DNA of 64,000 bases, taken from positions 62,001-126,000 of the forward strand of contig NW_027437434.1 in NCBI RefSeq assembly GCF_964204645.1. The letters are read 5' to 3'. This DNA is from Tubulanus polymorphus (taxonomy: Eukaryota; Animalia; Nemertea). The notes beneath the pieces were generated by a model. It had not been told where the DNA came from, did no database searches, and saw nothing but the letters and a program-made list of their open reading frames with translations. The translations under genes were made by a program, and so were the position numbers. Numbering within the stretch: position 1 is the stretch's first letter; each line of letters begins with the position of its first letter. This document shows, one piece after another, positions 1-64,000 of this stretch.

Positions 1-1260
1 CCTTTTTTGGTTTACCTTTGTCAGCGATCTGATGTTGGCATTGAGCTAATTCATGTAAAATCGCAGTACGTTTTTTTATGTGAGCATTTGTTTCATTGGT
101 TCTCGGCTTAAACGATGTATAATCGATGCGATTGAAGACATGGCGAACCTCCGTCGATGACATGGTCAACTGAGTTAAAATTCTACGAAAACTGTTTTGG
201 CGTGGAAAATTCTCGGCTCTCGCGTATAAAATTGCAATGACCTCGATTGGGAAGCGTCGTCTCTACAAGCGAATTGGATTGGCTGTTTTTGGGATATATG
301 GGAAATTCCGGCGCTACTAAAATAATTATGGGAAAGCCATAGAACGGCGTACGTTTCATTGGATTAGGTGCCGTATACATGCGTATTTCAAATGCTCATT
401 GCTGGTGAGGATGTAATTATTTCACACATCCGCCAATGGTCTGTTTGCCGTAACCCAACCGACCTGACTTCAAAGGTACTGAGTGAAAACTTTGAATTTT
501 TGATAAAAACGGCCGACTGACCCACTGCCGACGTACGAGCTACGTATGTTTGAATTCAAGTGTGGATCATGTGAAAACATGCCTTAACATGTGGCCTAGT
601 TTAAGTTTTCCGGGAAACTGGCAGTGTTCCAATAAGCTGCCACTCATTTTAATAGCGACTATATTAAAGCTGGTAACGTAAAAGCGCGCATATATTCAAT
701 GTACTGTTTCATTTTTAACACAGAGATGACGTTCTAGACGAAGTTATAATTTTAGAATAATTCTTGAAATCTATGCTAGTAGACAAATTTCCCGTGCACA
801 ATGGATATGATTTTTTTGCGATATTGTTTCCATGTAAAAAAGCCCAAAGGTGAAAAATTTGTTTTTTTTACCCAAAAATTTTGCAAAAAAAAAATTTCTA
901 CCTACCTACCGACTCATCCTGAAAAGTTGAGTCGGTGTTACGGCAAACAGACAATTATTTTGGGATGGCCTTATTTGAATATTTTCTCATATTGTGAAAC
1001 ATATTTTTTTGAAAATAAAATATAGTTTCCCTGCCGTGCCTACCTGTACCCTACAAAATTTTGGACGTGGACCTGAAACAAATGTATATCTTTGGTCTTA
1101 TTTGACTACAAAATAATTCTTCAAGAAAGATAAAATACAATATAAACTTATGGAACTTTGAAGTCACGAATTAAAAAGATTTTTCAAGCAATGCCCTTAT
1201 TCCAAATGACCTCTAGCTTTCAAGGTAAACCACACTTTTGCCCATGGGCAATTTATTAAA
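1..1260. repeat. Copy of a composite intronic repeat (related to 27505-29270 and 29270-30540); includes a 5'-truncated Harbinger-type MITE ending at 970
   Basis: 1-430 aligns with about 27507-27940 and 430-1260 with about 28430-29270. Confidence 0.85.
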
Positions 1261-2581
1261 CAATTATACAGGGTATATCATTATTCAAGCAAACTTCTAT
1301 CAAATATTAGGCTAATTAATTAATTGTCTGTTTGCTGAAATGCTGACTCACGGTGAGTCGATAGGTAGGTAGACATTTTTAAGCAGAACTTTAGGGCAAA
1401 ATTATTTTATCACTTTTTTCTACATTGAAAACAATATGACCAATCTGCGTGGTGCACAGGAAATTTGTCTCATTTAAGAATAATTTTACTGTTTTAACTT
1501 CATATGGAGCGTCATCCCTGTGTTCAAAATGAAACAATACATTTGATATAAAATTACTTGGATACAAACTTACTTGGATTTGAAGTGAGCGCTCAAGTCT
1601 GTCACTGTCCTACTTTTGACACGGGAGCCTCCTGTGTACACGATAACTCAAAAATCGTTTGAGACAATTTCGTGAAATTTTTATGGTTTGTGCATAATTG
1701 TATGGTGGGGAACCCTTTTGGGGAATCTATGATTCAAGATGGCCGAATTATGACCTATTTTTGATATGTGAACTACCAATGTACGTGCCAAAAATCGTTT
1801 GAGAACATTTCATGAAATTTATATGAGATATGTATGATAGTATGATGTGAAACCTTATTGTTTTGGGGACTTCTCCAATTCAAGATGGCCGACACCATCT
1901 ACCTTTGACGCAGGAACTTCCCGTATACACGATGACTCGCCAAACCGTTGCGATAAATTCATGAAATTTTTATGATATGTGTATGATAATATGAAAAGGA
2001 ACTGTATTGTTCTGGTAAAAATGGCATGTTTTGAACTTTTTATTGATACAAAGTCTTCTGTACTTATTGCAGATACTTGATCTGTTTCTTCACTCACCTG
2101 GTTTATTGCTGTGTGCATGAGCGTGCATTTTGATACAACTATGTTTATTTTCTACTTGGGTCAATAGTACAGTAATCAGGAAGTTGAGTCAACTCATCAA
2201 CTTCACTTCAAAAAGTTGTGTGCGTGAACCGAGCATAGCAAACTCTGGTGCATGTGGCAAATCATTTTACTGCTATATTGCCAACAGGGATATGTAAGCA
2301 ACTACTTATTTACACTGTTCCTATATCCTCTCAATAGGCCCATAACTCATTAGCCCCACAATTCATTCCACATCCCATTGGGCCACATCTGATAAGTCCA
2401 ACGTCAAACCAACCGCATACACAAGATGAGGGGTTATGTGAATAGGTTAATTTGAGGTATGAACTTGAACATTGCTTGCTCATGTGTGCTTTATACACTG
2501 AGCTCATGCATTATATTTATGCTCAATGATAATAAACATTCATTAATACTTGCTTCTCTTTTTCCTTCCTCATCGCTGCAG

Positions 2582-2654
2582 TTGTTCAAATCGCTGACAT
2601 TATGCTGTTCAGTAAAGCTAACTATAAATGTACAGTTGCCGAACTGGAGACGGA
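2582..2654 (+). CDS. beta-arrestin internal exon, variant A (putative mutually exclusive exon): (V)VQIADIMLFSKANYKCTVAELET(E)
   Basis: Polypyrimidine tract plus cag acceptor (2579-2581), gtaagt donor (2655). 73 nt, phase 1 to phase 2. Paralogous to exon 4158-4230 and splices in frame to exon 12008. Confidence 0.85.
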
Positions 2655-4157
2655 GTAAGTGGTGCCACCTACCAGGATTATCCCATTATTTGTATATGTT
2701 GCGTTTTTGTCAATATTATTTTTATTGGTTTTTATTTTCAGTATTTAATTTTACGTAGTATTGATGTACCAGACGTGTAAACTGTTGTTCTGGCCCTAGC
2801 ATTACATGTGAGTTAAGTTTGACGCAAATTTAATTCATTTCCAATTGTTTTAATTCCAAAGAATTCTTTATAACTTGTGTGACGAGTATGCTATGGTTTT
2901 GAGTTTAGAAAGTTGAAATTATTTTATTTTCGATAACCTTACCTAGAGGGTCAAGTTTTAACTCACATCTGTGTAACAGGGTTCTGGTTGTTGCTTGTTA
3001 TGCCTTGGCAGCTGTGATGATTTCTGTAATTTTAGATATGATAGTTTCCCCACATTCATTCCACTTTTAGTTCGACCATGGCAGGGGAAGATTTAAATAT
3101 CATCCTCTTAAAGATTGCATCTTCTTGGATGCATTTTTTAAAAATGTTCTGACATCAATATTTGCAGCCTTTGGTATAGTTGCTTCAATCAAAATTCAAT
3201 GAAAAATGTCTTACTTTTTACTTGCGCATCACAGATCCTTTCAACAGATATTTTAACTATCCTGCCAGGGCTGACATCACACATCTGGTACATCACGCTT
3301 CACAGAGTTTGATGATTTTTATTATCTCAATGTCAATTATGTATTCATTCATTGATTTTTCTCACTGCTGTTGTTTAGAAATATGTATGTTTTTCGCCTG
3401 TCAACTCTCTTTTAGCTCTGTTTTTCAAATCTCTTTTTTAGCTATGAAAAAAATCTGCTTTGCCTTGAAAGTGAAATTGAACGACAAAAAGGTTTTAATG
3501 GGATTATGAAAACTTTGTAATAAAATGGTCAACACTTTGGAAATTCAATTTTGAATTTTAGTTAAAAATTTGGTGTTATGCTGGGCTGTGTCTATAAGGG
3601 GGATGTTGTAAGGTTCAATGATCTACCTTTGGTTTGGTGATATTACTAGCAAGTCGTCCACCAGATGCCATTAGTGTGCTGTAGGACATTATTTTGTCAT
3701 AGCTTTCTGTCAAGTTGTTTAGACCAGATTAGCCTATAGCGATTCTAATTTAAGGCCTTTAAAGCCAGTCCAAGCTGATCACACAACTAAAGCGTTAAAT
3801 GCCCCAATTTAGAGAGCATTTTGAAATCTTAAACCCCCAACATTGACTGGCTTGTCCAGTTCCTTGTTTCACTTTTGTGTCTGTGGATTTGACTCTAGAT
3901 TTAGATAATCAAACATATACTGATTTTAACTCGTCACCTACTCAAAACCTGGTCCAACTCAATAGACATAGCTCTAGGGAGTTTCGTTATACCATATATA
4001 CTGGTTTTCGCACAATTTCACCTCATGTATCGAAAAATGCCACTGGCAGGTACAGCAGATTGAGTATGTTAGACAATTGTTAAATCAATGTTGATGTTTT
4101 TTTCCCCTCAAAAAGCTTTTTATGTTTAGTTTTCGTTCATCCTTCATTATTTCACAG

Positions 4158-4230
4158 TTCGACAATTCGCCGATATTTGTTTGTTTTCTACTGCTCAATA
4201 CAAGTGCACTGTTGCCGAACTGGAAAGCGA
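4158..4230 (+). CDS. ARRB: beta-arrestin internal exon, variant B (canonical): (V)RQFADICLFSTAQYKCTVAELES(E)
   Basis: ttcacag acceptor, gtaagt donor. Peptide matches beta-arrestin [20 protein letters not shown]. Confidence 0.95.
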
Positions 4231-5241
4231 GTAAGTTTATTTGATGGGTTCCCTCTATCTGCCACTTCAGATCACTTTTCCAGATCAACTACCCAGGACT
4301 CAGTTTCACAAAAATAAATTCCCTTCAGACAGATTGAATTTTGTCATCTATTCTGTTATCTGTTCTGTTATTCAGCAATTATTTGGGCCATCTCAAATTA
4401 AGGCCCTAGATTTTGATCTTAACGTTCATGTTTAATCTAGCAAACAAGTAGCCTATCTGCTGTCTATGTACAGCCAAACCTGCTTAGCCAAAATTGGTTT
4501 ATTCCAGATATTCATTTAATCCAGGTCTAATCTAGTATCACTAAGAAATTGGTTTAGTTACTAATGGTTTCTGGATACGTGATACAAAAGCCCACTACCT
4601 GCATGAGCAAATTTGAAAACAATAACTTTTTAAGATCAGAAACAAACTAATTCTAAAAAGAAGACTGGGCATGCTTTTATAAACAAACCACTGAGCTTGG
4701 AGGCTGTGTTACATATTCTAAGCTGAGAATTTTTTGATAGACATAGATTCATTATGGTGCTAACAAATTGAAAGTATCTGTAGACCTCAATCAAATTCTC
4801 TCATTTAAGTTTGATATCTTTGAACTGAGACTTGCTTTACTTGCTTTAGAAAGAGAAATGCACTCAGTGCACTCTGTGCAGCTGAGTCCACTTTCTTGAT
4901 TGAAACCTTTTACCCTTACAAAGCCCAACTCGGAAAGCTTTGCCATAAAGGTTTGGGTCCTTCATCATATTTTAATTCATTTATCAAGTGGGCCATAATT
5001 TCCACCTTTTAAGTCATTTTTTTCCTTTCTGTGATATATGTATCAATCAAAATAATTTTAGTGTTGTATTTTGTTGTTTCAAAAAAATATCCCTTAAAGT
5101 GTGGTGAAATTGCATGACACTTGTATTATTTTGAATTAGAACATTTCAAATAAGTAAATTTTTTAGATACAGTTGTTGAAATATTTGTTTGAATTATTAT
5201 CTTCAGATCAATGTCTTCTGGCTTTTTAATTGTGCCATTTT

Positions 5242-7427
5242 TAGCCTACTTGGGACTTTAGTCCCAGCAGGCAATACGGGATATCGACAAACTCAAGTTC
5301 TGAAATTTCTCGTTTGATGGCGCTAGTCAGAACCGGAAATTGTAACCTAAATCTGGCATGTTCTAGTTCATTTGCAATAAAAATCACGCGGATCAAGCTT
5401 TTAGTTAGAGATATTTTACTTACTATACATCGTCACACGTAATCCTTTAAGTATGATATCCTGGCAATGTGTTGGGTTCGATAAAAGAAAACTTCAAACG
5501 CTAAAGATTGCTTAAAATGTCAAAAAATTACCAATAATCACAAATTTAGCGATGACGTTCGAAGCAGCAAACGAAAGTAAAGACTGGTGCCGGGTGTCAT
5601 CACTTCGTTGTTCACTTCAAGACTCTAAGGTGAATTTATTGCTGACTACACTGATAAATACGAAATAATATTAAGAAATAAAATTGATTTTTGAAGGAAT
5701 GCAATCGTAGATCCATAATAAAAATATGATAAGTATCAGGACTCGAACCGACAATCAAAAATTGGGTCGTCATGTGCTGCCACCATGTGATACCTGGCAA
5801 CCAGTCTTTACATCGTCAGCTGTCACAAAATGTTTTCGATGATTTTAGGACATTTATAGTGATTTCTAGCCTTTGTAGTGAGGTTTTATCGAATCCAACA
5901 TAACGGTAAAATATCACATTGGAAGGATTTATCATGACGATACATAGTAAGTAAAAAAACGCTCATCAAAAACCTGAAGCGAGAGATCTTTATTGCAAAT
6001 GAACTAAAACATGGTGGATTTAGGGTCCAATTTCCGGTTCTGACTAGCGCCATCAAACCAGAAATTCCAGAACTTGAATTTGTCGATATCCCGTATTGCG
6101 TTCACTTTTCGTCCGTTGTCCGTCCATAGACGGAATCCAGTTATTTTGGGAAGTTTTAAGAAGCTTCAATGTAATGCCTTGATATTTGGTTTGCACACGT
6201 AATCTATCCTAGACACACCTCAGCCCTAAAACTGGCCTGGTCAGAATCAAGATGGCCGCCTGGCAGCCATTGTTGTTCGCCGAAATCAGCACTTTTCAAA
6301 CATTTTTCGAGGGAAATTCTGAAGACGCTTGGATCAATTTCCTAAATCTTTTGTATATAATTGCATCCCCCTAGGGCCCATTAGCATGTGAAAAATTTGG
6401 GCGATTGTACACAAGATGGCTGTCCTGTGACCTGTTTTTTGCCCGAAAATGTCAATTTTGGTCCGAATTTTGAGTCCTGTAGCTTCTTAATGGATTGCTA
6501 TTTTTCATTTAAATTTGTGATGGGTATTCTATGGAAAGGGATTTTTAATACATCAGACAGGTATTTTTGATCAGCAATTGGCGGTCTTCTTAGTGTCATC
6601 AGTATTCATCTATAGGTGGTAAAACGTTTTTTTTTTTAGGAAAATATCAAGAGGTTTTGACTGATAGGCTGTTATTAGCACTGTCATGAGATACATCTCC
6701 TCACATGGAATTGGAATCACCTAATTCTTTGTTCTTGCCACTAGGGGAAGTTAAATATCGAATGATATATAATTTGTCTATTTATATTGGTACCTAAGCA
6801 GATTTTGTAACCACAATCAATTGCAAAGTTTTAGCTCATGACATGTTTTATTATTGTTGTGAGTTTCAATGTCATTGATTTTGGCATATTATCACCAGGG
6901 GGCGTTGAATGATAGAATTACTTAGTATTTCCACATTATGTTAGTACCTAAACAAATTTTGTTACCACCATTAATTGCAAATTTGTGGCTCATAACATGT
7001 TCATGATTGTGGTGAGTTTCAAGGTGATTGGTTTTTGCATATGGCCGGCAGGGGCATTGAATAATATAATAACTACATATTTCTACATCATATTGGTACC
7101 TATGCATATTTTGTTACCACAATCAATTGCAAAGTTGTAGCTCATGACATTTTCTATGATTGTGGTGAGTTTCAAGGTCATTAGGTTTTACATATGGTCA
7201 CCAGGGGCGTTCAATAGTAGAATAGTTTAGTATTTCCATATCTTATTGGTACCTAGGTATATTTTTTTTATCACAGTCAATTGCTTATAGCGCGTGGCAT
7301 GCTCTATGATTTTGGCGAGTTTCAAGGTCATTGGTTTTTTTATGATCACTTGGGGGCATTTGAAATTGTTAGATTGTGGTATTTGAAACCACCTTCCAAG
7401 GGGGCATGGTGTCCCTGGACCCCTGGT
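5242..7427 (+). mobile_element. Helentron/HINE-like non-autonomous element (family B) with internal ~150-bp tandem subrepeats; interrupted by a foldback element
   Basis: Starts at a T run with the tgggact-tt-agtccca hairpin and ends gcatggtgtccctggacccct. Same family at 55182-56425. Confidence 0.7.
5272..6099. mobile_element. Foldback / long-TIR element
   Basis: caatacgggatatcgacaaa... and ...tttgtcgatatcccgtattg are inverted arms traceable for about 330 bp. The paralogous site near 55210 is empty. Confidence 0.85.
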
Positions 7428-10400
7428 ATTAATCTCGGGCAATCTGTGATGGAATTGTATGTGAAAAATCTTTGCCGTTGACCTGTGACACTGGAGATTA
7501 TTGTCCAAATTGAGGTTATTGTTGAATTTAACCTTGGGGTTTACTCAATTGACATATATTAAACCTGAATTTCTAAGTTGGTATTCATCAAAACATTTTC
7601 CTGGTATGTGTTTAAGAATCCTTAAAGGAAACCCTGATATCTACATATAAATTGTTTATTGTTTATTGTTTGAGGAGAAAACTGGGATATGTTTGATATG
7701 AAATGGGCATCTGATCTAGATGTCAATTGACGTGTGAACAGTTTTCCTCTGTGTATCTGTGCTATAATATGATGATGCTATATTGTTTTGATGTATTTGT
7801 ATCTGTTTTTTTCTCACTATCAGTAGCAGCAACAGGCAAGTTCTCTTTATCATTCATTTACTCGTCTGTTTGTTCTTGTTTTTCTTTTTTAACCATATCA
7901 TTCTTCACACTTAGCATCATGATCCTGCCCCTACCTAACCAAGCCAATCCTGCGCACATGCTAAGAATTTCTGGCTCAGTGAGGCGTTTGTCAATTTCCT
8001 GTGTTAAATCTGACACCAATAAGAGATTCATGTTGAAACCCAAATAATTTTCAACAAATTGTGACAATTAATTAATTGGCTAAATAGGGTGTAGGACTTG
8101 TTAGGCTTAATTATTGAATATATCTCAACACAAGATAATCTGGTGATTTGCTTATGTATTTGGATCAGTCACATAAAGATTTACTTTCCAGTCATTTACA
8201 TATCTTTTAGTATAATCCTAGCATCTTTGTTGCCAAATCGGTAGAGGCAATTTCTCTTGTGAGGAGGATCCAGTACAAGGCTGTATGGAACTTCTTTCTG
8301 CCCCTTTATTAATCTAACAATTAGAAAAAGCTTATTTCCAGGTTGAAAGCTGTTAAAGATTTTTCATAATTTCTCAGATATGAAAAAGTCACTGAGCAGA
8401 TTTCTACAAATACCTCTCATTGGTAATTTAGCATATGCGGGTTTGACTGGCCCTTATACTGGGACTTTCCTTGGCCATCCTTGTGGTGTATGAACTGCCA
8501 ATCCTCTCGAGCAATGCTAGCTTAATCTTCTAACTTTTATTACATGATGATTTAAGTTAAGCTTTTATATTTAGAGTGATTTCATTATGTCTATTGAAAA
8601 TATGTACATATCATAACATTGTTGTTCATATCATAACCAATTTTGAATGTTATTATAATTCAAAGCATGTTCAATGAATGTGACTAAAATAGAATGTCTT
8701 ACTCGAAAATGATTGATTAATCAGGAGCCGGTTGCTCAAAAATAAGCTAAATTGAGCCAATGGTTAACCAATGGTTAAATGGATCCACTAAAGAATTATA
8801 TTGAAAGGTATAGCAACTAGCGGTTAACTTTTGAGCAACTAGCCCATTCGAGGTGACTATTCTTGTTTCTGCCAGTTTCCCGTTTCTGCTAGTTTCCCAT
8901 TTTATATACGTAAAACATATTAATATGTATCAATAATGATTGTTATTGGTGTTTTCGATGAAATTAGATATACATGTACAGACACATCAGGCATGTTGTA
9001 TCCTACCTTTTGAGCGACTGGCCCATTTGAGTTGATTATTAGTGTTTTCTGCTAGTTTCCCTTATTAGATAAAAACATGTTGAAATGTAGGAATTTTGCC
9101 ATTTTATTGTTATAGTTGATTTCGATGATTCTTGATATACTATGGGAAGCGATTCATGCAAAAAACAAGACCATTGATCGGAAGTAGGATAATTGTTTCA
9201 CTGTAGTATATTCCCAAAGGTGTATCTTTAAAGCTAGGTAGCTATTCTGTAACATTGTAGCTAATTTGGTCGCTTCTTCCAGAGTTCACCGTTAGGTATC
9301 GCCATGGAAACGTTTTGGCTGTATCTTTCATTCTTAGTGCAAGAGTTTTATATAAATGATAGGAGAGAAAACTTTGATATATATATATTTTTTTTTGTTC
9401 TGTAGATTGATTTCAATTTTATGCCGCATTAAATTAATGTTGCCAAATGTAAATGGCCCATACAGTCTGATCGACGACAGTACTTCATCACAATTACTTA
9501 TCACACGTATGAGTCCAACGATACCTTTGAAATCACGAAATACTTTCTTCCTATCTGTGAGAAATTCTTAGACATCCATTCATCCATGAAAAAAATTCAA
9601 TGGCCTTAATATATTTCAGGGGTCAGATTCAAAATACATGTCTAATTGAAAAATTATGAAGAAGTTTGAAAAATCCAATAACGTGTTGGTAAAAATATTT
9701 TGATCTATTCTATGCATAAACTGGAGCTAGATTTATACAAGCTCTGTTAAAATCTAAAAAGTCTTATTTCACATTTCAAATTTTCCAGATAGTGATCAGT
9801 AAATTGCCACTGCTTTTGTTATTGTACTTGTCAGAGTGAGTTTGACGAGAAAAAATTTGGAAAAATTATGTGAAAATCCTGGTATTTTGCAATTGAAAAA
9901 TATGCAACAAAAACTAATTGCAAGGGTGGGGAAAAGTGCTTAAGACGACACCTAACAGCAAATATTGGAACCTATGCGCAAATAAGCTACAGAGTTACAA
10001 AATAGCTACGGTACGAAAAAGTGACATCTTCATGTATATACTATGGTGGTGCATAAAACTTTCTTCCTTTGGTACAAAATAACGTCCAAACGAGGCTAAG
10101 TTTCTCTTCATAACCTTTAAAACATTCAATGCAGTAATAAAAGCTCTAACCCTATTGAATTTCATCGGAATCGGTTGCTTATTCATCAATTTAGTTATTT
10201 ATTTGTTGTTGGATCTACTTTTCGTCTCAGGAGAACACATGCATTTTTACGTATATTCATGCTTCAAACAAGTGCTCGTTACAGACTCGCTGCTATGTGG
10301 TGTATTGATCTGCGCATGTATATGAAAAGCTCGTGGCCTAGTTATTAACAAGGCCATGCGCTTAAGTTTTCCTGGAAACTGCAAATTATTCAACTGCCAG

Positions 10401-12007
10401 GGTTCGTCGCGGCTGGCCGTGAAAAGCAGTGAATTTAATAGAAGGGCAGTAAAATTGGGAACTTGGAAATTGTTCAATTTACGAAAATAAATTGTCTAAC
10501 AAACTTTGTACACAGTGTATAGAAATATTCACACCATGAATGTGGAGAGTATCTATTTGAGTGAGTGGGGAACTAGCTACCATTTATATTCATGATGAAT
10601 CGTCATGCTGTTGTATGTGATGGAGATCGTATCAATAGACAGATTTTCATGAAAACTTCTGTATTCAATCAAGGGGGACAACTTAGGCATTTTTGATTAC
10701 TTGGAGCACGGATTCTCTGAAATTCTGCCAAAACTTCATGCGTTTCCATTTATAATTTGAGAAAAGACATTTTTTCTTGATATTTTCCGTCATTATTGTC
10801 GATGTAATTGTCCGTAAAAAGTCAATTTTCTCCCATCATTTGAATTCAATCCAATAGTTATCACTCTTTTTCATTTGTTCTTCTTAAATCTCTACAGCAC
10901 CAATGTTAAATTTTGATGCTGATTAAACATACACTCATGTCAATTTAGGTAAGTCCATACTAAGAATTTCGTTTCTTGTTTATAAATTACCATAAAACTT
11001 GGTGTGAGGATTGAGTGAGATGAAATGTCAAACCCTATTGAAATTTATGTCATTGGCTATCAAATAGATTTAGCCTGTAATTCTAGATGGATTTCCGTGA
11101 TTCTTGGTCTAAAAATTGATGCAGTTTATCTATGAATGGGCACCGTGTCAGCGTTGATCTGTTCAAACCATCATTGTGACTCAATGAAGCCATATCCCAC
11201 TGAAGTTTTAGTTGTAGTCAAGTACGCCATAGTACGTACAGCTTGAGTTTCAGAAACTAATTAAAATTTGATACTCATATCAATTAAATCATACCTTAAA
11301 GTCGCAGGTCAAAACAAATAATTTGTGGTCCATCTTTTTCAACTTCGTTAAAAAGGCCAAACTCCTCGCTGTAGGCTTAGAAAAGGTACCGTAACTGGCG
11401 TGAGTTTCTTCAATTATGCTGAGGCGGGTAGTTCCAACGACTACTTAATAGGATTAGGCACAGGCCTAATTGGTAGTATTATAACAAAACAGGCTTGTTT
11501 GCGAAGTGGTGCAGTACACAATTGCTGGTGCATCGTAAAGCGTTCTTAACACTCACTGTATACTACAATAACCACACTCAAAGTGGTGAACAGATGATAA
11601 GATAAAAACCCACTATGTACAAATTATAAAATTTGAATCAAAACATCATGTATTTTATATTTATGTTTTTTTAATGAATAAATTCTCAGTTTTAAAATTA
11701 AAATTTGTACACCAGTTTGCAATTTTAAGCACGATCGCTGAGTTGCTCAAAGTTTTATCATCCAATGTATTCTTGTTTTCTATCAGTTTAGATTTATCTT
11801 AAGAGTAAGTATGTGTTAACCTGAGAACGTTCAATGGAATTAGATATATCATGATATACATTAATCACAACACACATTAATCACATGGGACAGGATCTAT
11901 GAATTAGAATGCAATGATATTGTAAGCACTGAAAAATCTGTAAATTAGGCAATGTGATTGGCTGTTTGTTTGATATCTCATGTCCATGAATGTTTTTGTT
12001 TTTCTAG

Positions 12008-12154
12008 GGAAGGATTTCCAATACAGCCGAGCACTCAAGGTTTCTGTAAAGTCTACTATTTGACTCCACTGCTGTTGAATAATAGAGACAAACGTGGCCT
12101 CGCACTCGATGGAAAGTTGAAACATGAAGACACTAATTTAGCATCATCAACTAT
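12008..12154 (+). CDS. ARRB: beta-arrestin exon: [48 protein letters not shown]
   Basis: ttctag / gtaagc splice sites. Contains the arrestin signature [21 protein letters not shown]; phases fit the neighbouring exons. Confidence 0.97.
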
Positions 12155-12274
12155 GTAAGCAGCAACTCATGCGACTGACAAACTATTCCAGAATTGACAT
12201 TCCAATTAATAAAATAACCTATTGCGGAATTGTTCATACCACCAGTGAAAATTTTCCATTTTAGCTACTAATTA

Positions 12275-12815
12275 CAGGGATGATGATTTTCCACCGTTCG
12301 GCGGATTTCCGCCTTTTCAATCAATTTTTATCATTTCTCAGATCGATGCAAATCCGTTAAAAAAATGGGGAGGGGGTGGTGGGGATAATGGCATCTTAAG
12401 GATAAATTGGTATGACCATAAAAGCGTTTTTATGCGTGTGCTCGCGTGTAGTGCTGAAAAACAGCTTTTGCGGCCCGTAACGTAGCACCGCCTACATTGT
12501 TTTTCTTATGCAAATGAATAGATGATGTGCATCTGGACTTGTCTTGTGTTTTTCTTATGCAAATGAATAGATGATGAGCATCTGGACTTGTCTTGGAACT
12601 AGCAGTGTGTTAATGGTAAAACATTGGACGATGTTGTTTGATTCTCTGAGTGAAATTTCAATCTTAAAACTGCTGAAAAATGATGAGACAATGTGAAAAA
12701 TCAAAATTTTCTGGGGGAGGACCCCTGACGCCGCCAGTAACTTCACGCCTCAGCTTTCTTTATTACGAGATTTAAAATTTTCTGCCTTTTTAATGATGCC
12801 CTGTTATCATCCCTG
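12275..12815. mobile_element. hAT-like MITE, CAGGGATGA TIRs, 6-bp TSD taatta
   Basis: taatta|cagggatga...tcatccctg|taatta. Confidence 0.85.
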
Positions 12816-12943
12816 TAATTAGACTCATAAATCGTGTCCCCCTAAAATTCAATAAAAAGGAAGCATAATCCTTTACTTATAAACGTAGAATTAAAACCTT
12901 CATTCGCGTTCTTTTAACCACGAAATACTTTCACAACATTTTT

Positions 12944-13640
12944 AGGCCATCCTATTACTATACTAATGGAGCGAATTTAGATGATATAGTTGCCAGTGCT
13001 TAGACTGTGCAACTGAGCATATATTCATACAAATCATTCATTAAAGCATTATTCATTCTCCAAATCCTAGGGAGCTAAATTTTGAAAAAGGGCCTCGTTA
13101 AAATATATGGGAGGTTTTTTGCGAAAATCTGAACGCAAAAATATCAGTTTCAATCAGAAAGGAAAGTCTCCTCTATGGTTGGCTTAGCGCAGAAATCAGA
13201 ACTTGAACCTATGGTATCGTCTATTGTTTTACTGCTGGGTTTTATTTTAAGATAGAGGTTTTTGGGAAATATTTTTATTTGCTATTTATTTTATTTGGAT
13301 GACCTTGTAATGCTAATTAGCCATTGCTCGAATTACAAATTCAATCAAATTTTTATTTTGCAAAAAAATTTTAAAAATCCAATTCAGTTTTACTTAATTG
13401 AACAAATATAACATCAAATCCATTTCAATTTTATTTCATTCAAATCAATAAGACCAAGGAAAAAGATTGATCTGAGGTTTTTGTTCCTGCCATTTCCCCG
13501 TCAGTGCTACTTATGAAAACATGATTGTACCATTTAATTTATATTGAGCGGGAAGTGTATTTTGAGAAATATAACCGACAGATTGCACTTTTTGCCATTC
13601 ATGAAAAATCAACAGCTGTTGTGCCCCTTAGGGCTCTTGT
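12944..13640 (+). mobile_element. Helentron/HINE-like element (family A)
   Basis: Shares the cctattactata...atggagcgaattt start and the 3' gcccc-tta-gggc hairpin with 19104-19976 and 51801-54423. Confidence 0.7.
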
Positions 13641-14959
13641 TTGTTTTCATTTGTCAGACATTATTCAAGATATTGTCATTTGGTGATGACTATATGGTGA
13701 TGCTGTAATGTTGCTTGGCGCGTGCACGTTTGATATGATAACAGGCTGAATAATTTGTACGCTACGATATTTTGGACGTAGACCATAAACAAATGTTTAT
13801 CTTTGGTCTTAGTTGACTACAAAATAATTCTTTAAGAACGACGAAATACAATATAAACTTCTAGCATTTTGACGTCACAAATTGTTCAGATTTTTGAAGC
13901 AATGCCCTTTCTCCAAACAACCTCTAGCTTTCAAGGTAAACCACACTTTTCAAGGTACACCACACATGGGCAATTTATTTGAGAAATTAACCAAAAGTGT
14001 CAAAAATTCGATTTATCGGAGCACATTTTTTATGCAGCATCTTTAAGTGTCAAGAATTACACATGTGAAAATTCAATGCTATTTGCGTGGGAAGAAATTT
14101 ATCTCGTCGAGATCTGACGCTTTGTTCGTTATTTATGGGCTTTCAAAGACGAAACGCCCAAAATCTCGGTTATATATAATTTGTGTTGACCCGGTTTGAA
14201 CTACATCATGACGTCATAGCATTCGTTGAATATGTAAATGAGGTGGATCAGCAGGCGCTAAACAAAATGGAGGCACAATTGAAGAGGTTTATATTCATCA
14301 TTTCTAGCGCGAAAATACTGATACTCAAGGCGTATGATATAATGATTTATTGTGTGCGATGTGTTCAACAATTCATCTAGTTTTGAAATCCCGTGCATAA
14401 GGTAACATTGCATCAAGATATCTGACGAAATTCTGGTTTCAAATTGCGGAAATTTACTTCTGTGTTTGCCACACGGCTGATTTACAGATGGTAGCATTGA
14501 ATTTTTAGAGATTAGTCTGATATTTACACGACTGGAATACTTGTTTAATCATCATTGATTTAAGTCATTTAATTGACGTTCGCATTAACGATCTGTTTTG
14601 GAGCCTGATTATTTGTATTAGTTTGTAAATCGCTGCACAGTGATGGACGTTCGCGTTGAAAACAGTCGTGAACAGTGGCGTAGGCAATATCGCCTTATAC
14701 TCATGTTCACTGCGTGTATGTATCTGTTATAGATAACACGTGCCAAGGCGCAGGTTGCGCGTATCAACGATTATGAGTGAAGATGTAAGCTTGCCTGCCT
14801 ACTTAAAGGGGAACTGCAGTGAAAAAATGTTTGTATCTATATATGTTAGAAACCTTTATAGATACATTTTCACAACAGCAGAAAAAACATTTCATCTAAT
14901 ACTTTATCCAAAAAAGAGGGTTTTGTAGAATGCTTGGCCGCCGCCATTTTCTCCACGTA

Positions 14960-15850
14960 GCAGACGCTTTTCGTCATAGCATCTCATCAGCAGCAAACTA
15001 TCCACTGAAGAAGACTCAGATAACAAATACACGCGCCCCTGCAACTAATCTAGATGTCAACTCTGCCCTCTCATCAACTCATCACCGACCGTCACCGCAG
15101 CCAACAACCAACAACTCAAAGTCACTGGACCCTACACATGCGACTCCACCAACGTTGTTTATGCCATCACATGCGATATGTGCCCTGGAACCATCTACAT
15201 CGGAGAAACTGGACAAACATTACGTCAACGCTTGAACGGTCACAAATTTGATCAGACACAAGAAAATGGATAAACCTATCATTTCAATCTTCCGAACCAC
15301 ATAATCAGAAACCTAAAAGTGACCGCGTTACATAAAATGAACACTTCTAATAAGCATTCGAGCGAAATCATGGAAAAAAAACTTATTCAACGCGGTGATA
15401 CTGTTAATCGTGGCCTCAATGGCGATCTAGGATTCATGTCCCACTACAGAACGTTATTTCGTTTGTTATTCATTGTATCTGGACTTATCTCGGACTTCCA
15501 TTTCTTGTTATTCGTTGCTCTTAGATACTATCTGTTTATTTTACTTTGATATAGTTTCATTTTGATTTATTTCTCTTTGATTTGTTTTAGTTTGTTGTTC
15601 CTTAATTAATTGATTATCTACTCATTCACTTAGTTATTAATTATCATGTCACTCATCATTTATTTGTAATTACTCTTCTCACTCAGTTTCAGTTCTCTGT
15701 AATTAGTGTCAGTCTACCTATAAATACTGTTGTTTTTCTATTGACTATACTCATTCACCTGATGAAGCTTCTATTCATTAGAAGCGAAAGCTCGTGCGTC
15801 AAATAAATAGTTAACCTATACAGTACTACTCGTCTCGTTACTTATTGTAT
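14960..15850 (+). mobile_element. 5'-truncated Penelope-like retroelement: degenerate GIY-YIG endonuclease plus pseudo-LTR
   Basis: Translation RCQLCPLI...YTCDSTNVVYAITCDMCPGTIYIGETGQTLRQRLNGHK...HFNLPNH...GLN. TATAAA at about 15719, hammerhead at 15756, AATAAA at 15802. Confidence 0.9.
15756..15796 (+). ncRNA. Minimal type I hammerhead ribozyme
   Basis: cac-CTGATGA-a-gcttcta(ttcat)tagaagc-GAAA-gc-TC-gtg: conserved core, 7-bp stem II, palindromic AGCT mini stem III, cac/gtg stem I. Confidence 0.85.
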
Positions 15851-18800
15851 ACAAGTTGATTAGGAAATTTCAACTAGTGTTATGCTAAACAACAACAAGA
15901 GTAGAAATGAATGGCCAATTATAATTTTTTGACTGCAGTTCCCCTTTAAAGCAATCCTATCGTGAAATTATTAACAACTATGTCAGTCGATAAACTTTAT
16001 TTTGTCAGTAACCGGCACTGGCCTCAAATTTGCATAGACTTGGGAGCTTCTGTCCTTATTGGGCCGTATGATAATGAAAAACCTCTGACGAAACCCAGGC
16101 TCTCACTTTGCCGGGTCACTCATAGTTTTAGTTGTTTTATATGTCATTCTATGAATGTATTGAAATTATGAATATTAATTTGTTGAGACAAAAATTTCCA
16201 AAATCAATTTTTCGAAGATTTCATTCTCGTTAAAAAGTCAGTTATCACTGACCAAAATTAAGTCCTTTCTGATACATGTATATTTTTTCTTTTCTAACTT
16301 TCAATGAAATGAATTTTTGCGTACTAGTAGCCTATGCATGGCAAATTCTTTACTTCACACTAGTTTGGGGAGCCACTGGACCATTGGTCCTTTATCTTGT
16401 TAGTGCTGTAGATACTACAATGACAATTTGTACTACAAATGATGTTCTTTCCCTTAAGTTACTAGTTATGCTTTGCTACGTCTATGGATCATACCTTCTA
16501 TTATAATTTTTCGCTCTTTCAAAGCAGCCAACAAGGCAGACGTCTTACTAGTTTGTTTCTCTTCTAGATTTCTTCTCAACTAGATAGGTATAATGGGTTA
16601 AGTCCACTGGTAACACCTTTTCAAGATCAAATTTCTCATTCTTCCAATATGGCCACCCCAAAGTACATTTGAATTCCTTGTTAGTGCTCTTGACACCTCA
16701 AGGACCAGCGATATTCTTGAAAGTTAGCACCTTTGATTTGTGTGGTCCATGGAGTATACCTACCAAAAAATATTGATGGATACTTTGCAACCTATGGATA
16801 CTTTGCAACCAAAACCGATTGCAAAGTTGTAGCTTATTACATGTTGTATGATTGTGTTTAAGTTTCAAGGTCATTGGATTTTGTACATGGTCACCAGGGG
16901 ATGTTGAATAGCTGAATAACTTGTAGCTCATGACATGTTCTATGATTGTAAAGAGTTTCTAGGTCACCAGTTGATGTATATGGTCGCCAAGGGGCGTTGA
17001 ATAGCTGAATAACTTAGTACTTTTCATACTGTATTTTTTGTAACCACAATAAATTTCAAAATTGTAGCTTGTGACATTTTTGTGGTCGGTTCACGTAGTG
17101 AACGACCACTTCGTTATCCTGTTCAAATGACGTCATGTTGTCTCCTAGGTCAGTCAAATTCTTACCGTTCAGTTTTCTCCGTAACCACATAATGTCTACA
17201 CTTTTCTACACATTTGTACTACTGAATGTTAGATCAAGTTTATTGCGCTGTCCAATATTTCCGTCATTTGATGTAAAAATTGACAGAATTCCTTGTAAGA
17301 TTATGGCTAGACTATGGCACATATTGACAGCACTGCACTGCTATGTCGAGCGCACTGACGTGATTATGGGAAACCACGCTATGATTGGTTGTTACTAGTC
17401 AAAGTGCTGAAGTGATCCGTTCGACAAGTTTAGGCACTTATATATGGTAATCGCTTTCTAGAAGGTAGTTTTTTTTATCCTGACATTAAACTTTGCCGAT
17501 TAGTTTGTTTGATATGGAAGAGGCTAACACGCGCGCCACCGATGTATGAGGGTGCTGTTCTTACTATCATCACTGTATGTTGACTAATGTAAGAAATATA
17601 GCTGCAAAGCAGCAATAACGGGTTTTCTGCACAACCTTGTTCGTATTCTTGATCTTGTCTGGATAATGTGTCGACCACGATCGCGTGTATGCGATGCAGT
17701 GTTCTGTTCATGGTCAGAAAGTTGGGCTTCTACCTGAAAGGCATGATATGGGTACAAAGAAAACCAAGGACGTCTAGCGGCAATAAATTTGTTTATTTAC
17801 ACTTGAATTGATAATCGAAGTGACGAGCAGCCTCTGGTGGATTGCGGGATGACGACTCAGAAAAACATGTGGCCTCATTGAATGGGGCCCAATTTTCGAT
17901 GTTTACGGCCCGACAGTGCTTTTGTAACTTTGATTTATCAAAATACGCATGGAGTATTTGTAGATCGAAGTGAGCTGAAGGATATCGTACCGATTGTATC
18001 GGCAACAGTGGCAAGGTAACAAAGCCTATGTTCTTTTATTGAAAATAGTGTGACATGAAATAATAATAATAAGAAACACGCAAATCTTAATAGGGTTTTC
18101 TGTGAAGTAACAGAAAACCCTAATAACATAACGGGAAGTGATTTTGATTTTTAGGCCATCCGTACACTGAGCCTATATATTACTATACAAATACAGCAAA
18201 TTTTATTGACCAGATGGTTTCAAATGAAAGGTTTTTTCATTGTGCAACCTGGGCATATATTCATGATACAAATCGTGCATTCAAGCGTGAATGCTAAGCT
18301 GTCAGGTTTAAAAAGTCAATCAGAAAGCATTGTCTCCACTATGATTGGCTTAGCCACAGAAGTCATCAGGTGTTCACGTGATTCCGCGGTATCGATGACT
18401 GTTTTATTTGCAGGTTTAATTTTAAGATTCAAAATTGTATTTCAAGATCGATTCCTGTGATTACTCAATTTGGTTTTTGAGAGGAAGTTTTATTTGCACT
18501 TCCGAATCCTTGACAATTGTTCGGGAAAAATAGCTTTTTCTCAAATCGGATATATGACCTTGATATGCAAATTAGCCATGTACACGAATTGCAAATTCAA
18601 TAAAATCTTATTCCGCAAAATGTCAAATCCAAGTCAATTTAACTTTATTGAGCAAAAAATTCAAATTCATCGAATTCCATTTTATTTTACTCTACATTCA
18701 AATGTATTCACTAGACGATGAGTAAAGATTGATCTGAGGTATTCGTTCGTGCCAGCCCCAGTATCTCTGTTAGTACCGTTACTTATAAAATATAGCCAGT

Positions 18801-19103
18801 CTAATGAAAAACAATCTTTGTCATTCAAACCTAACGGAGCAGGAGAACCGACCACATGTTTGAAATTTTCTAGTCTATGATTGTGGTGAGTTTTAAGGTC
18901 ATTGTAACCTTAAAATATTCACCAGGGGTCTTTGAATATTGAAATTTTTTGTTTGTTGAGCATTTCGAACCACTTCTTTGAATTCATTGTCAGTTCTGCA
19001 GACACTACACATATGGTTCTATTCTCTTTGACTCAGCACTTCTTACACACATTTGAATTTTTTATGGGAAATGTTGAAGATGTTTCAATCAATTACTTTT
19101 ATT

Positions 19104-19976
19104 AGGTCAGCCGTAGGCTGAGCCTATTACTATACAAATGGAGCGAATTTAAATGTCATGGTTTCCAGAGCTAAGGCCCATTGACTGTGCAACTGAGCAT
19201 ATATTCATAAAAATCATTCATTAGAGCAATAACCATTCTCTAACCCAAATGAAGCTGAATTTTGAAAGAGGGCCTCGAAAAAAATTTTATGAGCTTTTTT
19301 GCGAAATTCTGATCGCAAAAATATCTGTTTTAAAAGGCCAATCAGAAAGCAAAGACTCCTATAATGAGGTATCGTGGTATCGCAGTATCGTCTAGCGTTT
19401 TACTTCCGGGTTTTATTTTAAGATCTAAAATTGTATTTCAATATAGATTTCTGTGAAATCTTTAGTTGATTCGGTTTTTGGGAGGAATATCTTCATTTGC
19501 ACTACAGAAAATATCATTGACAATTGTGCAAAGTCCGGGAAAAATCACTTTTTCTCAAATCGGATGGATGACCTTGATACTCTAATTAGCCATGTGCTCA
19601 GACTGCAAATTCAATCAAATTTTGTTCTGCAAAAAAGATATCAAATCAATTCAATTTTACTTTATTGAGGAAGGTAAAACAGCAAATCCAATTCAATTTT
19701 GTTTTATTGAGCAAATTTCAGGAAATTCAATTCTATTCCGCATTCAAATCAAAAAGACCAAGGGAAAAGATTTATCTGAGGTATTTGGTCCTGCCAGCTC
19801 CAGTCGCTGTCTGTGCTACTTAAGAAAACACGATTGAATTGTGTAAATTATAAGCCTGGGATTGACTAGTCTATGAGCAGGACTGTGTATTTGGACAAAT
19901 TTAACTCACAGAATGCATCATTTGCCATTTTATGAAAAGCTGACAGGCTGGCCATAGTGCCCCTTGGGGCTCTTGT
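19104..19976 (+). mobile_element. Helentron/HINE-like element (family A), near complete
   Basis: Sub-terminal inverted repeats gg(t/c)cagcc / ggctggcc, 3' hairpin gccccttggggc, T-rich insertion site. Confidence 0.75.
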
Positions 19977-21775
19977 CTTTCATTTTATTTGTATCCCCTA
20001 ACCTGTCACCTCTTTTGAGCCCCAAAAGGAAAATTTTGACCTGAATTCCGAGACCTTCCTATTGGTTTGTGATTTTCTTTTGACATTTGTGATGGATATT
20101 CTTTGAGAAGAGATCTTTAGTAAACCAACGGGGTTTTGCGATCAGCCAAGTATCACACAATTGACGGCCATCTTAGTGTCATCAGTCCTCATTCGTAGAT
20201 GAAAAAAGTTTTTTTTGAGATAAATATCAACAGGCTTTAACTTATTGTCTTGGGATATATCACCTTAAATGAAATATGGGATCACCCAATGTTTTGTTAT
20301 TGCCACCAGGGGGAGTTGAATATTGAATCATATACAATATGTCTATTCATGTTGGCAGCTATGCATATTTTGTAATTAAGTTTAAGTCCTGACAAGGGAG
20401 CAATGCGTGATTCTTGCAGCCGTTCATAGAGCTCCAACTAAAGAAGTTCAGAAGTTAGAAGTGATGGACGGGGTTATCCTATCCTTAGCTTGTTTTGTTT
20501 CGCATGCCAATCTTTTATCGATTTGGGGGTCTGGCTAATCTCGTTTTAGCATCCCGCCGGTCGATCATGGATACTGGGTACTAAGTTTGTTAGACAGATT
20601 AGGTTTCGAAATCTCTGAATCAATAGGCTCTCTTTGTCTCTTCTCAGGTTGGTGCATGCCAGTTTCAGTGGAGTTGAGAAAAATTCATGGGGGCAGACAG
20701 TCCATCACACAAGCTCTTTAGAGGAGGCGTTCTGCACCGATTCCTGTGGCACATGGGTTTAGTCCAGTCCAACTTACAGGATGTTTCCGTCAAGGGGTGT
20801 CACTGGCCCTCATTCAGAAACCCTTACAGATTTGTTGGCGATGGTCCTTCTTTTCAGCCAGGCAGAGGGCATTTCCCATGATAGCTTGTGCACTTTCGTC
20901 AGAAGACAGAATTGGAACTCCACCAGGAGGGGACAGATTGGATACTTGCTTGCCAATCCATTATTGGATCTATTTGCCAATCTTCCCCTGGATCAGTCCT
21001 CCCCTGGGTATTAAAGCAACTAAAGAGGTCAATTGCAATATCTTTCTGATAGCTCCATGTTAGCCAGCTCAGAAATGGTTTCTCCTGTATTTCAACCGGA
21101 ACTTTCCATTGCTTTTCCCAGCACCCGGCAGTGGTTAAATCTGTTCACCTTGTCCAACGAGGGTAACGGCTACAGGCTTTTTTCTAGAGTTGGCTGCCAC
21201 ATTTATCATGGGATCCAAGGAGGCCATTGGCGTCCTCAGGATTTTTTTTGGGGAGTTAGTTTTTAGGAATGGAAGGGGGGGTCTGGGGAAAATTTTCAAA
21301 ATTTCATGCAAGCAGGCACGTTCTGGTGCAATCTGAGGCCGATAAGTAGACTGGTTCCCATTCACTTCGCATGCATTGCTCTGCTCCACGATTGCCCATA
21401 CTTTGTGGGCTTCCGGATGGGCGGACGTTACAGAAGATCATGGAATTTCCCAGCTTGTTGCAGGGTTTTAATTAGGGGCCCTTGAGTACCAAAAGTAGGT
21501 TTCCCATGGGATCTGTCAATAATTTTAAAGAAGTTAAAGGAGGCTCTGTTTGAACCTCCTTTGGCTGCGTCTTTTGCAAGCTTGTCAAAGAAGACTATTC
21601 TTACTGTTCTTAGGTTGCATGGCCCCTTATGATATCCACACATATCCTGTTTAGATAAGGCCATATTGTGTACAGGCTGACAAGTTGTTCATTAGAATTC
21701 AGCTCCCTCACGTCATGTTCGAATGTTGACAAGTGTAGAATATTTCCTGTAGTCTAATGTTAGTCAGTTACTTAA

Positions 21776-23123
21776 CCCATTAGCACTCGGGAATTTCACT
21801 ATGTAGTGTCAATTACTCCTCAGACAATTCTAGGGAAAATCCAAGTTCATCACAATACTGAATAGCTCATTTGCTGTTTATTTCCATGCACTACAAGATC
21901 TTGTTATTTTAGTAGATAGTCAAGGCTTTCATATGATATAAGATTTGATGAGGTGGGCCACCAAAATCGTGTCCTTTTGGCCCTCGAAATTCATTCAAAC
22001 TTACTTGGATTTGAAGTGAGCGCTAAGATCTGAAACAGTTACTCTTGAAAATGGTTTTTAGGATAAAACCGAAAATTTGGGTTATTATTATTAATAAATT
22101 TTAATAGTTTCGATTTTTGGTTCGAAGAATGAGAACCTAAGCTATCGTCAAGTTGCAGTCATGAAGTCACGTGACAGGATCGGAAGATTTTTTTTTTCAG
22201 ATTGAGTGATACGCCTCAATGAAATAGGTCCACATACGTAATTCGCTTGTCTTAAGAATATTATAATTATCATGATAGATATATTCAAATACTCTGAATA
22301 ATATCATTTTCTAAAATCATGCGTAATGAATGCCGATTTAGCGGTTGGTTAAAACAAATCATTACATCTACTCGCGCATAAATACACCATCAACGCTGAG
22401 CCTGTTAAAGCGCCAGTTCCCGTACGTACAGCCATACACACGTTGGTGCCGACACCGGCTTCCACATCAAAAGTTAAGAACAAAATATTAGAAATATTTG
22501 TGATCCGATTTAAACCAAATAAACCTTTAAAGTAAGGTATTTAGCATCGGATATTGTGCCGAAAATTCTAGATTGATACACTACATAGTTTTTCAAGTAA
22601 GCGCATTTTTAGTGTAAACCAATTATGTTGATTGACAGGCAGTATCAGCTGTGCGCCTCATTTTATCGATGACGTCAGATATAAACAATAACATTACCAC
22701 GTGCGCAATGCAAACGGAAAACAAATTGAATTTTTTTGAACAAACTTCTCTAATGGAATATCAATTTCTTTTCATAATTTGCCTTTCTTTTATGTGATTT
22801 ATAATTTGTACATCAGACTTCTTCGAACCCCAGGACTTTGAAGTCCTCTTGTTAAAAAAACCTTTTTTGTTCCTCTGATTGTGGGACTTATATTCCAGAT
22901 CTGTCATGTTCATACTGTAAATACTCTAGGAATCAAAATAGGAGGATGTTGATTTTTTGACAGTATTTCGAGGCCTTGGGTGCGTAGTTTATCATAAGCT
23001 ATTGGGTTTGAATCCCACCATAACTGTTTTTGTACACCATACGAAAAAAAGTGTCTGGGCAGATTCGGGTTGTTTGAGGAGTAATAGTCAGGGCGGAACA
23101 CGGGTGGCTTGAGTGCTAATGGA
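21776..23123. mobile_element. piggyBac-like non-autonomous element
   Basis: ttaa|cccattagcactc...gagtgctaatgga|ttaa. Confidence 0.75.
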
Positions 23124-23357
23124 TTAATATGAATGAATGATCAACAGCTATAGAAATGGCTGTATAAAGAGCTGGTATGTCCAAAAATGCATATCAAGTA
23201 AAATTTCATGTCAATATCTGAAATAACTAAAGTTGGGTGTTAAGTCTTGTAGATGGTTTCAACATATTCTATTGTGACTGCTATTATCAGCTCTTAAGCA
23301 AAACACTTTGTTTCTGAGGAACAAATAACTTTTCTAATTATTTGATTTTTGTTGCAG

Positions 23358-23444
23358 ATTATCGGACCAAAATCAGAAAGAAAATCTTGGTATTGTTGTT
23401 CAGTACAAAGTGAAAGTTCGACTTATTCTTGGACTAGTAGCAGG
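23358..23444 (+). CDS. ARRB: beta-arrestin exon: (I)LSDQNQKENLGIVVQYKVKVRLILGLVA(G)
   Basis: ttgcag / gtaagt splice sites, 87 nt, phase 2-2. Matches the arrestin LGIxVxYKVKVKL strand. Confidence 0.96.
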
Positions 23445-23814
23445 GTAAGTCAACCCACTTCCTTAATGATTAAGTCAACTTCGGTTAATTTGTGTTCGGT
23501 TATCCAGTTAAGCTCTTATTCCGTATAAATAAATGGGTCCTATTTTCATGGACTTTCGCTTTAGTGAAGTTTATTTTACTTTGGCATTTGAAACTTTCTT
23601 CCTTGGTTCAAACTAAATTCCGAACAAGGCTTAGTTTCTCTTCGGACATTCAATGCAGTAATAAAATCTGTAACCCTATTGTATTTCATCAGGATGAGTT
23701 TCTTATTTATTAATTCAGTTATTTATCTGTTGTTGGAACTACATTTCGTTTCGGAAGGATACATGCGCTGTCACGTATATTCATGCTTCACTTTGTTTCT
23801 TGTTTTGTAATTGG

Positions 23815-24830
23815 ATCCAAGATGGCCAACTGGTGGCCATATTTGTTTTGTTTTTTTTTTATGCATGATACATGAAAAAGATGATGTCAGATCTAAAGAA
23901 GCAGATTTGATAATGAAAATATGTTGCGGATATATAGTTGATGGAATGGCAAGCCCCAGTGCAAAAAGTTTCAAGGTCACATGATATTCCATTTGGCCAC
24001 TAGAGGAGCTCAGAACATGAATCAGTGATGACTTCAGATGACGTTGTAAACGAAACACGTTTCACTATGTCTCGCTGATTGGGATTGGAGCACAAGATTT
24101 CCACCCCTATCAAAAATTAAGGCTGTGTGCCATCAGATATGGCCGCCAGGGCAGCTATCTTGAATTTCTAGTTTGCTCAAAACAGCCTATTATTCTTAAT
24201 GGATTTTCATAGAATTTAGTGTCTTGTTTTGGCGGATAAGATTATTATATTATTACTATTGATAATTGAGGTCATCGGCCATCAAATATGGCTATCCATG
24301 GTTGCCATCTTGAATTTTCTTGTTAGGACAATAGAGCCTACAATTCTTGATTGGTTTTCATGAAATCAGTGTGAGGATTGGGGTAGATGAGATGCCTGGC
24401 CCCTATTCAAAATACAGGTTATCAGTCATCAAATATTGCAATGACAGCCATCTTTAATTTCTTGTTAGCAGGTAACAGCCTATAATTCTTGATTCTTTCA
24501 TTATTTAGTTGCATTTGGAAGTGAGATGTGCGCCCCTTTTGTAAATAGAAGTTATCGACTTTCAAATATGGCCACCTAGGTGGCCATTTTGAATTATGTT
24601 ATTAGCACAATAGAGCCTAAAATTCTTGATTGATTTACATGAAACTTGTTTTGATGATTGGAGCACGTAAGATATTCTTTACTTACGAAAATGGAGGTCA
24701 TCAGCTATTATATTATAATATTGCCACCAGGGTAGCCATCTTGAATTTCTAGTTTTGCACGATACAGCTTGGAATATTTGATGGATATCCATGGAACTTG
24801 ATGTGAGAGTTAAGACAGGTTAATCTGTGT
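23815..24830. repeat. Degenerate ~145-bp tandem subrepeats (HINE-type internal array)
   Basis: Recurrent aaatatggcc...gccatcttgaattt unit. Confidence 0.55.
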
Positions 24831-25282
24831 TCCACTTAAATTCTTACAAAGTGGGTGAGAGTGTATTGCGGGGGGGGGGGGTTATTTAAGGCGTAATTCA
24901 AGTTCCAAATAAATAGTTTCCCCACCTACCTGTACCCTACCAAATTTTCGACATGGACGGTAAACAAAGGTATATTTTTGGCCTTACTTCACTACTAAAT
25001 AATTCTTTGAAACTTTAAGCTAAAAGTTAAAACAATTTTTCCATAGGCAATGCGCTCGGCGCACAACCTCTGGCTTTCTAGGTAAACCACTTTGCCCTGG
25101 GCAATTCATTTCAGAAATTTCTTGGTGGGAAATGGTCTACCCCTCAAAAACCCCTGATGTATATTGCATATTTACATGCACTTGCTATAAAAGTTACATA
25201 GAATTCGTACAATTAGTACAGATGCACTCTGCCCTAAACAAACAATACAATTTATAACTTCATCGATTCCTATTTATTTCAG

Positions 25283-25423
25283 TGAATTGGCAGTTGAGTT
25301 ACCATTTACTATCACGCATCCAAAACCTCTTGAATCTCCACCTCCAAGTCGACCAATCAGCGCAGTGGCTCCTGGTTCAAACGAACCACCTATAGATACT
25401 AATCTTATACAACTTGAAACAAA
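25283..25423 (+). CDS. ARRB: beta-arrestin exon: ELAVELPFTITHPKP...IDTNLIQLET (clathrin box LIQLE)
   Basis: tttcag / gtaagt splice sites, 141 nt. VELPF-HPKP motif and LxxLE clathrin-binding box. Confidence 0.96.
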
Positions 25424-25844
25424 GTAAGTGTATGAAATTTAAACTATTTTGAAATCTCACAAATGGACTGATTATGAAACAGTGCTACCAGCTATTTGCC
25501 ATCAATATTAGGCCTATAGATATTATTGACAGATACTATAGAAAGATTAGATGAAGGGTTTAGACGAGTTGCCTGGTGTGATAAGTTAATCATAGGGGTC
25601 GATTGAGCGCTATCACAAGTATCGCAGTGCTACTAAGAAAATTTCTTATACTACAGCTAAGGATCTCAGTATCAAATTGCAGTACTGCCATTTGACTCAA
25701 TGTATTTGCAGTACTCGCTGTTAATTACCATTGTATTGCAAGCAGAAGGTAAAAATGAAAAATAAATCGGCCACAACATCTCATTGTTACCGTATTCGCG
25801 CGTGCCAGAAGAGTGCTGTCACCAAGTGACTGCTATATATGTAA

Positions 25845-26454
25845 GGCACGGTCGCACGACAAAATTAAGACCGGTCTAAGCTTTCACACGGGAAAAAATA
25901 CCGTTCCAAATCAGACCCATCTAGTTTAGACTACTCAAATTTGGCATGGTCCAAAAGAGCGAATCGGGTTCGGTTTAAATTGTAACTGTGAATCTCTGCA
26001 GTAGATGTCACGACCTCTCCGGTAGAGTATGAGTCCAGTTAATAAGTTTCAAATGCTTTATTACCGCTTACGTAAGTATTTCTAAGTACTGGTTTTTCCG
26101 AAATATACCATGGAATGTTTGGAGCGTAACTAATATTCATATTCGTATGCCGCAATCATCATATGTTTTACTTTCGTGTTTTGAATCGTGTTAAAACGAG
26201 TTTCAATATAGAATAAAATCAAAACCGCAAAAATGTCTAAACCTGACAGAGGATCGATTGGTCAAATGAAGAATGTCTAGCTCTACTTAGAAACTGGAAG
26301 CAAGACTTCATCCAGGCCCAATTAATTATTTAGCAGATGGCAACATCTTGATTTTATCAACGCGTGTCAAAACGGCATGTGAACATTCACAAAAATTTGG
26401 TACCAGGTACGGACCCATTAAGACTGGTCTAACTAGTTGTCACGTGAACGCGGC
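25845..26454. mobile_element. Degenerate Harbinger-type MITE
   Basis: Imperfect TIRs ggcacggtcgcacgac...agaccggtctaa / agactggtctaa...gtcacgtgaacgcggc, preceded by taa. Confidence 0.5.
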
Positions 26455-26874
26455 TATAGACTTGCCCAGGCGATTACCTATACACATAACCATATGTGTT
26501 ACCTATATAGGCAGACACTCGGCACTAACCGCTGACGCGTGTGTTTGCAAATGATTTAGCAGACCCTCAGCACTAACCGCTTACATGCGTTGTGATGAAT
26601 TAGTTTCATTGTTTTGGAACAATTTTGTAGTATTTTTTTAAAAGCCTTATTGCAGTCGTTCTAATGGCGATAGCATAATAAAAGTTATAATTTTCTTGGA
26701 GCTTATGACCTCAGCTACCAGAAGATTATTTTCAAAATTTCTATTTGGGGTCGTATAAATTTATATCACGTATGCACTAAGCGCCTAGTTTCTAACACAG
26801 TCAGTGTATGTCAGTACATCTAATCATTCAAAACATGTGTTGTGATGTTGAAATTACTGGAACCTCAGCTAGTA

Positions 26875-27241
26875 CAGGGATGAAAATCTTCCGACCATAG
26901 ACGGATTTCCGACCTTTTCTAACATTTTCTTTATTCCTGAGAACAGTGTAAATCACTTCAATCGCTTTAATCACCTCAATCGCAGGCGTCACATCGGAGC
27001 GCTCCTTAGGAGTGCTCCTTAAGACGGTTTTTGGCAGTTGTTAGCACAACTGTGCAGTCGGAGAAACCAATATGGCGTCTCATTAAAAAAGCGGCTCTAA
27101 TTCTGGCCCAAACTATTAATATTTTGACCAAAAGGAAGTAAGTTTTTTGGCTAAAAGTTACTGATTTTTGTTCCCAAAAAAAATTCTTTTTTTTTTGAAA
27201 ATATTTTCCGACTTTTTCAATATGGGCCATTTTCATCCCTG
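26875..27241. mobile_element. hAT-like MITE, CAGGGATGAAAAT TIRs, 6-bp TSD ctagta
   Basis: ctagta|cagggatgaaaat...attttcatccctg|ctagta. Confidence 0.88.
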
Positions 27242-28420
27242 CTAGTAGTAACTGCCTACATGTGGGTGATTGGCTAAAATGCTTAGAATGGCTTTGACCA
27301 CTAGCCAATCAGCGACAAAGTCACCAGAGTGAGGGCGAATATTTTCGCCAACAGTGTTCTAAGATAACCTATTTCACATCAATTCCCGGCAAACCGGTTT
27401 ACCAACAACATCAAAAGAGTTGAAGCGACATAGATCAGCCCATAAGCACTCAAGCCGCCCGTATCTGCCCTGTCTATTACTCCTCAAGCCACCCAAATAC
27501 ATCCACACTTTTTGGTTTACCTTTGTCAGCGATATGATGTTGGCATTGAGCCAATGTAAAATCGCAGTACGTTTTTTTATGTGAGCATTTGTTTCATTGG
27601 TTCTCGGCTGAAACGACATAGAATCGATGCGATTGAAGACACAGGCGAACCTCCGTCGATGACATAGTCAACTGAGTTAAAATTCTACGAAAAACTGTTT
27701 TTGGCGGGAAAATTCTTAGCTCTCGCGTATAAAATTGCTATGACCTCGATTGGGGGCGTCGTCTCTTCGAGCGAATGGGATTGGCTGTTTTTGGAATATA
27801 CCGGGAATTCCGGCACTACTAAAATAATTATGGGAAAGCCATAAATTGGCGTACGTTTCATTGGACTAGGTGCCGTATACGTGCCGATTTCAAATGCTCA
27901 TTGCTGGTGAGGATGTATTATTTCACTCATCTGCCATAGGTATTTGTTTCATTTTAATACCCGGTGATTGTTTCGATTGACATTGAGGTGTAAGCGAATA
28001 TTCACTTACACGAGGCCTCCCATGCATGTGGAGTGTCCCACCACACACACACAAGCTCGTACAGTACGCTACTACCATGGACGTATAGTTTATACGTCCA
28101 TGCTACTACTAAGGGTGATGCTGTAACGCGTGCACGTTTGACATGAAAATAGGCTGAATAATCGTAGCAGAAGATGAGCGCTGTGTTTTCTGTTCGATAG
28201 AATTTGTAATAAATTTTAATTTCTTGTGACCTGAAAATACTAAGCAGCAAACTATAGGTCGAGGTCTGAATATTGTAGGGGTAAATTCCAGGATTTAAAA
28301 CGATCTTATAGCCGATTTCTTCTGTACCGGTATTTTAGCTTCCGTGGCCAACATTGGAAGAGGTTTCCAAGACCCAATATTTAGCAACACCCTCTGATAT
28401 GTGACATCATATGAATTTTA

Positions 28421-28986
28421 GGCCATCCCAAAATAATGGTCTGTTTGCCGTAACCCGACCGACCCGACTTCAAAGGTACCGAGTGAAAACTTTTTTTCTG
28501 GGATTGAAATAAATTTTATGTTTGATAAAAACGGCCGACCGACCGACCCACTGCCGACGTATGAGCTACGTATGTTTGAATTCAAGTGTGCATCGTGTGA
28601 AAACATGCCTTGAGATGTGGCCTAGTTTAAGTTTTCCAGGAAACTGGCAGTGTTCCAATAAGCTGCCATTCATTCTAATAGTGACTATATTAAAGCTGGT
28701 AACGTAAAAGCGCGCACATATTCAATGTACTGTTTCATTTCAGGGATGACGCTCTGGACGAAGTTATGATTTAGAATAATTCTTGAAATCTACGCTATTA
28801 GACAAATTTCCCGTGCACAATGTAGATGATTTTTTTTGCGATATTGTTTCCATGTAAAAAAGCCCAAAGGTGAAAAATTTGGTTTTTTTTGCCCAAAAAT
28901 TTTGCAAAAGAAATTTCAACCTACCTACTGACTCCTGAAAAGTTGATTCGGTGTTGCGGCAAACAGACAATTATTTTGGGATGGCC
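28421..28986. mobile_element. PIF/Harbinger (Tourist-like) MITE, TTA TSD
   Basis: tta|ggccatcccaaaataatggtctgtttgccg...cggcaaacagacaattattttgggatggcc|tta. The paralogous site at about 30251-30265 is empty. Confidence 0.9.
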
Positions 28987-29468
28987 TTATTTGAATATTT
29001 TTTCATATTGTGAAACACATTTTTTGGAAATTATAAAATAGTTTCCCTGCCGCGCCTACCTGTACTCTACAAAATTTTGGACGTGGACCGTAAACAAATG
29101 TATATCTTTGGTCTTATTTGACTACAAAATAATTCTTTAAGAAAGATAAATACAATATAAACTTGTGGAACTTTGAAGTCACGAATTAAAAAGATTTTTG
29201 AAGCAATGCCCTTATTCCAAACAACCTACAAGCTTTCAAGGTAAACCTGACTTTGCCCATGGGCAATTTATTTTCATTGGTTCTCGGGTTAAACGACGTA
29301 TAGTCAATGCGATTGAAGACATGACGAACCTCCATCGATGACATGGTCAACTTTGTTTAAATTTGACGAATAACTGTTTTTGGTGGGGAAAATTCTAAGC
29401 TCTTGCTATAAAATTGCAATGACCTCGATTGGGGGCGTTGTCTCTATGAGCGAATGTGATTGGCTGTT

Positions 29469-29633
29469 CAGTGTTTTCAGTAAGAGCCAGGTCCCAGGTC
29501 CCAGACCCGTCTGTTGTTTGTAAAGGACCCGCCTGCTTTTTCAAACCAGCTTTTGTTTCAGGGACTGTGACATAGGGGGACCCTCCTGTTTTTCAAAGGG
29601 ACCTGGCTTGTTAATTTCTTATTGAAAACACTG
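29469..29633. mobile_element. 165-bp hAT-like MITE with 5-bp TSD ctgtt
   Basis: ctgtt|cagtgttttcagtaaga...tcttattgaaaacactg|ctgtt. Paralogous sites at about 283 and 27785 are empty. Confidence 0.88.
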
Positions 29634-30633
29634 CTGTTTTTGGGATATACAGGGAATTCCGGCGCTACTAAAATAATCATGGGAAAGCCATTAATGGCGA
29701 ACATTTCATTGGAATAGGTGCCGTATATGTGCGAATTTTAAATGCTCATTGCTGGTGAAAAATATAATTATTTCACATATCGCCATAGGTATTGTTTCAT
29801 TTTAATACCCGGTGATTGTGTCGATTGCGATTGAAGTGAAGCAAACGTTCACTACACAAGGCCTCCACGTGCGCGGAGTGTTAAACATTAGACTGTTGCA
29901 CACACAAACACACGCTCATACAGACTACAATATGGTGATGCTGTAACGTTGCTTGGCGCGTCACGTTTGATATGATAACAAGCTGAATAATCGTCGTAGC
30001 AGAAGATGAGCGCTGTGTTTTCTGTTTGATAGAATTTGTAATAAATTATAATTTCTTGAGTAAGTGACCGGAAAGTACTAAGCAGTAAACTATACGTATA
30101 AGATGAATTTACCACTTCTACAATATTCAGACCTCAAGGATATAAAACGATCTAACGCGGCCTGGTGTTTTAGCTTCCGCGGCCATATATTGGAAGAGGT
30201 TTCGTTTCCAAGACTCAATATTTACCCACCCTCTGATATGTGACATCATATGAATTTTATTTGAATATTTGTTCATATTGTGAAAAATATTTTTTTGAAA
30301 ATATAAGATAATTTCCCTGCCGCGTCTACCTGTACGCTACGAAATTTTGGACGTAGACCATAAACAAATGTTCATCTATGGTCTTATTTGGCTACAAAAT
30401 AATTCTTTAAGAAAGATAAAATACAATATAAACTTCTAGAACTTTGAAGTCACAAATTAAAAAGATTTTTCAAGCAATGCCCTTACACCAAACACTGGCT
30501 TTCAAGGTAAACCACACTTTGCCCATGGGCAATTTATTTATGAGTGTTTTTAAAGTTGGTTAGCACTGATGCAATAGATATAGATAGTGACGCTGTATTC
30601 TAAATGCATCCTATTATCTTTCTTGAATTTCAG

Positions 30634-30730
30634 TGGTGAAGCGCTCTTTGACCATGACGATGATTTGATATTCGAAGATTTTGCCCGGCTGCGTTTGAAG
30701 GGACACGATGGCGATGACACTGAGGCCTGA
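30634..30730 (+). CDS. ARRB: beta-arrestin last coding exon: (N)GEALFDHDDDLIFEDFARLRLKGHDGDDTEA*
   Basis: tttcag acceptor, AP2-binding DDxxFEDFARxR motif, TGA stop at 30728-30730. Confidence 0.97.
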
Positions 30731-33700
30731 AAGAACACAAGATTATGTCTTGGTTTGAAGCGTATAAAATCATGGTTGTTCATCTATATGTCTTTATCTC
30801 TCTACAAAAAACTGCCCATATTGTAGTTATTTATGTCTTAATGTCTGTAAATTGTAATTATATATCTAACACTCAGATTGGTTGAATCATGTCAAGGTCA
30901 CCTGAATTTCTAAATAGCTAGTGCTTGGAGTATATATCTTTGACATTGTTAATAAGAGTAATTGTTGGAGTAGGATATATTTATCCACGAGGAGGATCAA
31001 CTTGGAGTATAAACTTGGAGGACAAGTGATATTTCAACTCAATTTGAAAATGAGTCAACTGGGGCTAATAAATGGACTCAATTGGAGCAAATGTGACAAA
31101 AATTTAGTCAAATTTGAGTAAAATTTAAGATAGTAGATATATCACTCACTACTCTCCGGTCTCAGAAAACAGCATATTTTGTGAAGAGTCTACTTTGTAA
31201 AGTATATTCATGATTGCTCTAGATCAATGATGAAAGCCTCCATGAATTGGCCTATGACATCAGCATTTTGTCTCTGCCTAGACCCACAGAGTTGAAATAA
31301 TTGAAAATAAAATACTGGTTTTTTTATTTAATTCTAATTCACAACTGTGATATTGGGTGTCAGGGTTTGGTTTAATAGCCGAGTTCCAAGTTTCTCCTTA
31401 TTGTAACCTCAAAGCTGAAAGCTTAAACCCTTATTGTAACCTCGAAGTTAAAGCTTAAACAGGGCCAAGATAATTTATGCCTAAGGGAATTTTATGGAGG
31501 CACCCATCTTTATACAAAAAAATGAACTTTACTGGTTTAATTGGCTTTGTTTCATCACTCCGTTAAATTACAAGCCTAACTTAAGCAATACTTGTAGCCT
31601 AAATACAGCTCTACTAATAATGCAGTGGGAAATCGAAGACGTCCTACCGATAGAGCAGAACATAGCAAAGCCATACTGAATTCAAGTGATAAAATTCACG
31701 TTTGGGTCAGTTTTTTTTATTTCAGAAATTTAGCTAGTATAGGGAAGGGTAGTTAGTACGTACACATACAGAGCTTCTGGGTGTTTCCAGATAGATTTTT
31801 ATACTATTGTCAGCCAAGCATGTAGTAATTTGTAGTCTAATTTGATAGAAGATATATTTTATGAACAAAAAATTGTTAGAAAATGTTCCTAATCACAGAA
31901 ATAAGAATAAGGCAAACAGACAGAAACCCGAAAAAACTGAATTAATACTTTCAAATCCAAAAATCTTTCTTTTTAACTCTCTGTTTGAAACTGGTCTTTA
32001 TAGGTTACATCAAGTGCTGCTCAGAATGCAAACTATCTGTTGAGGTTGAACCTATTTGTTACTCTCGAAGAATATTATATATATGTATAGTTCAGATTCC
32101 ATCAATAAACTTATGCCGGCCGTAAGTAGTCACTAGCCTTGATTGTGGCATCACCTGGAATAACTAAAGATAATCACACGAGGTAGTGCTTTCAATGATA
32201 GTTGAGGTTGAAAATATGAAATGGGGATTATCCTGCTGCCTAGAAATTGTTGAAGATTTGTTAACGTGGTTTTGAATCAGTAAAACGTAAAGAATATAGT
32301 ACTATGTAGGTTAAATTGTTATTTATTAACTAATTATTTGAGCTACAAACTTTCACTACTAATGCATAGCAGCTTCATCAGGTAAATGAGACTTGTCATT
32401 TGTCCTATTAAGTGAAAGTTTCTGTGAAATAAGAAAATAATGTAGCTTTATAAAGGTGAATTGAATGGAAGATGTTAAGTTGAGGTCGCTTAAGAATTGC
32501 TAAAAAAGTACCTTTTAAATGAAATTCTGCCCTTTTGGAATAAATAACTGCCCTTGACAATCTCATTTCACTATTCTATAGACAATTGGTCTACACTTGC
32601 TTTGTCTCTGTGCCCTGATTTAGATATATTACTTATGCTGTGGGTGTGGTAAGTGCAAATCGTGTGCTCTATTAACTGGGGACTGTGACCACCTATAATA
32701 CTGCATTGTTATATCGTTTTCTTACTATATTTCTATATTTAAACTCCTGCTCGCTGATTGACGAAATTTTATTTGCCCCTATAAATGTTTTCATACCTGT
32801 TTTTAGCTAGGGATTGGTCCAGCCTAGTGATTGATTCCTGCATCAACCCCGCTTTAACTATTGTATAATTGACCAAAAGTTAAGGTTTCTAATGGATTTA
32901 CTTAAGAAGAGTTCACTTATTTAATGAAATGTAGAAGAGATTGTGGATAATCAAGTACTTACTAGTCTATTTCATGATTTCTGTAAAGGTGTTCTAATGC
33001 TAAGAAAGGTCTTGGAACTGTCCAGGCAATATGAATCATCGATTTTTTATCTGTTTTACACTTTGTAGTCAATCATTAGTTGAATCTCAGAAAAATAGAT
33101 TTAAGTTAACTTAACCATGAGAGGAATCTGTGATTGCCACAGTTGGCATTGATCAGGCTTCATTATGGTGAAAGCTAATCAAAATTAAATACCGTCCGGC
33201 TTCCTAAATAGTTTTCCATTCAAATACATGTTTTTGACAAAAAGCAAATTTAAAGTAATAATGATACCATTGATATCTCTTACCTTATGGAACCCTTCAA
33301 AGATACTTATTCTTAAATGATCACGAATTGTTTGTAGGTGTTTTTGTACAATATGGTATGATCAACGGGTATAATAGAAAATCATTCAAATTACGATTGA
33401 ATTGTGGTCTATACAATCTTGAATCTTAACTGTTTATTATGAACACAATTGTCCTGAATTAAGAATTACCATTATCCTGCCAGACATGGAATCCTTGACT
33501 AATGAGGTAGCATTAGTAAGATCCCATTATTTAATTTTCGTGTAATTTTACTTCAATCATTGGGACTTGCTCTTGACTGTTGCCATAGTGCATCATCAGT
33601 GTTATATACAGACATTTTTGTCACTGTGTAATAATACTGGCATGTTATATTCTGGATCCGTCAATTTGCTGACACGTAACATTAGAAATGGACACTGCTA

Positions 33701-35400
33701 TTTCAAGTACCAGTAAACTTTCCAGATACTAAACAGATATACATGTACAGTGTACATAATGATAACATGACCTAAGCATTTTCATGTGGCCTCCAGGGGC
33801 AATAGATACATAAAGAGTGTTATTTTCAGGATATCTGCTAAGCAAAGCAGATTTGACAATGACATATATTGCAAAATTGTTCCTCGAGATAACAACATTT
33901 CTAGTTCAACATATTGATTAAGTGGCCACCAGTGGACGCTACTTACATAAAACTGCCATTTCAGGGTATACCCTTTAATGGAGATTATTTGACTAGTGGA
34001 AACTTCCTACCCAAAATAGCCTCAACCCTCCTAGCGCACCTATTTACTGTGTCTTTTGCTGGGCCCCGCGTGGCTTTGCCATATTTCTATTTTCTTCAAG
34101 GTTGGTAGGCCTATATAATCACTGCAGTTATCAATGTATACCCCTCAGATAATTGACACTTATTTTCGATATTTCTAGTATATCTTACTGCCCAAAATTC
34201 AACAGACAAACACCCAGCCCAAAAATTAACTCAGATTTTCACCCTTTTGAGTCAGAGCTGTCTTGTCAGGCCCTCGACAGGTCTTGATCAAGAATTCAAG
34301 AGAAACGCTCGGAATACACAAGATCTGAAAGTAAGAGAGTAATTTGTTTTAGCATACTAAAACGGAAATGAAATACTACTTTAATTTGCAGTATGAAAAT
34401 TAAAATCTAGAAAATCATATTTCTACAATCGTTTATCGTTGGGGTTGTTCATTTAGATGTACGAATCATATGACCCCTCCCCTTGTATGCGAATTGAGCC
34501 ATGTTTTTTTTACATATTTTGTATGTATCATAATCCTCTCTTAAGTTTGTTGATGGAACTGAACGGGAGCCTATTAGTCATTCTGATTATAAGTTGATGA
34601 GTTAATATTGAATTGCATTGAATGGCACTACGTGTATCAGAAAGATATTAAACCAATAATTTGGCTTCGACAGAGTTCCACCTTCCGTAAGTATATTAAG
34701 CTTCAACAGAGCTTTGGTGGCTTTAAAAATAGCAACCGCCCGGCATTAGACGGCAGCCAATTTTATTATATCCGTCGAGAATTCGTTGATGTTTTATTGA
34801 GGAATCGACGATCCAACGATCTGGTCGGATCTTCGTCAACCTGAGCTTGACTTAGTTCAATAAGCTGTTGTCATTTGATGGGACTAGAGCATTGATTTGG
34901 TTGATTGGTAACTGCACCCCAATAGCAGTAGTATTCTTTGTGCCAGGAGGAAAATGTCCCCAAAAGTCCCTTCATAGGACGAATATCTTGGATAATTCTA
35001 TGGGAGTACTTAGTTGTTTGGGGCGTAATATCACCGGGGCAATTTTTGAGGGGGTGTATGTATGTCTAGGGCGATTGACCCGAAGAATTGTCCTAGAATC
35101 GTTCTATAGGGCTAACTCGACCCTGCTCAACGGTTTAATTCAATTAATATTCAACTTGAGATTGTCGAGTTAACCATTTTCCATCCGAGATTGAGAAGTT
35201 ACTGAATTGTGGAAATAAGCATCATTTTTCACTGAACCTTGGTACAGGTTCTGACTCCATCCAACTCAGTTAACAACCAGTTGAGCTTTTACTAGTCAAA
35301 TGCAAGACTGGCAATGGCGCCTAAAAAGATTCGATCTTGTGAACCATTGTCACGACGTCTGTGAATCATTGTAATAAACGAGTTAGAGTTAATAAAAATT
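30731..35400 (+). other. Probable long 3' UTR / downstream region of beta-arrestin
   Basis: Mostly unique AT-rich sequence with few transposons after the stop codon. AATAAA hexamers near 31306, 32539, 35373 and 35391. The true end is not determinable. Confidence 0.35.
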
Positions 35401-36289
35401 TGTTATGATTGTTATACATGTTAAGATTAACTCATTGTGCATTTCTATATTACCTTGATTTACTGAAGATCCTCTGACCTACAGCTTTGGGGATCACCTC
35501 ATAATCTATATCTGTCTATGTATGTAGTGTGTACTATTTAGTGGTCAACCATATTATTATTATTAATATTGGATGGTTCTGATTGTTAGAGAAGTAAAGA
35601 ATAAAGGGAGTTAAGTGTATATGGAAATGTATTTTAGATGTTGTTGAAGTTTCTTTTGTGTGAAAGCACCTCTACGGGCGTACTCTTTTATGACCTCCGA
35701 AGTCTATGTCCGAAATCTCCGGTTGGCTCCACACAAAATCCGAATCACACCACCTCGACAGAAAGGAGGTTTCGGAGACTCCAAAAAGTCACGTGACCAA
35801 TAAAAGAGTACGATTGGAGGCAAACGGATTCTCCGATCTGATAAAAGAGTTCGCCCTAGGAAATCATCGTCAGGAGTGCGCTTCAGGCATATTCCCTCGA
35901 CAGGGATCCGAACCTGATGGCATCGATAGACTAAATTACGGTCAAAACGTCCTCTGTATTATGTCCTCTCCGCGCACAATCAGCGGTGGTAGAGAGGGCG
36001 GCACCTTACGATAGTCACCTTTGAACCTGATGTTTAAAAAAATCTGCGGTCTTTGAGTAAATTTCCAATTTCTTCTGACTTTACTGGTTTTCGTCAAATC
36101 TGCGAAATGGTGTTTTTAGAGCTAAAAAGTAAAATATTTTTTTCCAAACCCAGTCAATATTTTTTTGGTTTTTCTGTAGTATATGCCTTAAATTTTCGCA
36201 GTTTGATGACAGTTTTTTGATTGGTAGTTCTATTTCCTAGTAATTATCGTCGGAATACGGAGAAACGGTTGATTTTCGCAAATGTTTGA

Positions 36290-36705
36290 ATAATGATGAT
36301 AACGACAATCTAATAGTTTTTATTATATCTTTAATAATAAATTAGGTTATGGTAAAATAGAAACTAAGGATTTAGAAACATTAAATTTTAATAAATTTCC
36401 GAAATTCTATGATAATTTAAAACAAGAAAATAATAATGGTTGGGTTTATTTTATTTTAGATAATAGTGAAAGATTTAGTAAAGCTGGTATACAAAGAATA
36501 AATCAATCAATTAGAACTTATTTGATATGTATTCTAGGTGCTCCAATAGATCGATTCCAGAAAACATAGTTATCAAAATTATTTAGATAGATATAGATCA
36601 TAGAAGATATAATTAAAACCAATAATGATAAAAAGTCCCATGAAAATACTAAATTAGCTATAACTTGTATAGGAATTGTAATAGGCGGAATATTATATTT
36701 TAAAT
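36290..36705 (+). pseudogene. Remnant of a Polinton accessory protein with a C-terminal membrane anchor
   Basis: GWVYFILDNSERFSKAGIQRINQSIRTYLICILGA...SHENTKLAITCIGIVIGGILYF. Resembles, from recall, an ORF recurrent in invertebrate Polintons. Confidence 0.55.
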
Positions 36706-36737
36706 TTTAATTTTTTATTATATAAATAGATATTCCA

Positions 36738-38645
36738 ATGGATACTTTTGGTGACGCCCCTGGTATAAGTGATGAACCACAACTTGATTTTCCTGATACA
36801 AGTACCAGTAATGATGATGGATCAGCATATAATAATAATTTAAATAATGATGAAGATGATGATCCATCATATAATTCTAGTTTAGCTGATGAAGATGATG
36901 GTGTAATTAATTACGAAACGCGTGAAAGATTTAAAGAATATATGACAGCTCCCGAAAGGAAAGTTATTAAACCCGTAACATTTAGAAAAGATTTAATGAA
37001 TAGAATAGTAAATACAACTGATCCTTATTTGAAAGAGCAATTATATGGAATGAAAAGTAGAGTAATAGATACAATTGCTAACGAATTATTACCAAAAGAT
37101 GTAATAGATAAAGTTGATACAGAAGAAATTGTAATGCAAATTTTAAAAGATGATCCACATTTCATGAATAATTTAGAATTTAAAAATGATGTATGGTTTT
37201 ATAATGTTGAATTATATAACAAAACTGCATCAATACAATTATCTAGAATGGGTCAAGAAAATATTTTTGAACCTGGAGTGCGAGCAGGATCTACAATTGA
37301 ACGTTCAAAAGGTGGTTCAGAATTTCTCAGAATTATATGGAATGCACTCGATAGAATAAATGAAGAAGAACCAAATGTTGGTATTGATATTAACAAATAT
37401 TCCCCATTTAAAATTTAAATCCTACTTATGTTGATCCAGAAATGGAAAAGTATGGAGATCGATTAGATAAATTAAGAACTGCAACACCAGAAACATCGAG
37501 AAGAGATATTCAACAAATTGATAATGATTCAAGCAATTACAATAAGGAAAACATTAAGATAACTTACTGGATACAATGAATTCATTTGAAGAACAGAGAT
37601 GAGAATTCCCCGCGGATCCGCGGTTTCCCGCGGATTTCAGTATTGAAAAATATCAATTTTCCAAATAGTCCAAAAATGATGTAAATTTATGGGGGGGGGG
37701 GGGGGGGTGATGATCTCACTCAATTGGTCCGGCGCGATCGGTAATCAGGTGAACCGTAAAAGCGTTCAGTGCCTGTTTTACTTATCGTCACGTAAAAGTA
37801 TCGCATTTCAATGCATATTCATTGCAACACAGTGATTTTGTATGTACATTGTACTACGATGAGTTTGTATGTATTTTATCGATCGGTTGCAGACACGCAC
37901 GCACAGCAACAGTAGTAACTTATATAGGTCTACTTACTGTTGCTGCGTGTGTGTGGCGAACGCTTTCGGATATTATACACTACTTGGTGATGATTTTTAG
38001 TGAGCATTCATCGGCGCATTTTTACTGCAATAATTCAGGGCTCGACCCGTAATGCATGAGATGCTGAATGTCATCAAATGAGGATGTACCACATTGGAAC
38101 TAGCCATTACCTTCCAAAATATAATAGTCGTTCATGGGTTCGAGATCGCTCTAAGTGCTCGGAAAACGTATTTAATTTCTTAAATTTTCTTGGGGGAGGG
38201 CCCCCAAACCCCCCCCCCCCGAAATAGCTTCGCGCCTTCCGCGCTCGCTAGTGCTGACGGCGTAGCCGTCAGCTGGTTCGCGTATGTCACTCAAGAAAAA
38301 ATAACCCGCGGATTTTACAGGTCGGCGTTCTCATCCCTGGAAGAAGAGATGCATAGTATTTTAGATACACCCGGTACTGAAACTGGAACAAATCAAATGC
38401 AATCTTTATTAAAAAAAGGATTACTTGATTTAAATGAAGAACAATTAAAAATATTTCCTGAACAAGCACGTAGAGAAATTAAAGGTATGCAAGAATCAGC
38501 TGGTGAAATTGCCAATATCAAGATGAGATTTTCTAAAATAACCATGTTAAAAAAAGAATTAACTGACGCAAATGAAGAATTAAAACAATTAGAATTAAAT
38601 AAAGATCTTCAAGTAATTGATGAAGTTGAATATGAATGCACAAAG
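36738..38645 (+). pseudogene. Polinton hypothetical protein (acidic N-terminus, coiled-coil C-terminus); frameshifted and split by MITE 37594-38339
   Basis: ORF 36738-37418 continues after a frameshift to about 37593 and resumes at 38340 (EEEMHSILDTPG...) with the same AT-rich codon style. Confidence 0.65.
37594..38339. mobile_element. hAT-like MITE with 6-bp TSD gaagaa, inserted in the Polinton
   Basis: gaagaa|cagagatgagaa...ttctcatccctg|gaagaa. Confidence 0.85.
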
Positions 38646-38649
38646 TTAG

Positions 38650-39656
38650 CTTTGAAAAAAAAATTAACTATAAAGATTGGACCAGAAACAGTTTTTTCAT
38701 GAGATGATTATAATTTATTTATGCATTATAAAGATTTATGGTTAACAAAAGAAAATAGAAATAATATGATATTTCAAGGCATCCAATCAGAAAACCCTAA
38801 TAAATTAAGATCAAGAGCTAATGACGCAATAGTAACTCGTACCGCAGATAATTTGATTAAAAAGATTTATGGAAGCAAATATAAAATTCCATTAGACTTT
38901 GAATTGATAAATAATAATGCGCCTTTATATAAATATGCAATTCAAGAAGATATTATATTCGAAATAACATTTGCTCCTGTTAATGAAATTGTATTATCTA
39001 GCGTTGTTAAAGATATGGGTTATAAATTATCGAATATATGTTTAGAATATGACACAGTAACTGATGAAAATATTTCAAGTATAATTCAAACTCAATACAA
39101 TCAAGGATTTTCATTATTATATGATTATATTGATGAATTTAAAACTGTAACTATTAATGCAAGTGATGAAATAATTAATGAGAATATCAACTTCTCAAGA
39201 AGATCTATTAAAGGTATATTAATATTTTTTACAATTGCTACATATTCTAATGGCGCAATACAGGTTGATAATTATTATAATCCTGAAATATCAAAAGTAG
39301 AAATAACTATCGAAGGTATAGGAAATGAAATATTCTGTCAAGGAATGAGAATGATAGAACAATGGCCAGAAATTAGAAAATATTTTATGAATGAAAAAAT
39401 TAAATCATCTGAAAATTGTAATATTAATCAAATTGATTATAATACCGGCAATAAATATGCATTATGGTTAGATTTTAGAACGACAGAGGATAACTTATTA
39501 CATGGTTCTGGGAAGAAATTACCGAACACTAAAGATGGAATACAATTATTCATGAAAAAGAAAAAAGGAGACTAAAATTTCAAAATGCACATTTATATTA
39601 TATCTGACGCGCAATCAAATATCATAAATTCTCAATTGAATAGTGTTATGTATTAA
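38650..39656 (+). pseudogene. Polinton/adintovirus major capsid protein (double jelly-roll, hexon-like); N-terminus lost, with premature stops
   Basis: KKLTIKIG..VFS*DDY..YKDLW, YKIPLDFEL, YKLSNICLEYD, RSIKGIL, YNPEISKVEITIEG, YALWLDFRTTEDNLLHGSG, ...IISDAQ...Y*. Confidence 0.85.
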
Positions 39657-39689
39657 AATTTTAGTTTTCATAAAAAAATTCTATAATAA

Positions 39690-40797
39690 ATGGAAGGAGG
39701 AATATATGAAATACAAAGTCCAAGTGAAATGATATCGGATATATATTATATAATACCTTATGATGAATATAGTAAGTATTTTGGAGAATACTTTAATGAA
39801 TTCAATTATAGAATAAGTAAAATAGAAAAGAATATTGAAACAAAAAAGAAGATAATATTGAAACAAAAATAGGATATAAGAATATTGAAACTAAAATAGA
39901 AGATAATTTTGAAACAAAAATAGAAGATAATGTTATACCTTCTACATCGAATAATGATAAGATTGAACCTAAAATAACAAAACCAAAAAGACAAATGAAA
40001 AATATTGTGATGTATGTAAAGAATATAAAAGTTATAAGAGTTGGGCAACTCATCTTAATTCAATCAAGAATAATAAAATTAAGAATAAGAATATAAATGA
40101 ATTGAATAATAATAGTGAAATTGATAATGATAAAACTGAAGAAGATAATAATAATGATAAATATTGTGAAGAATGTGATATTTAAGTCGTAGTAATTTTT
40201 CAAAACACAAATTAACTCAAATACATTTGGATAATGTAGAAAGAAATATATGTGAAAAGTGTAATGTTGTTGTATTACCTAAAGATAAAATTAAACATGA
40301 TAATTCTTTTGAGCATTCATTAAAAACTGCTGATCCAAAACACCTTTATAGAATACCAACTGGATTTTTTGATATCGAAAATAATAATCATAGGAAATTA
40401 TATAGATCAATATTCATCGATTATGTAAGAAATAATAAAAAAAAGTATTATCAGATGTAAAAAATCGTTGGACAAATATAAATGAATTTCCAGATGATTG
40501 TTCAGGTATACTTAATTTCATCAAATTTAAGGGAGAGATTTTTTAACAGAATTGAAAAAAGTTGCTGAAGATTTTATAAATAAAATTAAAAATGATGCAA
40601 AAAATAAATATAAAAATATAAGTGAAGGTCAATTAAATCAATATATCTATTTAAATTATGAATTGTTTGCTAAAGGTTTGAGGGCTATCAATAGTTATCA
40701 TACCAAACAATTAGGTGAAGTTGAAGGTAATAGAAAATTAGAAGAATTAAGAGATGCATGGAACAAATTTTTGTTAGAATTAGAATCAGAAAAGTAA
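39690..40797 (+). pseudogene. Polinton multi-C2H2 zinc-finger protein, fragmented
   Basis: YCDVC...WATHLNS, YCEEC...KHKLTQIH and ICEKC...KHDNSFEH motifs spread across ORF fragments. Confidence 0.6.
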
Positions 40798-40812
40798 TTT
40801 AAAATATGAATA

Positions 40813-41704
<892 letters not shown>

Positions 41705-41719
41705 ATTATTTGAAATACC

Positions 41720-43453
41720 TTATTTTATAAATTTATATTCATAGGGAAATTGTAGTCTCAGTATTAATTTTGAAACTTTATTACTTTTTAATTTATTCAT
41801 ATATTTATCATGTAATTCAGTAGGTATTATTTTATTTTCTTCCAATGATTGTTAAATAGATTTTCTATCTTTATTGTAGAATAATACTAAAAATCTAATG
41901 TTTTCTCTAAAATCCTTAACAATTGAACTATATTTTTGATTCAAAACCCATGTTGTAATTCCAAAATGTCTCCCAGAGAAAGCTTAATAGCATAGTTCAC
42001 TTTCTCTAAGTTTTGAATCATGTAAATTTGCACAATCATCTATAATGAATAATGTGTTTGATCCTTTATAAAAATCTAATGCTATTTTTATACAATTATC
42101 TCAATTTTCTTTAACTGTTTTAGGATCTAATATAATAAACTTTTTTGACGCCTTATAAAACGTTACCATTATGAAACTTAAACAATGTTAACCATTCAGC
42201 GTCATTTTACAAACGACAACCGTAAATCGATGTGCAAAACGTCACAGGTTTATGTGTACACATACAAGCTATTTGGCAAAATATTATTGATAAAGATGTA
42301 GAATGGCTCCCTGTGATTATATAATGACCTCTATTTGAACGTCGAAATGTTATATTGCATTGAATATCATGATAAGAGGTATTGTAATAGTAAAGGATGT
42401 ATGATTATATCAGGAGCGGCAGGCATAAATAGAAATGATAAGTAAATCGGATTATTCGGTTAAATGGCGGATGTATACACGATTTGGAAGTCTGATATAA
42501 AAGTCAGACCCTGACATGGGGATGCTAGTGGAATGACGAAGCTATCTACGATCTGAGTAGGGCCGGCGTGAATTTCATCGGCGGCTACAAGCGGTCTATA
42601 TAAAAACGTGTAAACAAATAATTTCAATATTCAAATGTTTTAGAAAATATGTTCGATATTAGGGGTATGCAGGTTTCATGAGATTAGCAATCTATAATAG
42701 CATAGCTGTCATATACGGCTCCGCGTCCGCTGATGGCATGTGTATAAGGTGACAATTCAATTCAATACTTTATTGATCCTTATTACATTGAAATTCCGGG
42801 ATGAAATTCCCAAATTCAATAAAGTTACAAATTTTAGAATAAGAAAATACAAGACACATGGGTAATTCATACAGAATAACATGAATAAGTTATTTAAATG
42901 ACGATGTCAACCCAGACTCAAGTCTAGGATATCGAGTGACAGCCAAACCGGGCCCCGGGACCGGGCCGGCTGGCTACACGATATGCTCGAAGTCATGATG
43001 AAGCAGACATCAGAAGAGCTCTTTCTTCAACCATGGAGGCAATGAAGTTGCAGACCAGCTTAGAGCAAAAGTGAATCGAAGTCGGTCACAAGTTGACATT
43101 TTTTTTTAAATTAGACCAGTCGAAGACTGTATCATCGCCAAATCTCATAATTCCCCAAATTTCTTAAAACTTCGATTTCAAATTTGCAATTCCACATTAG
43201 CTTATCCCAGAAATTCTACATTTTTTCGCAGGCGTCAAATAATTTATTAAAGTTAATTTTCTTGTTTATCTTAACTATATCTCTATTATATGTTTTATTC
43301 ATTTCATAAGTGGGGCAGAATAATATAATATTATCAAAAGGATTCTCATAAATAGTTTCTAACAAGTCTAATATGTAATGTGTTTTACCACAGTTGGTTA
43401 CCCCAGTAACTAACATTATTATGCGGTTCAAATATAAATAAATCTTTATTCAT
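41720..43453 (-). pseudogene. Polinton A32/FtsK-like DNA packaging ATPase, split by an insertion
   Basis: Walker A GVTNCGKT (about 43400). After the insertion: Walker B LFIIDD, SGRH and LNQKY..IVKDFRENI. Three in-frame stops and a 5' frameshift. Confidence 0.9.
42135..43247. mobile_element. 1.1-kb TIR element with TA TSD inserted in the ATPase gene
   Basis: ta|ataaacttttttgacgcct...aggcgtcaaataatttat|ta. Removing it restores the frame KKINFILDPK. Confidence 0.75.
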
Positions 43454-44531
43454 TTATTCTTATAATTTTACTAGATAAAATCCATTCATTGAATTTATCA
43501 TCATACCCTTTATATTTCACCAGAGAATACTTTTTCCTTTAAGAGTTTTTTGTTTTCAATACTTTTTCTATTTTGTATTCTATTTCATCTGGATTTGGTA
43601 CAAGTGATAATTCTTGTTCATAGAAATAACCTAATATTTCTTCATTTTTTAAATCTTCTAATTTATAAACAAATGGTTTAGTAAGTATTATCTTTTTAAT
43701 CTTGAATATTTTTTCGGTAAAATTTGGAGTATAACCTTTATAAAAGGTTTTTCTATATTTATATATTCTAACGTATTGTCCAATTTTAAATTTAGGTTCT
43801 CCGAAATCATGTGTAACAATGGCTCCATAATAATTATTCCAAACTATTTCTGAATTATCTTCTTTTCTAGCTTGTATCGGTTTCATATTTATAGCACTAT
43901 GTTTAGAATTATTTTAACCTTTCACTAAATCATCTAATACATCGATATATTTATATGTTTCATTGGCAGTAAAATATTTCCACATTCTAGTTTTCAATGT
44001 TTTATTAAATCTTTCTATGATAGATGCTTTTTTATCTGAGTGTGTTGAAAAATACTCTTCATCGTTATCAGATAATAGTTTTTTAAAATGTTTATTATAA
44101 AATTCCTTACCTTCATCAAATTGTATCTTACCTGGAATAGCTTCTTTAAATATATTTCTAAATGCATTTGTTACTTCTATACCAGTTTTATTTTTGATTG
44201 GAATTGACCATGCGTATCTACTGAATATATCTATAACATTTAATATCCAGAAATATCCTTTGTTGTATTCTTCTAAGTTCTTCATGTCAATCAAATCTGC
44301 TTGCCATTGTTGATCAATGTATGAAACCATAACTTTTCTCGTTAAATAATTTTTATCCATTTTCTTATGGATTTGATATGTTGGTTGATTTTGTAACCAT
44401 ACTCTTAGTTCACTATATTTTATATTTTCTTTATCAGATTTAATTCTATCCCATAATTCTGAAACACTAGAATATGATACTTCACTCTCTGGAATATAAT
44501 ATAAATCTCTTAAATATTGTTCTTTTTTCAT
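43446..44531 (-). pseudogene. Polinton retroviral-like (rve) integrase with C-terminal chromodomain
   Basis: WQADL, DIFSRYAW, QFDEGKEF, IERFNKTLK (DDE triad); FKIGQYVRI, GYFYEQEL, LVKYKGYDDKFNEWI. Stops at 43914 and 43539. Confidence 0.93.
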
Positions 44532-44537
44532 CTTATT

Positions 44538-44897
44538 TTAATCCGTTAAGAATAATCTTGGTTTATTTTCAATGACTTTATCATTTGACTTATTTTCTGG
44601 TATAATAGGTTTATTATCGGAATCATTATTATTAGATTTGAATTTATATTTATATATTACGCCAGAAAATATAATAACTGTTACTAATCCAATTGTAATA
44701 TATAATTTATTATTACTTCCAGCATTAGATGAATCAGATGGATTATCATTCGAATCAATAACAGATAATTTCTGTGGTTCATTTATATCAGTTAATTTCT
44801 TTTTCTTTGCTTTTCTTTAAAGAAGATCTTCTACCCAATTCCCTTTCCCATTTAATTTCTTTTCGAATCTAGGTTTCTTCTTAATATCATCACTCAT
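44538..44897 (-). pseudogene. Small Polinton protein with basic N-terminus and a single TM helix; frameshifted
   Basis: MSDDIKKKPR...ELGRRSSLKKAKK...LYITIGLVTVIIFSGVIY...LFLTD*. Confidence 0.55.
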
Positions 44898-44971
44898 TTA
44901 TTTTACTTAATTTTTGTTCTGATTCAATATCTTCTGATTTATTTTTATCTTTACATACTATAGGTTTAATG

Positions 44972-45454
44972 TTAGAAAATGTTATAACTACAGTAAAAAA
45001 TCAATGTCATTATTCCACCTAATTGGAATGGAGCGTATCCAACCCATTTCTGTAATTCTCTCATAAATAAATAATCATTCTTTAAATCACTGTATAATTT
45101 ATTTTCATCATCAATTGGTATAATCCGGTTACATAATTTGGAGTAACATTTTATAATACCATCACTTATAGAATCGTTTATTCTAGCTAATCTAGCTTCT
45201 TCATATATTTTGAAATGTTTTATTACTTGATCTGGTTTCATGTTATCTAATTCTTGAAAAGTTATAATTCTATTTAAGAATTCCTTAGATTTCCCACCAG
45301 CAATCAATAGTTCTAGATGGTGCTTACATGTTGAATAGTATTCATAATCAATATTATTTTCAATTTTGGTTGGAATATCCTTATTATCACTAATGCCCAA
45401 ATCATCTAAGGTTTTTTCAATATCAATACTATTCTTACTCGATTTCTTTGACAT
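44972..45454 (-). CDS. Polinton conserved hypothetical protein (C-terminal hydrophobic segment)
   Basis: 160-aa ORF with LIAGGKSKEFL...YEEARL...LKND, located in the viral module. Confidence 0.6.
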   Translation of the reverse strand: MSKKSSKNSIDIEKTLDDLGISDNKDIPTKIENNIDYEYYSTCKHHLELLIAGGKSKEFLNRIITFQELDNMKPDQVIKHFKIYEEARLARINDSISDGIIKCYSKLCNRIIPIDDENKLYSDLKNDYLFMRELQKWVGYAPFQLGGIMTLIFYCSYNIF

Positions 45455-46141
45455 TTATATTAGCGAAAAAGTAGAAAAAATTAAACTTATTCTTCAAATG
45501 ATACTAATAACTCTTTGGGTTAATACTAAATTGACTCGGTTAGTTAAAGTTAAAGAATTTCTATTCAAATCTTATCAAAATACAAAGTATTCCCTTTTTG
45601 AAAAGAAATGTTAGATTTTGAATAAAAATATAATAAAATTCACTAGCTACTTGAAGTTATTGTTTTTTTAAATATTTTTTATTTAAATTAGGATTTAGAA
45701 TATCTCACTACCTTTGTCTATCTATAGGAGCAGTTAATATAAGTGTCCAGATAAGTCATTTCGGATCCTTGATATTAAACCTAGTTAATAATCAGAAATA
45801 TTAGAATAGTTAGTTTAATTATTGTTTTACAACCGTTTCTAATTATTCATTATTCAAAATTCTTTGCTTTAATTTTTACAGTCGTTTCTAATTATTACGT
45901 TGAAAGTTGGCAGCACTGAGTGAATTAGATACTGAAATGAAAATTTGAACTGGAATTTGAATTTAATATTCAATTAACATGGATAATTGATTACTGATTT
46001 GATTAAAAATTCGATCATAATTAAGTTAAAAATCCATAATTCATTCATCAGTTTTCATTCTTATATTCTTTTCATTCGGAATAATTTAGAATTTCAAATA
46101 ACGTAAACACCGTTTATATTGACTTCGGTGTTTTAGCTAAG

Positions 46142-46148
46142 TATATAA
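46142..46148 (+). promoter_or_regulatory. TATA box about 31 nt upstream of the structured RNA
   Basis: TATATAA; the first paired G is at 46173. Confidence 0.5.
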
Positions 46149-46172
46149 GGCAATTCATTCGACCACTGAAGT

Positions 46173-46461
46173 GCCGCCGAGCCTGGCTTGCAGGGGCATT
46201 TCGAAAATGCACCTTTGTCCACCCTCTGTGGTTCTCCTTCAGTTTCGACTTTCGATCCTCCCTTCGGGGGTTAAGGGTTGATAGGAAACGCATTAGGCGC
46301 CTTAAATATAATGTGTTTCCTGTCAACTATTGAAGGAGAATTGGTGAGGCGTGGGTCACAGGGGTGTAAATAGAAATGCTTGGGGATAAGTATCTTGTGG
46401 CGCCTCTCTATAACGGGATGCTTATCCCCTAGAAACTCTGCGAGTCAGGTCGGGTGGTTTT
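46173..46461 (+). ncRNA. Candidate Polinton-encoded structured ncRNA (~290 nt) with twin GGCGCC loops
   Basis: Seven manually paired helices with G-U wobbles, paired 5' and 3' ends, cUUCGg tetraloop, TTTT at 46458-46461. Confidence 0.8.
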
Positions 46462-46742
46462 GCTAAAACTTACCTTAAAACTGAAATTCCTTTTAATCAC
46501 GAGAGAGAATGTATCCTGTGTGTATTGTATGTACTGCGTGCTTAATCCAACTGCTAGCTATCCAATATAACATAACAACAAATGGCAACACCTGTTTGAT
46601 CGATCAATTTTCAAATTAATTACTCCCGTGGATTGAGCGTGTGGCAGATGTTAGGTATATACACATGGTTATAGTTGTTCGTAAAACGACTAAGTGCTTA
46701 TATATACACGTGTGACTCGAGTAGAGTTCTTATCATAAACGC

Positions 46743-47019
46743 TTAAGATTCAACGTGTTTTTCATTCTGTGTTGAATTCCATAATTCAACAAATGCCTTT
46801 GCTTTATCCAGTTGATCTAAATATAATTTCATATCTAGTTTGTTTCCTTTCCTAATATTTTCAAATTTTTCTAAAGGATCTTTGCTTACCATCTTTCTGA
46901 GTTTTATAAGTATAATATTCCGAGAGTTGTTTATTCAATTCACATTTTGAACATTTCTTATGATAAATATTAACAACACTATTTGTAATATTAATAGTTT
47001 GTGATTGTTCCGGCTCCAT
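46743..47019 (-). pseudogene. Small Zn-ribbon protein (KCSKC..K.LSEY....DG motif), about 90 aa, one frameshift
   Basis: MEPEQSQ...KKCSKCELNKQLSEYYTYKTQKDGKQRS.../ENIRKGNK...HVES*. Absent from the ORF track because of the frameshift. Confidence 0.55.
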
Positions 47020-47050
47020 TTATTAAACATATTTTTTTACTAAAATTTGA

Positions 47051-50014
47051 TTAACACGCTAGAATTCTTTTCATAATCTCATTCTCTTTTGTTTCTTCCC
47101 TTCTAAATTTTAAGTATTCTTCTAAATTGCAACCATACGCGACTGTATGAATTCCATCATCTAAAATATATCTTTTATCGTCAAATGGATTTAGACTAAC
47201 CTTTTCAATTTCTTCAATAAACATCTCGTGGTACTCAGATCTTAAACATTTCATCCTGTGTTTTCTTACTTCTTCATTAAATATACAATTGATGTAATCT
47301 TTAAAATGAATATTCTTTTCAACAACGCTTTTGGTAATTCCTTTTAACTTTTTAGATTCATGAGTTTTGGTTTTATATGAATACATTTTAGATCGAATTC
47401 CAATGAATTCAATCATTTCTTCACCTCCTAATTCATCTTTGAATTTACCGGACACATTTTTATTATCATTGTAAAACAATTCATGATCTTTTGGATAATT
47501 ACTTAAGTCGAAATGATGTTTTAATGTTTTTAAATCATCTGTTATGTTATTAGTTTTTATCTTTAATATGTAACTGTCGGTATCAAAATATAAGATTTCT
47601 ATATGCTTTTCTCCAAAATGAGGTTGTAATACGTTATAATAGAATTCATACATTAATAATTTTGATATTTCTAAAACTGTAGCACCAATATAAATTGGTT
47701 TATTAAATTTTATAGAAGTTCTTCTCATTTTAACTGCAGCTAAATTTTCATCAAATATTCTGTTACCTATGAACTTAGGATATGTTTGTAAATGCCTTAA
47801 CCTTTTACCATTACTAACTAACTCAATATCATTTCTATTTCTAACATTTTCACAAGTCTTACCATAGAATGCATTATTCATTAACTTGAAGAAATCTTTC
47901 TAAAAATCAGTATTAGCTTTAGTTCTCTGTTTGGTGTTAAAAACTATATATTTTTCTAACCATTTAGATTGACTGAATGAAATATATCTACGTACTTTTT
48001 TTAGACTCATTCCTCGATTCAAATATAATTTTAACGTTCTATAATGCACTACATGATTATATTTATCTTCCTGAGTTACCATTAACCTTTCTGTATGAAT
48101 ATGATTTTCGGGTTTAATTCTTTTTTGGTAATTTGATAATTCTTCATGTGTTACAGTTTTATATTCGGGGCAGTAAGCTAGATTTCTAGATTTAAATTTT
48201 CTAACTTCAGGAGGATATTCTGAATCTACAACAAAGAAGTAACCAACATTTATCTGCTAAATCAAATTCTTGTTTATCTTCTTCTGTCATTATAATTTCT
48301 TTATTTTCATTTAACTTTTCATTAAATTTTATTTCATATTCAATTAATAAGTCACAAAAATGATTGATAACATTTTCATTTCTATAATGATAATATTCAA
48401 TTTCAATTAGTTCTGCATAATTAGATTTAATATATAATCCCAAAGCTGCAGCACTTTGATAGATCTTTTTAATAGTATTTGTTATTAGAGGATCTGAATA
48501 ATCAATTATATCATTTTCATTAGAATTTAATTTCTTTCTTTTATGATATATTTCTTTTCTATCTTGGTCAGTTAATTCTTTATTTAGTGATTCAAAATCT
48601 CCATATATTACAAATGGTACTTTATTCTTGTAATCATATTTTTTAAATTCTAATAATTTATCCTTTTCATTTGGTAAAACTATTTTACAATAATCATGAT
48701 TTTCACATAATTGTTTATGATTCAATAATGCACTTTCATTACTGAATTTATGTAAACATTTTCTACATAGATATATTTTATTATCAAAATCATTTTCTGA
48801 TTTGAAAAATAAATCAATTCTTTTAATCCACGTATAATGATTCTCATAATGTAATATATCTATAACATCATTTGAATCATAATCTTTTGATAAGTATAGA
48901 GGTTCTGATGTATAATTTTCAATATTATTACCTTTTGTTCTTGGTAATTTGACTAAATCAAATACATTTATCTTTATATTATTATCTCTTTCTATTTTTG
49001 GAATATCTTTAATTCTAACAGGATAATTATCTATCTTATAATTATTTTCAAATGGTTTATAATTTGATACTCTACAAATATTATCAGTTGCAGGATGTAA
49101 GCAACTAATTATTCACCATAGAAAGCATTAGTTTTAAATGGTAATTTGATATAACTTGATCCATTAATATAATCATCTTTATAATATGATAAATTATTTT
49201 CATCAATTGGTTTAGATTTAGTTAATTTATTATATTTTGTGTTATAAACATGTTAATTCATAAATATTATTTCATCGAATATTAAACCAGATCCTTCAAA
49301 ATATTTCTCTTCCATTTTACTTTTTATTTCATTATAACATTTATCTAATTTATCATCTACATGTTGTTTTGACATAATATGTTGTGAATGAGAATTTATA
49401 TTATATATTGGTTCATCTTCAGATTTTAAAAATTTAACTTTAACTGATATACCAATCTTAGGGTATTCAACACCAGTAATTATTTTTATAATACTTTTCA
49501 TATTTTCTAAATGTTTTTTATTTTCTTCTAATGTTTCACTTTTATGAAATTTAAATTCAATAGCAGCTGGTCCAATATTGCTTTCAAATGCTTCGGTTAT
49601 TTCTGTTTCTTTTTTATTATCTAATGAATTAATATAATTTCTTACATCTTCCATGTATGGCCTTTTATTGTTTATTTTATTTTTTATTCTTTTAATTGTC
49701 TTCTGTTTCTTATCATCATCATTATCAAAATAATCTTCACCTAAAATATCATTATTCATATTTCTTATATGTATTTTAGATTTTAAATGTTCTTTATAAT
49801 ATCTTTTGTTACTGAATGATTGATTACATGTATCACATTTGTATATTTCTTTTTCATTCTTTAATTCATCTGATTTAGTTTCTAATATATCATCTTTATA
49901 TTCTCTTTTTTATTTATTTTCTAAGTGAGATTTAGTTTTATTGTGTCTTGCTTATTGAGATTTATCTATATCAATTTTACATGTTGAACAGTGGTACTTC
50001 TTATTTGCTTCCAT
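47051..50014 (-). pseudogene. Protein-primed family B DNA polymerase (pPolB) with N-terminal C2H2 fingers; internally deleted
   Basis: YHCSTC..H..KSH and YKCDTC..H..KIH fingers, exonuclease I VIYGDFES, GYFFVVDSEYP, NNAFYGK, YFDTDS, GKFKDE, KLKGI, PFDDKRY. Confidence 0.95.
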
Positions 50015-50030
50015 TTTAATACTAATTTTT

Positions 50031-50270
50031 TTATTAGGGTTTTCAGTTATTTCACAGAAAACCCTATTGATATCCGCGTGATTATTATTAGGGTTTTCTG
50101 TTATTTCACAGAAAACCCTATTGATATCCGCGTGATTATTAGGGTTTTCTGTTACATCACAGAAAACCCTATTGAGATTCGCGTGTTTCTTATTATTATT
50201 ATTATTATTAGGGTTTTCTGTTATTTCACAGAAAACCCTATTGATATCCGCGTGATTATTATTATTATTA
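50031..50270. repeat. Four tandem copies of a palindromic unit (tagggttttctgt..acagaaaaccctatt) with aat spacers; end of a repeat also present at 17770-18130
   Basis: Direct reading. About 50200-50560 matches the reverse complement of about 17770-18125. Confidence 0.85.
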
Positions 50271-51800
50271 TTTTCTTCCACACTATTTTTACCAAAAGAA
50301 CATAGGCTTTGTTACCTTACCGCTGTTTCATATACAATCCATATAATATCGTTCAGCTCACTGAGATCTACAAATAGCCCGCGTGTTTTTTCACGAATCA
50401 TCGTTACAAAAGCGCTGTCGGGCCGTAAACATCGAAAATCTAGCCCCATTCAATGGGGCGACATGTTTTTCGAGTCGTCATCCCGAAATCAACCCGCAGG
50501 CCGACTGTCACTTCGATTATCAATTCAAGTATAAATGAACTAATTTATTGCCGCAGACTTCACATTCAGTCGCGGTCTTCAGACAGTGATTTTAACAATA
50601 GCCCATTTTCCTCATCAAATCATATTACCGATACACTGGAAATTTACTACTTTAGATTTTAAAAGCACTGTCGAGCCGTAAACATCGACGAATCGACGTG
50701 TGTTACTACATCGTCGTTCCGGGGATCAGCTGCGAGTTTCTCCTCATCATGAAACTACGTGTAGTGAGCCTGTTATTCCAGCCTCGTATTCAGATATAGT
50801 GTGTACACACTGTACAGCTGCCTGTAGATACTGGTTGACATGAAATGTATAACTTAGCATGACGGAGCGATGATAACTAACGTTAACGTTAGTATATAGC
50901 ATCGGATACTGATACTCAAATTTCTCTGAAACAAAAACTCCAGGTTTCGTAAAAACTGAGTATATTACTGAGTAGGCTCGATTGTTCAAGTAGATATATA
51001 TAGTGAATGTCTGTGCATCGATTTGTTCAGGTATTATTTCAACTCACGATTGCATCATTCCGCGACAATTCAATATTTTGTTTTTATCGCCCGCGACGAT
51101 TCAATATCTTGTTTTTGTCGCCCGAGACAATTCATTATTTTGGTTTTATCGCCCGCGACAATTCATTAGTTTGGTTTTATCGCCCGCGACAATTCATTAC
51201 TTTGGTTTTATCGCCACCGACAATTCATTATTTTGGTTTTATCGCCCGCGAAAATTCATTAGTTTGTTTTTGTCGCCCGCGACAATTAATTAGTTTGGTT
51301 TTGTCGCCCGCGACAATTCAATATTTTGGTTTTGTCGCCCACGAAAATTCAATATTTTGGTTTTATCGCCCGCGACAATTCATTACTTTGGTTTTATCGC
51401 CACCGACAATTCATTATTTTGGTTTTGTCGCCCGCGACAATTCATTATTTTGGTTTTATATTTTGTTGTTGTCGCCCGCGACAATTTTCTTTTTTGGTTT
51501 TATCGCCTGCGACAATTCAATATTTTTGTTTTATCGCCCGCGATTATTCATTATTTTAGTTTTGTCGCCTGAGACAATTCACCATTTTGGTTTTGTCGCC
51601 CGCGACAATTCACCTTTTTGGTTTTGTCGCCCGCGACAATTAACCATTTAGGTTTTGTCGCCGGCGACAATTCACCATTTTGGTTTTGTCGCCCGCGACA
51701 ATTCATTATTTTGGTTTTATCGCCCGCGACAATTCATTAATTTTGATTTATAGCCCGCGACAATTCATTATTTTTGTTTTGTCGCCCCGACAATTCTTTT

Positions 51801-54423
51801 TAGGCCAGCCGTAGGCTGAGCCTATTACTATACAAATGGAGCGAATTTAAATGACATTGTTTCCACACAAAAGGCTCTTTTGCTTGCCAAGTGAGGGCAT
51901 ATTCGAACGAATCACGTATTTAAGCGTAATCCATTCTCGGAATCGTAGCGAGCAGAATTTTGAAATAGGCTTTCATAAAAATGTTTTCTGCATTTTTCAC
52001 GAAAATAAAATCGGGAAAATTTCAATTTTTATCAGCCAATCAGGAAGTTGTGTCTTCCCTGTGATTGGTTTATCTAAAAATATCAGCAGCTGTTCACGTG
52101 AATTATCGTGATTTCATTACTGGCGCTTTTGCGCATGACGTCATGTATCAACACGCGACAATACTTCCTTGTTCGCTACGTGTTCGCTGATTGGCCCATT
52201 TACTGGGAAATTCCACAGAAGCCTAATGTGGTTTGTTACAAGCGCTGTGATTGGCCCGACCTGATTCTGGCACGGCTTTAGCTTAGTGGGTTCGAATCCC
52301 TTGACGGGAGAAGATGATGGATCCTATCGATGCTATCAACAAATAAGTTTCCCGGTTGGGCAGCTGCGGATATCTACCGAAAGTGTTGCGGTTCGATATT
52401 TCGAGGTTTCTTTGAATTTTGGAGTGATATTGAAATCGGGTAAACACCGGCGGTAGATTGTGGTGAAAACCCATTGCTTGATATTTGTACTACTTAATCA
52501 ACGAAAAGCGTCGGGACCGCGCCAGGAGTTTTCGCGATTCAAGTAGCTCAATAGCCTACTTCTTCGTGTTCGTCCACCTCCGCAATTTTCACTCCGCCGA
52601 TCTCTGACACGGCTCTGTCGCCGTCGGCGCTGTGATTATTACTATTATTACTATTCGTACCACCAAAATTTTTTATTTCTATATCAGGGAGGTCTGGAGA
52701 ATAAAAAAGTCAAAATTTGGATATCACATTGGCCTGATTTCATCGAATAAGTCGACCATGGTTGTTACGTTTCCGTACGAATTACCACCAAAACCGTCTG
52801 AACAATTTTGTCACAACCAACATTTCGTTTACAGAAATCAGGTGCTCACGTGAACCCGCGGTATCGTCTATTGTTTTACTTCCGGGTTTTATTTTAAGAT
52901 TTAAAATCGTATTTCAAGATCGATTTCTTTATTTTAGTCTTTAGTTGATTTGGTGTTTGGGAGGAATTTTTATTTGCTCTACAGAAAATTCATCCTTGAC
53001 AATTGCGCAAGGTTCGCAAAAAATTGCTTTTCCCAAATCGAGTGTATGAACTTGATATGCTAATTAGCCATGTGCTCGAATTGCAAATTCAATCAAATTT
53101 TATTCTGCAAAAAAAATGTTAAATCCAATTCGCTTTCCGAGAGTTAATGGTATGCTGCATGGAACAAAGTTGTTCTGAGATGGGTCTTGAAGCTATTGAG
53201 TCGAGAGATAACCATCTAGATAGTTCGTGAGAGTTCCAAAGTTTTGAAGACGCTTCAAGGTAATGTCTTGATATTTGGTTTATACGTGTATCTACCCTAG
53301 ACACATCTTCAGGCCAAAAACCGGCCCTGTCAGATTCAAGATGGCCGACTGGCAGCCATTGTTGTTCGCCAAAAACAGCACTTTTTACACATTTTAGAAG
53401 TTTTCGAGGGGAATTTTGAAGACACTTTTATCAATAACCTTGATCATTCGTATATATTTGTATCCCCCAAGGGCCCATCGGCATGAGAAAAATTGGGTCG
53501 ATCGGACTCAAGATGGCCGTCCTGTGACCTTTTTTGTTCCCAAAAATGTTAATTTTGGCCTGAATTCTGAGTCCTGTAGCTTTCTAATGGTGTGCCATTT
53601 TTCATTGCAATTTGTAATGGGTATTCTTTGGAAAAGGATCTTTTATATCCGAGAGGGTATTTTTGACCAGGCAATTATGACGCAATTGGCGGCCATCGGC
53701 ATGAGAAAAATTGGGTCGATCGGACTCAAGATGGCCGTCCTGTGACCTTTTTTGTTCCCAAAAATGTTAATTTTGGCCTGAATTCTGAGTCCTGTAGCTT
53801 TCTAATGGTGTGCCATTTTTCATTGCAATTTGTAATGGGTATTCTTTGGAAAAGGATCTTTTATATCCGAGAGGGTATTTTTGACCAGGCAATTATGACG
53901 CAATTGGCGGCCATCTTGGGGTCATCAGTACTCATTCGTAGGTGGAAAAAAAGTTTAGCCACATCATTTTGATACTTAAGCATATTTTGCTACCATAATT
54001 AATTGGAAAGTTGTAGCTCATGACATGTTCTATGATTGAGGTGAGTTTCAAGCTCAGTGGTTTTTGTTTATGGCCACCAGGGGGCGTTGAACATTACAAT
54101 AACTTAGTATTTCTATATTACATTCGTAGCTATGCATATTTTGCTACCATAATCAATTGGAAAGTTGTAGCTCATGACATGGTCTATGATCTTGGTGAGT
54201 TTCAAGCTCATTGGTTTTTGTATATGGCCACCAGGGGCGTTGAACAATACAATAACTTAGCATTTCTATATTACATTCGCTCCTGCTGTCTGTGTTAACA
54301 CACGATTGTACTATGTAAATGACATTGAGCAGGGAGTGTATATTGATAAATATAACCCACAGATTACATCATTTATAAAAAGCAAATCTGACAGGCTGGC
54401 CATTGTGCCCCTTGGGGCTCTTG
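51801..54423 (+). mobile_element. Composite Helentron/HINE-like element (family A ends, family B interior, 221-bp tandem duplication at about 53470-53915)
   Basis: aggccagccgtaggctg start; ggctggcc...gccccttggggc end; inserted in a satellite T run. Confidence 0.7.
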
Positions 54424-55181
54424 GTTTGGTTTTGTCGCCCGCAACAATTCAATATTTTGGTTTAGTCGCCCGCGACAATTCAATATTTTGGTTTTGTCGC
54501 CGGCGATATAATTCATTAATTTTGTTTTATCGCCCGCGACAATTCAATATTTTGGTTTTATCGCCCGCGACAATTCATTATTTTGGTTTTATCGCCCGCG
54601 ACAATTCATTATTTTGGTTTTGTCGCCCGAGACAATTCATTATTTTGGTTTAATTGCCCGCGACAATTCAATATTTTGGTTTTATCGCCCGCGATAATTC
54701 ATTATTTTGGTTTTATCGCCCGCGACAATTCATTATTTTGGTTTTATCGCCGGCGACAATTCAATATTTTGGTTTTATCGCCCACGATAATTCATTATTT
54801 TGGTTTTATATTTTGTTTTTATCGCCCGTGCCAATTTTTTTTTGGTTTTGTCGCCCGCGTCAATTCAATATTTTGGTTTTATCGCCCGCGACAATTCATT
54901 ATTTTGGTTTTGTCGCCCGAGACCATTCATTATTTTCGTTTTATCGCCCGCGACAATTCATTATTTTGGTTTTGTCGCCCGCGACAATTCATTATTTTGA
55001 TTTTGTCGCCCGCGACGATTCAATATTTTGTTTTTGTCGCCCGAGACGATTAATTAGTTTGGTTTTGTCGCCCGCGACAATTCAATATTTTGGTTTTATC
55101 GCCCGCGACAATTCATTAGTTTGGTTTTGACGCCCGCGACAATTCAATATTTTGGTTTTGTCGCCCGCGACAATTATTTTT

Positions 55182-56425
55182 CAGTCCACTTGGGACTTTA
55201 GTCCCAGCGGGCTATTGCGTTCACTTTTCATCCGTCCGTCCGTCCATAGACGGAATCCAGTTATTTTGGGAAGTTTTGAAGACGCTTCAAGGTAATGTCT
55301 TGATATTTGGTTTATACATGTATCTACCCTAGACACATCGTCAGCCCAAAAACTGGCCCAGTCAGATTCAAGATGGCAGCCATTGTTGTTTGCCAAAATC
55401 AGCACTTTTTAAACATTTTCGAAGTTTTCGTGGGAAATTTTGAAGACGCTTTGATCAATTACCTTGATCTTTCGTTTATATTTGAATCTACCAAAGGCCC
55501 ATCAGCATAAGAAAATTGGGTCGATCTGACTCAAGATGGCCGTCCTATGACCTTTTTAGTGCCCTAAAATGTCAATTTTGGCCAGAATTCTAGGTTACGT
55601 AGCTTCCTACTGGTTTGCCATTTCTCATTGCAATTGCTGATGGGTATTCTTTAGAGAGGGATGTTTTATACCTGGGACAGGTATCTTTGATCAGCCAATT
55701 ATTACGCAATTGGCGGCCATCTTGGTGTCATCAGTACTCATTCGTAGGTGGGAAAAAGTTTTTCCTCATTAAATTGATACCTAAGCATATTGTGTTACTA
55801 TATTCGATTGGAAAGTTGTAGCCCATAACGTGTTCTATGATTTTGGTGAGTTTCAAGGTCATTGGTTTTTGTATGTGGCCATCAGGGGGCGTTGAATAAT
55901 ACAATAACTTAGTATTGCTATATTTGTACCAAGGCATATTTTGTTACCATGATCAATTGCAAAGTTGTAGTTCATTACATCGTCTATGATTGTGGTGAGT
56001 TTTTAAGGACATTAGTTATTCCATATAGTCACCAGGGGGCGTTGAATAGTAGAATGGCTTAGCATTTCCTTATTAGATTGGTACCTAGGCATATTTTGTT
56101 ACTATGATCAATTGCAAAGTTGTATTTTATGACATGTACTACGATTGGGGTGAGTTTTAAGGTCATTGGGTTTTGCATATGGTCACCAGGGGGCGTTGAA
56201 TAGTAGAATAACTTAGTATTTCCATATTAAATTGGTAACGAGGCATATTTTGTTATCACCATCGATTACAAAATCATAGCTGCTCATATGTTCTATGATT
56301 GTGGTGGGTTTCAAGGTCATTGGTTTTTGTATATGGTCACTAGAGGGCGTTATGTATTGAAATTGTTAGATTGTTGAGCATTTGAAACCACTTCTTCAGT
56401 GAGCATGGTGTCCCTGGACCCCTAG
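55182..56425 (+). mobile_element. Helentron/HINE-like element (family B) inserted in the satellite
   Basis: Same ends and internal ~150-bp array as 5242-7427. Confidence 0.75.
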
Positions 56426-56717
56426 TTTGGTTTTGTCGCCCGCGAAAATTCATTATTTTGGTTTTGTCGCCCGCGACAATTCATTTTTTTGGTTTTGTCG
56501 CCCGCGACAATTCAATATTTTGGTTTTATCGCCAGCGACAATTGATTATTTTGGTTTTATCGCCCGCGACAATTGATTATTTTGGTTTTATCGCCCGCGA
56601 CAATTAATTTTTTTGGTTTTGTCGCCCACATTATTAGCTTTTGAATAATTAGGCCAATTAATAACGTAATAAAGAATCATGCTTTCGCCTATTTTGAAGT
56701 CGATTAATCTGATATAG

Positions 56718-57133
56718 TACGGAAGCGATAAAGGGCCTCGAGTTGTCGCGTTCAAACTCGACAAGTCGCCATATTTATGTCGATTTATCGCGATATATCG
56801 TGTCAAGTTCACATGAATATGTCTACATATCGTCACGTTTTCACGACAAATTTCGCTTATTTGCTCATTTTCCACGGGACAAGCCGTCATTTGAAGACAT
56901 GTCTAAATGTAAGATGAGGACGCCAGTAATATGACGACTGAGTTTCAAGTCGTCATGAATATGTCGACTTGTCTTGAGGAAAATGGTTGAGAAAACGAAA
57001 TATGTCGTCAAAACGTCACGATATATCGACATATTCATGTCGACTTGACGCGATATATCGCGGTATGTCGACAATAATATGGCGACTTGTCGAGTTGGAA
57101 CGCGTCATCTCGAGGCCCCTTATCGCTTCCGTA
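56718..57133. mobile_element. Palindromic MITE, TACGGAAGC TIRs, TSD gatatag
   Basis: gatatag|tacggaagcgataa...ttatcgcttccgta|gatatag. Partial copy at 57230-57385. Confidence 0.85.
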
Positions 57134-57923
57134 GATATAGTGTCGAATATTAAGGTCATTTTGGCAGATTCTTTTTTTTTTAAAGTGATATTAAAGCGAT
57201 CATTCAAGTGATCCTACTTAATGAAAGATCTACGGAAGCGATAAAGGGACTCGAGTTGTTGCGTTACAACTCGACAAATCGCCATATTTATGTCGATATA
57301 TCGCATCAATTCGACATGAATATGTCGACATATCGTGACGTTTTGACGACTTGAAACTCAGTCGTCATATCACTGGCGTCCTCATCTTTCAGCAACGCCA
57401 GTCACATTGAGTCGTACGTGTTCTACTTTCTGCGACGCGACACGACTGTCACAACCAACCGACGCGCTCTTGCGACTGGCAGAAACTAGTCGCACACAAT
57501 CGTATTGCAAGCGACTTGCATCGAAACTTGCGATGCAACGCGAGGATCGCATCGTGTCACAAGAACAACCTACGTCTGGCTTTAAGTTACTGCGGAGCAC
57601 CAGAAATATCTTTTTTTTTTCGTTCAAAAGACCTTTCGTTTGAAAATTCTTTCGTCGGAACAAAATCTATTTCGTTCGAACCAATAATATTCTATACAAT
57701 TGAACCAATTTGAAAAAATCGTTAGAACAAAGTTGAACAAACTTTTTTTTTGTCCAAACGAAAGGTTTTTCATTCCAACAATCATTCAATTGAACAGAAT
57801 CGTTTTAATTTGAACAGAATTTTCTTGTCAGAACATTAAGTTTTTCGTTCGAACAAGTATATTGAAAAAAGTTTTTTCTCCGAACCGAAAGTATTAAGTA
57901 TTTCGTTCAATCGAACAGAATTG

Positions 57924-58349
57924 TACGGAAGCAATAAAGGACCTCGAGATGTCGCGTTCCAACTCGACAAGTCGCCATATTTATGTCGACATACCGCGAT
58001 ATATCGCGTCAAGTCGACATGAATATGTCGATATATCGTGACGTTTTGACGACATATTTCGTTCTCTCAACCACTTTCCTCGCGACAAGTCGACATATTC
58101 GTGACGACTTGAAACTCAGTCGTCATATTACTGGTGTCCTCATCTTACATTTAGACATGTCTTCAAATGACGGTTTGTCCCGTGGAAAATGGGCGAAAAA
58201 GCGAAATTTGTCGTGAAAACGTCACGATATGGCGATATATTCATGTCGACTTGACGCGATATATCGCGATATATCGCGGTATGTCGACATAAATATGACG
58301 ACTTGTCGAGTTGGAACGCGACATCTCGAGGCTCCTTATCGCTTCCGTA
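57924..58349. mobile_element. Second copy of the palindromic MITE, TSD gaattg
   Basis: gaattg|tacggaagc...gcttccgta|gaattg. Confidence 0.85.
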
Positions 58350-59791
58350 GAATTGTTTTCATTCAAACATTCGTTCGAAAAAAATTGTTTTCGCTCAACC
58401 AAATTTTTTTTCATTTCAACAATAACATAGCTTTTCATTCGAACACATTTTTTGTCAGAATGAAGAAGATTTTTGGTTCAAGCAAAATATTAACAAAATT
58501 AACAAATTTATTACCGAAAGATTGCACATTCTGTCGCGGTTTTTAAAAACTAATTCTAACAGTAACCCATTTTCCTCATCAAATTATATTACTGGTACAC
58601 AGGAAATTTACTACTTTAGATTTTAAAAGCACTGTCGAGCCGTAAACATCGACAAATTGACGTGTGTCACTACATCGTCGTTCCGGGAATCAGCCGCGAG
58701 TTTCTCCTCATTCTGAGAATCAAATCGAGTACAAATTAATTTATTACTACCAGTGATTTGGCTGCGGGCGTCAAGCAGTTAATTTAGCAATACCTATTTT
58801 TCTTTACCAAATTTACCGTGTTTTTACTAAGATAAATCATAAGTGTACCGGGGAGTCGTAGGCCTTAACTAAACACGCCGAAGAGATATAGCGGAGAAAA
58901 GCTGTTATGTCGACGAGGTATCAAAATAAAAGAATATATTACTTTATTCGGCCGCGGCCTTCTATATCAATACCATCAATACTCTATATTTCCTACAGTA
59001 CATACCGATCATTGTCAAATCCACAAGGTATTTACTGAATACAAGTATATACCACACTCCTATCCGTATGCTGGACTCACACTTGACATTCGGAGTAAGC
59101 GTTCGCAGTGGGGGAAAGGAGATCGTTCGCTGTGTCGCTTGAAGTGTTTATCGAGTTTTACGCGACCTTAAAGCTTTAGTATGGTGGCTGATAAGTTGAA
59201 AAAACACGAATATGCAAATAAGGGCGACATTACGACAAAACGACAAAACTAAAATAACGCGAGAAAACAATGATTTTGACTTTATCACCCACGACAATTC
59301 ATTGCTTTGGTTTTATCGCCAGCGACAATGCATTATTTTGGTTTTGTCGCCCCCGACAATTCTTCTTTTTGGTTTTGTCGCCCGCGACAATTCATTATTT
59401 TGGTTTTATATTTTGTTTTTGTCGCACGCGAAATTTTTCTTTTTTGGTTTTGTCGCCCACGACAATTCATTATTTTGGTTTTATGTTTTGTTTTTGTCAC
59501 TGCAATTCATTACTTTGGTTTTATCTCCAGCGACAATTTTTTTTTTGGTTTTGTCGCCCGCGACAATTCAATATTTTGGTTTTGTCGCCCGCGACAATTC
59601 AATATTTTGGTTTTGCGCCCGCGACAATTCAATATTTTGGTTTTATCGCCCGCGATAACTCATTGTTACGTTTTTATCGCCCGCGACAATTCATTATTTT
59701 GTTTTTATATTTTGTTTTTGTTGCCCGCGACAATTCATTATTTTGGTTTAATCGCCCGCGACAATTCAATATTTTGGTTTTATCGCCCGCG

Positions 59792-59969
<178 letters not shown>

Positions 59970-59993
59970 CCTGGTCTCATAATTCAATTTCAG

Positions 59994-61440
59994 CCGACTC
60001 CGTGAAGAAAAGACACAGTTTGGCCGAGCTATGAAAACCCCTGCATCTGGAAGTGGACGGAAAGCACCAACTCCAAGACTAGAGTGCATTGAAAAGCAAT
60101 TAACGTTCTTGTCTCCTCATATGAAGCATAGAGATACACAGTCAAATTTCGAGGTAAAAAATTTAAATGCCATTATTTTATTACAAATGATTTTCACACG
60201 ATATTATAAGTAAAAACGTTTCCATTACGTAAGTCATATGAAAAGTAAATAGAGTTCTACATGTATTTCTTAAACCATGCTATCTTGCCAACTCACAGAA
60301 CCTTCATTCATAAAATATTCAATTAAGGAAAGCCGTTTTTCTTTTGCTTGCACACTACTAAAGTTACTATGTGGTAAGCCAACTGATTGCAATATGTCAT
60401 CAGTTCTCCATTCGCCATCTGACCAGATACGACTTTCCGTGTCTTCGCTATCTATGAGTCCTTGGTGCGTGTAGACAGGGTCCCCAAGATTTCTCAAGAA
60501 ATTGTGGAGAACACATGCGGCGAGTACTATTGTCTCAACGCGGTCAGGTTGAAGGCACATTCTGCTCAAGAACACACGAAATTTCTGGCACAAGATCCCA
60601 AAGGCGTTTTCGACAACACGTCTTGCTCGTGACAGCCTGTAGTTATATATCCTTTGCTCTATAGTCATATTATGGAACGGATATGGTTTCATTATGTAGT
60701 CCTTTAAAGGAAAGGCATCATCAGCAAGTATATGATACGATAGCTCTTTCTCACTGTCTGGCAATTGAGATTTCTTTGGAATGTTGAGAAGTCTCTGTTC
60801 AAGTGCTTCAGCTAGTGAACATGTATTGAACACTCCGCCATCAGATATGCGACCGTTACAACCCACATCAACATAAACGAATTTATAGTCCGCATCGACT
60901 AGGGCCATCAATACAATGCTAAAAAACTTTTTATAGTTATAATACACCGATCCCGAGTTTTTAGGTGCATTAACAGCAATGTGCTTTCCATCAATTGCAC
61001 CAATGGTATTCGGAAAGTTCCACTTTTCATCGAACTTATCAGGAATTTTCTTCCATTCATCTTCTGTTTGTGGCATCTGCAATAAAAAATTTAATTGATA
61101 AATTACTTTATATTTCAGCTTGATGAACCTATATCTGACAATGAAATTGACATTGAAAACGACGACTCCAGTGAAAGATCTTTTAGTCGATGTAGTACAC
61201 CCGCTCCATGTACTAGTAATGCAGAGTCTAGTATACCGCGAGCATCAACGCCATCACAGGAAACTAAACGGAAAAATGCTGGACCAAATAAACGCAAATC
61301 ACAAACGGATACGAGGAGCAGTCAGGATGTTTTGGAATCTATTACACATTCATTAGCACGTCCAATTGAAGTGTCTACTCCAATTGTTCAGAAGTCGTCA
61401 GAAGACCAGGCACTAGGACATTTGTGGGAAATTGTAGAAA
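59994..61440 (+). pseudogene. Harbinger-associated MADF/Myb-like gene remnant (exons 59994-60153 and 61119-about 61440)
   Basis: [21 protein letters not shown]...[19 protein letters not shown], then gtaaaa...tttcag, then LDEPISD in phase 0. Resembles a MADF C-terminal segment plus acidic/Ser-rich linker. Confidence 0.65.
60270..61076 (-). CDS. PIF/Harbinger transposase (DDE_Tnp_4, HARBI1-like), 3' exon
   Basis: WNFPNTIGAIDGKH, YYNYKKFFSIVLMA, GRISDGGVF, LADDAFPL, YNYRLSRARRVVENAFGIL; ttgcag acceptor at 61077. Confidence 0.93.
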   Translation of the reverse strand: MPQTEDEWKKIPDKFDEKWNFPNTIGAIDGKHIAVNAPKNSGSVYYNYKKFFSIVLMALVDADYKFVYVDVGCNGRISDGGVFNTCSLAEALEQRLLNIPKKSQLPDSEKELSYHILADDAFPLKDYIMKPYPFHNMTIEQRIYNYRLSRARRVVENAFGILCQKFRVFLSRMCLQPDRVETIVLAACVLHNFLRNLGDPVYTHQGLIDSEDTESRIWSDGEWRTDDILQSVGLPHSNFSSVQAKEKRLSLIEYFMNEGSVSWQDSMV

Positions 61441-61758
61441 CAATTGCGAAAATTAATCATGCTATCACGTCTGCTGTGTTTATGTTTATCGTTATGTTTA
61501 TCGTATTCTTGCTTTACGTCGTTCGGATAAAATAACCATAGCTCAAGGCCTTTCATATAATATGTTCAATTGCGGTAAAATATCATTTTTCAATAGATTT
61601 TTGAAAGGCCTCTATCGTATCAGTATCACACGCGGACAAAACGGGGGGCCGGGGAGGCCTGGAATGAAAGCCTACAGCCAGGCTTGTCCGTGCAAAGCGT
61701 GTCGCAATTTCTTCATCACACAGGTCAGACACATCATATTCATTTTATATTGTTGTAG

Positions 61759-63430
61759 GAATGAATCTAATATCCAAGTCGTTAACGGTGGAGAACTACG
61801 TTCTACAGATATATACGCGACGTATTCGGAGGGTTGCTTCAGTCGAAATGTTATTCCACGATCCAACGCCGAAATAGGAAAATTTATTAGATGTATATAT
61901 CCGTTTGTGGAACACAAGAAACTATACGTCGGAGGAAAAGTCTGCAACGGTTACCTGAATGTCTCTTGGCGACCGAAGATGTATGAAACTATATCGGATC
62001 TTAACGAATTGGGGACTTTGTTTCCAAACGCGATATTCTTGAAAACGTCTTTTACTTCAACTAAAGTAATTTTGCCGAGTGGAATGGCGGTAAATGATAT
62101 ACCCGTCAATCGAGAAATTGTGTTCGATTTTCATGAAATGGTCTATCGCGTATACGTCAGGACTCGTGAACTCGATCTAAAAAAATTGTACATGTCATCG
62201 AAATTCAAAATGGATAAATCTGTTTCAAATATCTTGAACCTATGTACGAAAATTAAATTGTGCATTGGAAAGGTAAAACCGAACCGTTCAATCGTAAGGA
62301 ATATGTATGTTGAAAATGTTATGTGCAATGGTCAGTCCGCAATCGTCTGCGTTCGATCGAAAAACTGTGCGAGGGCTGTACCTTTTAACAGCGGAAAACT
62401 GACCGTCTCGTGCAAACCATGCCGTGATATCGTTCTGTGTGAACCGTTTGAAAATGTTTGAAGACGCCTACGAGTGGGACCGTCGAAACGCCGTACAGGT
62501 CCATAGGCATCTGTCACGGGAACATATCTATCTAAACGGAGCCAGTAAAATGCGGAATCATCTTGCCGAACAAGTACTGGATGTAGATATGCTACAATTG
62601 TTCATGGAGTATCAGGTACGTGTACTTAAAGCTCTTTTTAGGGGTTTTAAAATGGAAGGTAACAGGAAAAAAATTAAAATATATTTTTTTTAATCATTTG
62701 AATATTTTCCACATAGAACTTCGGAATGAATCCTGGAAAAAATTTAAAAGGAGTAAAAATTGTGATGAACTTGATTCAAATGATGGGAGAAATGAAAAAA
62801 AAACTAACTTTTTTGCAAATCACGAGATTGAAAATTAAGAAGAGAAAATCAAGACGCACATAAAAAATTACTCTAAGTTATAAAAAACGGCCTTACTATT
62901 TGCTAAATATACGAATTTAATTGATATTTTATTGCCTTTCAAAATATTTTTTCAGGGAAGTCTCGGGGAAGAAGGCGGTAAGCTGAACGGGTGCATCGAG
63001 ATACTCCGACAGACATCGTTGCTGGTGAAAATATTCCGCGATTCCAGATGCATTAAAGACACCAACGACGAGAGATTAACGCAACTAGAAGGGGTTCACA
63101 ATTGGTTCCTTTCATGGGAAAAATCGGTGTTGGAGAGTGACATAAATGACGGAGAAAAAAAGAAGAAACACCTGTCTTACCAGTGCAGAGATGATCTGAA
63201 ATCAGCCATTTTGGGATTCATATCACTATGCAAGGACAGGTATAGGTTTAGCAATTTACGTAACTACATTTTTCTCATTAAATCAAACAATCATTACTTT
63301 TCCTTCACTTTTTAGATTACAATACAACCCCATAAATCCAGGACGACTTAACAGCGAGAGTATAGAGAATCATTTTTGCCAGCAACGGGGCTTCAATGGT
63401 AACAAGACTAACCCGACATATGCCGTTTAC
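61759..63430 (+). pseudogene. P-element/THAP9-like transposase remnant, spliced and internally deleted
   Basis: SKMRNHLAEQVL (about 62545), exon 62956-63238, and RLNSESIENHFCQQRG..NPTY (63316-63420). GT-AG introns 62617-62955 and 63239-63315. Confidence 0.7.
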
Positions 63431-63544
63431 CAGAAATCAGAGAATACATTAATTCTGTGTCAACATACCATATCAAAAAAGGCAAATGCATCAAACGGAA
63501 AACGTCAAGCAGATCCATACATTTTCGATGGGAAGATACGAAAA

Positions 63545-63985
63545 CCCAAATTACAATCCTGTGTTTAAAGGTTAACTGCCAGGTTTTTGATGTAAATGCC
63601 ATGTTGCCTGGATCATCGTAAAGCATATTTATAACAGGCGGTAGTTGAAGGAAATCACCTACGTGGATGAAATAAATGCAAATGATATTATTCATGATTT
63701 CATGAGCCATTTCATTATGCTTTGTACCAAAAATTCATGTTAGTACCTGAAACAATAATCTGTATACCCCCAAACGGGCGTTTGTTTCCTCGGACTTGTC
63801 TTATTGTTTTCTCTAATAACGTAAATATTCGAGATGAGATCATTGATATTTCATCAATAAACAAGAGATCACAGGTGCATATAATTTCTTTCTTCTTTTT
63901 TTCCCATCCCCCGTCATCAGCTGTTGCGTTACTTCATCTGCACTGTATCTACCATCAAGGATAGCGGCCCAACTAAAAAAACATC
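63545..63985 (-). pseudogene. PIF1-family helicase remnant (two exons)
   Basis: SWAAILDGRY...LLFIDEISM...RPFGGIQIIVS, intron 63659-63746, then GDFLQLPPV. Confidence 0.85.
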
Positions 63986-64000
63986 CGAAACACCGTGAAT

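Follow-up and report, generated by a model that had tools for sequence, protein, structure and literature searches.

Duplicated, apparently mutually exclusive exons exchange the phosphoinositide-site and C-loop segment of a β-arrestin in the nemertean Tubulanus polymorphus

Tandem exon duplication underlies the classical mutually exclusive exon pairs, such as SNAP25 5a/5b, PKM 9/10, CaV1.2 8/8a and that of Drosophila 14-3-3zeta. Non-visual arrestins are also diversified by splicing in vertebrates, where ARRB1 1A/1B and the ARRB2 variants are cassette insertions in the C-terminal part of the protein. In β-arrestin-1, K232, R236 and K250 form the phosphoinositide-binding triad, and Arg236 contacts the PIP2 head group directly; in the 3Q mutant of this triad, PIP2 binding is essentially lost and desensitisation and recruitment to class A receptors are impaired (PMC10030194, PMC12157425). 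The C-loop, residues 241-249, packs against the receptor through contacts that include I241, L243, A247 and Y249 (PMC10447241). Here we describe two tandem exons that encode alternative versions of this segment in a 64,000-nt stretch of T. polymorphus DNA (the window).

The exon pair and its gene

The forward strand of the window carries the 3′ two-thirds of a β-arrestin gene, which consists of very short exons separated by very long introns (Table 1). On the 5′ side of both exon 9A and exon 9B lies a pyrimidine tract with AG, and on the 3′ side GTAAGT. They are identical at 49 of 73 nucleotides, and 17 of the 23 complete codons specify the same amino acid, with six non-synonymous and ten synonymous differences. 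BLASTN of both regions revealed that the likeness ends 3 nt 5′ and 6 nt 3′ of the exons, and the 500-nt flanks share only chance 8-12-mer matches. A first-pass annotation of this DNA, made from the sequence alone, had reported two 73-nt exons of identical phase with strong splice sites, six residue and about ten synonymous differences, and flanking introns that do not align; each of these points was reproduced. No third copy of exon 9 was found in C17:32001-126000, 94 kb of the contig to which the window belongs. The 3′ parts of 9A (2634-2647) and 9B (4210-4223) share 14 identical bases, including four codons identical at synonymous sites, and B orthologs of other species differ at these bases. 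This stretch could be a coincidence, a trace of partial gene conversion, or a splicing signal common to both exons.

Table 1. Features of the β-arrestin gene in the window (positions are those of the window)
Feature	Position	Strand	Description
Exon 9A	2582..2654	+	73 nt; enters in phase 1, leaves in phase 2; Val in place of Arg236 and Lys at 246
A-B intron	2655..4157	+	1503 nt; no alignment to other flanks
Exon 9B	4158..4230	+	73 nt, phases as 9A; canonical type with Arg236
Microexon	7824..7835	+	Optional, 12 nt, adds DSSNR; AG acceptor, GC donor
Exon 10	12008..12154	+	Constitutive; carries TAA (A+B) or TGA (neither)
Exon 11	23358..23444	+	
Exon 12	25283..25423	+	Clathrin-box-like LIQLE
Last coding exon	30634..30730	+	LIFEDFARLRL motif, stop TGA

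To place the pair in its gene, each exon was searched individually, and comparisons over the full length drew on database proteins (P0238, P0287 and others). In tblastn of full-length arrestins against the contig, the arrestin exons run from C17:17824 to window position 30730, and those in the window align along β-arrestins. Exon 8, which encodes KYYHGES...KKIKIS, lies 21 kb upstream of exon 9A, outside the window (L020). A profile search with the exons returned P0238 (XP_074658507, 'arrestin red cell-like isoform X2 [Tubulanus polymorphus]'), which agrees with the exons of the window at 342/347 positions and has Arrestin_N (PF00339) and Arrestin_C (PF02752) domains on record. We take the LIQLE and LIFEDFARLRL sequences, by their motif definitions, to be a clathrin box and an IVFEDFAR-type AP2 motif. 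By its domains and C-terminal motifs, the predicted product is a non-visual (β-) arrestin. A genome DNA search revealed a second copy of the gene at C9:7200583-7202783, 99.35% identical over 5.2 kb and without differences in either exon. This identity marks the 181-kb contig C17 as a haplotig of the gene on C9 (7.19-7.27 Mb). Since genome searches with exon 4 and exon 10 matched these two places only, the animal appears to have a single β-arrestin locus. An intronic ORF at ~15049-15546 contains a GIY-YIG-like motif, presumably of the kind found in Penelope-like retroelements, and similar repeat ORFs recur in the introns. The G+C content drops to 20-31% at ~36000-50000 of the window.

The 90% cluster of P0238 comprises four RefSeq proteins. 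X1 (XP_074658505, P0287) contains exon B and DSSNR, X2 (P0238) contains exon A and DSSNR, and X3 (XP_074658508, P0288) contains exon B without DSSNR. The fourth, a partial model with exon B (XP_074661806, P0289), is the sole RefSeq model on the window's own haplotig. X1, X2 and X3 lie on a 16.5-Mb contig, and each model has A or B, never both. The proposal that one gene would make two arrestin isoforms is supported by X1 and X2, which model both. The first-pass annotation had also joined exon A directly to exon 10; the RefSeq models place the optional microexon between the two. At the microexon junction, small inserts are also present in Haliotis (P0348), Owenia (P0269 vs P0313) and Patella (P0316 vs P0317).

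A 73-nt exon does not hold a whole number of codons, and the double and null forms stop in exon 10; each mRNA therefore needs exactly one of 9A and 9B, as had been proposed. Inclusion of both puts exon 10 in frame 0, where TAA follows after 13 codons; if both are skipped, a TGA is encountered in the same exon. Double and null forms would be removed by nonsense-mediated decay. Steric exclusion and U2/U12 incompatibility are ruled out by the 1.5-kb intron and by the U2-type GT-AG sites at both exons. A docking/selector RNA pairing that could enforce exclusion was not found: the sole candidate was a 17-nt inverted repeat (2762-2778/3279-3295, 94% complementary) inside the A-B intron of Tubulanus. 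The reading frame, as predicted from the genomic sequence, is the only constraint on exclusion shown. Collectively, these results suggest that 9A and 9B are very probably a true mutually exclusive pair in the sole β-arrestin gene, derived from an ancient tandem exon duplication.

The two exon types in other animals

Exon A is conserved in related genomes. In the RefSeq X2 isoform (P0347) of Lineus longissimus, 24 of 25 residues are identical to Tubulanus A, with Leu rather than Val at position 236; the whole proteins are 77% identical. L. longissimus is a nemertean of the other main branch of the phylum. Further relatives were reached via genomic ORFs with an exon-10 equivalent. In two of these from ENA (L022 and L028), tblastn detected exon 8, an A-like exon, exon B and exon 10 in this order, the two middle exons being 73 nt long, bounded by AG and GT and in the same phase. 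Their B exons are identical to the window B at 22-23 of 23 residues, and their A exons are identical to Tubulanus A at 11-12 of 23. B orthologs have a pN of 0-0.03 with saturated pS (0.73-1.05), and A orthologs a pN of 0.16-0.46, well under saturation (0.31-0.46 for the A exons of L022 and L028). In the relative L027, B alone was found and no A exon; its 84-nt exon 8 is present as a tandem duplicate (7908-7991 and 8094-8177, with 102 nt between). The organism represented by L029-31 (JGI/ENA metagenome contigs) has a lone exon 9 of the A type.

Among flatworms, Schistosoma japonicum has exon 8, A (L037:19863-19935), B (25756-25828) and exon 10 in this order, A and B each being 73 nt long and bounded by AG and GT. 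In S. haematobium, S. intercalatum, S. guineensis and Opisthorchis felineus, annotated isoform pairs of one locus differ in exon 9 only. The either/or use of A and B is, in this way, already modelled in the RefSeq and fluke annotations. The monogenean Cichlidogyrus has an A-type exon alone, fused to exon 8, and a word search with this A region matched only itself. In the annelid Owenia fusiformis, an unannotated A exon (L038:61576-61648) lies upstream of B and shares ADIMLFSKA with Tubulanus A; the arrangement from exon 8 to exon 10, the 73-nt length and the AG/GT sites match those of Tubulanus. In the limpet Lottia, exon 8 and B are separated by an interval with a single open 73-nt AG..GT window (L039:15107-15179), which is very divergent and only weakly A-like; since chance windows of this kind occur about 1-3 times per intron, we count it only as a probable A exon. 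No annotated mollusc or Owenia isoform carries A. The crustacean-like arrestin models P0001 (Cyprideis torosa) and P0002 read through two tandem exon-10 equivalents, a hint that this lineage has a duplicated exon pair of its own.

Position 236 separates the two types. Every B exon seen has Arg there, and every A-type exon has another residue (Val, Ile, Thr, Phe, His or Leu), most with Lys or Arg at 246. In L022, L028, Opisthorchis and Lottia, exon A has also lost Lys250. Arg236 is missing as well from the sole exon 9 of a monogenean, of rotifers and of Trichinella.

Function, origin and use of the exchanged segment

To locate the segment in the arrestin structure, we compared both exons with PDB sequences using phmmer. 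Residues 1-20 of B align to residues 236-255 of bovine/human β-arrestin-1 (E 7e-6; 1e-7 for β-arrestin-2), and A aligns to the same β-arrestin-1 stretch more weakly (E 4e-3). Together with the residues known from the literature, this bears out the first-pass assignment of the segment to ARRB1 ~235-259: exon 9 covers the Arg236 strand, all of the C-loop and Lys250. The A/B codon comparison and the alignment likewise agree with its statement that variant A replaces Arg236 with Val and alters the loop. In ARRB1 numbering, the Tubulanus exons differ at 236 (Arg to Val in A), 246 (Thr to Lys), 238, 242, 248 and 258. The C-loop contact residues 241, 243, 247 and 249 are unchanged in A. Lys250 is kept in both versions and Lys232 sits in exon 8, so the K232/R236/K250 triad is complete in the B isoform and has Val at 236 in the A isoform. 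The first-pass annotation had speculated on a photoreceptor or neural isoform. A resemblance of A to vertebrate visual arrestins was considered and dropped, since phmmer of Tubulanus A and Schistosoma A returned β-arrestins first and no vertebrate visual arrestin.

B keeps the canonical, almost invariant sequence, and A would be a working arrestin with a re-arranged basic patch and C-loop. Since A is the only form in some species, it cannot be crippled. Our leading interpretation, which we hold tentatively, is that the A isoform may possess a phosphoinositide site that is weakened or otherwise altered and a receptor-facing C-loop of different shape, changing its need for membrane PIP2 or the receptors that it engages through the core. 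The basic residue gained at 246 might compensate for the loss of Arg236. That an arrestin can work without Arg236, as in the sole exon of the monogenean, the rotifers and Trichinella, weakens the notion that A is simply lipid-blind.

The same observations bear on another explanation, in which the swap is used but not for lipid binding. It would instead adjust how the C-loop meets receptor cores or a different partner, or represent near-neutral isoform drift. Half of the six changes fall in the C-loop (242, 246 and 248), Tubulanus A retains Lys232 and Lys250, and species with an A-type exon alone exist, all of which would fit such a role. Yet loss of Arg236, the very residue in direct contact with the PIP2 head group, is the only state that every A exon shares, and four of the lineages above have lost Lys250 too. 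We regard a purely non-lipid role as unlikely, although it is the alternative that we take most seriously.

How often the pair arose was examined from the exon sequences. Within Tubulanus, A and B are saturated at synonymous sites (pS 0.74), and an omega of 1 was rejected (p 0.007), whereas an omega of 0.5 was not (p 0.19). The conservation of A in other phyla agrees with the earlier suggestion of an old duplication with both copies under selection. A maximum-likelihood tree of the 23 codons placed the nemertean, annelid, flatworm and limpet A exons on one side and all B exons on the other. The A/B label requires two changes on this tree compared to a mean of 6.2 for shuffled labels, and none of 500 shuffles was as low. 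In AU tests, which have little power with 23 columns, neither a single clade of all A exons (p 0.085) nor a flatworm-only A+B duplication (p 0.13) was rejected; an A+B duplication confined to Tubulanus-like species was rejected (p 0.007).

The surviving flatworm-only clade would accommodate a real swap with several origins, by separate duplications in nemerteans, flatworms, annelids and molluscs followed by convergent loss of Arg236. So would the similarity of Tubulanus A to B exons, which at 17/23 is as high as to any A exon, and the long branches of the L022, L028 and Lottia A exons. Against this stand the grouping of A exons from different phyla on the tree, the rejection of the nemertean-type-only clade, the position of A upstream of B in every species examined, and the states that A exons share (a non-Arg residue at 236, Ile or Val at 238, and Lys or Arg at 246). 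Repeated origin appears improbable. A single old duplication, though unproven, is the better reading: the two exons do not vary in order, length or phase, and the A exons agree in state at 236, 238 and 246.

The only sequencing run found to contain exon A, compared with 1500-5500 of the window, proved to be genomic DNA, with one contig covering 2352-5259 unspliced and no joints at the exon borders. It is very improbable that exon A is a duplicate with no use or expressed only as noise, with X2 an annotation artefact and B the only source of protein. A run search that returned only genomic DNA, the strong divergence of the L022 and L028 A exons and the frequency of chance 73-nt windows would permit it, but A is 24/25 identical between two deeply split nemerteans, at least four phyla preserve its length, phase, splice sites and position with unalignable flanks, independent annotations of several flukes hold A isoforms, and Cichlidogyrus and the L029 organism have no exon 9 other than one of the A type.

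A bolder proposal, which in its full form we think rather unlikely, is that the splice switch is older than the split between molluscs, annelids, nemerteans and flatworms and that one gene would supply a PIP2-dependent B arrestin and a PIP2-independent or differently anchored A arrestin. If true, A would be nature's equivalent of the engineered 3Q mutant, and splicing would provide these animals with the class A/class B-like spread of receptor-arrestin behaviour for which vertebrates use paralogs and receptor tails.

Significance and comparison with known systems

Studies of the phosphoinositide site and C-loop have relied on engineered mutants of vertebrate arrestins. A natural gene has here retained two forms of exactly that segment, probably over hundreds of millions of years, with the canonical Arg236 always in one version and always absent from the other. 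The A and B isoforms would offer an existing matched pair with which to study how lipid anchoring and core engagement are adjusted. In schistosomes, the pair concerns a drug-relevant signalling node, and as a rare genomic character the shared exon pair could be scored across spiralian phyla.

The kind of mechanism, mutually exclusive exons, is already known, and the isoforms are already in RefSeq. The Tubulanus X1, X2 and X3 models and Lineus X2 contain the same exons with the same either/or use as found here; they are computed models without a stated function. Full-text searches on arrestin exon duplication or exclusive exons and on Schistosoma β-arrestin splicing found no paper describing the exon pair. 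Like the classical pairs, 9A and 9B are homologous, adjacent and of equal length and phase, they replace one structural element, and the reading frame penalises inclusion of both or neither. They differ from the classical pairs in the gene affected, in being separated by a 1.5-kb intron with U2-type sites at both exons, and in that competing RNA pairing is not established. The ARRB1 1A/1B and ARRB2 variants, unlike 9A/9B, do not swap the Arg236/C-loop segment. A parallel to the A isoform is the engineered 3Q mutant (K232Q/R236Q/K250Q) of β-arrestin-1, in that A lacks the Arg236 contact and the A exons of some species also lack Lys250 (PMC10030194, PMC12157425). In contrast to that mutant, A is natural, and in Tubulanus it loses only one of the three contacts and gains Lys246.

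Follow-up and report, generated by a model that had tools for sequence, protein, structure and literature searches.

A predicted structured RNA with twin palindromic loops in a Polinton family of the nemertean Tubulanus polymorphus

A decayed Polinton and its genes

The DNA analysed here, referred to as the window, is a stretch of 64,000 nucleotides from Tubulanus polymorphus, and all positions given are positions within it. Judged from its gene content, the region from about 36,300 to 50,000 is a decayed Polinton with a capsid gene. An earlier reading made from the sequence only had named a Polinton/adintovirus as carrier, and polymerase motifs, an rve integrase, an A32-like ATPase and a double jelly-roll capsid model agree with that assignment. 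The gene for a protein-primed family B DNA polymerase (47051..49909, - strand) is broken into several frames, which contain the motifs KLMNNAFYGK and YFDTDS and are 63-79% identical to a 1241-aa protein of the sister element L011; Pfam and PDB searches returned no polymerase match, and the identity of the polymerase rests on its motifs. Next to it lie the remains, in two pieces, of an endonuclease VII/HNH-like gene whose middle is missing in this copy (46749..47019, - strand); they are 60-62% identical to proteins of the sisters L011 and L010. A Polinton gene of unassigned function (44972..45454, - strand), which served as the query that fetched sister elements, is followed by an interrupted retrovirus-like integrase gene (43452..44531, - strand; Pfam rve, E 1.3e-8) and by a gene for an A32-like packaging ATPase, split by a 1.1-kb insert (41723..43416, - strand; Pfam Pox_A32, E 7e-4, below the cut-off). 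The major capsid protein gene (38652..39653, + strand), the 5' part of which lies outside this frame, encodes a product 74% identical to the protein P0012, which was modelled as a double jelly roll (pLDDT 88, Foldseek E 4e-17). The ends of the Polinton were not found; a search for inverted pairs counted 482, and the 25 longest, those listed, all belonged to one TA run.

Some further features of the window were recorded. A 750-nt G+C-richer insert in the Polinton (37590-38345) has matching ends, CAGAGATGAGAA ... TTCTCATCCCTG, and is likely a host MITE. The 1.1-kb insert in the ATPase gene (42149-43254) is present in a single copy within the window, with many loose reads at its edges. Minisatellite arrays with a 31-bp unit occupy 50943-51875 and 54355-55006, repeats of 218 and 154 nt occur near 53200-56000, and a frame for a DDE (Harbinger-type) transposase adjoins an RFX-domain frame at 60270-62461. 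No Pfam match was obtained for the flank frames scanned, which were 30 of the 46 long ones.

Between the endonuclease remnants and the gene of unassigned function, the stretch 46173..46461 forms an island of 50% G+C in neighbouring DNA of 20-32% G+C, so that base composition bears out the island described earlier. As the genes on both sides are read on the - strand, the + strand fold described below is no untranslated region or message part of its neighbours. About 290 nt separate the island from the nearer end of the endonuclease remnants, and the corresponding L011 protein matches endonuclease VII in PHROGs (E 6e-12), so an RNA partner of this nuclease, as in nuclease-plus-RNA mobile systems, was considered. 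We regard such a partnership as extremely unlikely, since remnants and RNA lie on opposite strands and L011 and L010 have whole homologs without a nearby G+C island. In these two sisters the endonuclease-like gene (L010 1299-1811, L011 4079-4849) is found at a different place and on a different strand, as a mobile gene would be.

Fold of the + strand and its variation among copies

When 46173-46461 was folded as RNA, the + strand reached -153.9 kcal/mol (z = -12.75, about -12.8), a value equalled by 0 of 200 shuffles, and the - strand reached -99.7 kcal/mol (z = -6.3), a gap of 54 kcal/mol between strands. The comparison of both strands with shuffled controls, proposed earlier as a check, thus came out in favour of the fold. 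This stretch gave the top 289-nt fold among the windows scanned across 35-51 kb, and the DNA flanking it folded like its shuffles (z = -0.5 and 0.3). Of the 108 pairs in the minimum free energy (MFE) structure, 20 are G-U, and a single A-C opposition lies in P1 within a 2x2 loop. The abundance of G-U pairs had been taken to favour an RNA on the + strand, and this argument is strengthened by the gap, as decay of a DNA palindrome would yield G-U and A-C equally; a plain DNA palindrome in the Polinton-like contig L008 is strand-symmetric (-123.5 versus -131.8 kcal/mol). Long strand-symmetric DNA palindromes were seen in L008 at 1700-1900 and in L012 at 3033-3105. G-T is also better tolerated than A-C in DNA, and with DNA parameters the G-T side folded at -64.4 and the A-C side at -49.7 kcal/mol, as would suit a structure formed by the + strand when displaced as single-stranded DNA in protein-primed replication, a signal for packaging, pausing or recombination that involves no RNA. 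That reading is very unlikely in our estimation, because a TATA sequence at -31 and a TTTT at the end of the stem fit a transcript and because the structure is absent from L011.

The predicted structured non-coding RNA (46173..46461, + strand, 289 nt) has paired ends and two multi-way junctions, a model that draws on fold and copy variation. The 5' strand of P1 (46173..46195) pairs with 46436-46458 in 6 + 15 bp and contains a compensatory pair, 46183/46448. The 5' strands of the long arm (46196..46243) contribute P2 (7 bp), P3 (11 bp), P3b (4+4 bp) and P4 (15 bp), their partners lying in 46329-46379. P6 (46276..46328) is a 53-nt hairpin with 20 bp and a 13-nt loop, and P7 (46382..46429) a 48-nt hairpin with 17 bp and a 14-nt loop. 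The near end-to-end pairing that had been claimed is therefore real in the prediction, with P1, P2, P4, P6 (20 bp) and P7 (17 bp) as described. Two elements of that description are not supported. The P3 helix proposed before (46220-31/46356-66) costs 19 kcal/mol when forced (-134.7 kcal/mol) and uses a T at 46227 that is absent from 520 of 528 reads; the MFE structure places 46208-18/46358-68 and 46219-26/46346-54 in this region. The cUUCGg hairpin is weak, with a pair probability of 0.36 in another register, and the C that would close it (46262) is absent from 413 of 434 reads.

As to known families, a search of 45600-47000 against Rfam gave five matches at E<=10, none of which overlaps 46173-46461, and the whole 64-kb window gave 0 matches at the gathering cut-off; the Rfam check recommended earlier therefore leaves the RNA outside any Rfam family. 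In the absence of an Rfam match, hammerhead and other ribozymes, 7SK, SRP, RNase P/MRP, Y and vault RNAs were rejected as candidates. Telomerase RNA was rejected as well, because the telomere-like run at 46269-79 is not common to most copies.

Variation was studied in genomic raw reads of the same species (run X4, 12% of the run, mapped at 80% likeness). Depth was 514-683 over the polymerase gene, 512 and 592 in the two RNA bins and 117 and 138 in the adjoining non-coding bins. The resulting RNA/polymerase depth ratio of 0.93-0.97 is a relative measure, not an absolute copy number. Reads leaving the shared block enter uniform sequence, with an agreement of 0.97 at 45984, 0.91 at 46506 and 0.94 at 46616, and of 0.83 at 46099 and 46118 (among the entries listed, six of which were for X4, out of 84 for all runs); the sequence joined at 45984 is evidently a homolog of the flank found there in the window. 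According to depth and loose ends, the block common to most family copies (45984..46510) consists of the upstream region, the RNA and a short trailer. Polinton-level depth and uniform flanks indicate that 46173-46461 is not a free SINE or MITE. This candidate was rejected on the depth ratio and on loose-end agreements of 0.91-0.97, and also because target-site repeats, terminal inverted repeats and tRNA-type boxes were not found and the fold is strand-asymmetric.

The variation set comprised those 40 of 107 differing sites whose share lay above about 39%, 16 of them within the RNA. Differences fell on 6 of 216 paired and on 10 of 73 unpaired positions (Fisher p 0.0013), to be read with the limits that the copies are related and non-independent and that the structural model comes from the copy in the window. 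Five of the six differences at paired sites keep pairing with the window's partner base; a random transition at a paired site was computed to preserve the pair in 59% of cases and a transversion never. The sixth (46448) is one half of a double change with 46183, C-G in the window and U-A in copies, and the U-A combination is carried by records 3 and 7 of run X2, the overlapping contigs of greatest depth (621 and 480), although one compensatory pair is thin support for structural selection. Among the insertions listed, 10 of 12 lie in the 3' flank. The stem-sparing differences, together with the strand gap, uphold the earlier claim of selection at the RNA level, and they support the conclusion that the RNA is a structured element selected on the + strand and carried by a Polinton family.

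The same pattern bears on whether the RNA is a precursor, transcribed by RNA polymerase III (Pol III), from which Drosha or Dicer cuts guides out of P6, P7 or the terminal stem. P6 (53 nt) and P7 (48 nt) form almost perfectly paired hairpins, P1 has 21 bp and a short 3' U tail, and the terminal stem of adenovirus VA-I is described as a Dicer substrate (PMC7589676). However, guides need constant arms, and here the stem letters vary with pairing kept while the loop hexamers are constant; moreover, the window holds no long complement elsewhere. A precursor role thus appears quite unlikely.

About one quarter of the reads belong to a second subfamily (122 reads, agreement 0.99), which shares the TATA region, P7 and the 3' strand of P4 and differs in P1 and P6; correspondingly, depth peaks at 645-690 over the TATA region and at 700-770 over P7, compared with 445-490 over P6. 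It contains a TTTT about 30 nt after the RNA start and diverges left of about 46120 at 80% likeness. In the upstream DNA, 603 reads diverge from the window at 45779, and the window carries the minority form from 45779 to 45984. At 46100-46120 most copies have a different sequence; the window's hairpin at 46105-46133 is not general, and CACC alone is common. The same 8-mer, TTTCAAAT, occurs at 46092-46099 and 46609-46616 and ends exactly where two read groups leave the window; its length is unremarkable in A+T-rich DNA, and the coincidence is unexplained.

Range among Polintons and transcription signals

Five close sister contigs (L010-L014) were compared, among which gene order varies. In L011 the order polymerase - endonuclease-like gene - ORF - integrase is that of the window, and there is no G+C island in the matching interval, the polymerase-to-ORF interval being about 1 kb longer in the window than in L011. 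This interval is spanned by one of the five sisters, L011; L010, L012 and L014 have less than 470 nt there and L013 has another gene order, and in the sequence available for the five contigs no G+C island was found. From its absence in L011 it follows that Polintons generally do not need the RNA, and sequence comparison indicates that it is a lineage-specific gain of this Polinton lineage, narrow in range. Contig depth in run X1, which gives no copy number, was 10-30x lower over the RNA than over the polymerase, so many, more distant Polintons of the species may lack it. The sequence-only reading had treated absence from sister Polintons, combined with many free copies, as the sign of a SINE or MITE: absence was found in L011, and many free copies with flanks of their own were not seen.

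Homologs were sought more widely. In the viral and genome contig collections, distant Polinton-like polymerases only were found (9 loci at 34-48% and 14 loci at 39-54%), and two other Polinton genes had no relatives there. A search of viral contigs with the twin-loop pattern returned one match, a tandem repeat, and a search with a 23-nt P7 pattern returned 0; blastn of the RNA against phages found none, and blastn and nhmmer against 29 loci gave no match on the RNA. A stem scan of 237 kb (the 29 loci plus the window) yielded seven hairpins, the two with GGCGCC being the RNA's own, and in a fold scan of 417 windows none came near the RNA at 46173-46461. Taken together, the evidence leads us to regard 46173-46461 as a genuine RNA structure, under selection and absent from the catalogues, that has become fixed in a single Polinton family.

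The RNA might have come from the host as an RNA gene or SINE-like unit, captured by the ancestor of the Polinton family and carried as a passenger with a structure serving a host function. Its G+C content far from the viral background, its absence from L011 and a second subfamily that, at 80% likeness, departs from the window to the left of about 46120 are in line with capture; Polinton-like viruses are described as acquiring host tRNA, snRNA and rRNA genes (PMC12220804), and a low-copy host gene would be invisible beneath the depth seen here. Even so, we judge capture unlikely, for the RNA has no Rfam family and no box A/B, no convincing target-site repeat was seen (the longest, 8 nt, lies in A+T-rich DNA), and the differences among copies spare the stems as they would not in a passive passenger.

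Upstream of the RNA, TATATAA (46142..46148, + strand) occupies -31 to -25 and is a candidate type-3 Pol III TATA box. Its placement is matched by 1.1% of 5000 shuffles, odds that were computed after the motif had been seen, and the surrounding 46127-46160 shows zero differences among those listed, coincides with a depth peak and is common to both subfamilies. A CACC at 46108..46111 (+ strand; -65), kept in both upstream forms, is a possible, weak core of a proximal sequence element (PSE); the fit is confined to this core and comprises 6 of 12 positions of the human consensus by eye (PMC5493778), PSEs being taxon-specific (PMC9841428). Directly after P1, TTTT (46458..46461, + strand) is a candidate Pol III terminator, with a second TTTT at 46491-46494. 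Both signals, TATATAA near -31 and TTTT behind the closing stem, had been pointed out before and were found as described. The box A/B-like motifs reported with them dissolve on comparison with shuffled sequence: the best matches do no better than chance, being equalled in 35%, 34% and 44% of 1000 shuffles. The RNA of the window copy has no inner TTTT, as is the case for 20% of shuffles; in the second subfamily, a Pol III transcript would be cut by the TTTT at about +30, if four T suffice.

U6-type Pol III genes are described as having a PSE and a TATA box (PMC5493778, PMC9841428), and at the level of sequence TATA and TTTT suggest a gene of this type here. With U6, 7SK and insect telomerase RNA the locus shares a TATA about 30 nt upstream, a possible PSE core and an end in a T run (PMC5493778, PMC9841428); in contrast to them, it has no Rfam match, sits in a viral element and has a PSE that is a candidate only. 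Run X6, guessed to be RNA, has two contigs on 43000-50000 and none over the RNA, which has no bearing on expression. In our assessment 46173-46461 is probably an expressed stand-alone RNA gene.

Twin palindromic loops and possible roles

The loops of P6, GGCGCCUUAAAUA, and P7, GGCGCCUCUCUAUA, each open with the self-complementary hexamer GGCGCC (46296..46301 and 46399..46404, + strand), and both hexamers are predicted kissing sites, unchanged in the deepest X2 contig covering each site. In the 64 kb of the window GGCGCC occurs three times, and the two copies in the P6 and P7 loops are the sole ones within the Polinton. The same palindromic hexamer would appear in two such loops by chance with a probability of 2.2e-4, according to a simulation made for a motif seen beforehand. 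All differences of X2 records 3 (14 differences) and 7 (5 differences) could be placed and none falls in the hexamers, and each of the two loops varies 3' of its hexamer (46304 and 46409). The four possible loop-loop pairings are about equal in energy, at -14 to -15 kcal/mol as free duplexes. P6 (20 bp), a kiss (6 bp) and P7 (17 bp) add up to 43 bp and the arm between the junctions measures 41 bp plus loops, so that the molecule could close on itself by a kiss to give a rod of two helices. The remaining 7-8-nt A/U-rich parts of the loops would suit a strand that crosses the minor groove. P6 and P7 are thus likely a kissing-loop pair, as predicted from their loops. The two hairpins may derive from a duplication, but the likeness of their stems is not significant, being matched in score by 10.5% of 5000 stem shuffles. 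The idea that the loops bind the 3' ends of tRNAs was rejected, for the UGG needed occurs in P7 alone and lies partly in the stem.

GGCGCC has been described as a dimer contact in MMTV RNA (PMC4264320). With the HIV-1 DIS, the MMTV PBS palindrome and oskar the RNA shares a six-base self-complementary loop sequence, in the case of MMTV the identical hexamer. It differs from them in that a single small RNA from a DNA virus has two such loops, with predicted pairing, and in that the hexamer occupies the 5' part of a 13-14-nt loop. This twin-palindrome design is unusual.

Palindromic loops also permit links between molecules, and chains may form. Self-assembly of the RNA by its twin kissing loops into a closed two-helix ring, chains or meshes that control sensing of double-stranded RNA or scaffold a viral factory is possible, if improbable. 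In a purely structural version, two-handed molecules would link into rings, chains or a mesh as a scaffold for packaging or for a replication compartment. Two self-complementary loops with four pairings similar in energy would favour such linking, a purely intramolecular clamp would require no palindromes, RNAs with two loops are described as forming variable multimers (PMC7357161), and the element encodes a capsid protein and a packaging ATPase. Against this, L011 has the same gene order without the RNA, which is consequently not a core packaging part, the loops of phi29 pRNA are described as non-palindromic, and the likeness of the two loops may come from the putative duplication of P6 and P7. 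On balance a structural scaffold is rather improbable. Like phi29 pRNA and ROOL/GOLLD, the RNA has two loops per molecule able to link molecules; as the sources describe them, however, those RNAs belong to phages and bacteria and the pRNA loops are not palindromes, whereas here the RNA is optional in its lineage. If self-assembly were true, a eukaryotic virus would have a natural equivalent of the RNA-only assemblies that have to date been known in phages and bacteria.

The closest comparison is with adenovirus VA RNA I/II, in published descriptions likewise a structured RNA with many G-U pairs, made by a virus of the same broad lineage. Further points of likeness are a T4 end and a terminal stem in which the two ends pair, both found in 46173-46461, a second T run 30-40 nt further on, and a loop-loop contact, which here is predicted (PMC7589676, PMC6599070). 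Kinship with VA RNA, which the sequence-only reading had entertained, does not hold up: box A/B are missing within the gene and an upstream TATA takes their place, and the RNA is nearly twice as long, with 289 nt and two multi-way junctions as against about 160 nt and three domains in descriptions of VA RNA. VA RNA is described with a 3-bp pseudoknot, in contrast to two long hairpins with identical 6-nt palindromes here, and the sequences do not match. The 4-mers of the GGGU-ACCC pair of VA RNA are present (46221-24; 46353-56 and 46452-55) and mutually unpaired in the MFE structure. Because three of the defining features listed in PMC7589676 fail, 46173-46461 is not a VA RNA; by analogy, it may nevertheless work like one.

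On this analogy, the best reading, which we favour tentatively, is a decoy transcribed by Pol III that mimics double-stranded RNA and is clamped by kissing loops. Host RNA polymerase III would transcribe the gene from the upstream TATA to the T run, the transcript would form a rod rich in wobble pairs, its two GGCGCC loops would kiss, and the kiss would fix the shape of the RNA. So shaped, the RNA might mimic double-stranded RNA and bind the sensors or RNAi proteins of the host yet fail to trigger them. This role is proposed from adenovirus VA-I, which is described as wobble-rich and as kept from activating PKR by a loop-loop pseudoknot (PMC6599070).

Polintons occur widely in animal genomes, where they may live as viruses in the face of host defences. 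An RNA gene under structural selection would offer a handle on this question, since a short RNA is open to detection, probing and assay without virus, and the twin palindromic loops provide a sharp and cheap structural test. If the decoy reading were true, the VA-RNA strategy would have been invented independently in an adenovirus-related lineage with another promoter type. The matches listed, from open-access text without supplements, contain no described Polinton equivalent of VA RNA, and the main text of the adintovirus paper mentions neither non-coding RNA nor Pol III (PMC8502044). Polinton-like viruses do resemble the present case in having RNA genes in a Polinton-type genome (tRNA, snRNA, snoRNA and rRNA genes and group I introns; PMC12220804). 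Those are Rfam families, mostly host-derived, whereas 46173-46461 matches none, and within the accessible text of that study RNA genes are recorded solely as Rfam families (PMC12220804). Scans based on Rfam are blind to RNAs of the present kind, so more of them may await as G+C islands in A+T-rich elements.

Two observations on other Polinton-like contigs were made in passing. The sister L013 carries a thymidylate/nucleoside kinase-like gene at 8919-9557 (PHROGs E 9e-20). Polinton-like polymerase or capsid genes were also seen in assemblies labelled as bacteria or archaea (L016-L029, P0020), probably mis-binned host DNA.

Follow-up and report, generated by a model that had tools for sequence, protein, structure and literature searches.

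A predicted RNA fold with twin palindromic loops in a likely solo LTR inside a decayed Polinton-type element: a candidate dimer-linkage element

Within a 64,000-nt window (the whole stretch of Tubulanus polymorphus DNA that was analysed), a decayed Maverick/Polinton-type element hosts an 852-bp insert that is likely the solo LTR of an LTR retroelement. On its + strand, this insert encodes a real, evolutionarily supported RNA structure of ~290 nt, in which two hairpins with unrelated stems each present the self-complementary hexamer GGCGCC in a large loop. We tentatively propose that these twin loops, placed in the likely R/U5 fold of the retroelement, may act as a double dimer-initiation site (DIS) for the co-packaging of genomic RNA—a reading that we regard as the most likely of those weighed, though short of probable. 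The copy in the window is itself probably a non-functional remnant. Coordinates are collected in Table 1.

Table 1. Features of the insert, its RNA fold and the host element (window coordinates)
Feature	Position	Strand	Remarks
Insert, likely solo LTR	45901-46752	+	852 bp; TGAA...TTCA ends
Left target-site duplication, ACGT	45897-45900		4 bp
Right target-site duplication, ACGT	46753-46756		L130 Polinton homology runs up to 46755
TATA-like box, TATATAAG	46142-46150	+	~25 nt (about 25 to 30) upstream of the fold; likely U3 end; putative promoter
Predicted RNA fold	46172-46463	+	Likely R or R/U5; ~290 nt; three-way junction
Hairpin 1	46276-46328	+	20-bp stem 46276-46295/46309-46328; loop 46296-46308
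GAGGCGU	46346-46352	+	3' strand of helix with 46221-46226
Hairpin 2	46382-46429	+	17-bp stem 46382-46398/46413-46429; loop 46399-46412
GU-rich tract with UGUA	46508-46540	+	3' of the fold; possible downstream polyadenylation element
Decayed Maverick/Polinton-type element	36000-50350		AT-rich block with broken ORFs; ends approximate; hosts the insert
Capsid-like ORF	38703-39575	+	Tentative; a 74% identical homologue groups with double-jelly-roll clusters
A32 ATPase fragment	43216-43449	-	Profile score below cut-off
rve integrase	43914-44537	-	Profile match
Broken family-B-polymerase-like gene	~47051-49900	-	Without profile match

A stable predicted fold exposes two palindromic loops

Refolding and stem alignment confirmed the starting observation of the first-pass annotation, namely two hairpins with unlike stems and like loops; when aligned against shuffles, the stems of hairpins 1 and 2 proved unrelated (p 0.24 and 0.27). 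Loop 1 reads GGCGCCUUAAAUA (13 nt) and loop 2 reads GGCGCCUCUCUAUA (14 nt), both opening, as had been noted, with self-complementary GGCGCC (46296-46301 and 46399-46404) and closing with AUA. The likeness covers the entire loop (GGCGCCU...AUA), and in both loops the hexamer sits at the 5' edge, directly on the stem, with a 3' linker of 7-8 AU-rich nt. With the closing A, the hexamer of loop 1 extends to an 8-nt palindrome, AGGCGCCU. Folding, also with the remaining insert included, left the hexamers open, with unpaired probabilities of 0.97-1.0 and 0.84-1.0. When random loops of 13 and 14 nt with this composition were drawn 2 million times, the chance that both contained a common palindromic 6-mer was 2.2e-4, and the chance that both opened with one was 3e-6. 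The hexamer as such is not enriched in the window (3 observed vs 2.18 expected), and what is unusual about it is its placement alone.

The hairpin region first delimited (46276..46429) is real but forms only part of the structure, the whole fold extending over ~46172-46463. This fold comprises 111 pairs, 21 of them G-U, and its 5' and 3' ends pair with each other (46170-46195 with 46436-46464). Hairpin 1 is reached along a 41-bp arm by way of a second junction; hairpin 2 stands on another arm. Over 46140-46480, the + strand has a stability z-score of -9.71 (- strand, -5.33), against -0.2 to -2.5 in adjoining 290-nt windows. RNA parameters separate the strands widely (-155 vs -100), with a smaller gap under DNA parameters (-66 vs -51). 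GC content is 50% in the fold vs 24-35% in its surroundings. The linker GAGGCGU had been called unpaired and offered as a pseudoknot or switch partner of loop 2; in the full fold, 6 of its 7 bases are paired (unpaired probability 0.0), which leaves such a switch unsupported. We regard the proposed switch as an artefact, because the earlier reading used a truncated region. The single bulged base of this linker differs in 71% of sister-copy reads.

Rfam returned 0 matches at the gathering score and 4 with E 4.4-9.7, none of them credible; ARAGORN predicted 0 tRNA genes, A/B box patterns were not found, and a Smad-type DNA element pattern gave no match. Two small, weakly predicted side hairpins lie at the second junction (46244-46275; pair probabilities 0.4-0.55), one of them with a UUCG-type loop. 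A T4 run (46458-46461), resembling a Pol III terminator, marks the very 3' end of the fold and is also present in the diverged subfamily described below.

The insert is likely a solo LTR

The insert has a perfect terminal inverted repeat of 4 bp, with 6 of the 8 terminal bases complementary, and of 7770 end pairs tested, 45901/46752 alone joins TG..CA termini to a 4-6 bp duplication. We consider it a likely solo LTR because it combines TG..CA ends with the ACGT duplication, carries a TATA box before the fold and is missing from related loci; the same reading follows from its presence in multiple copies in the host species and its absence from 5/5 related Polinton loci. A 4-bp duplication would presumably fit Ty3/Gypsy-type or ERV-type integrases. 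The fold lies downstream of the TATA box and inside the likely LTR; it is likely R or R/U5, and would be transcribed from the putative TATA promoter. Neither a PBS, a PPT nor a coding internal region was seen at the insert. AATAAA is absent from the whole 852 bp, and immediately before the fold no poly(A) hexamer could be recognised; in the GU-rich tract, TGTA occurs at 46510, 46521, 46526 and 46530.

Near each end of the insert lies one copy of TGGCA(G/A)CAC, in the same orientation (45908-45916 and 46583-46591), possibly a transcription-factor site. Two other identities were considered and dropped: a DNA transposon with 8-bp ends, for which the flanking duplication is absent, and a retrozyme, for which there is no hammerhead match in Rfam and a single CUGAUGA, which lies amid AT-rich sequence at 46051 of the minus strand. 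The LTR start had 0 matches in viral contigs, and an exact 20-mer gave 2 matches in prokaryote genomes, each confined to those 20 letters and attributable to chance. The twin-loop pattern was matched at least 122 times over at least 120 loci in viral contigs, and among the matches listed none had both hexamers unpaired and none showed blastn similarity; the loop-2 pattern occurred at 3 loci in viral contigs, again with no similarity. The element family may already be catalogued in repeat databases such as Repbase or Dfam.

Five relatives of the host element lack the insert

The surrounding block is probably a decayed Maverick/Polinton-type element, whose polymerase pieces we take to be family B-like from motifs recognised by eye. 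For comparison we used five related loci from metagenome contigs (L130-L134), with 57-87% amino-acid identity. The insert had no blastn or tblastx match in 5/5 of these loci, which are also without GGCGCC and contain no 200-nt window above 32% GC. The genes flanking the insertion site are 114 bp apart in L131 vs 1089 bp here; the insert breaks a Polinton ORF, and L130 homology ends at 46755. On the left, the flank at 45695-45770 matches L133 and, weakly, L130 and L131 (shuffle p 0.006 and 0.40). Judged from these alignments, the right edge of the empty site is better defined than its left edge. Similar sequence was likewise found in 0/9 more distant polymerase-linked viral loci (L001-L009).

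These comparisons bear directly on the suggestion that the RNA belongs to the virus-like element, which was not borne out: it lies inside an 852-bp insert with its own ends and duplication. A Polinton-encoded packaging RNA, ringing the ATPase motor in the manner of phi29 pRNA, would account for the location between Polinton genes, ~2.7 kb from the A32 ATPase fragment. Yet the insert interrupts a Polinton ORF and is absent from the five related Polintons and from the distant viral loci, and the ATPase here is itself a fragment. From these alignments a Polinton packaging RNA appears largely refuted; we give it next to no credence, and the earlier link to phi29 pRNA and the packaging ATPase finds no support. 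More generally, an eye-catching RNA structure among the genes of an endogenous DNA virus need not be viral and can have come in with a passenger insertion.

Several further features of the host element and its vicinity were observed. Identity to L130-L134 reaches 68-87% in the capsid, the ATPase and most integrase pieces, and gene orders differ. The gene order around a 160-aa ORF, to which viral contigs offered no relative, is an example: it comes after the ATPase in L133 and before the integrase in L130-L132. Inside the Polinton, a long (AT)n microsatellite (40920-41100) is followed by ~156-bp and other degenerate repeats (41197-41686), and tandem repeats of 51-69 bp, open as a repeated peptide, occupy its polymerase-side end (50003-50264). 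Beyond it lie 31-bp satellite arrays (50943-51875 and 54355-55006), more duplicated blocks at 53239-56346, and a MITE-like 173-bp inverted repeat (83%; 56718-57133) amid related palindromic repeats that run to ~58000.

Sister copies preserve pairing in the stems

Sister copies were recovered at 80% likeness from 1.9 Gb of raw reads of the host species (one species, two studies); depth and variant sets cover 46050-46600, with the insert ends outside. Read depth over the fold is 436-793, and sets of differences co-occur among the changes listed. The insert thus belongs to a multi-copy family that comprises two or more subfamilies. For 46262-46440, all counts given here refer to the best 40 of 52 change rows, of which at least 27 reach 5% of reads, 13 of them at paired sites. 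Pairing is retained by 11 of these 13 common paired-site changes, a count biased upward in that the fold was predicted from the present copy. All 11 transitions retain pairing (expected share 0.55, p ~0.0014), and rarer paired-site changes do so in 1 of 5 cases (Fisher p 0.022 against the common ones, at the 5% cut). Read as a minus-strand RNA, pairing would be retained by 4/13 of the common changes. This strand difference in pair-keeping, together with the G-U pairs (21/111), indicates an RNA of the + strand.

In the basal stem, the pair C46183-G46448 is changed on both sides on one contig (run X3, record 19), among the changes listed. Judged by eye, most of the basal stem can still be formed by loose read ends from the diverged subfamily. 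Skipped stretches at 46264-46401 (4 reads) and 46332-46384 (5 reads) represent deletion derivatives among the copies; one such derivative loses hairpin 1 and ends within the loop 2 hexamer.

The hexamers vary less than other unpaired sites

Conservation of the hexamers across sister copies is suggestive. At no hexamer site (0 of 12) does variation reach 5% of reads, compared with 13 of 42 other unpaired sites (one-sided Fisher p 0.023; best 40 of 52 rows). Three common loop changes within the same rows all fall in the 3' halves and leave the two loops as alike as before or more alike. The diverged subfamily accounts for ~30% of hairpin 2 reads; it differs at several letters of the stem and at one of the loop, and GGCGCC is kept in loop 2; at hairpin 1 of this subfamily no alignment was obtained, and its loop 1 is unseen.

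Among the changes listed, the loop 1 hexamer carries four rare ones, at 3-4% of reads each, two of which hit G46296. An old, low-depth copy represented by ~3-4% of reads (X1 contig 3, 46278-46348) has three changed loop letters, two of them in the hexamer, and its loop 1 is non-palindromic; a link to the loop 2 of this copy was not obtained. With regard to the expectation that relatives would keep a palindromic hexamer, no common change fell at the 12 sites, but one rare copy had lost the palindrome of loop 1. No compensatory change between loops 1 and 2 occurs among the changes listed, and loop co-variation is uninformative here because an invariant palindrome cannot co-vary.

A candidate dimer-linkage element and its alternatives

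We propose that transcription from the TATA box would start near the fold, placing it in the R/U5 of genomic RNA, where the GGCGCC loops of one genomic RNA could kiss those of a second copy, and that the resulting loop-loop dimer might direct the co-packaging of two retrotransposon RNAs. The fold exposes a GC-rich palindrome in a hairpin loop, as a DIS does, and the 6-bp loop-loop duplex is predicted at -14.1 kcal/mol, a value that leaves out loop strain; loop 1 could pair with itself over 8 bp. If the hexamer stacks on the 5' strand of its stem, a long 3' linker would be needed, and the 7-8 nt AU-rich 3' halves would fit this geometry. The data are compatible with a kiss between molecules or within one, but loops that are identical in the hexamer and self-complementary would suit pairing between copies better. 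The analogy to a retroviral DIS drawn in the first-pass annotation thus fits in that the RNA lies in a likely LTR and its hexamers carry no common change, whereas the loop pairing itself is a prediction. The AUA likeness at the 3' ends of both loops is not explained by pairing alone, and counts against the proposal. As an extension that we hold doubtful, the LTR fold might join genomic RNAs into closed dimers, into 5'-3' circles or into higher rings, and so into a multimer resembling those of pRNA that would have evolved independently; such assemblies are conceivable because the RNA, with two interchangeable loops, is bivalent and because the fold, if in R, would stand at both ends of the genome.

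Among the alternatives, we consider it unlikely, though worth weighing, that the same LTR fold has its loop 1 kissing loop 2 within one molecule, which would compact the RNA into a platform for nuclear export or 3'-end formation; in this version, the paired ends would also bring an upstream signal near the GU-rich tract, as has been suggested for HTLV/BLV with their long R. The arm lengths of 41, 20 and 17 bp would in principle permit such a kiss, the musD MTE requires an intramolecular kiss (PMC5767303), and the R structure of HTLV/BLV is hypothesised to bridge to the poly(A) signal (PMC12789967). A role in 3'-end formation would also suit the missing AATAAA and the GU/UGUA tract, but no recognisable poly(A) hexamer precedes the fold, hairpin 1 would have to unstack from its own arm, and an intramolecular kiss demands mutual complementarity only, so that identical palindromes favour pairing between copies. 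The likeness of the whole loop, which the three common changes leave intact or enhance, would also be expected if the two loops were sites for the same protein, be it Gag/nucleocapsid or a host factor, with an incidental palindrome. The MPMV CTE offers a known case of twin loops that bind protein. We nevertheless judge a protein site distinctly unlikely, in that it fails to predict a self-complementary GC-rich hexamer (2.2e-4 by chance) and the variable loop sites are the non-palindromic ones.

It is improbable that the loops are alike by chance, or from an old duplication of one hairpin, with no selection acting. The evidence for conservation is weak (p 0.023, a single species, with loop 1 covered in one subfamily) and one copy has an altered loop 1, both in keeping with such neutrality; against it, the loops match though the stems are unrelated, and each hexamer contains a CpG, yet shows no common change. 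Equally little can be expected of two further readings. The loops might pair with another GGCGCC-bearing RNA, such as the element's own lysine-type PBS or the 3' end of primer tRNA-Lys, and so capture or mask the primer: Drosophila gypsy has a PBS starting TGGCGCC as well as a second tRNA site (PMC1635307), and loop 2 with its closing U reads UGGCGCC. The complementarity, however, amounts to 6-7 nt only, loop 1 is preceded by A and not U, and the element's own PBS is unseen, all of which make primer pairing quite improbable. We give similarly low weight to a free ~290-nt RNA polymerase III transcript, comparable to VA RNA, that would oligomerise or act as a dsRNA decoy and end in the TTTT at 46458. 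Such a transcript would be in keeping with the TATA box at about -25 to -30, with the pairing of both ends and with a T4 run right at the 3' end, which the diverged subfamily retains and which has no internal counterpart in this copy; A/B boxes and tRNA or Rfam matches are nevertheless lacking, a T4 run occurs within the fold (behind 46172) in the diverged subfamily, and LTR anatomy already accounts for the TATA box.

If the extension to closed dimers or rings is correct, the twin loops would also be, in the literature searched, the first defined hairpin-loop dimer linkage in an LTR retroelement outside vertebrate retroviruses. In the literature read, RNA dimerisation and selection in LTR retrotransposons are poorly defined beyond yeast Ty1/Ty3; in the literature searched, neither an LTR with twin palindromic loops nor a Polinton RNA was described. 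A compact, covariation-supported element of 290 nt with two exposed palindromic loops would allow a direct in vitro test of dimerisation.

Comparison with known systems

The phi29 pRNA contains a three-way junction with two loop-bearing arms, whose loops are mutually complementary and not palindromic. The present fold likewise has a three-way junction with two loop arms; it differs in that it is not encoded by the host Polinton, has no Rfam match and carries palindromic loops. Against the dimer-linkage proposal, unpaired 5' purines precede the hexamer in the HIV-1 DIS, whereas the hexamer here starts at the stem without them.

Among LTR retrotransposons, Ty1 uses palindromes (PAL) for dimer formation (PMC4974528). 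Its PAL and 5' pseudoknot, like the musD MTE, provide precedents for LTR-retrotransposon RNAs that use palindromes or kissing (PMC4974528, PMC5767303); those elements lie mostly outside the LTR, whereas the present fold is wholly inside, and the comparison is one of description and not of sequence. The long R of HTLV-1/BLV (RexRE) resembles our element as a large paired-end fold in an LTR with no canonical poly(A) hexamer inside (PMC12789967), but here there is no upstream AATAAA and no known Rex-like protein, and in the literature covered, twin palindromic loops were not found described for the HTLV-1/BLV R. Helenus, Ajax and Cassandra (TRIMp3) also carry structured, small-RNA-like sequence in their LTRs, and animal Helenus shares the 4-bp duplication (PMC10886601). 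In these elements it is the promoter that is conserved and not the fold, and the LTR of Helenus measures at most 323 bp vs 852 bp here (PMC10886601). In contrast to Helenus/TRIMp3, our insert has no tRNA/5S match and no A/B boxes, and an LTR of the Helenus/Ajax/Cassandra kind was ruled out (ARAGORN 0, Rfam none, no A/B boxes).

The closest parallels come from retroviruses, where dimers start at GC-dyad palindromes in hairpin loops (PMC12789967). As in HIV-1 SL1, the MMTV pal II and PBS palindrome, and the MPMV Pal SL, a GC-rich loop palindrome would here lie near the 5' end of a retroelement RNA (PMC4264320, PMC5874298, PMC12789967), and in MMTV the GGCGCC within the PBS palindrome has been implicated in loose dimers (PMC4264320). 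Two points weigh against the proposal. Known DIS hairpins are usually in the leader, often past the PBS, whereas the two palindromic loops here are inside the likely LTR (likely R/U5), measure 13-14 nt and are candidates for dimer formation. A cautionary case is the palindromic loop of HIV-1 TAR, in an R region, which failed compensatory tests for intermolecular kissing (PMC5874298). MLV possesses twin hairpins with identical loops that pair between genomes (PMC5874298). Its SL-C and SL-D match our element in having two hairpins with unlike stems and matching loops able to pair, but bear GACG tetraloops in Psi, compared with 6-bp palindromes in large loops on the arms of a three-way junction here. 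By analogy, the twin-loop element would work like a retroviral DIS or the double hairpin of MLV.
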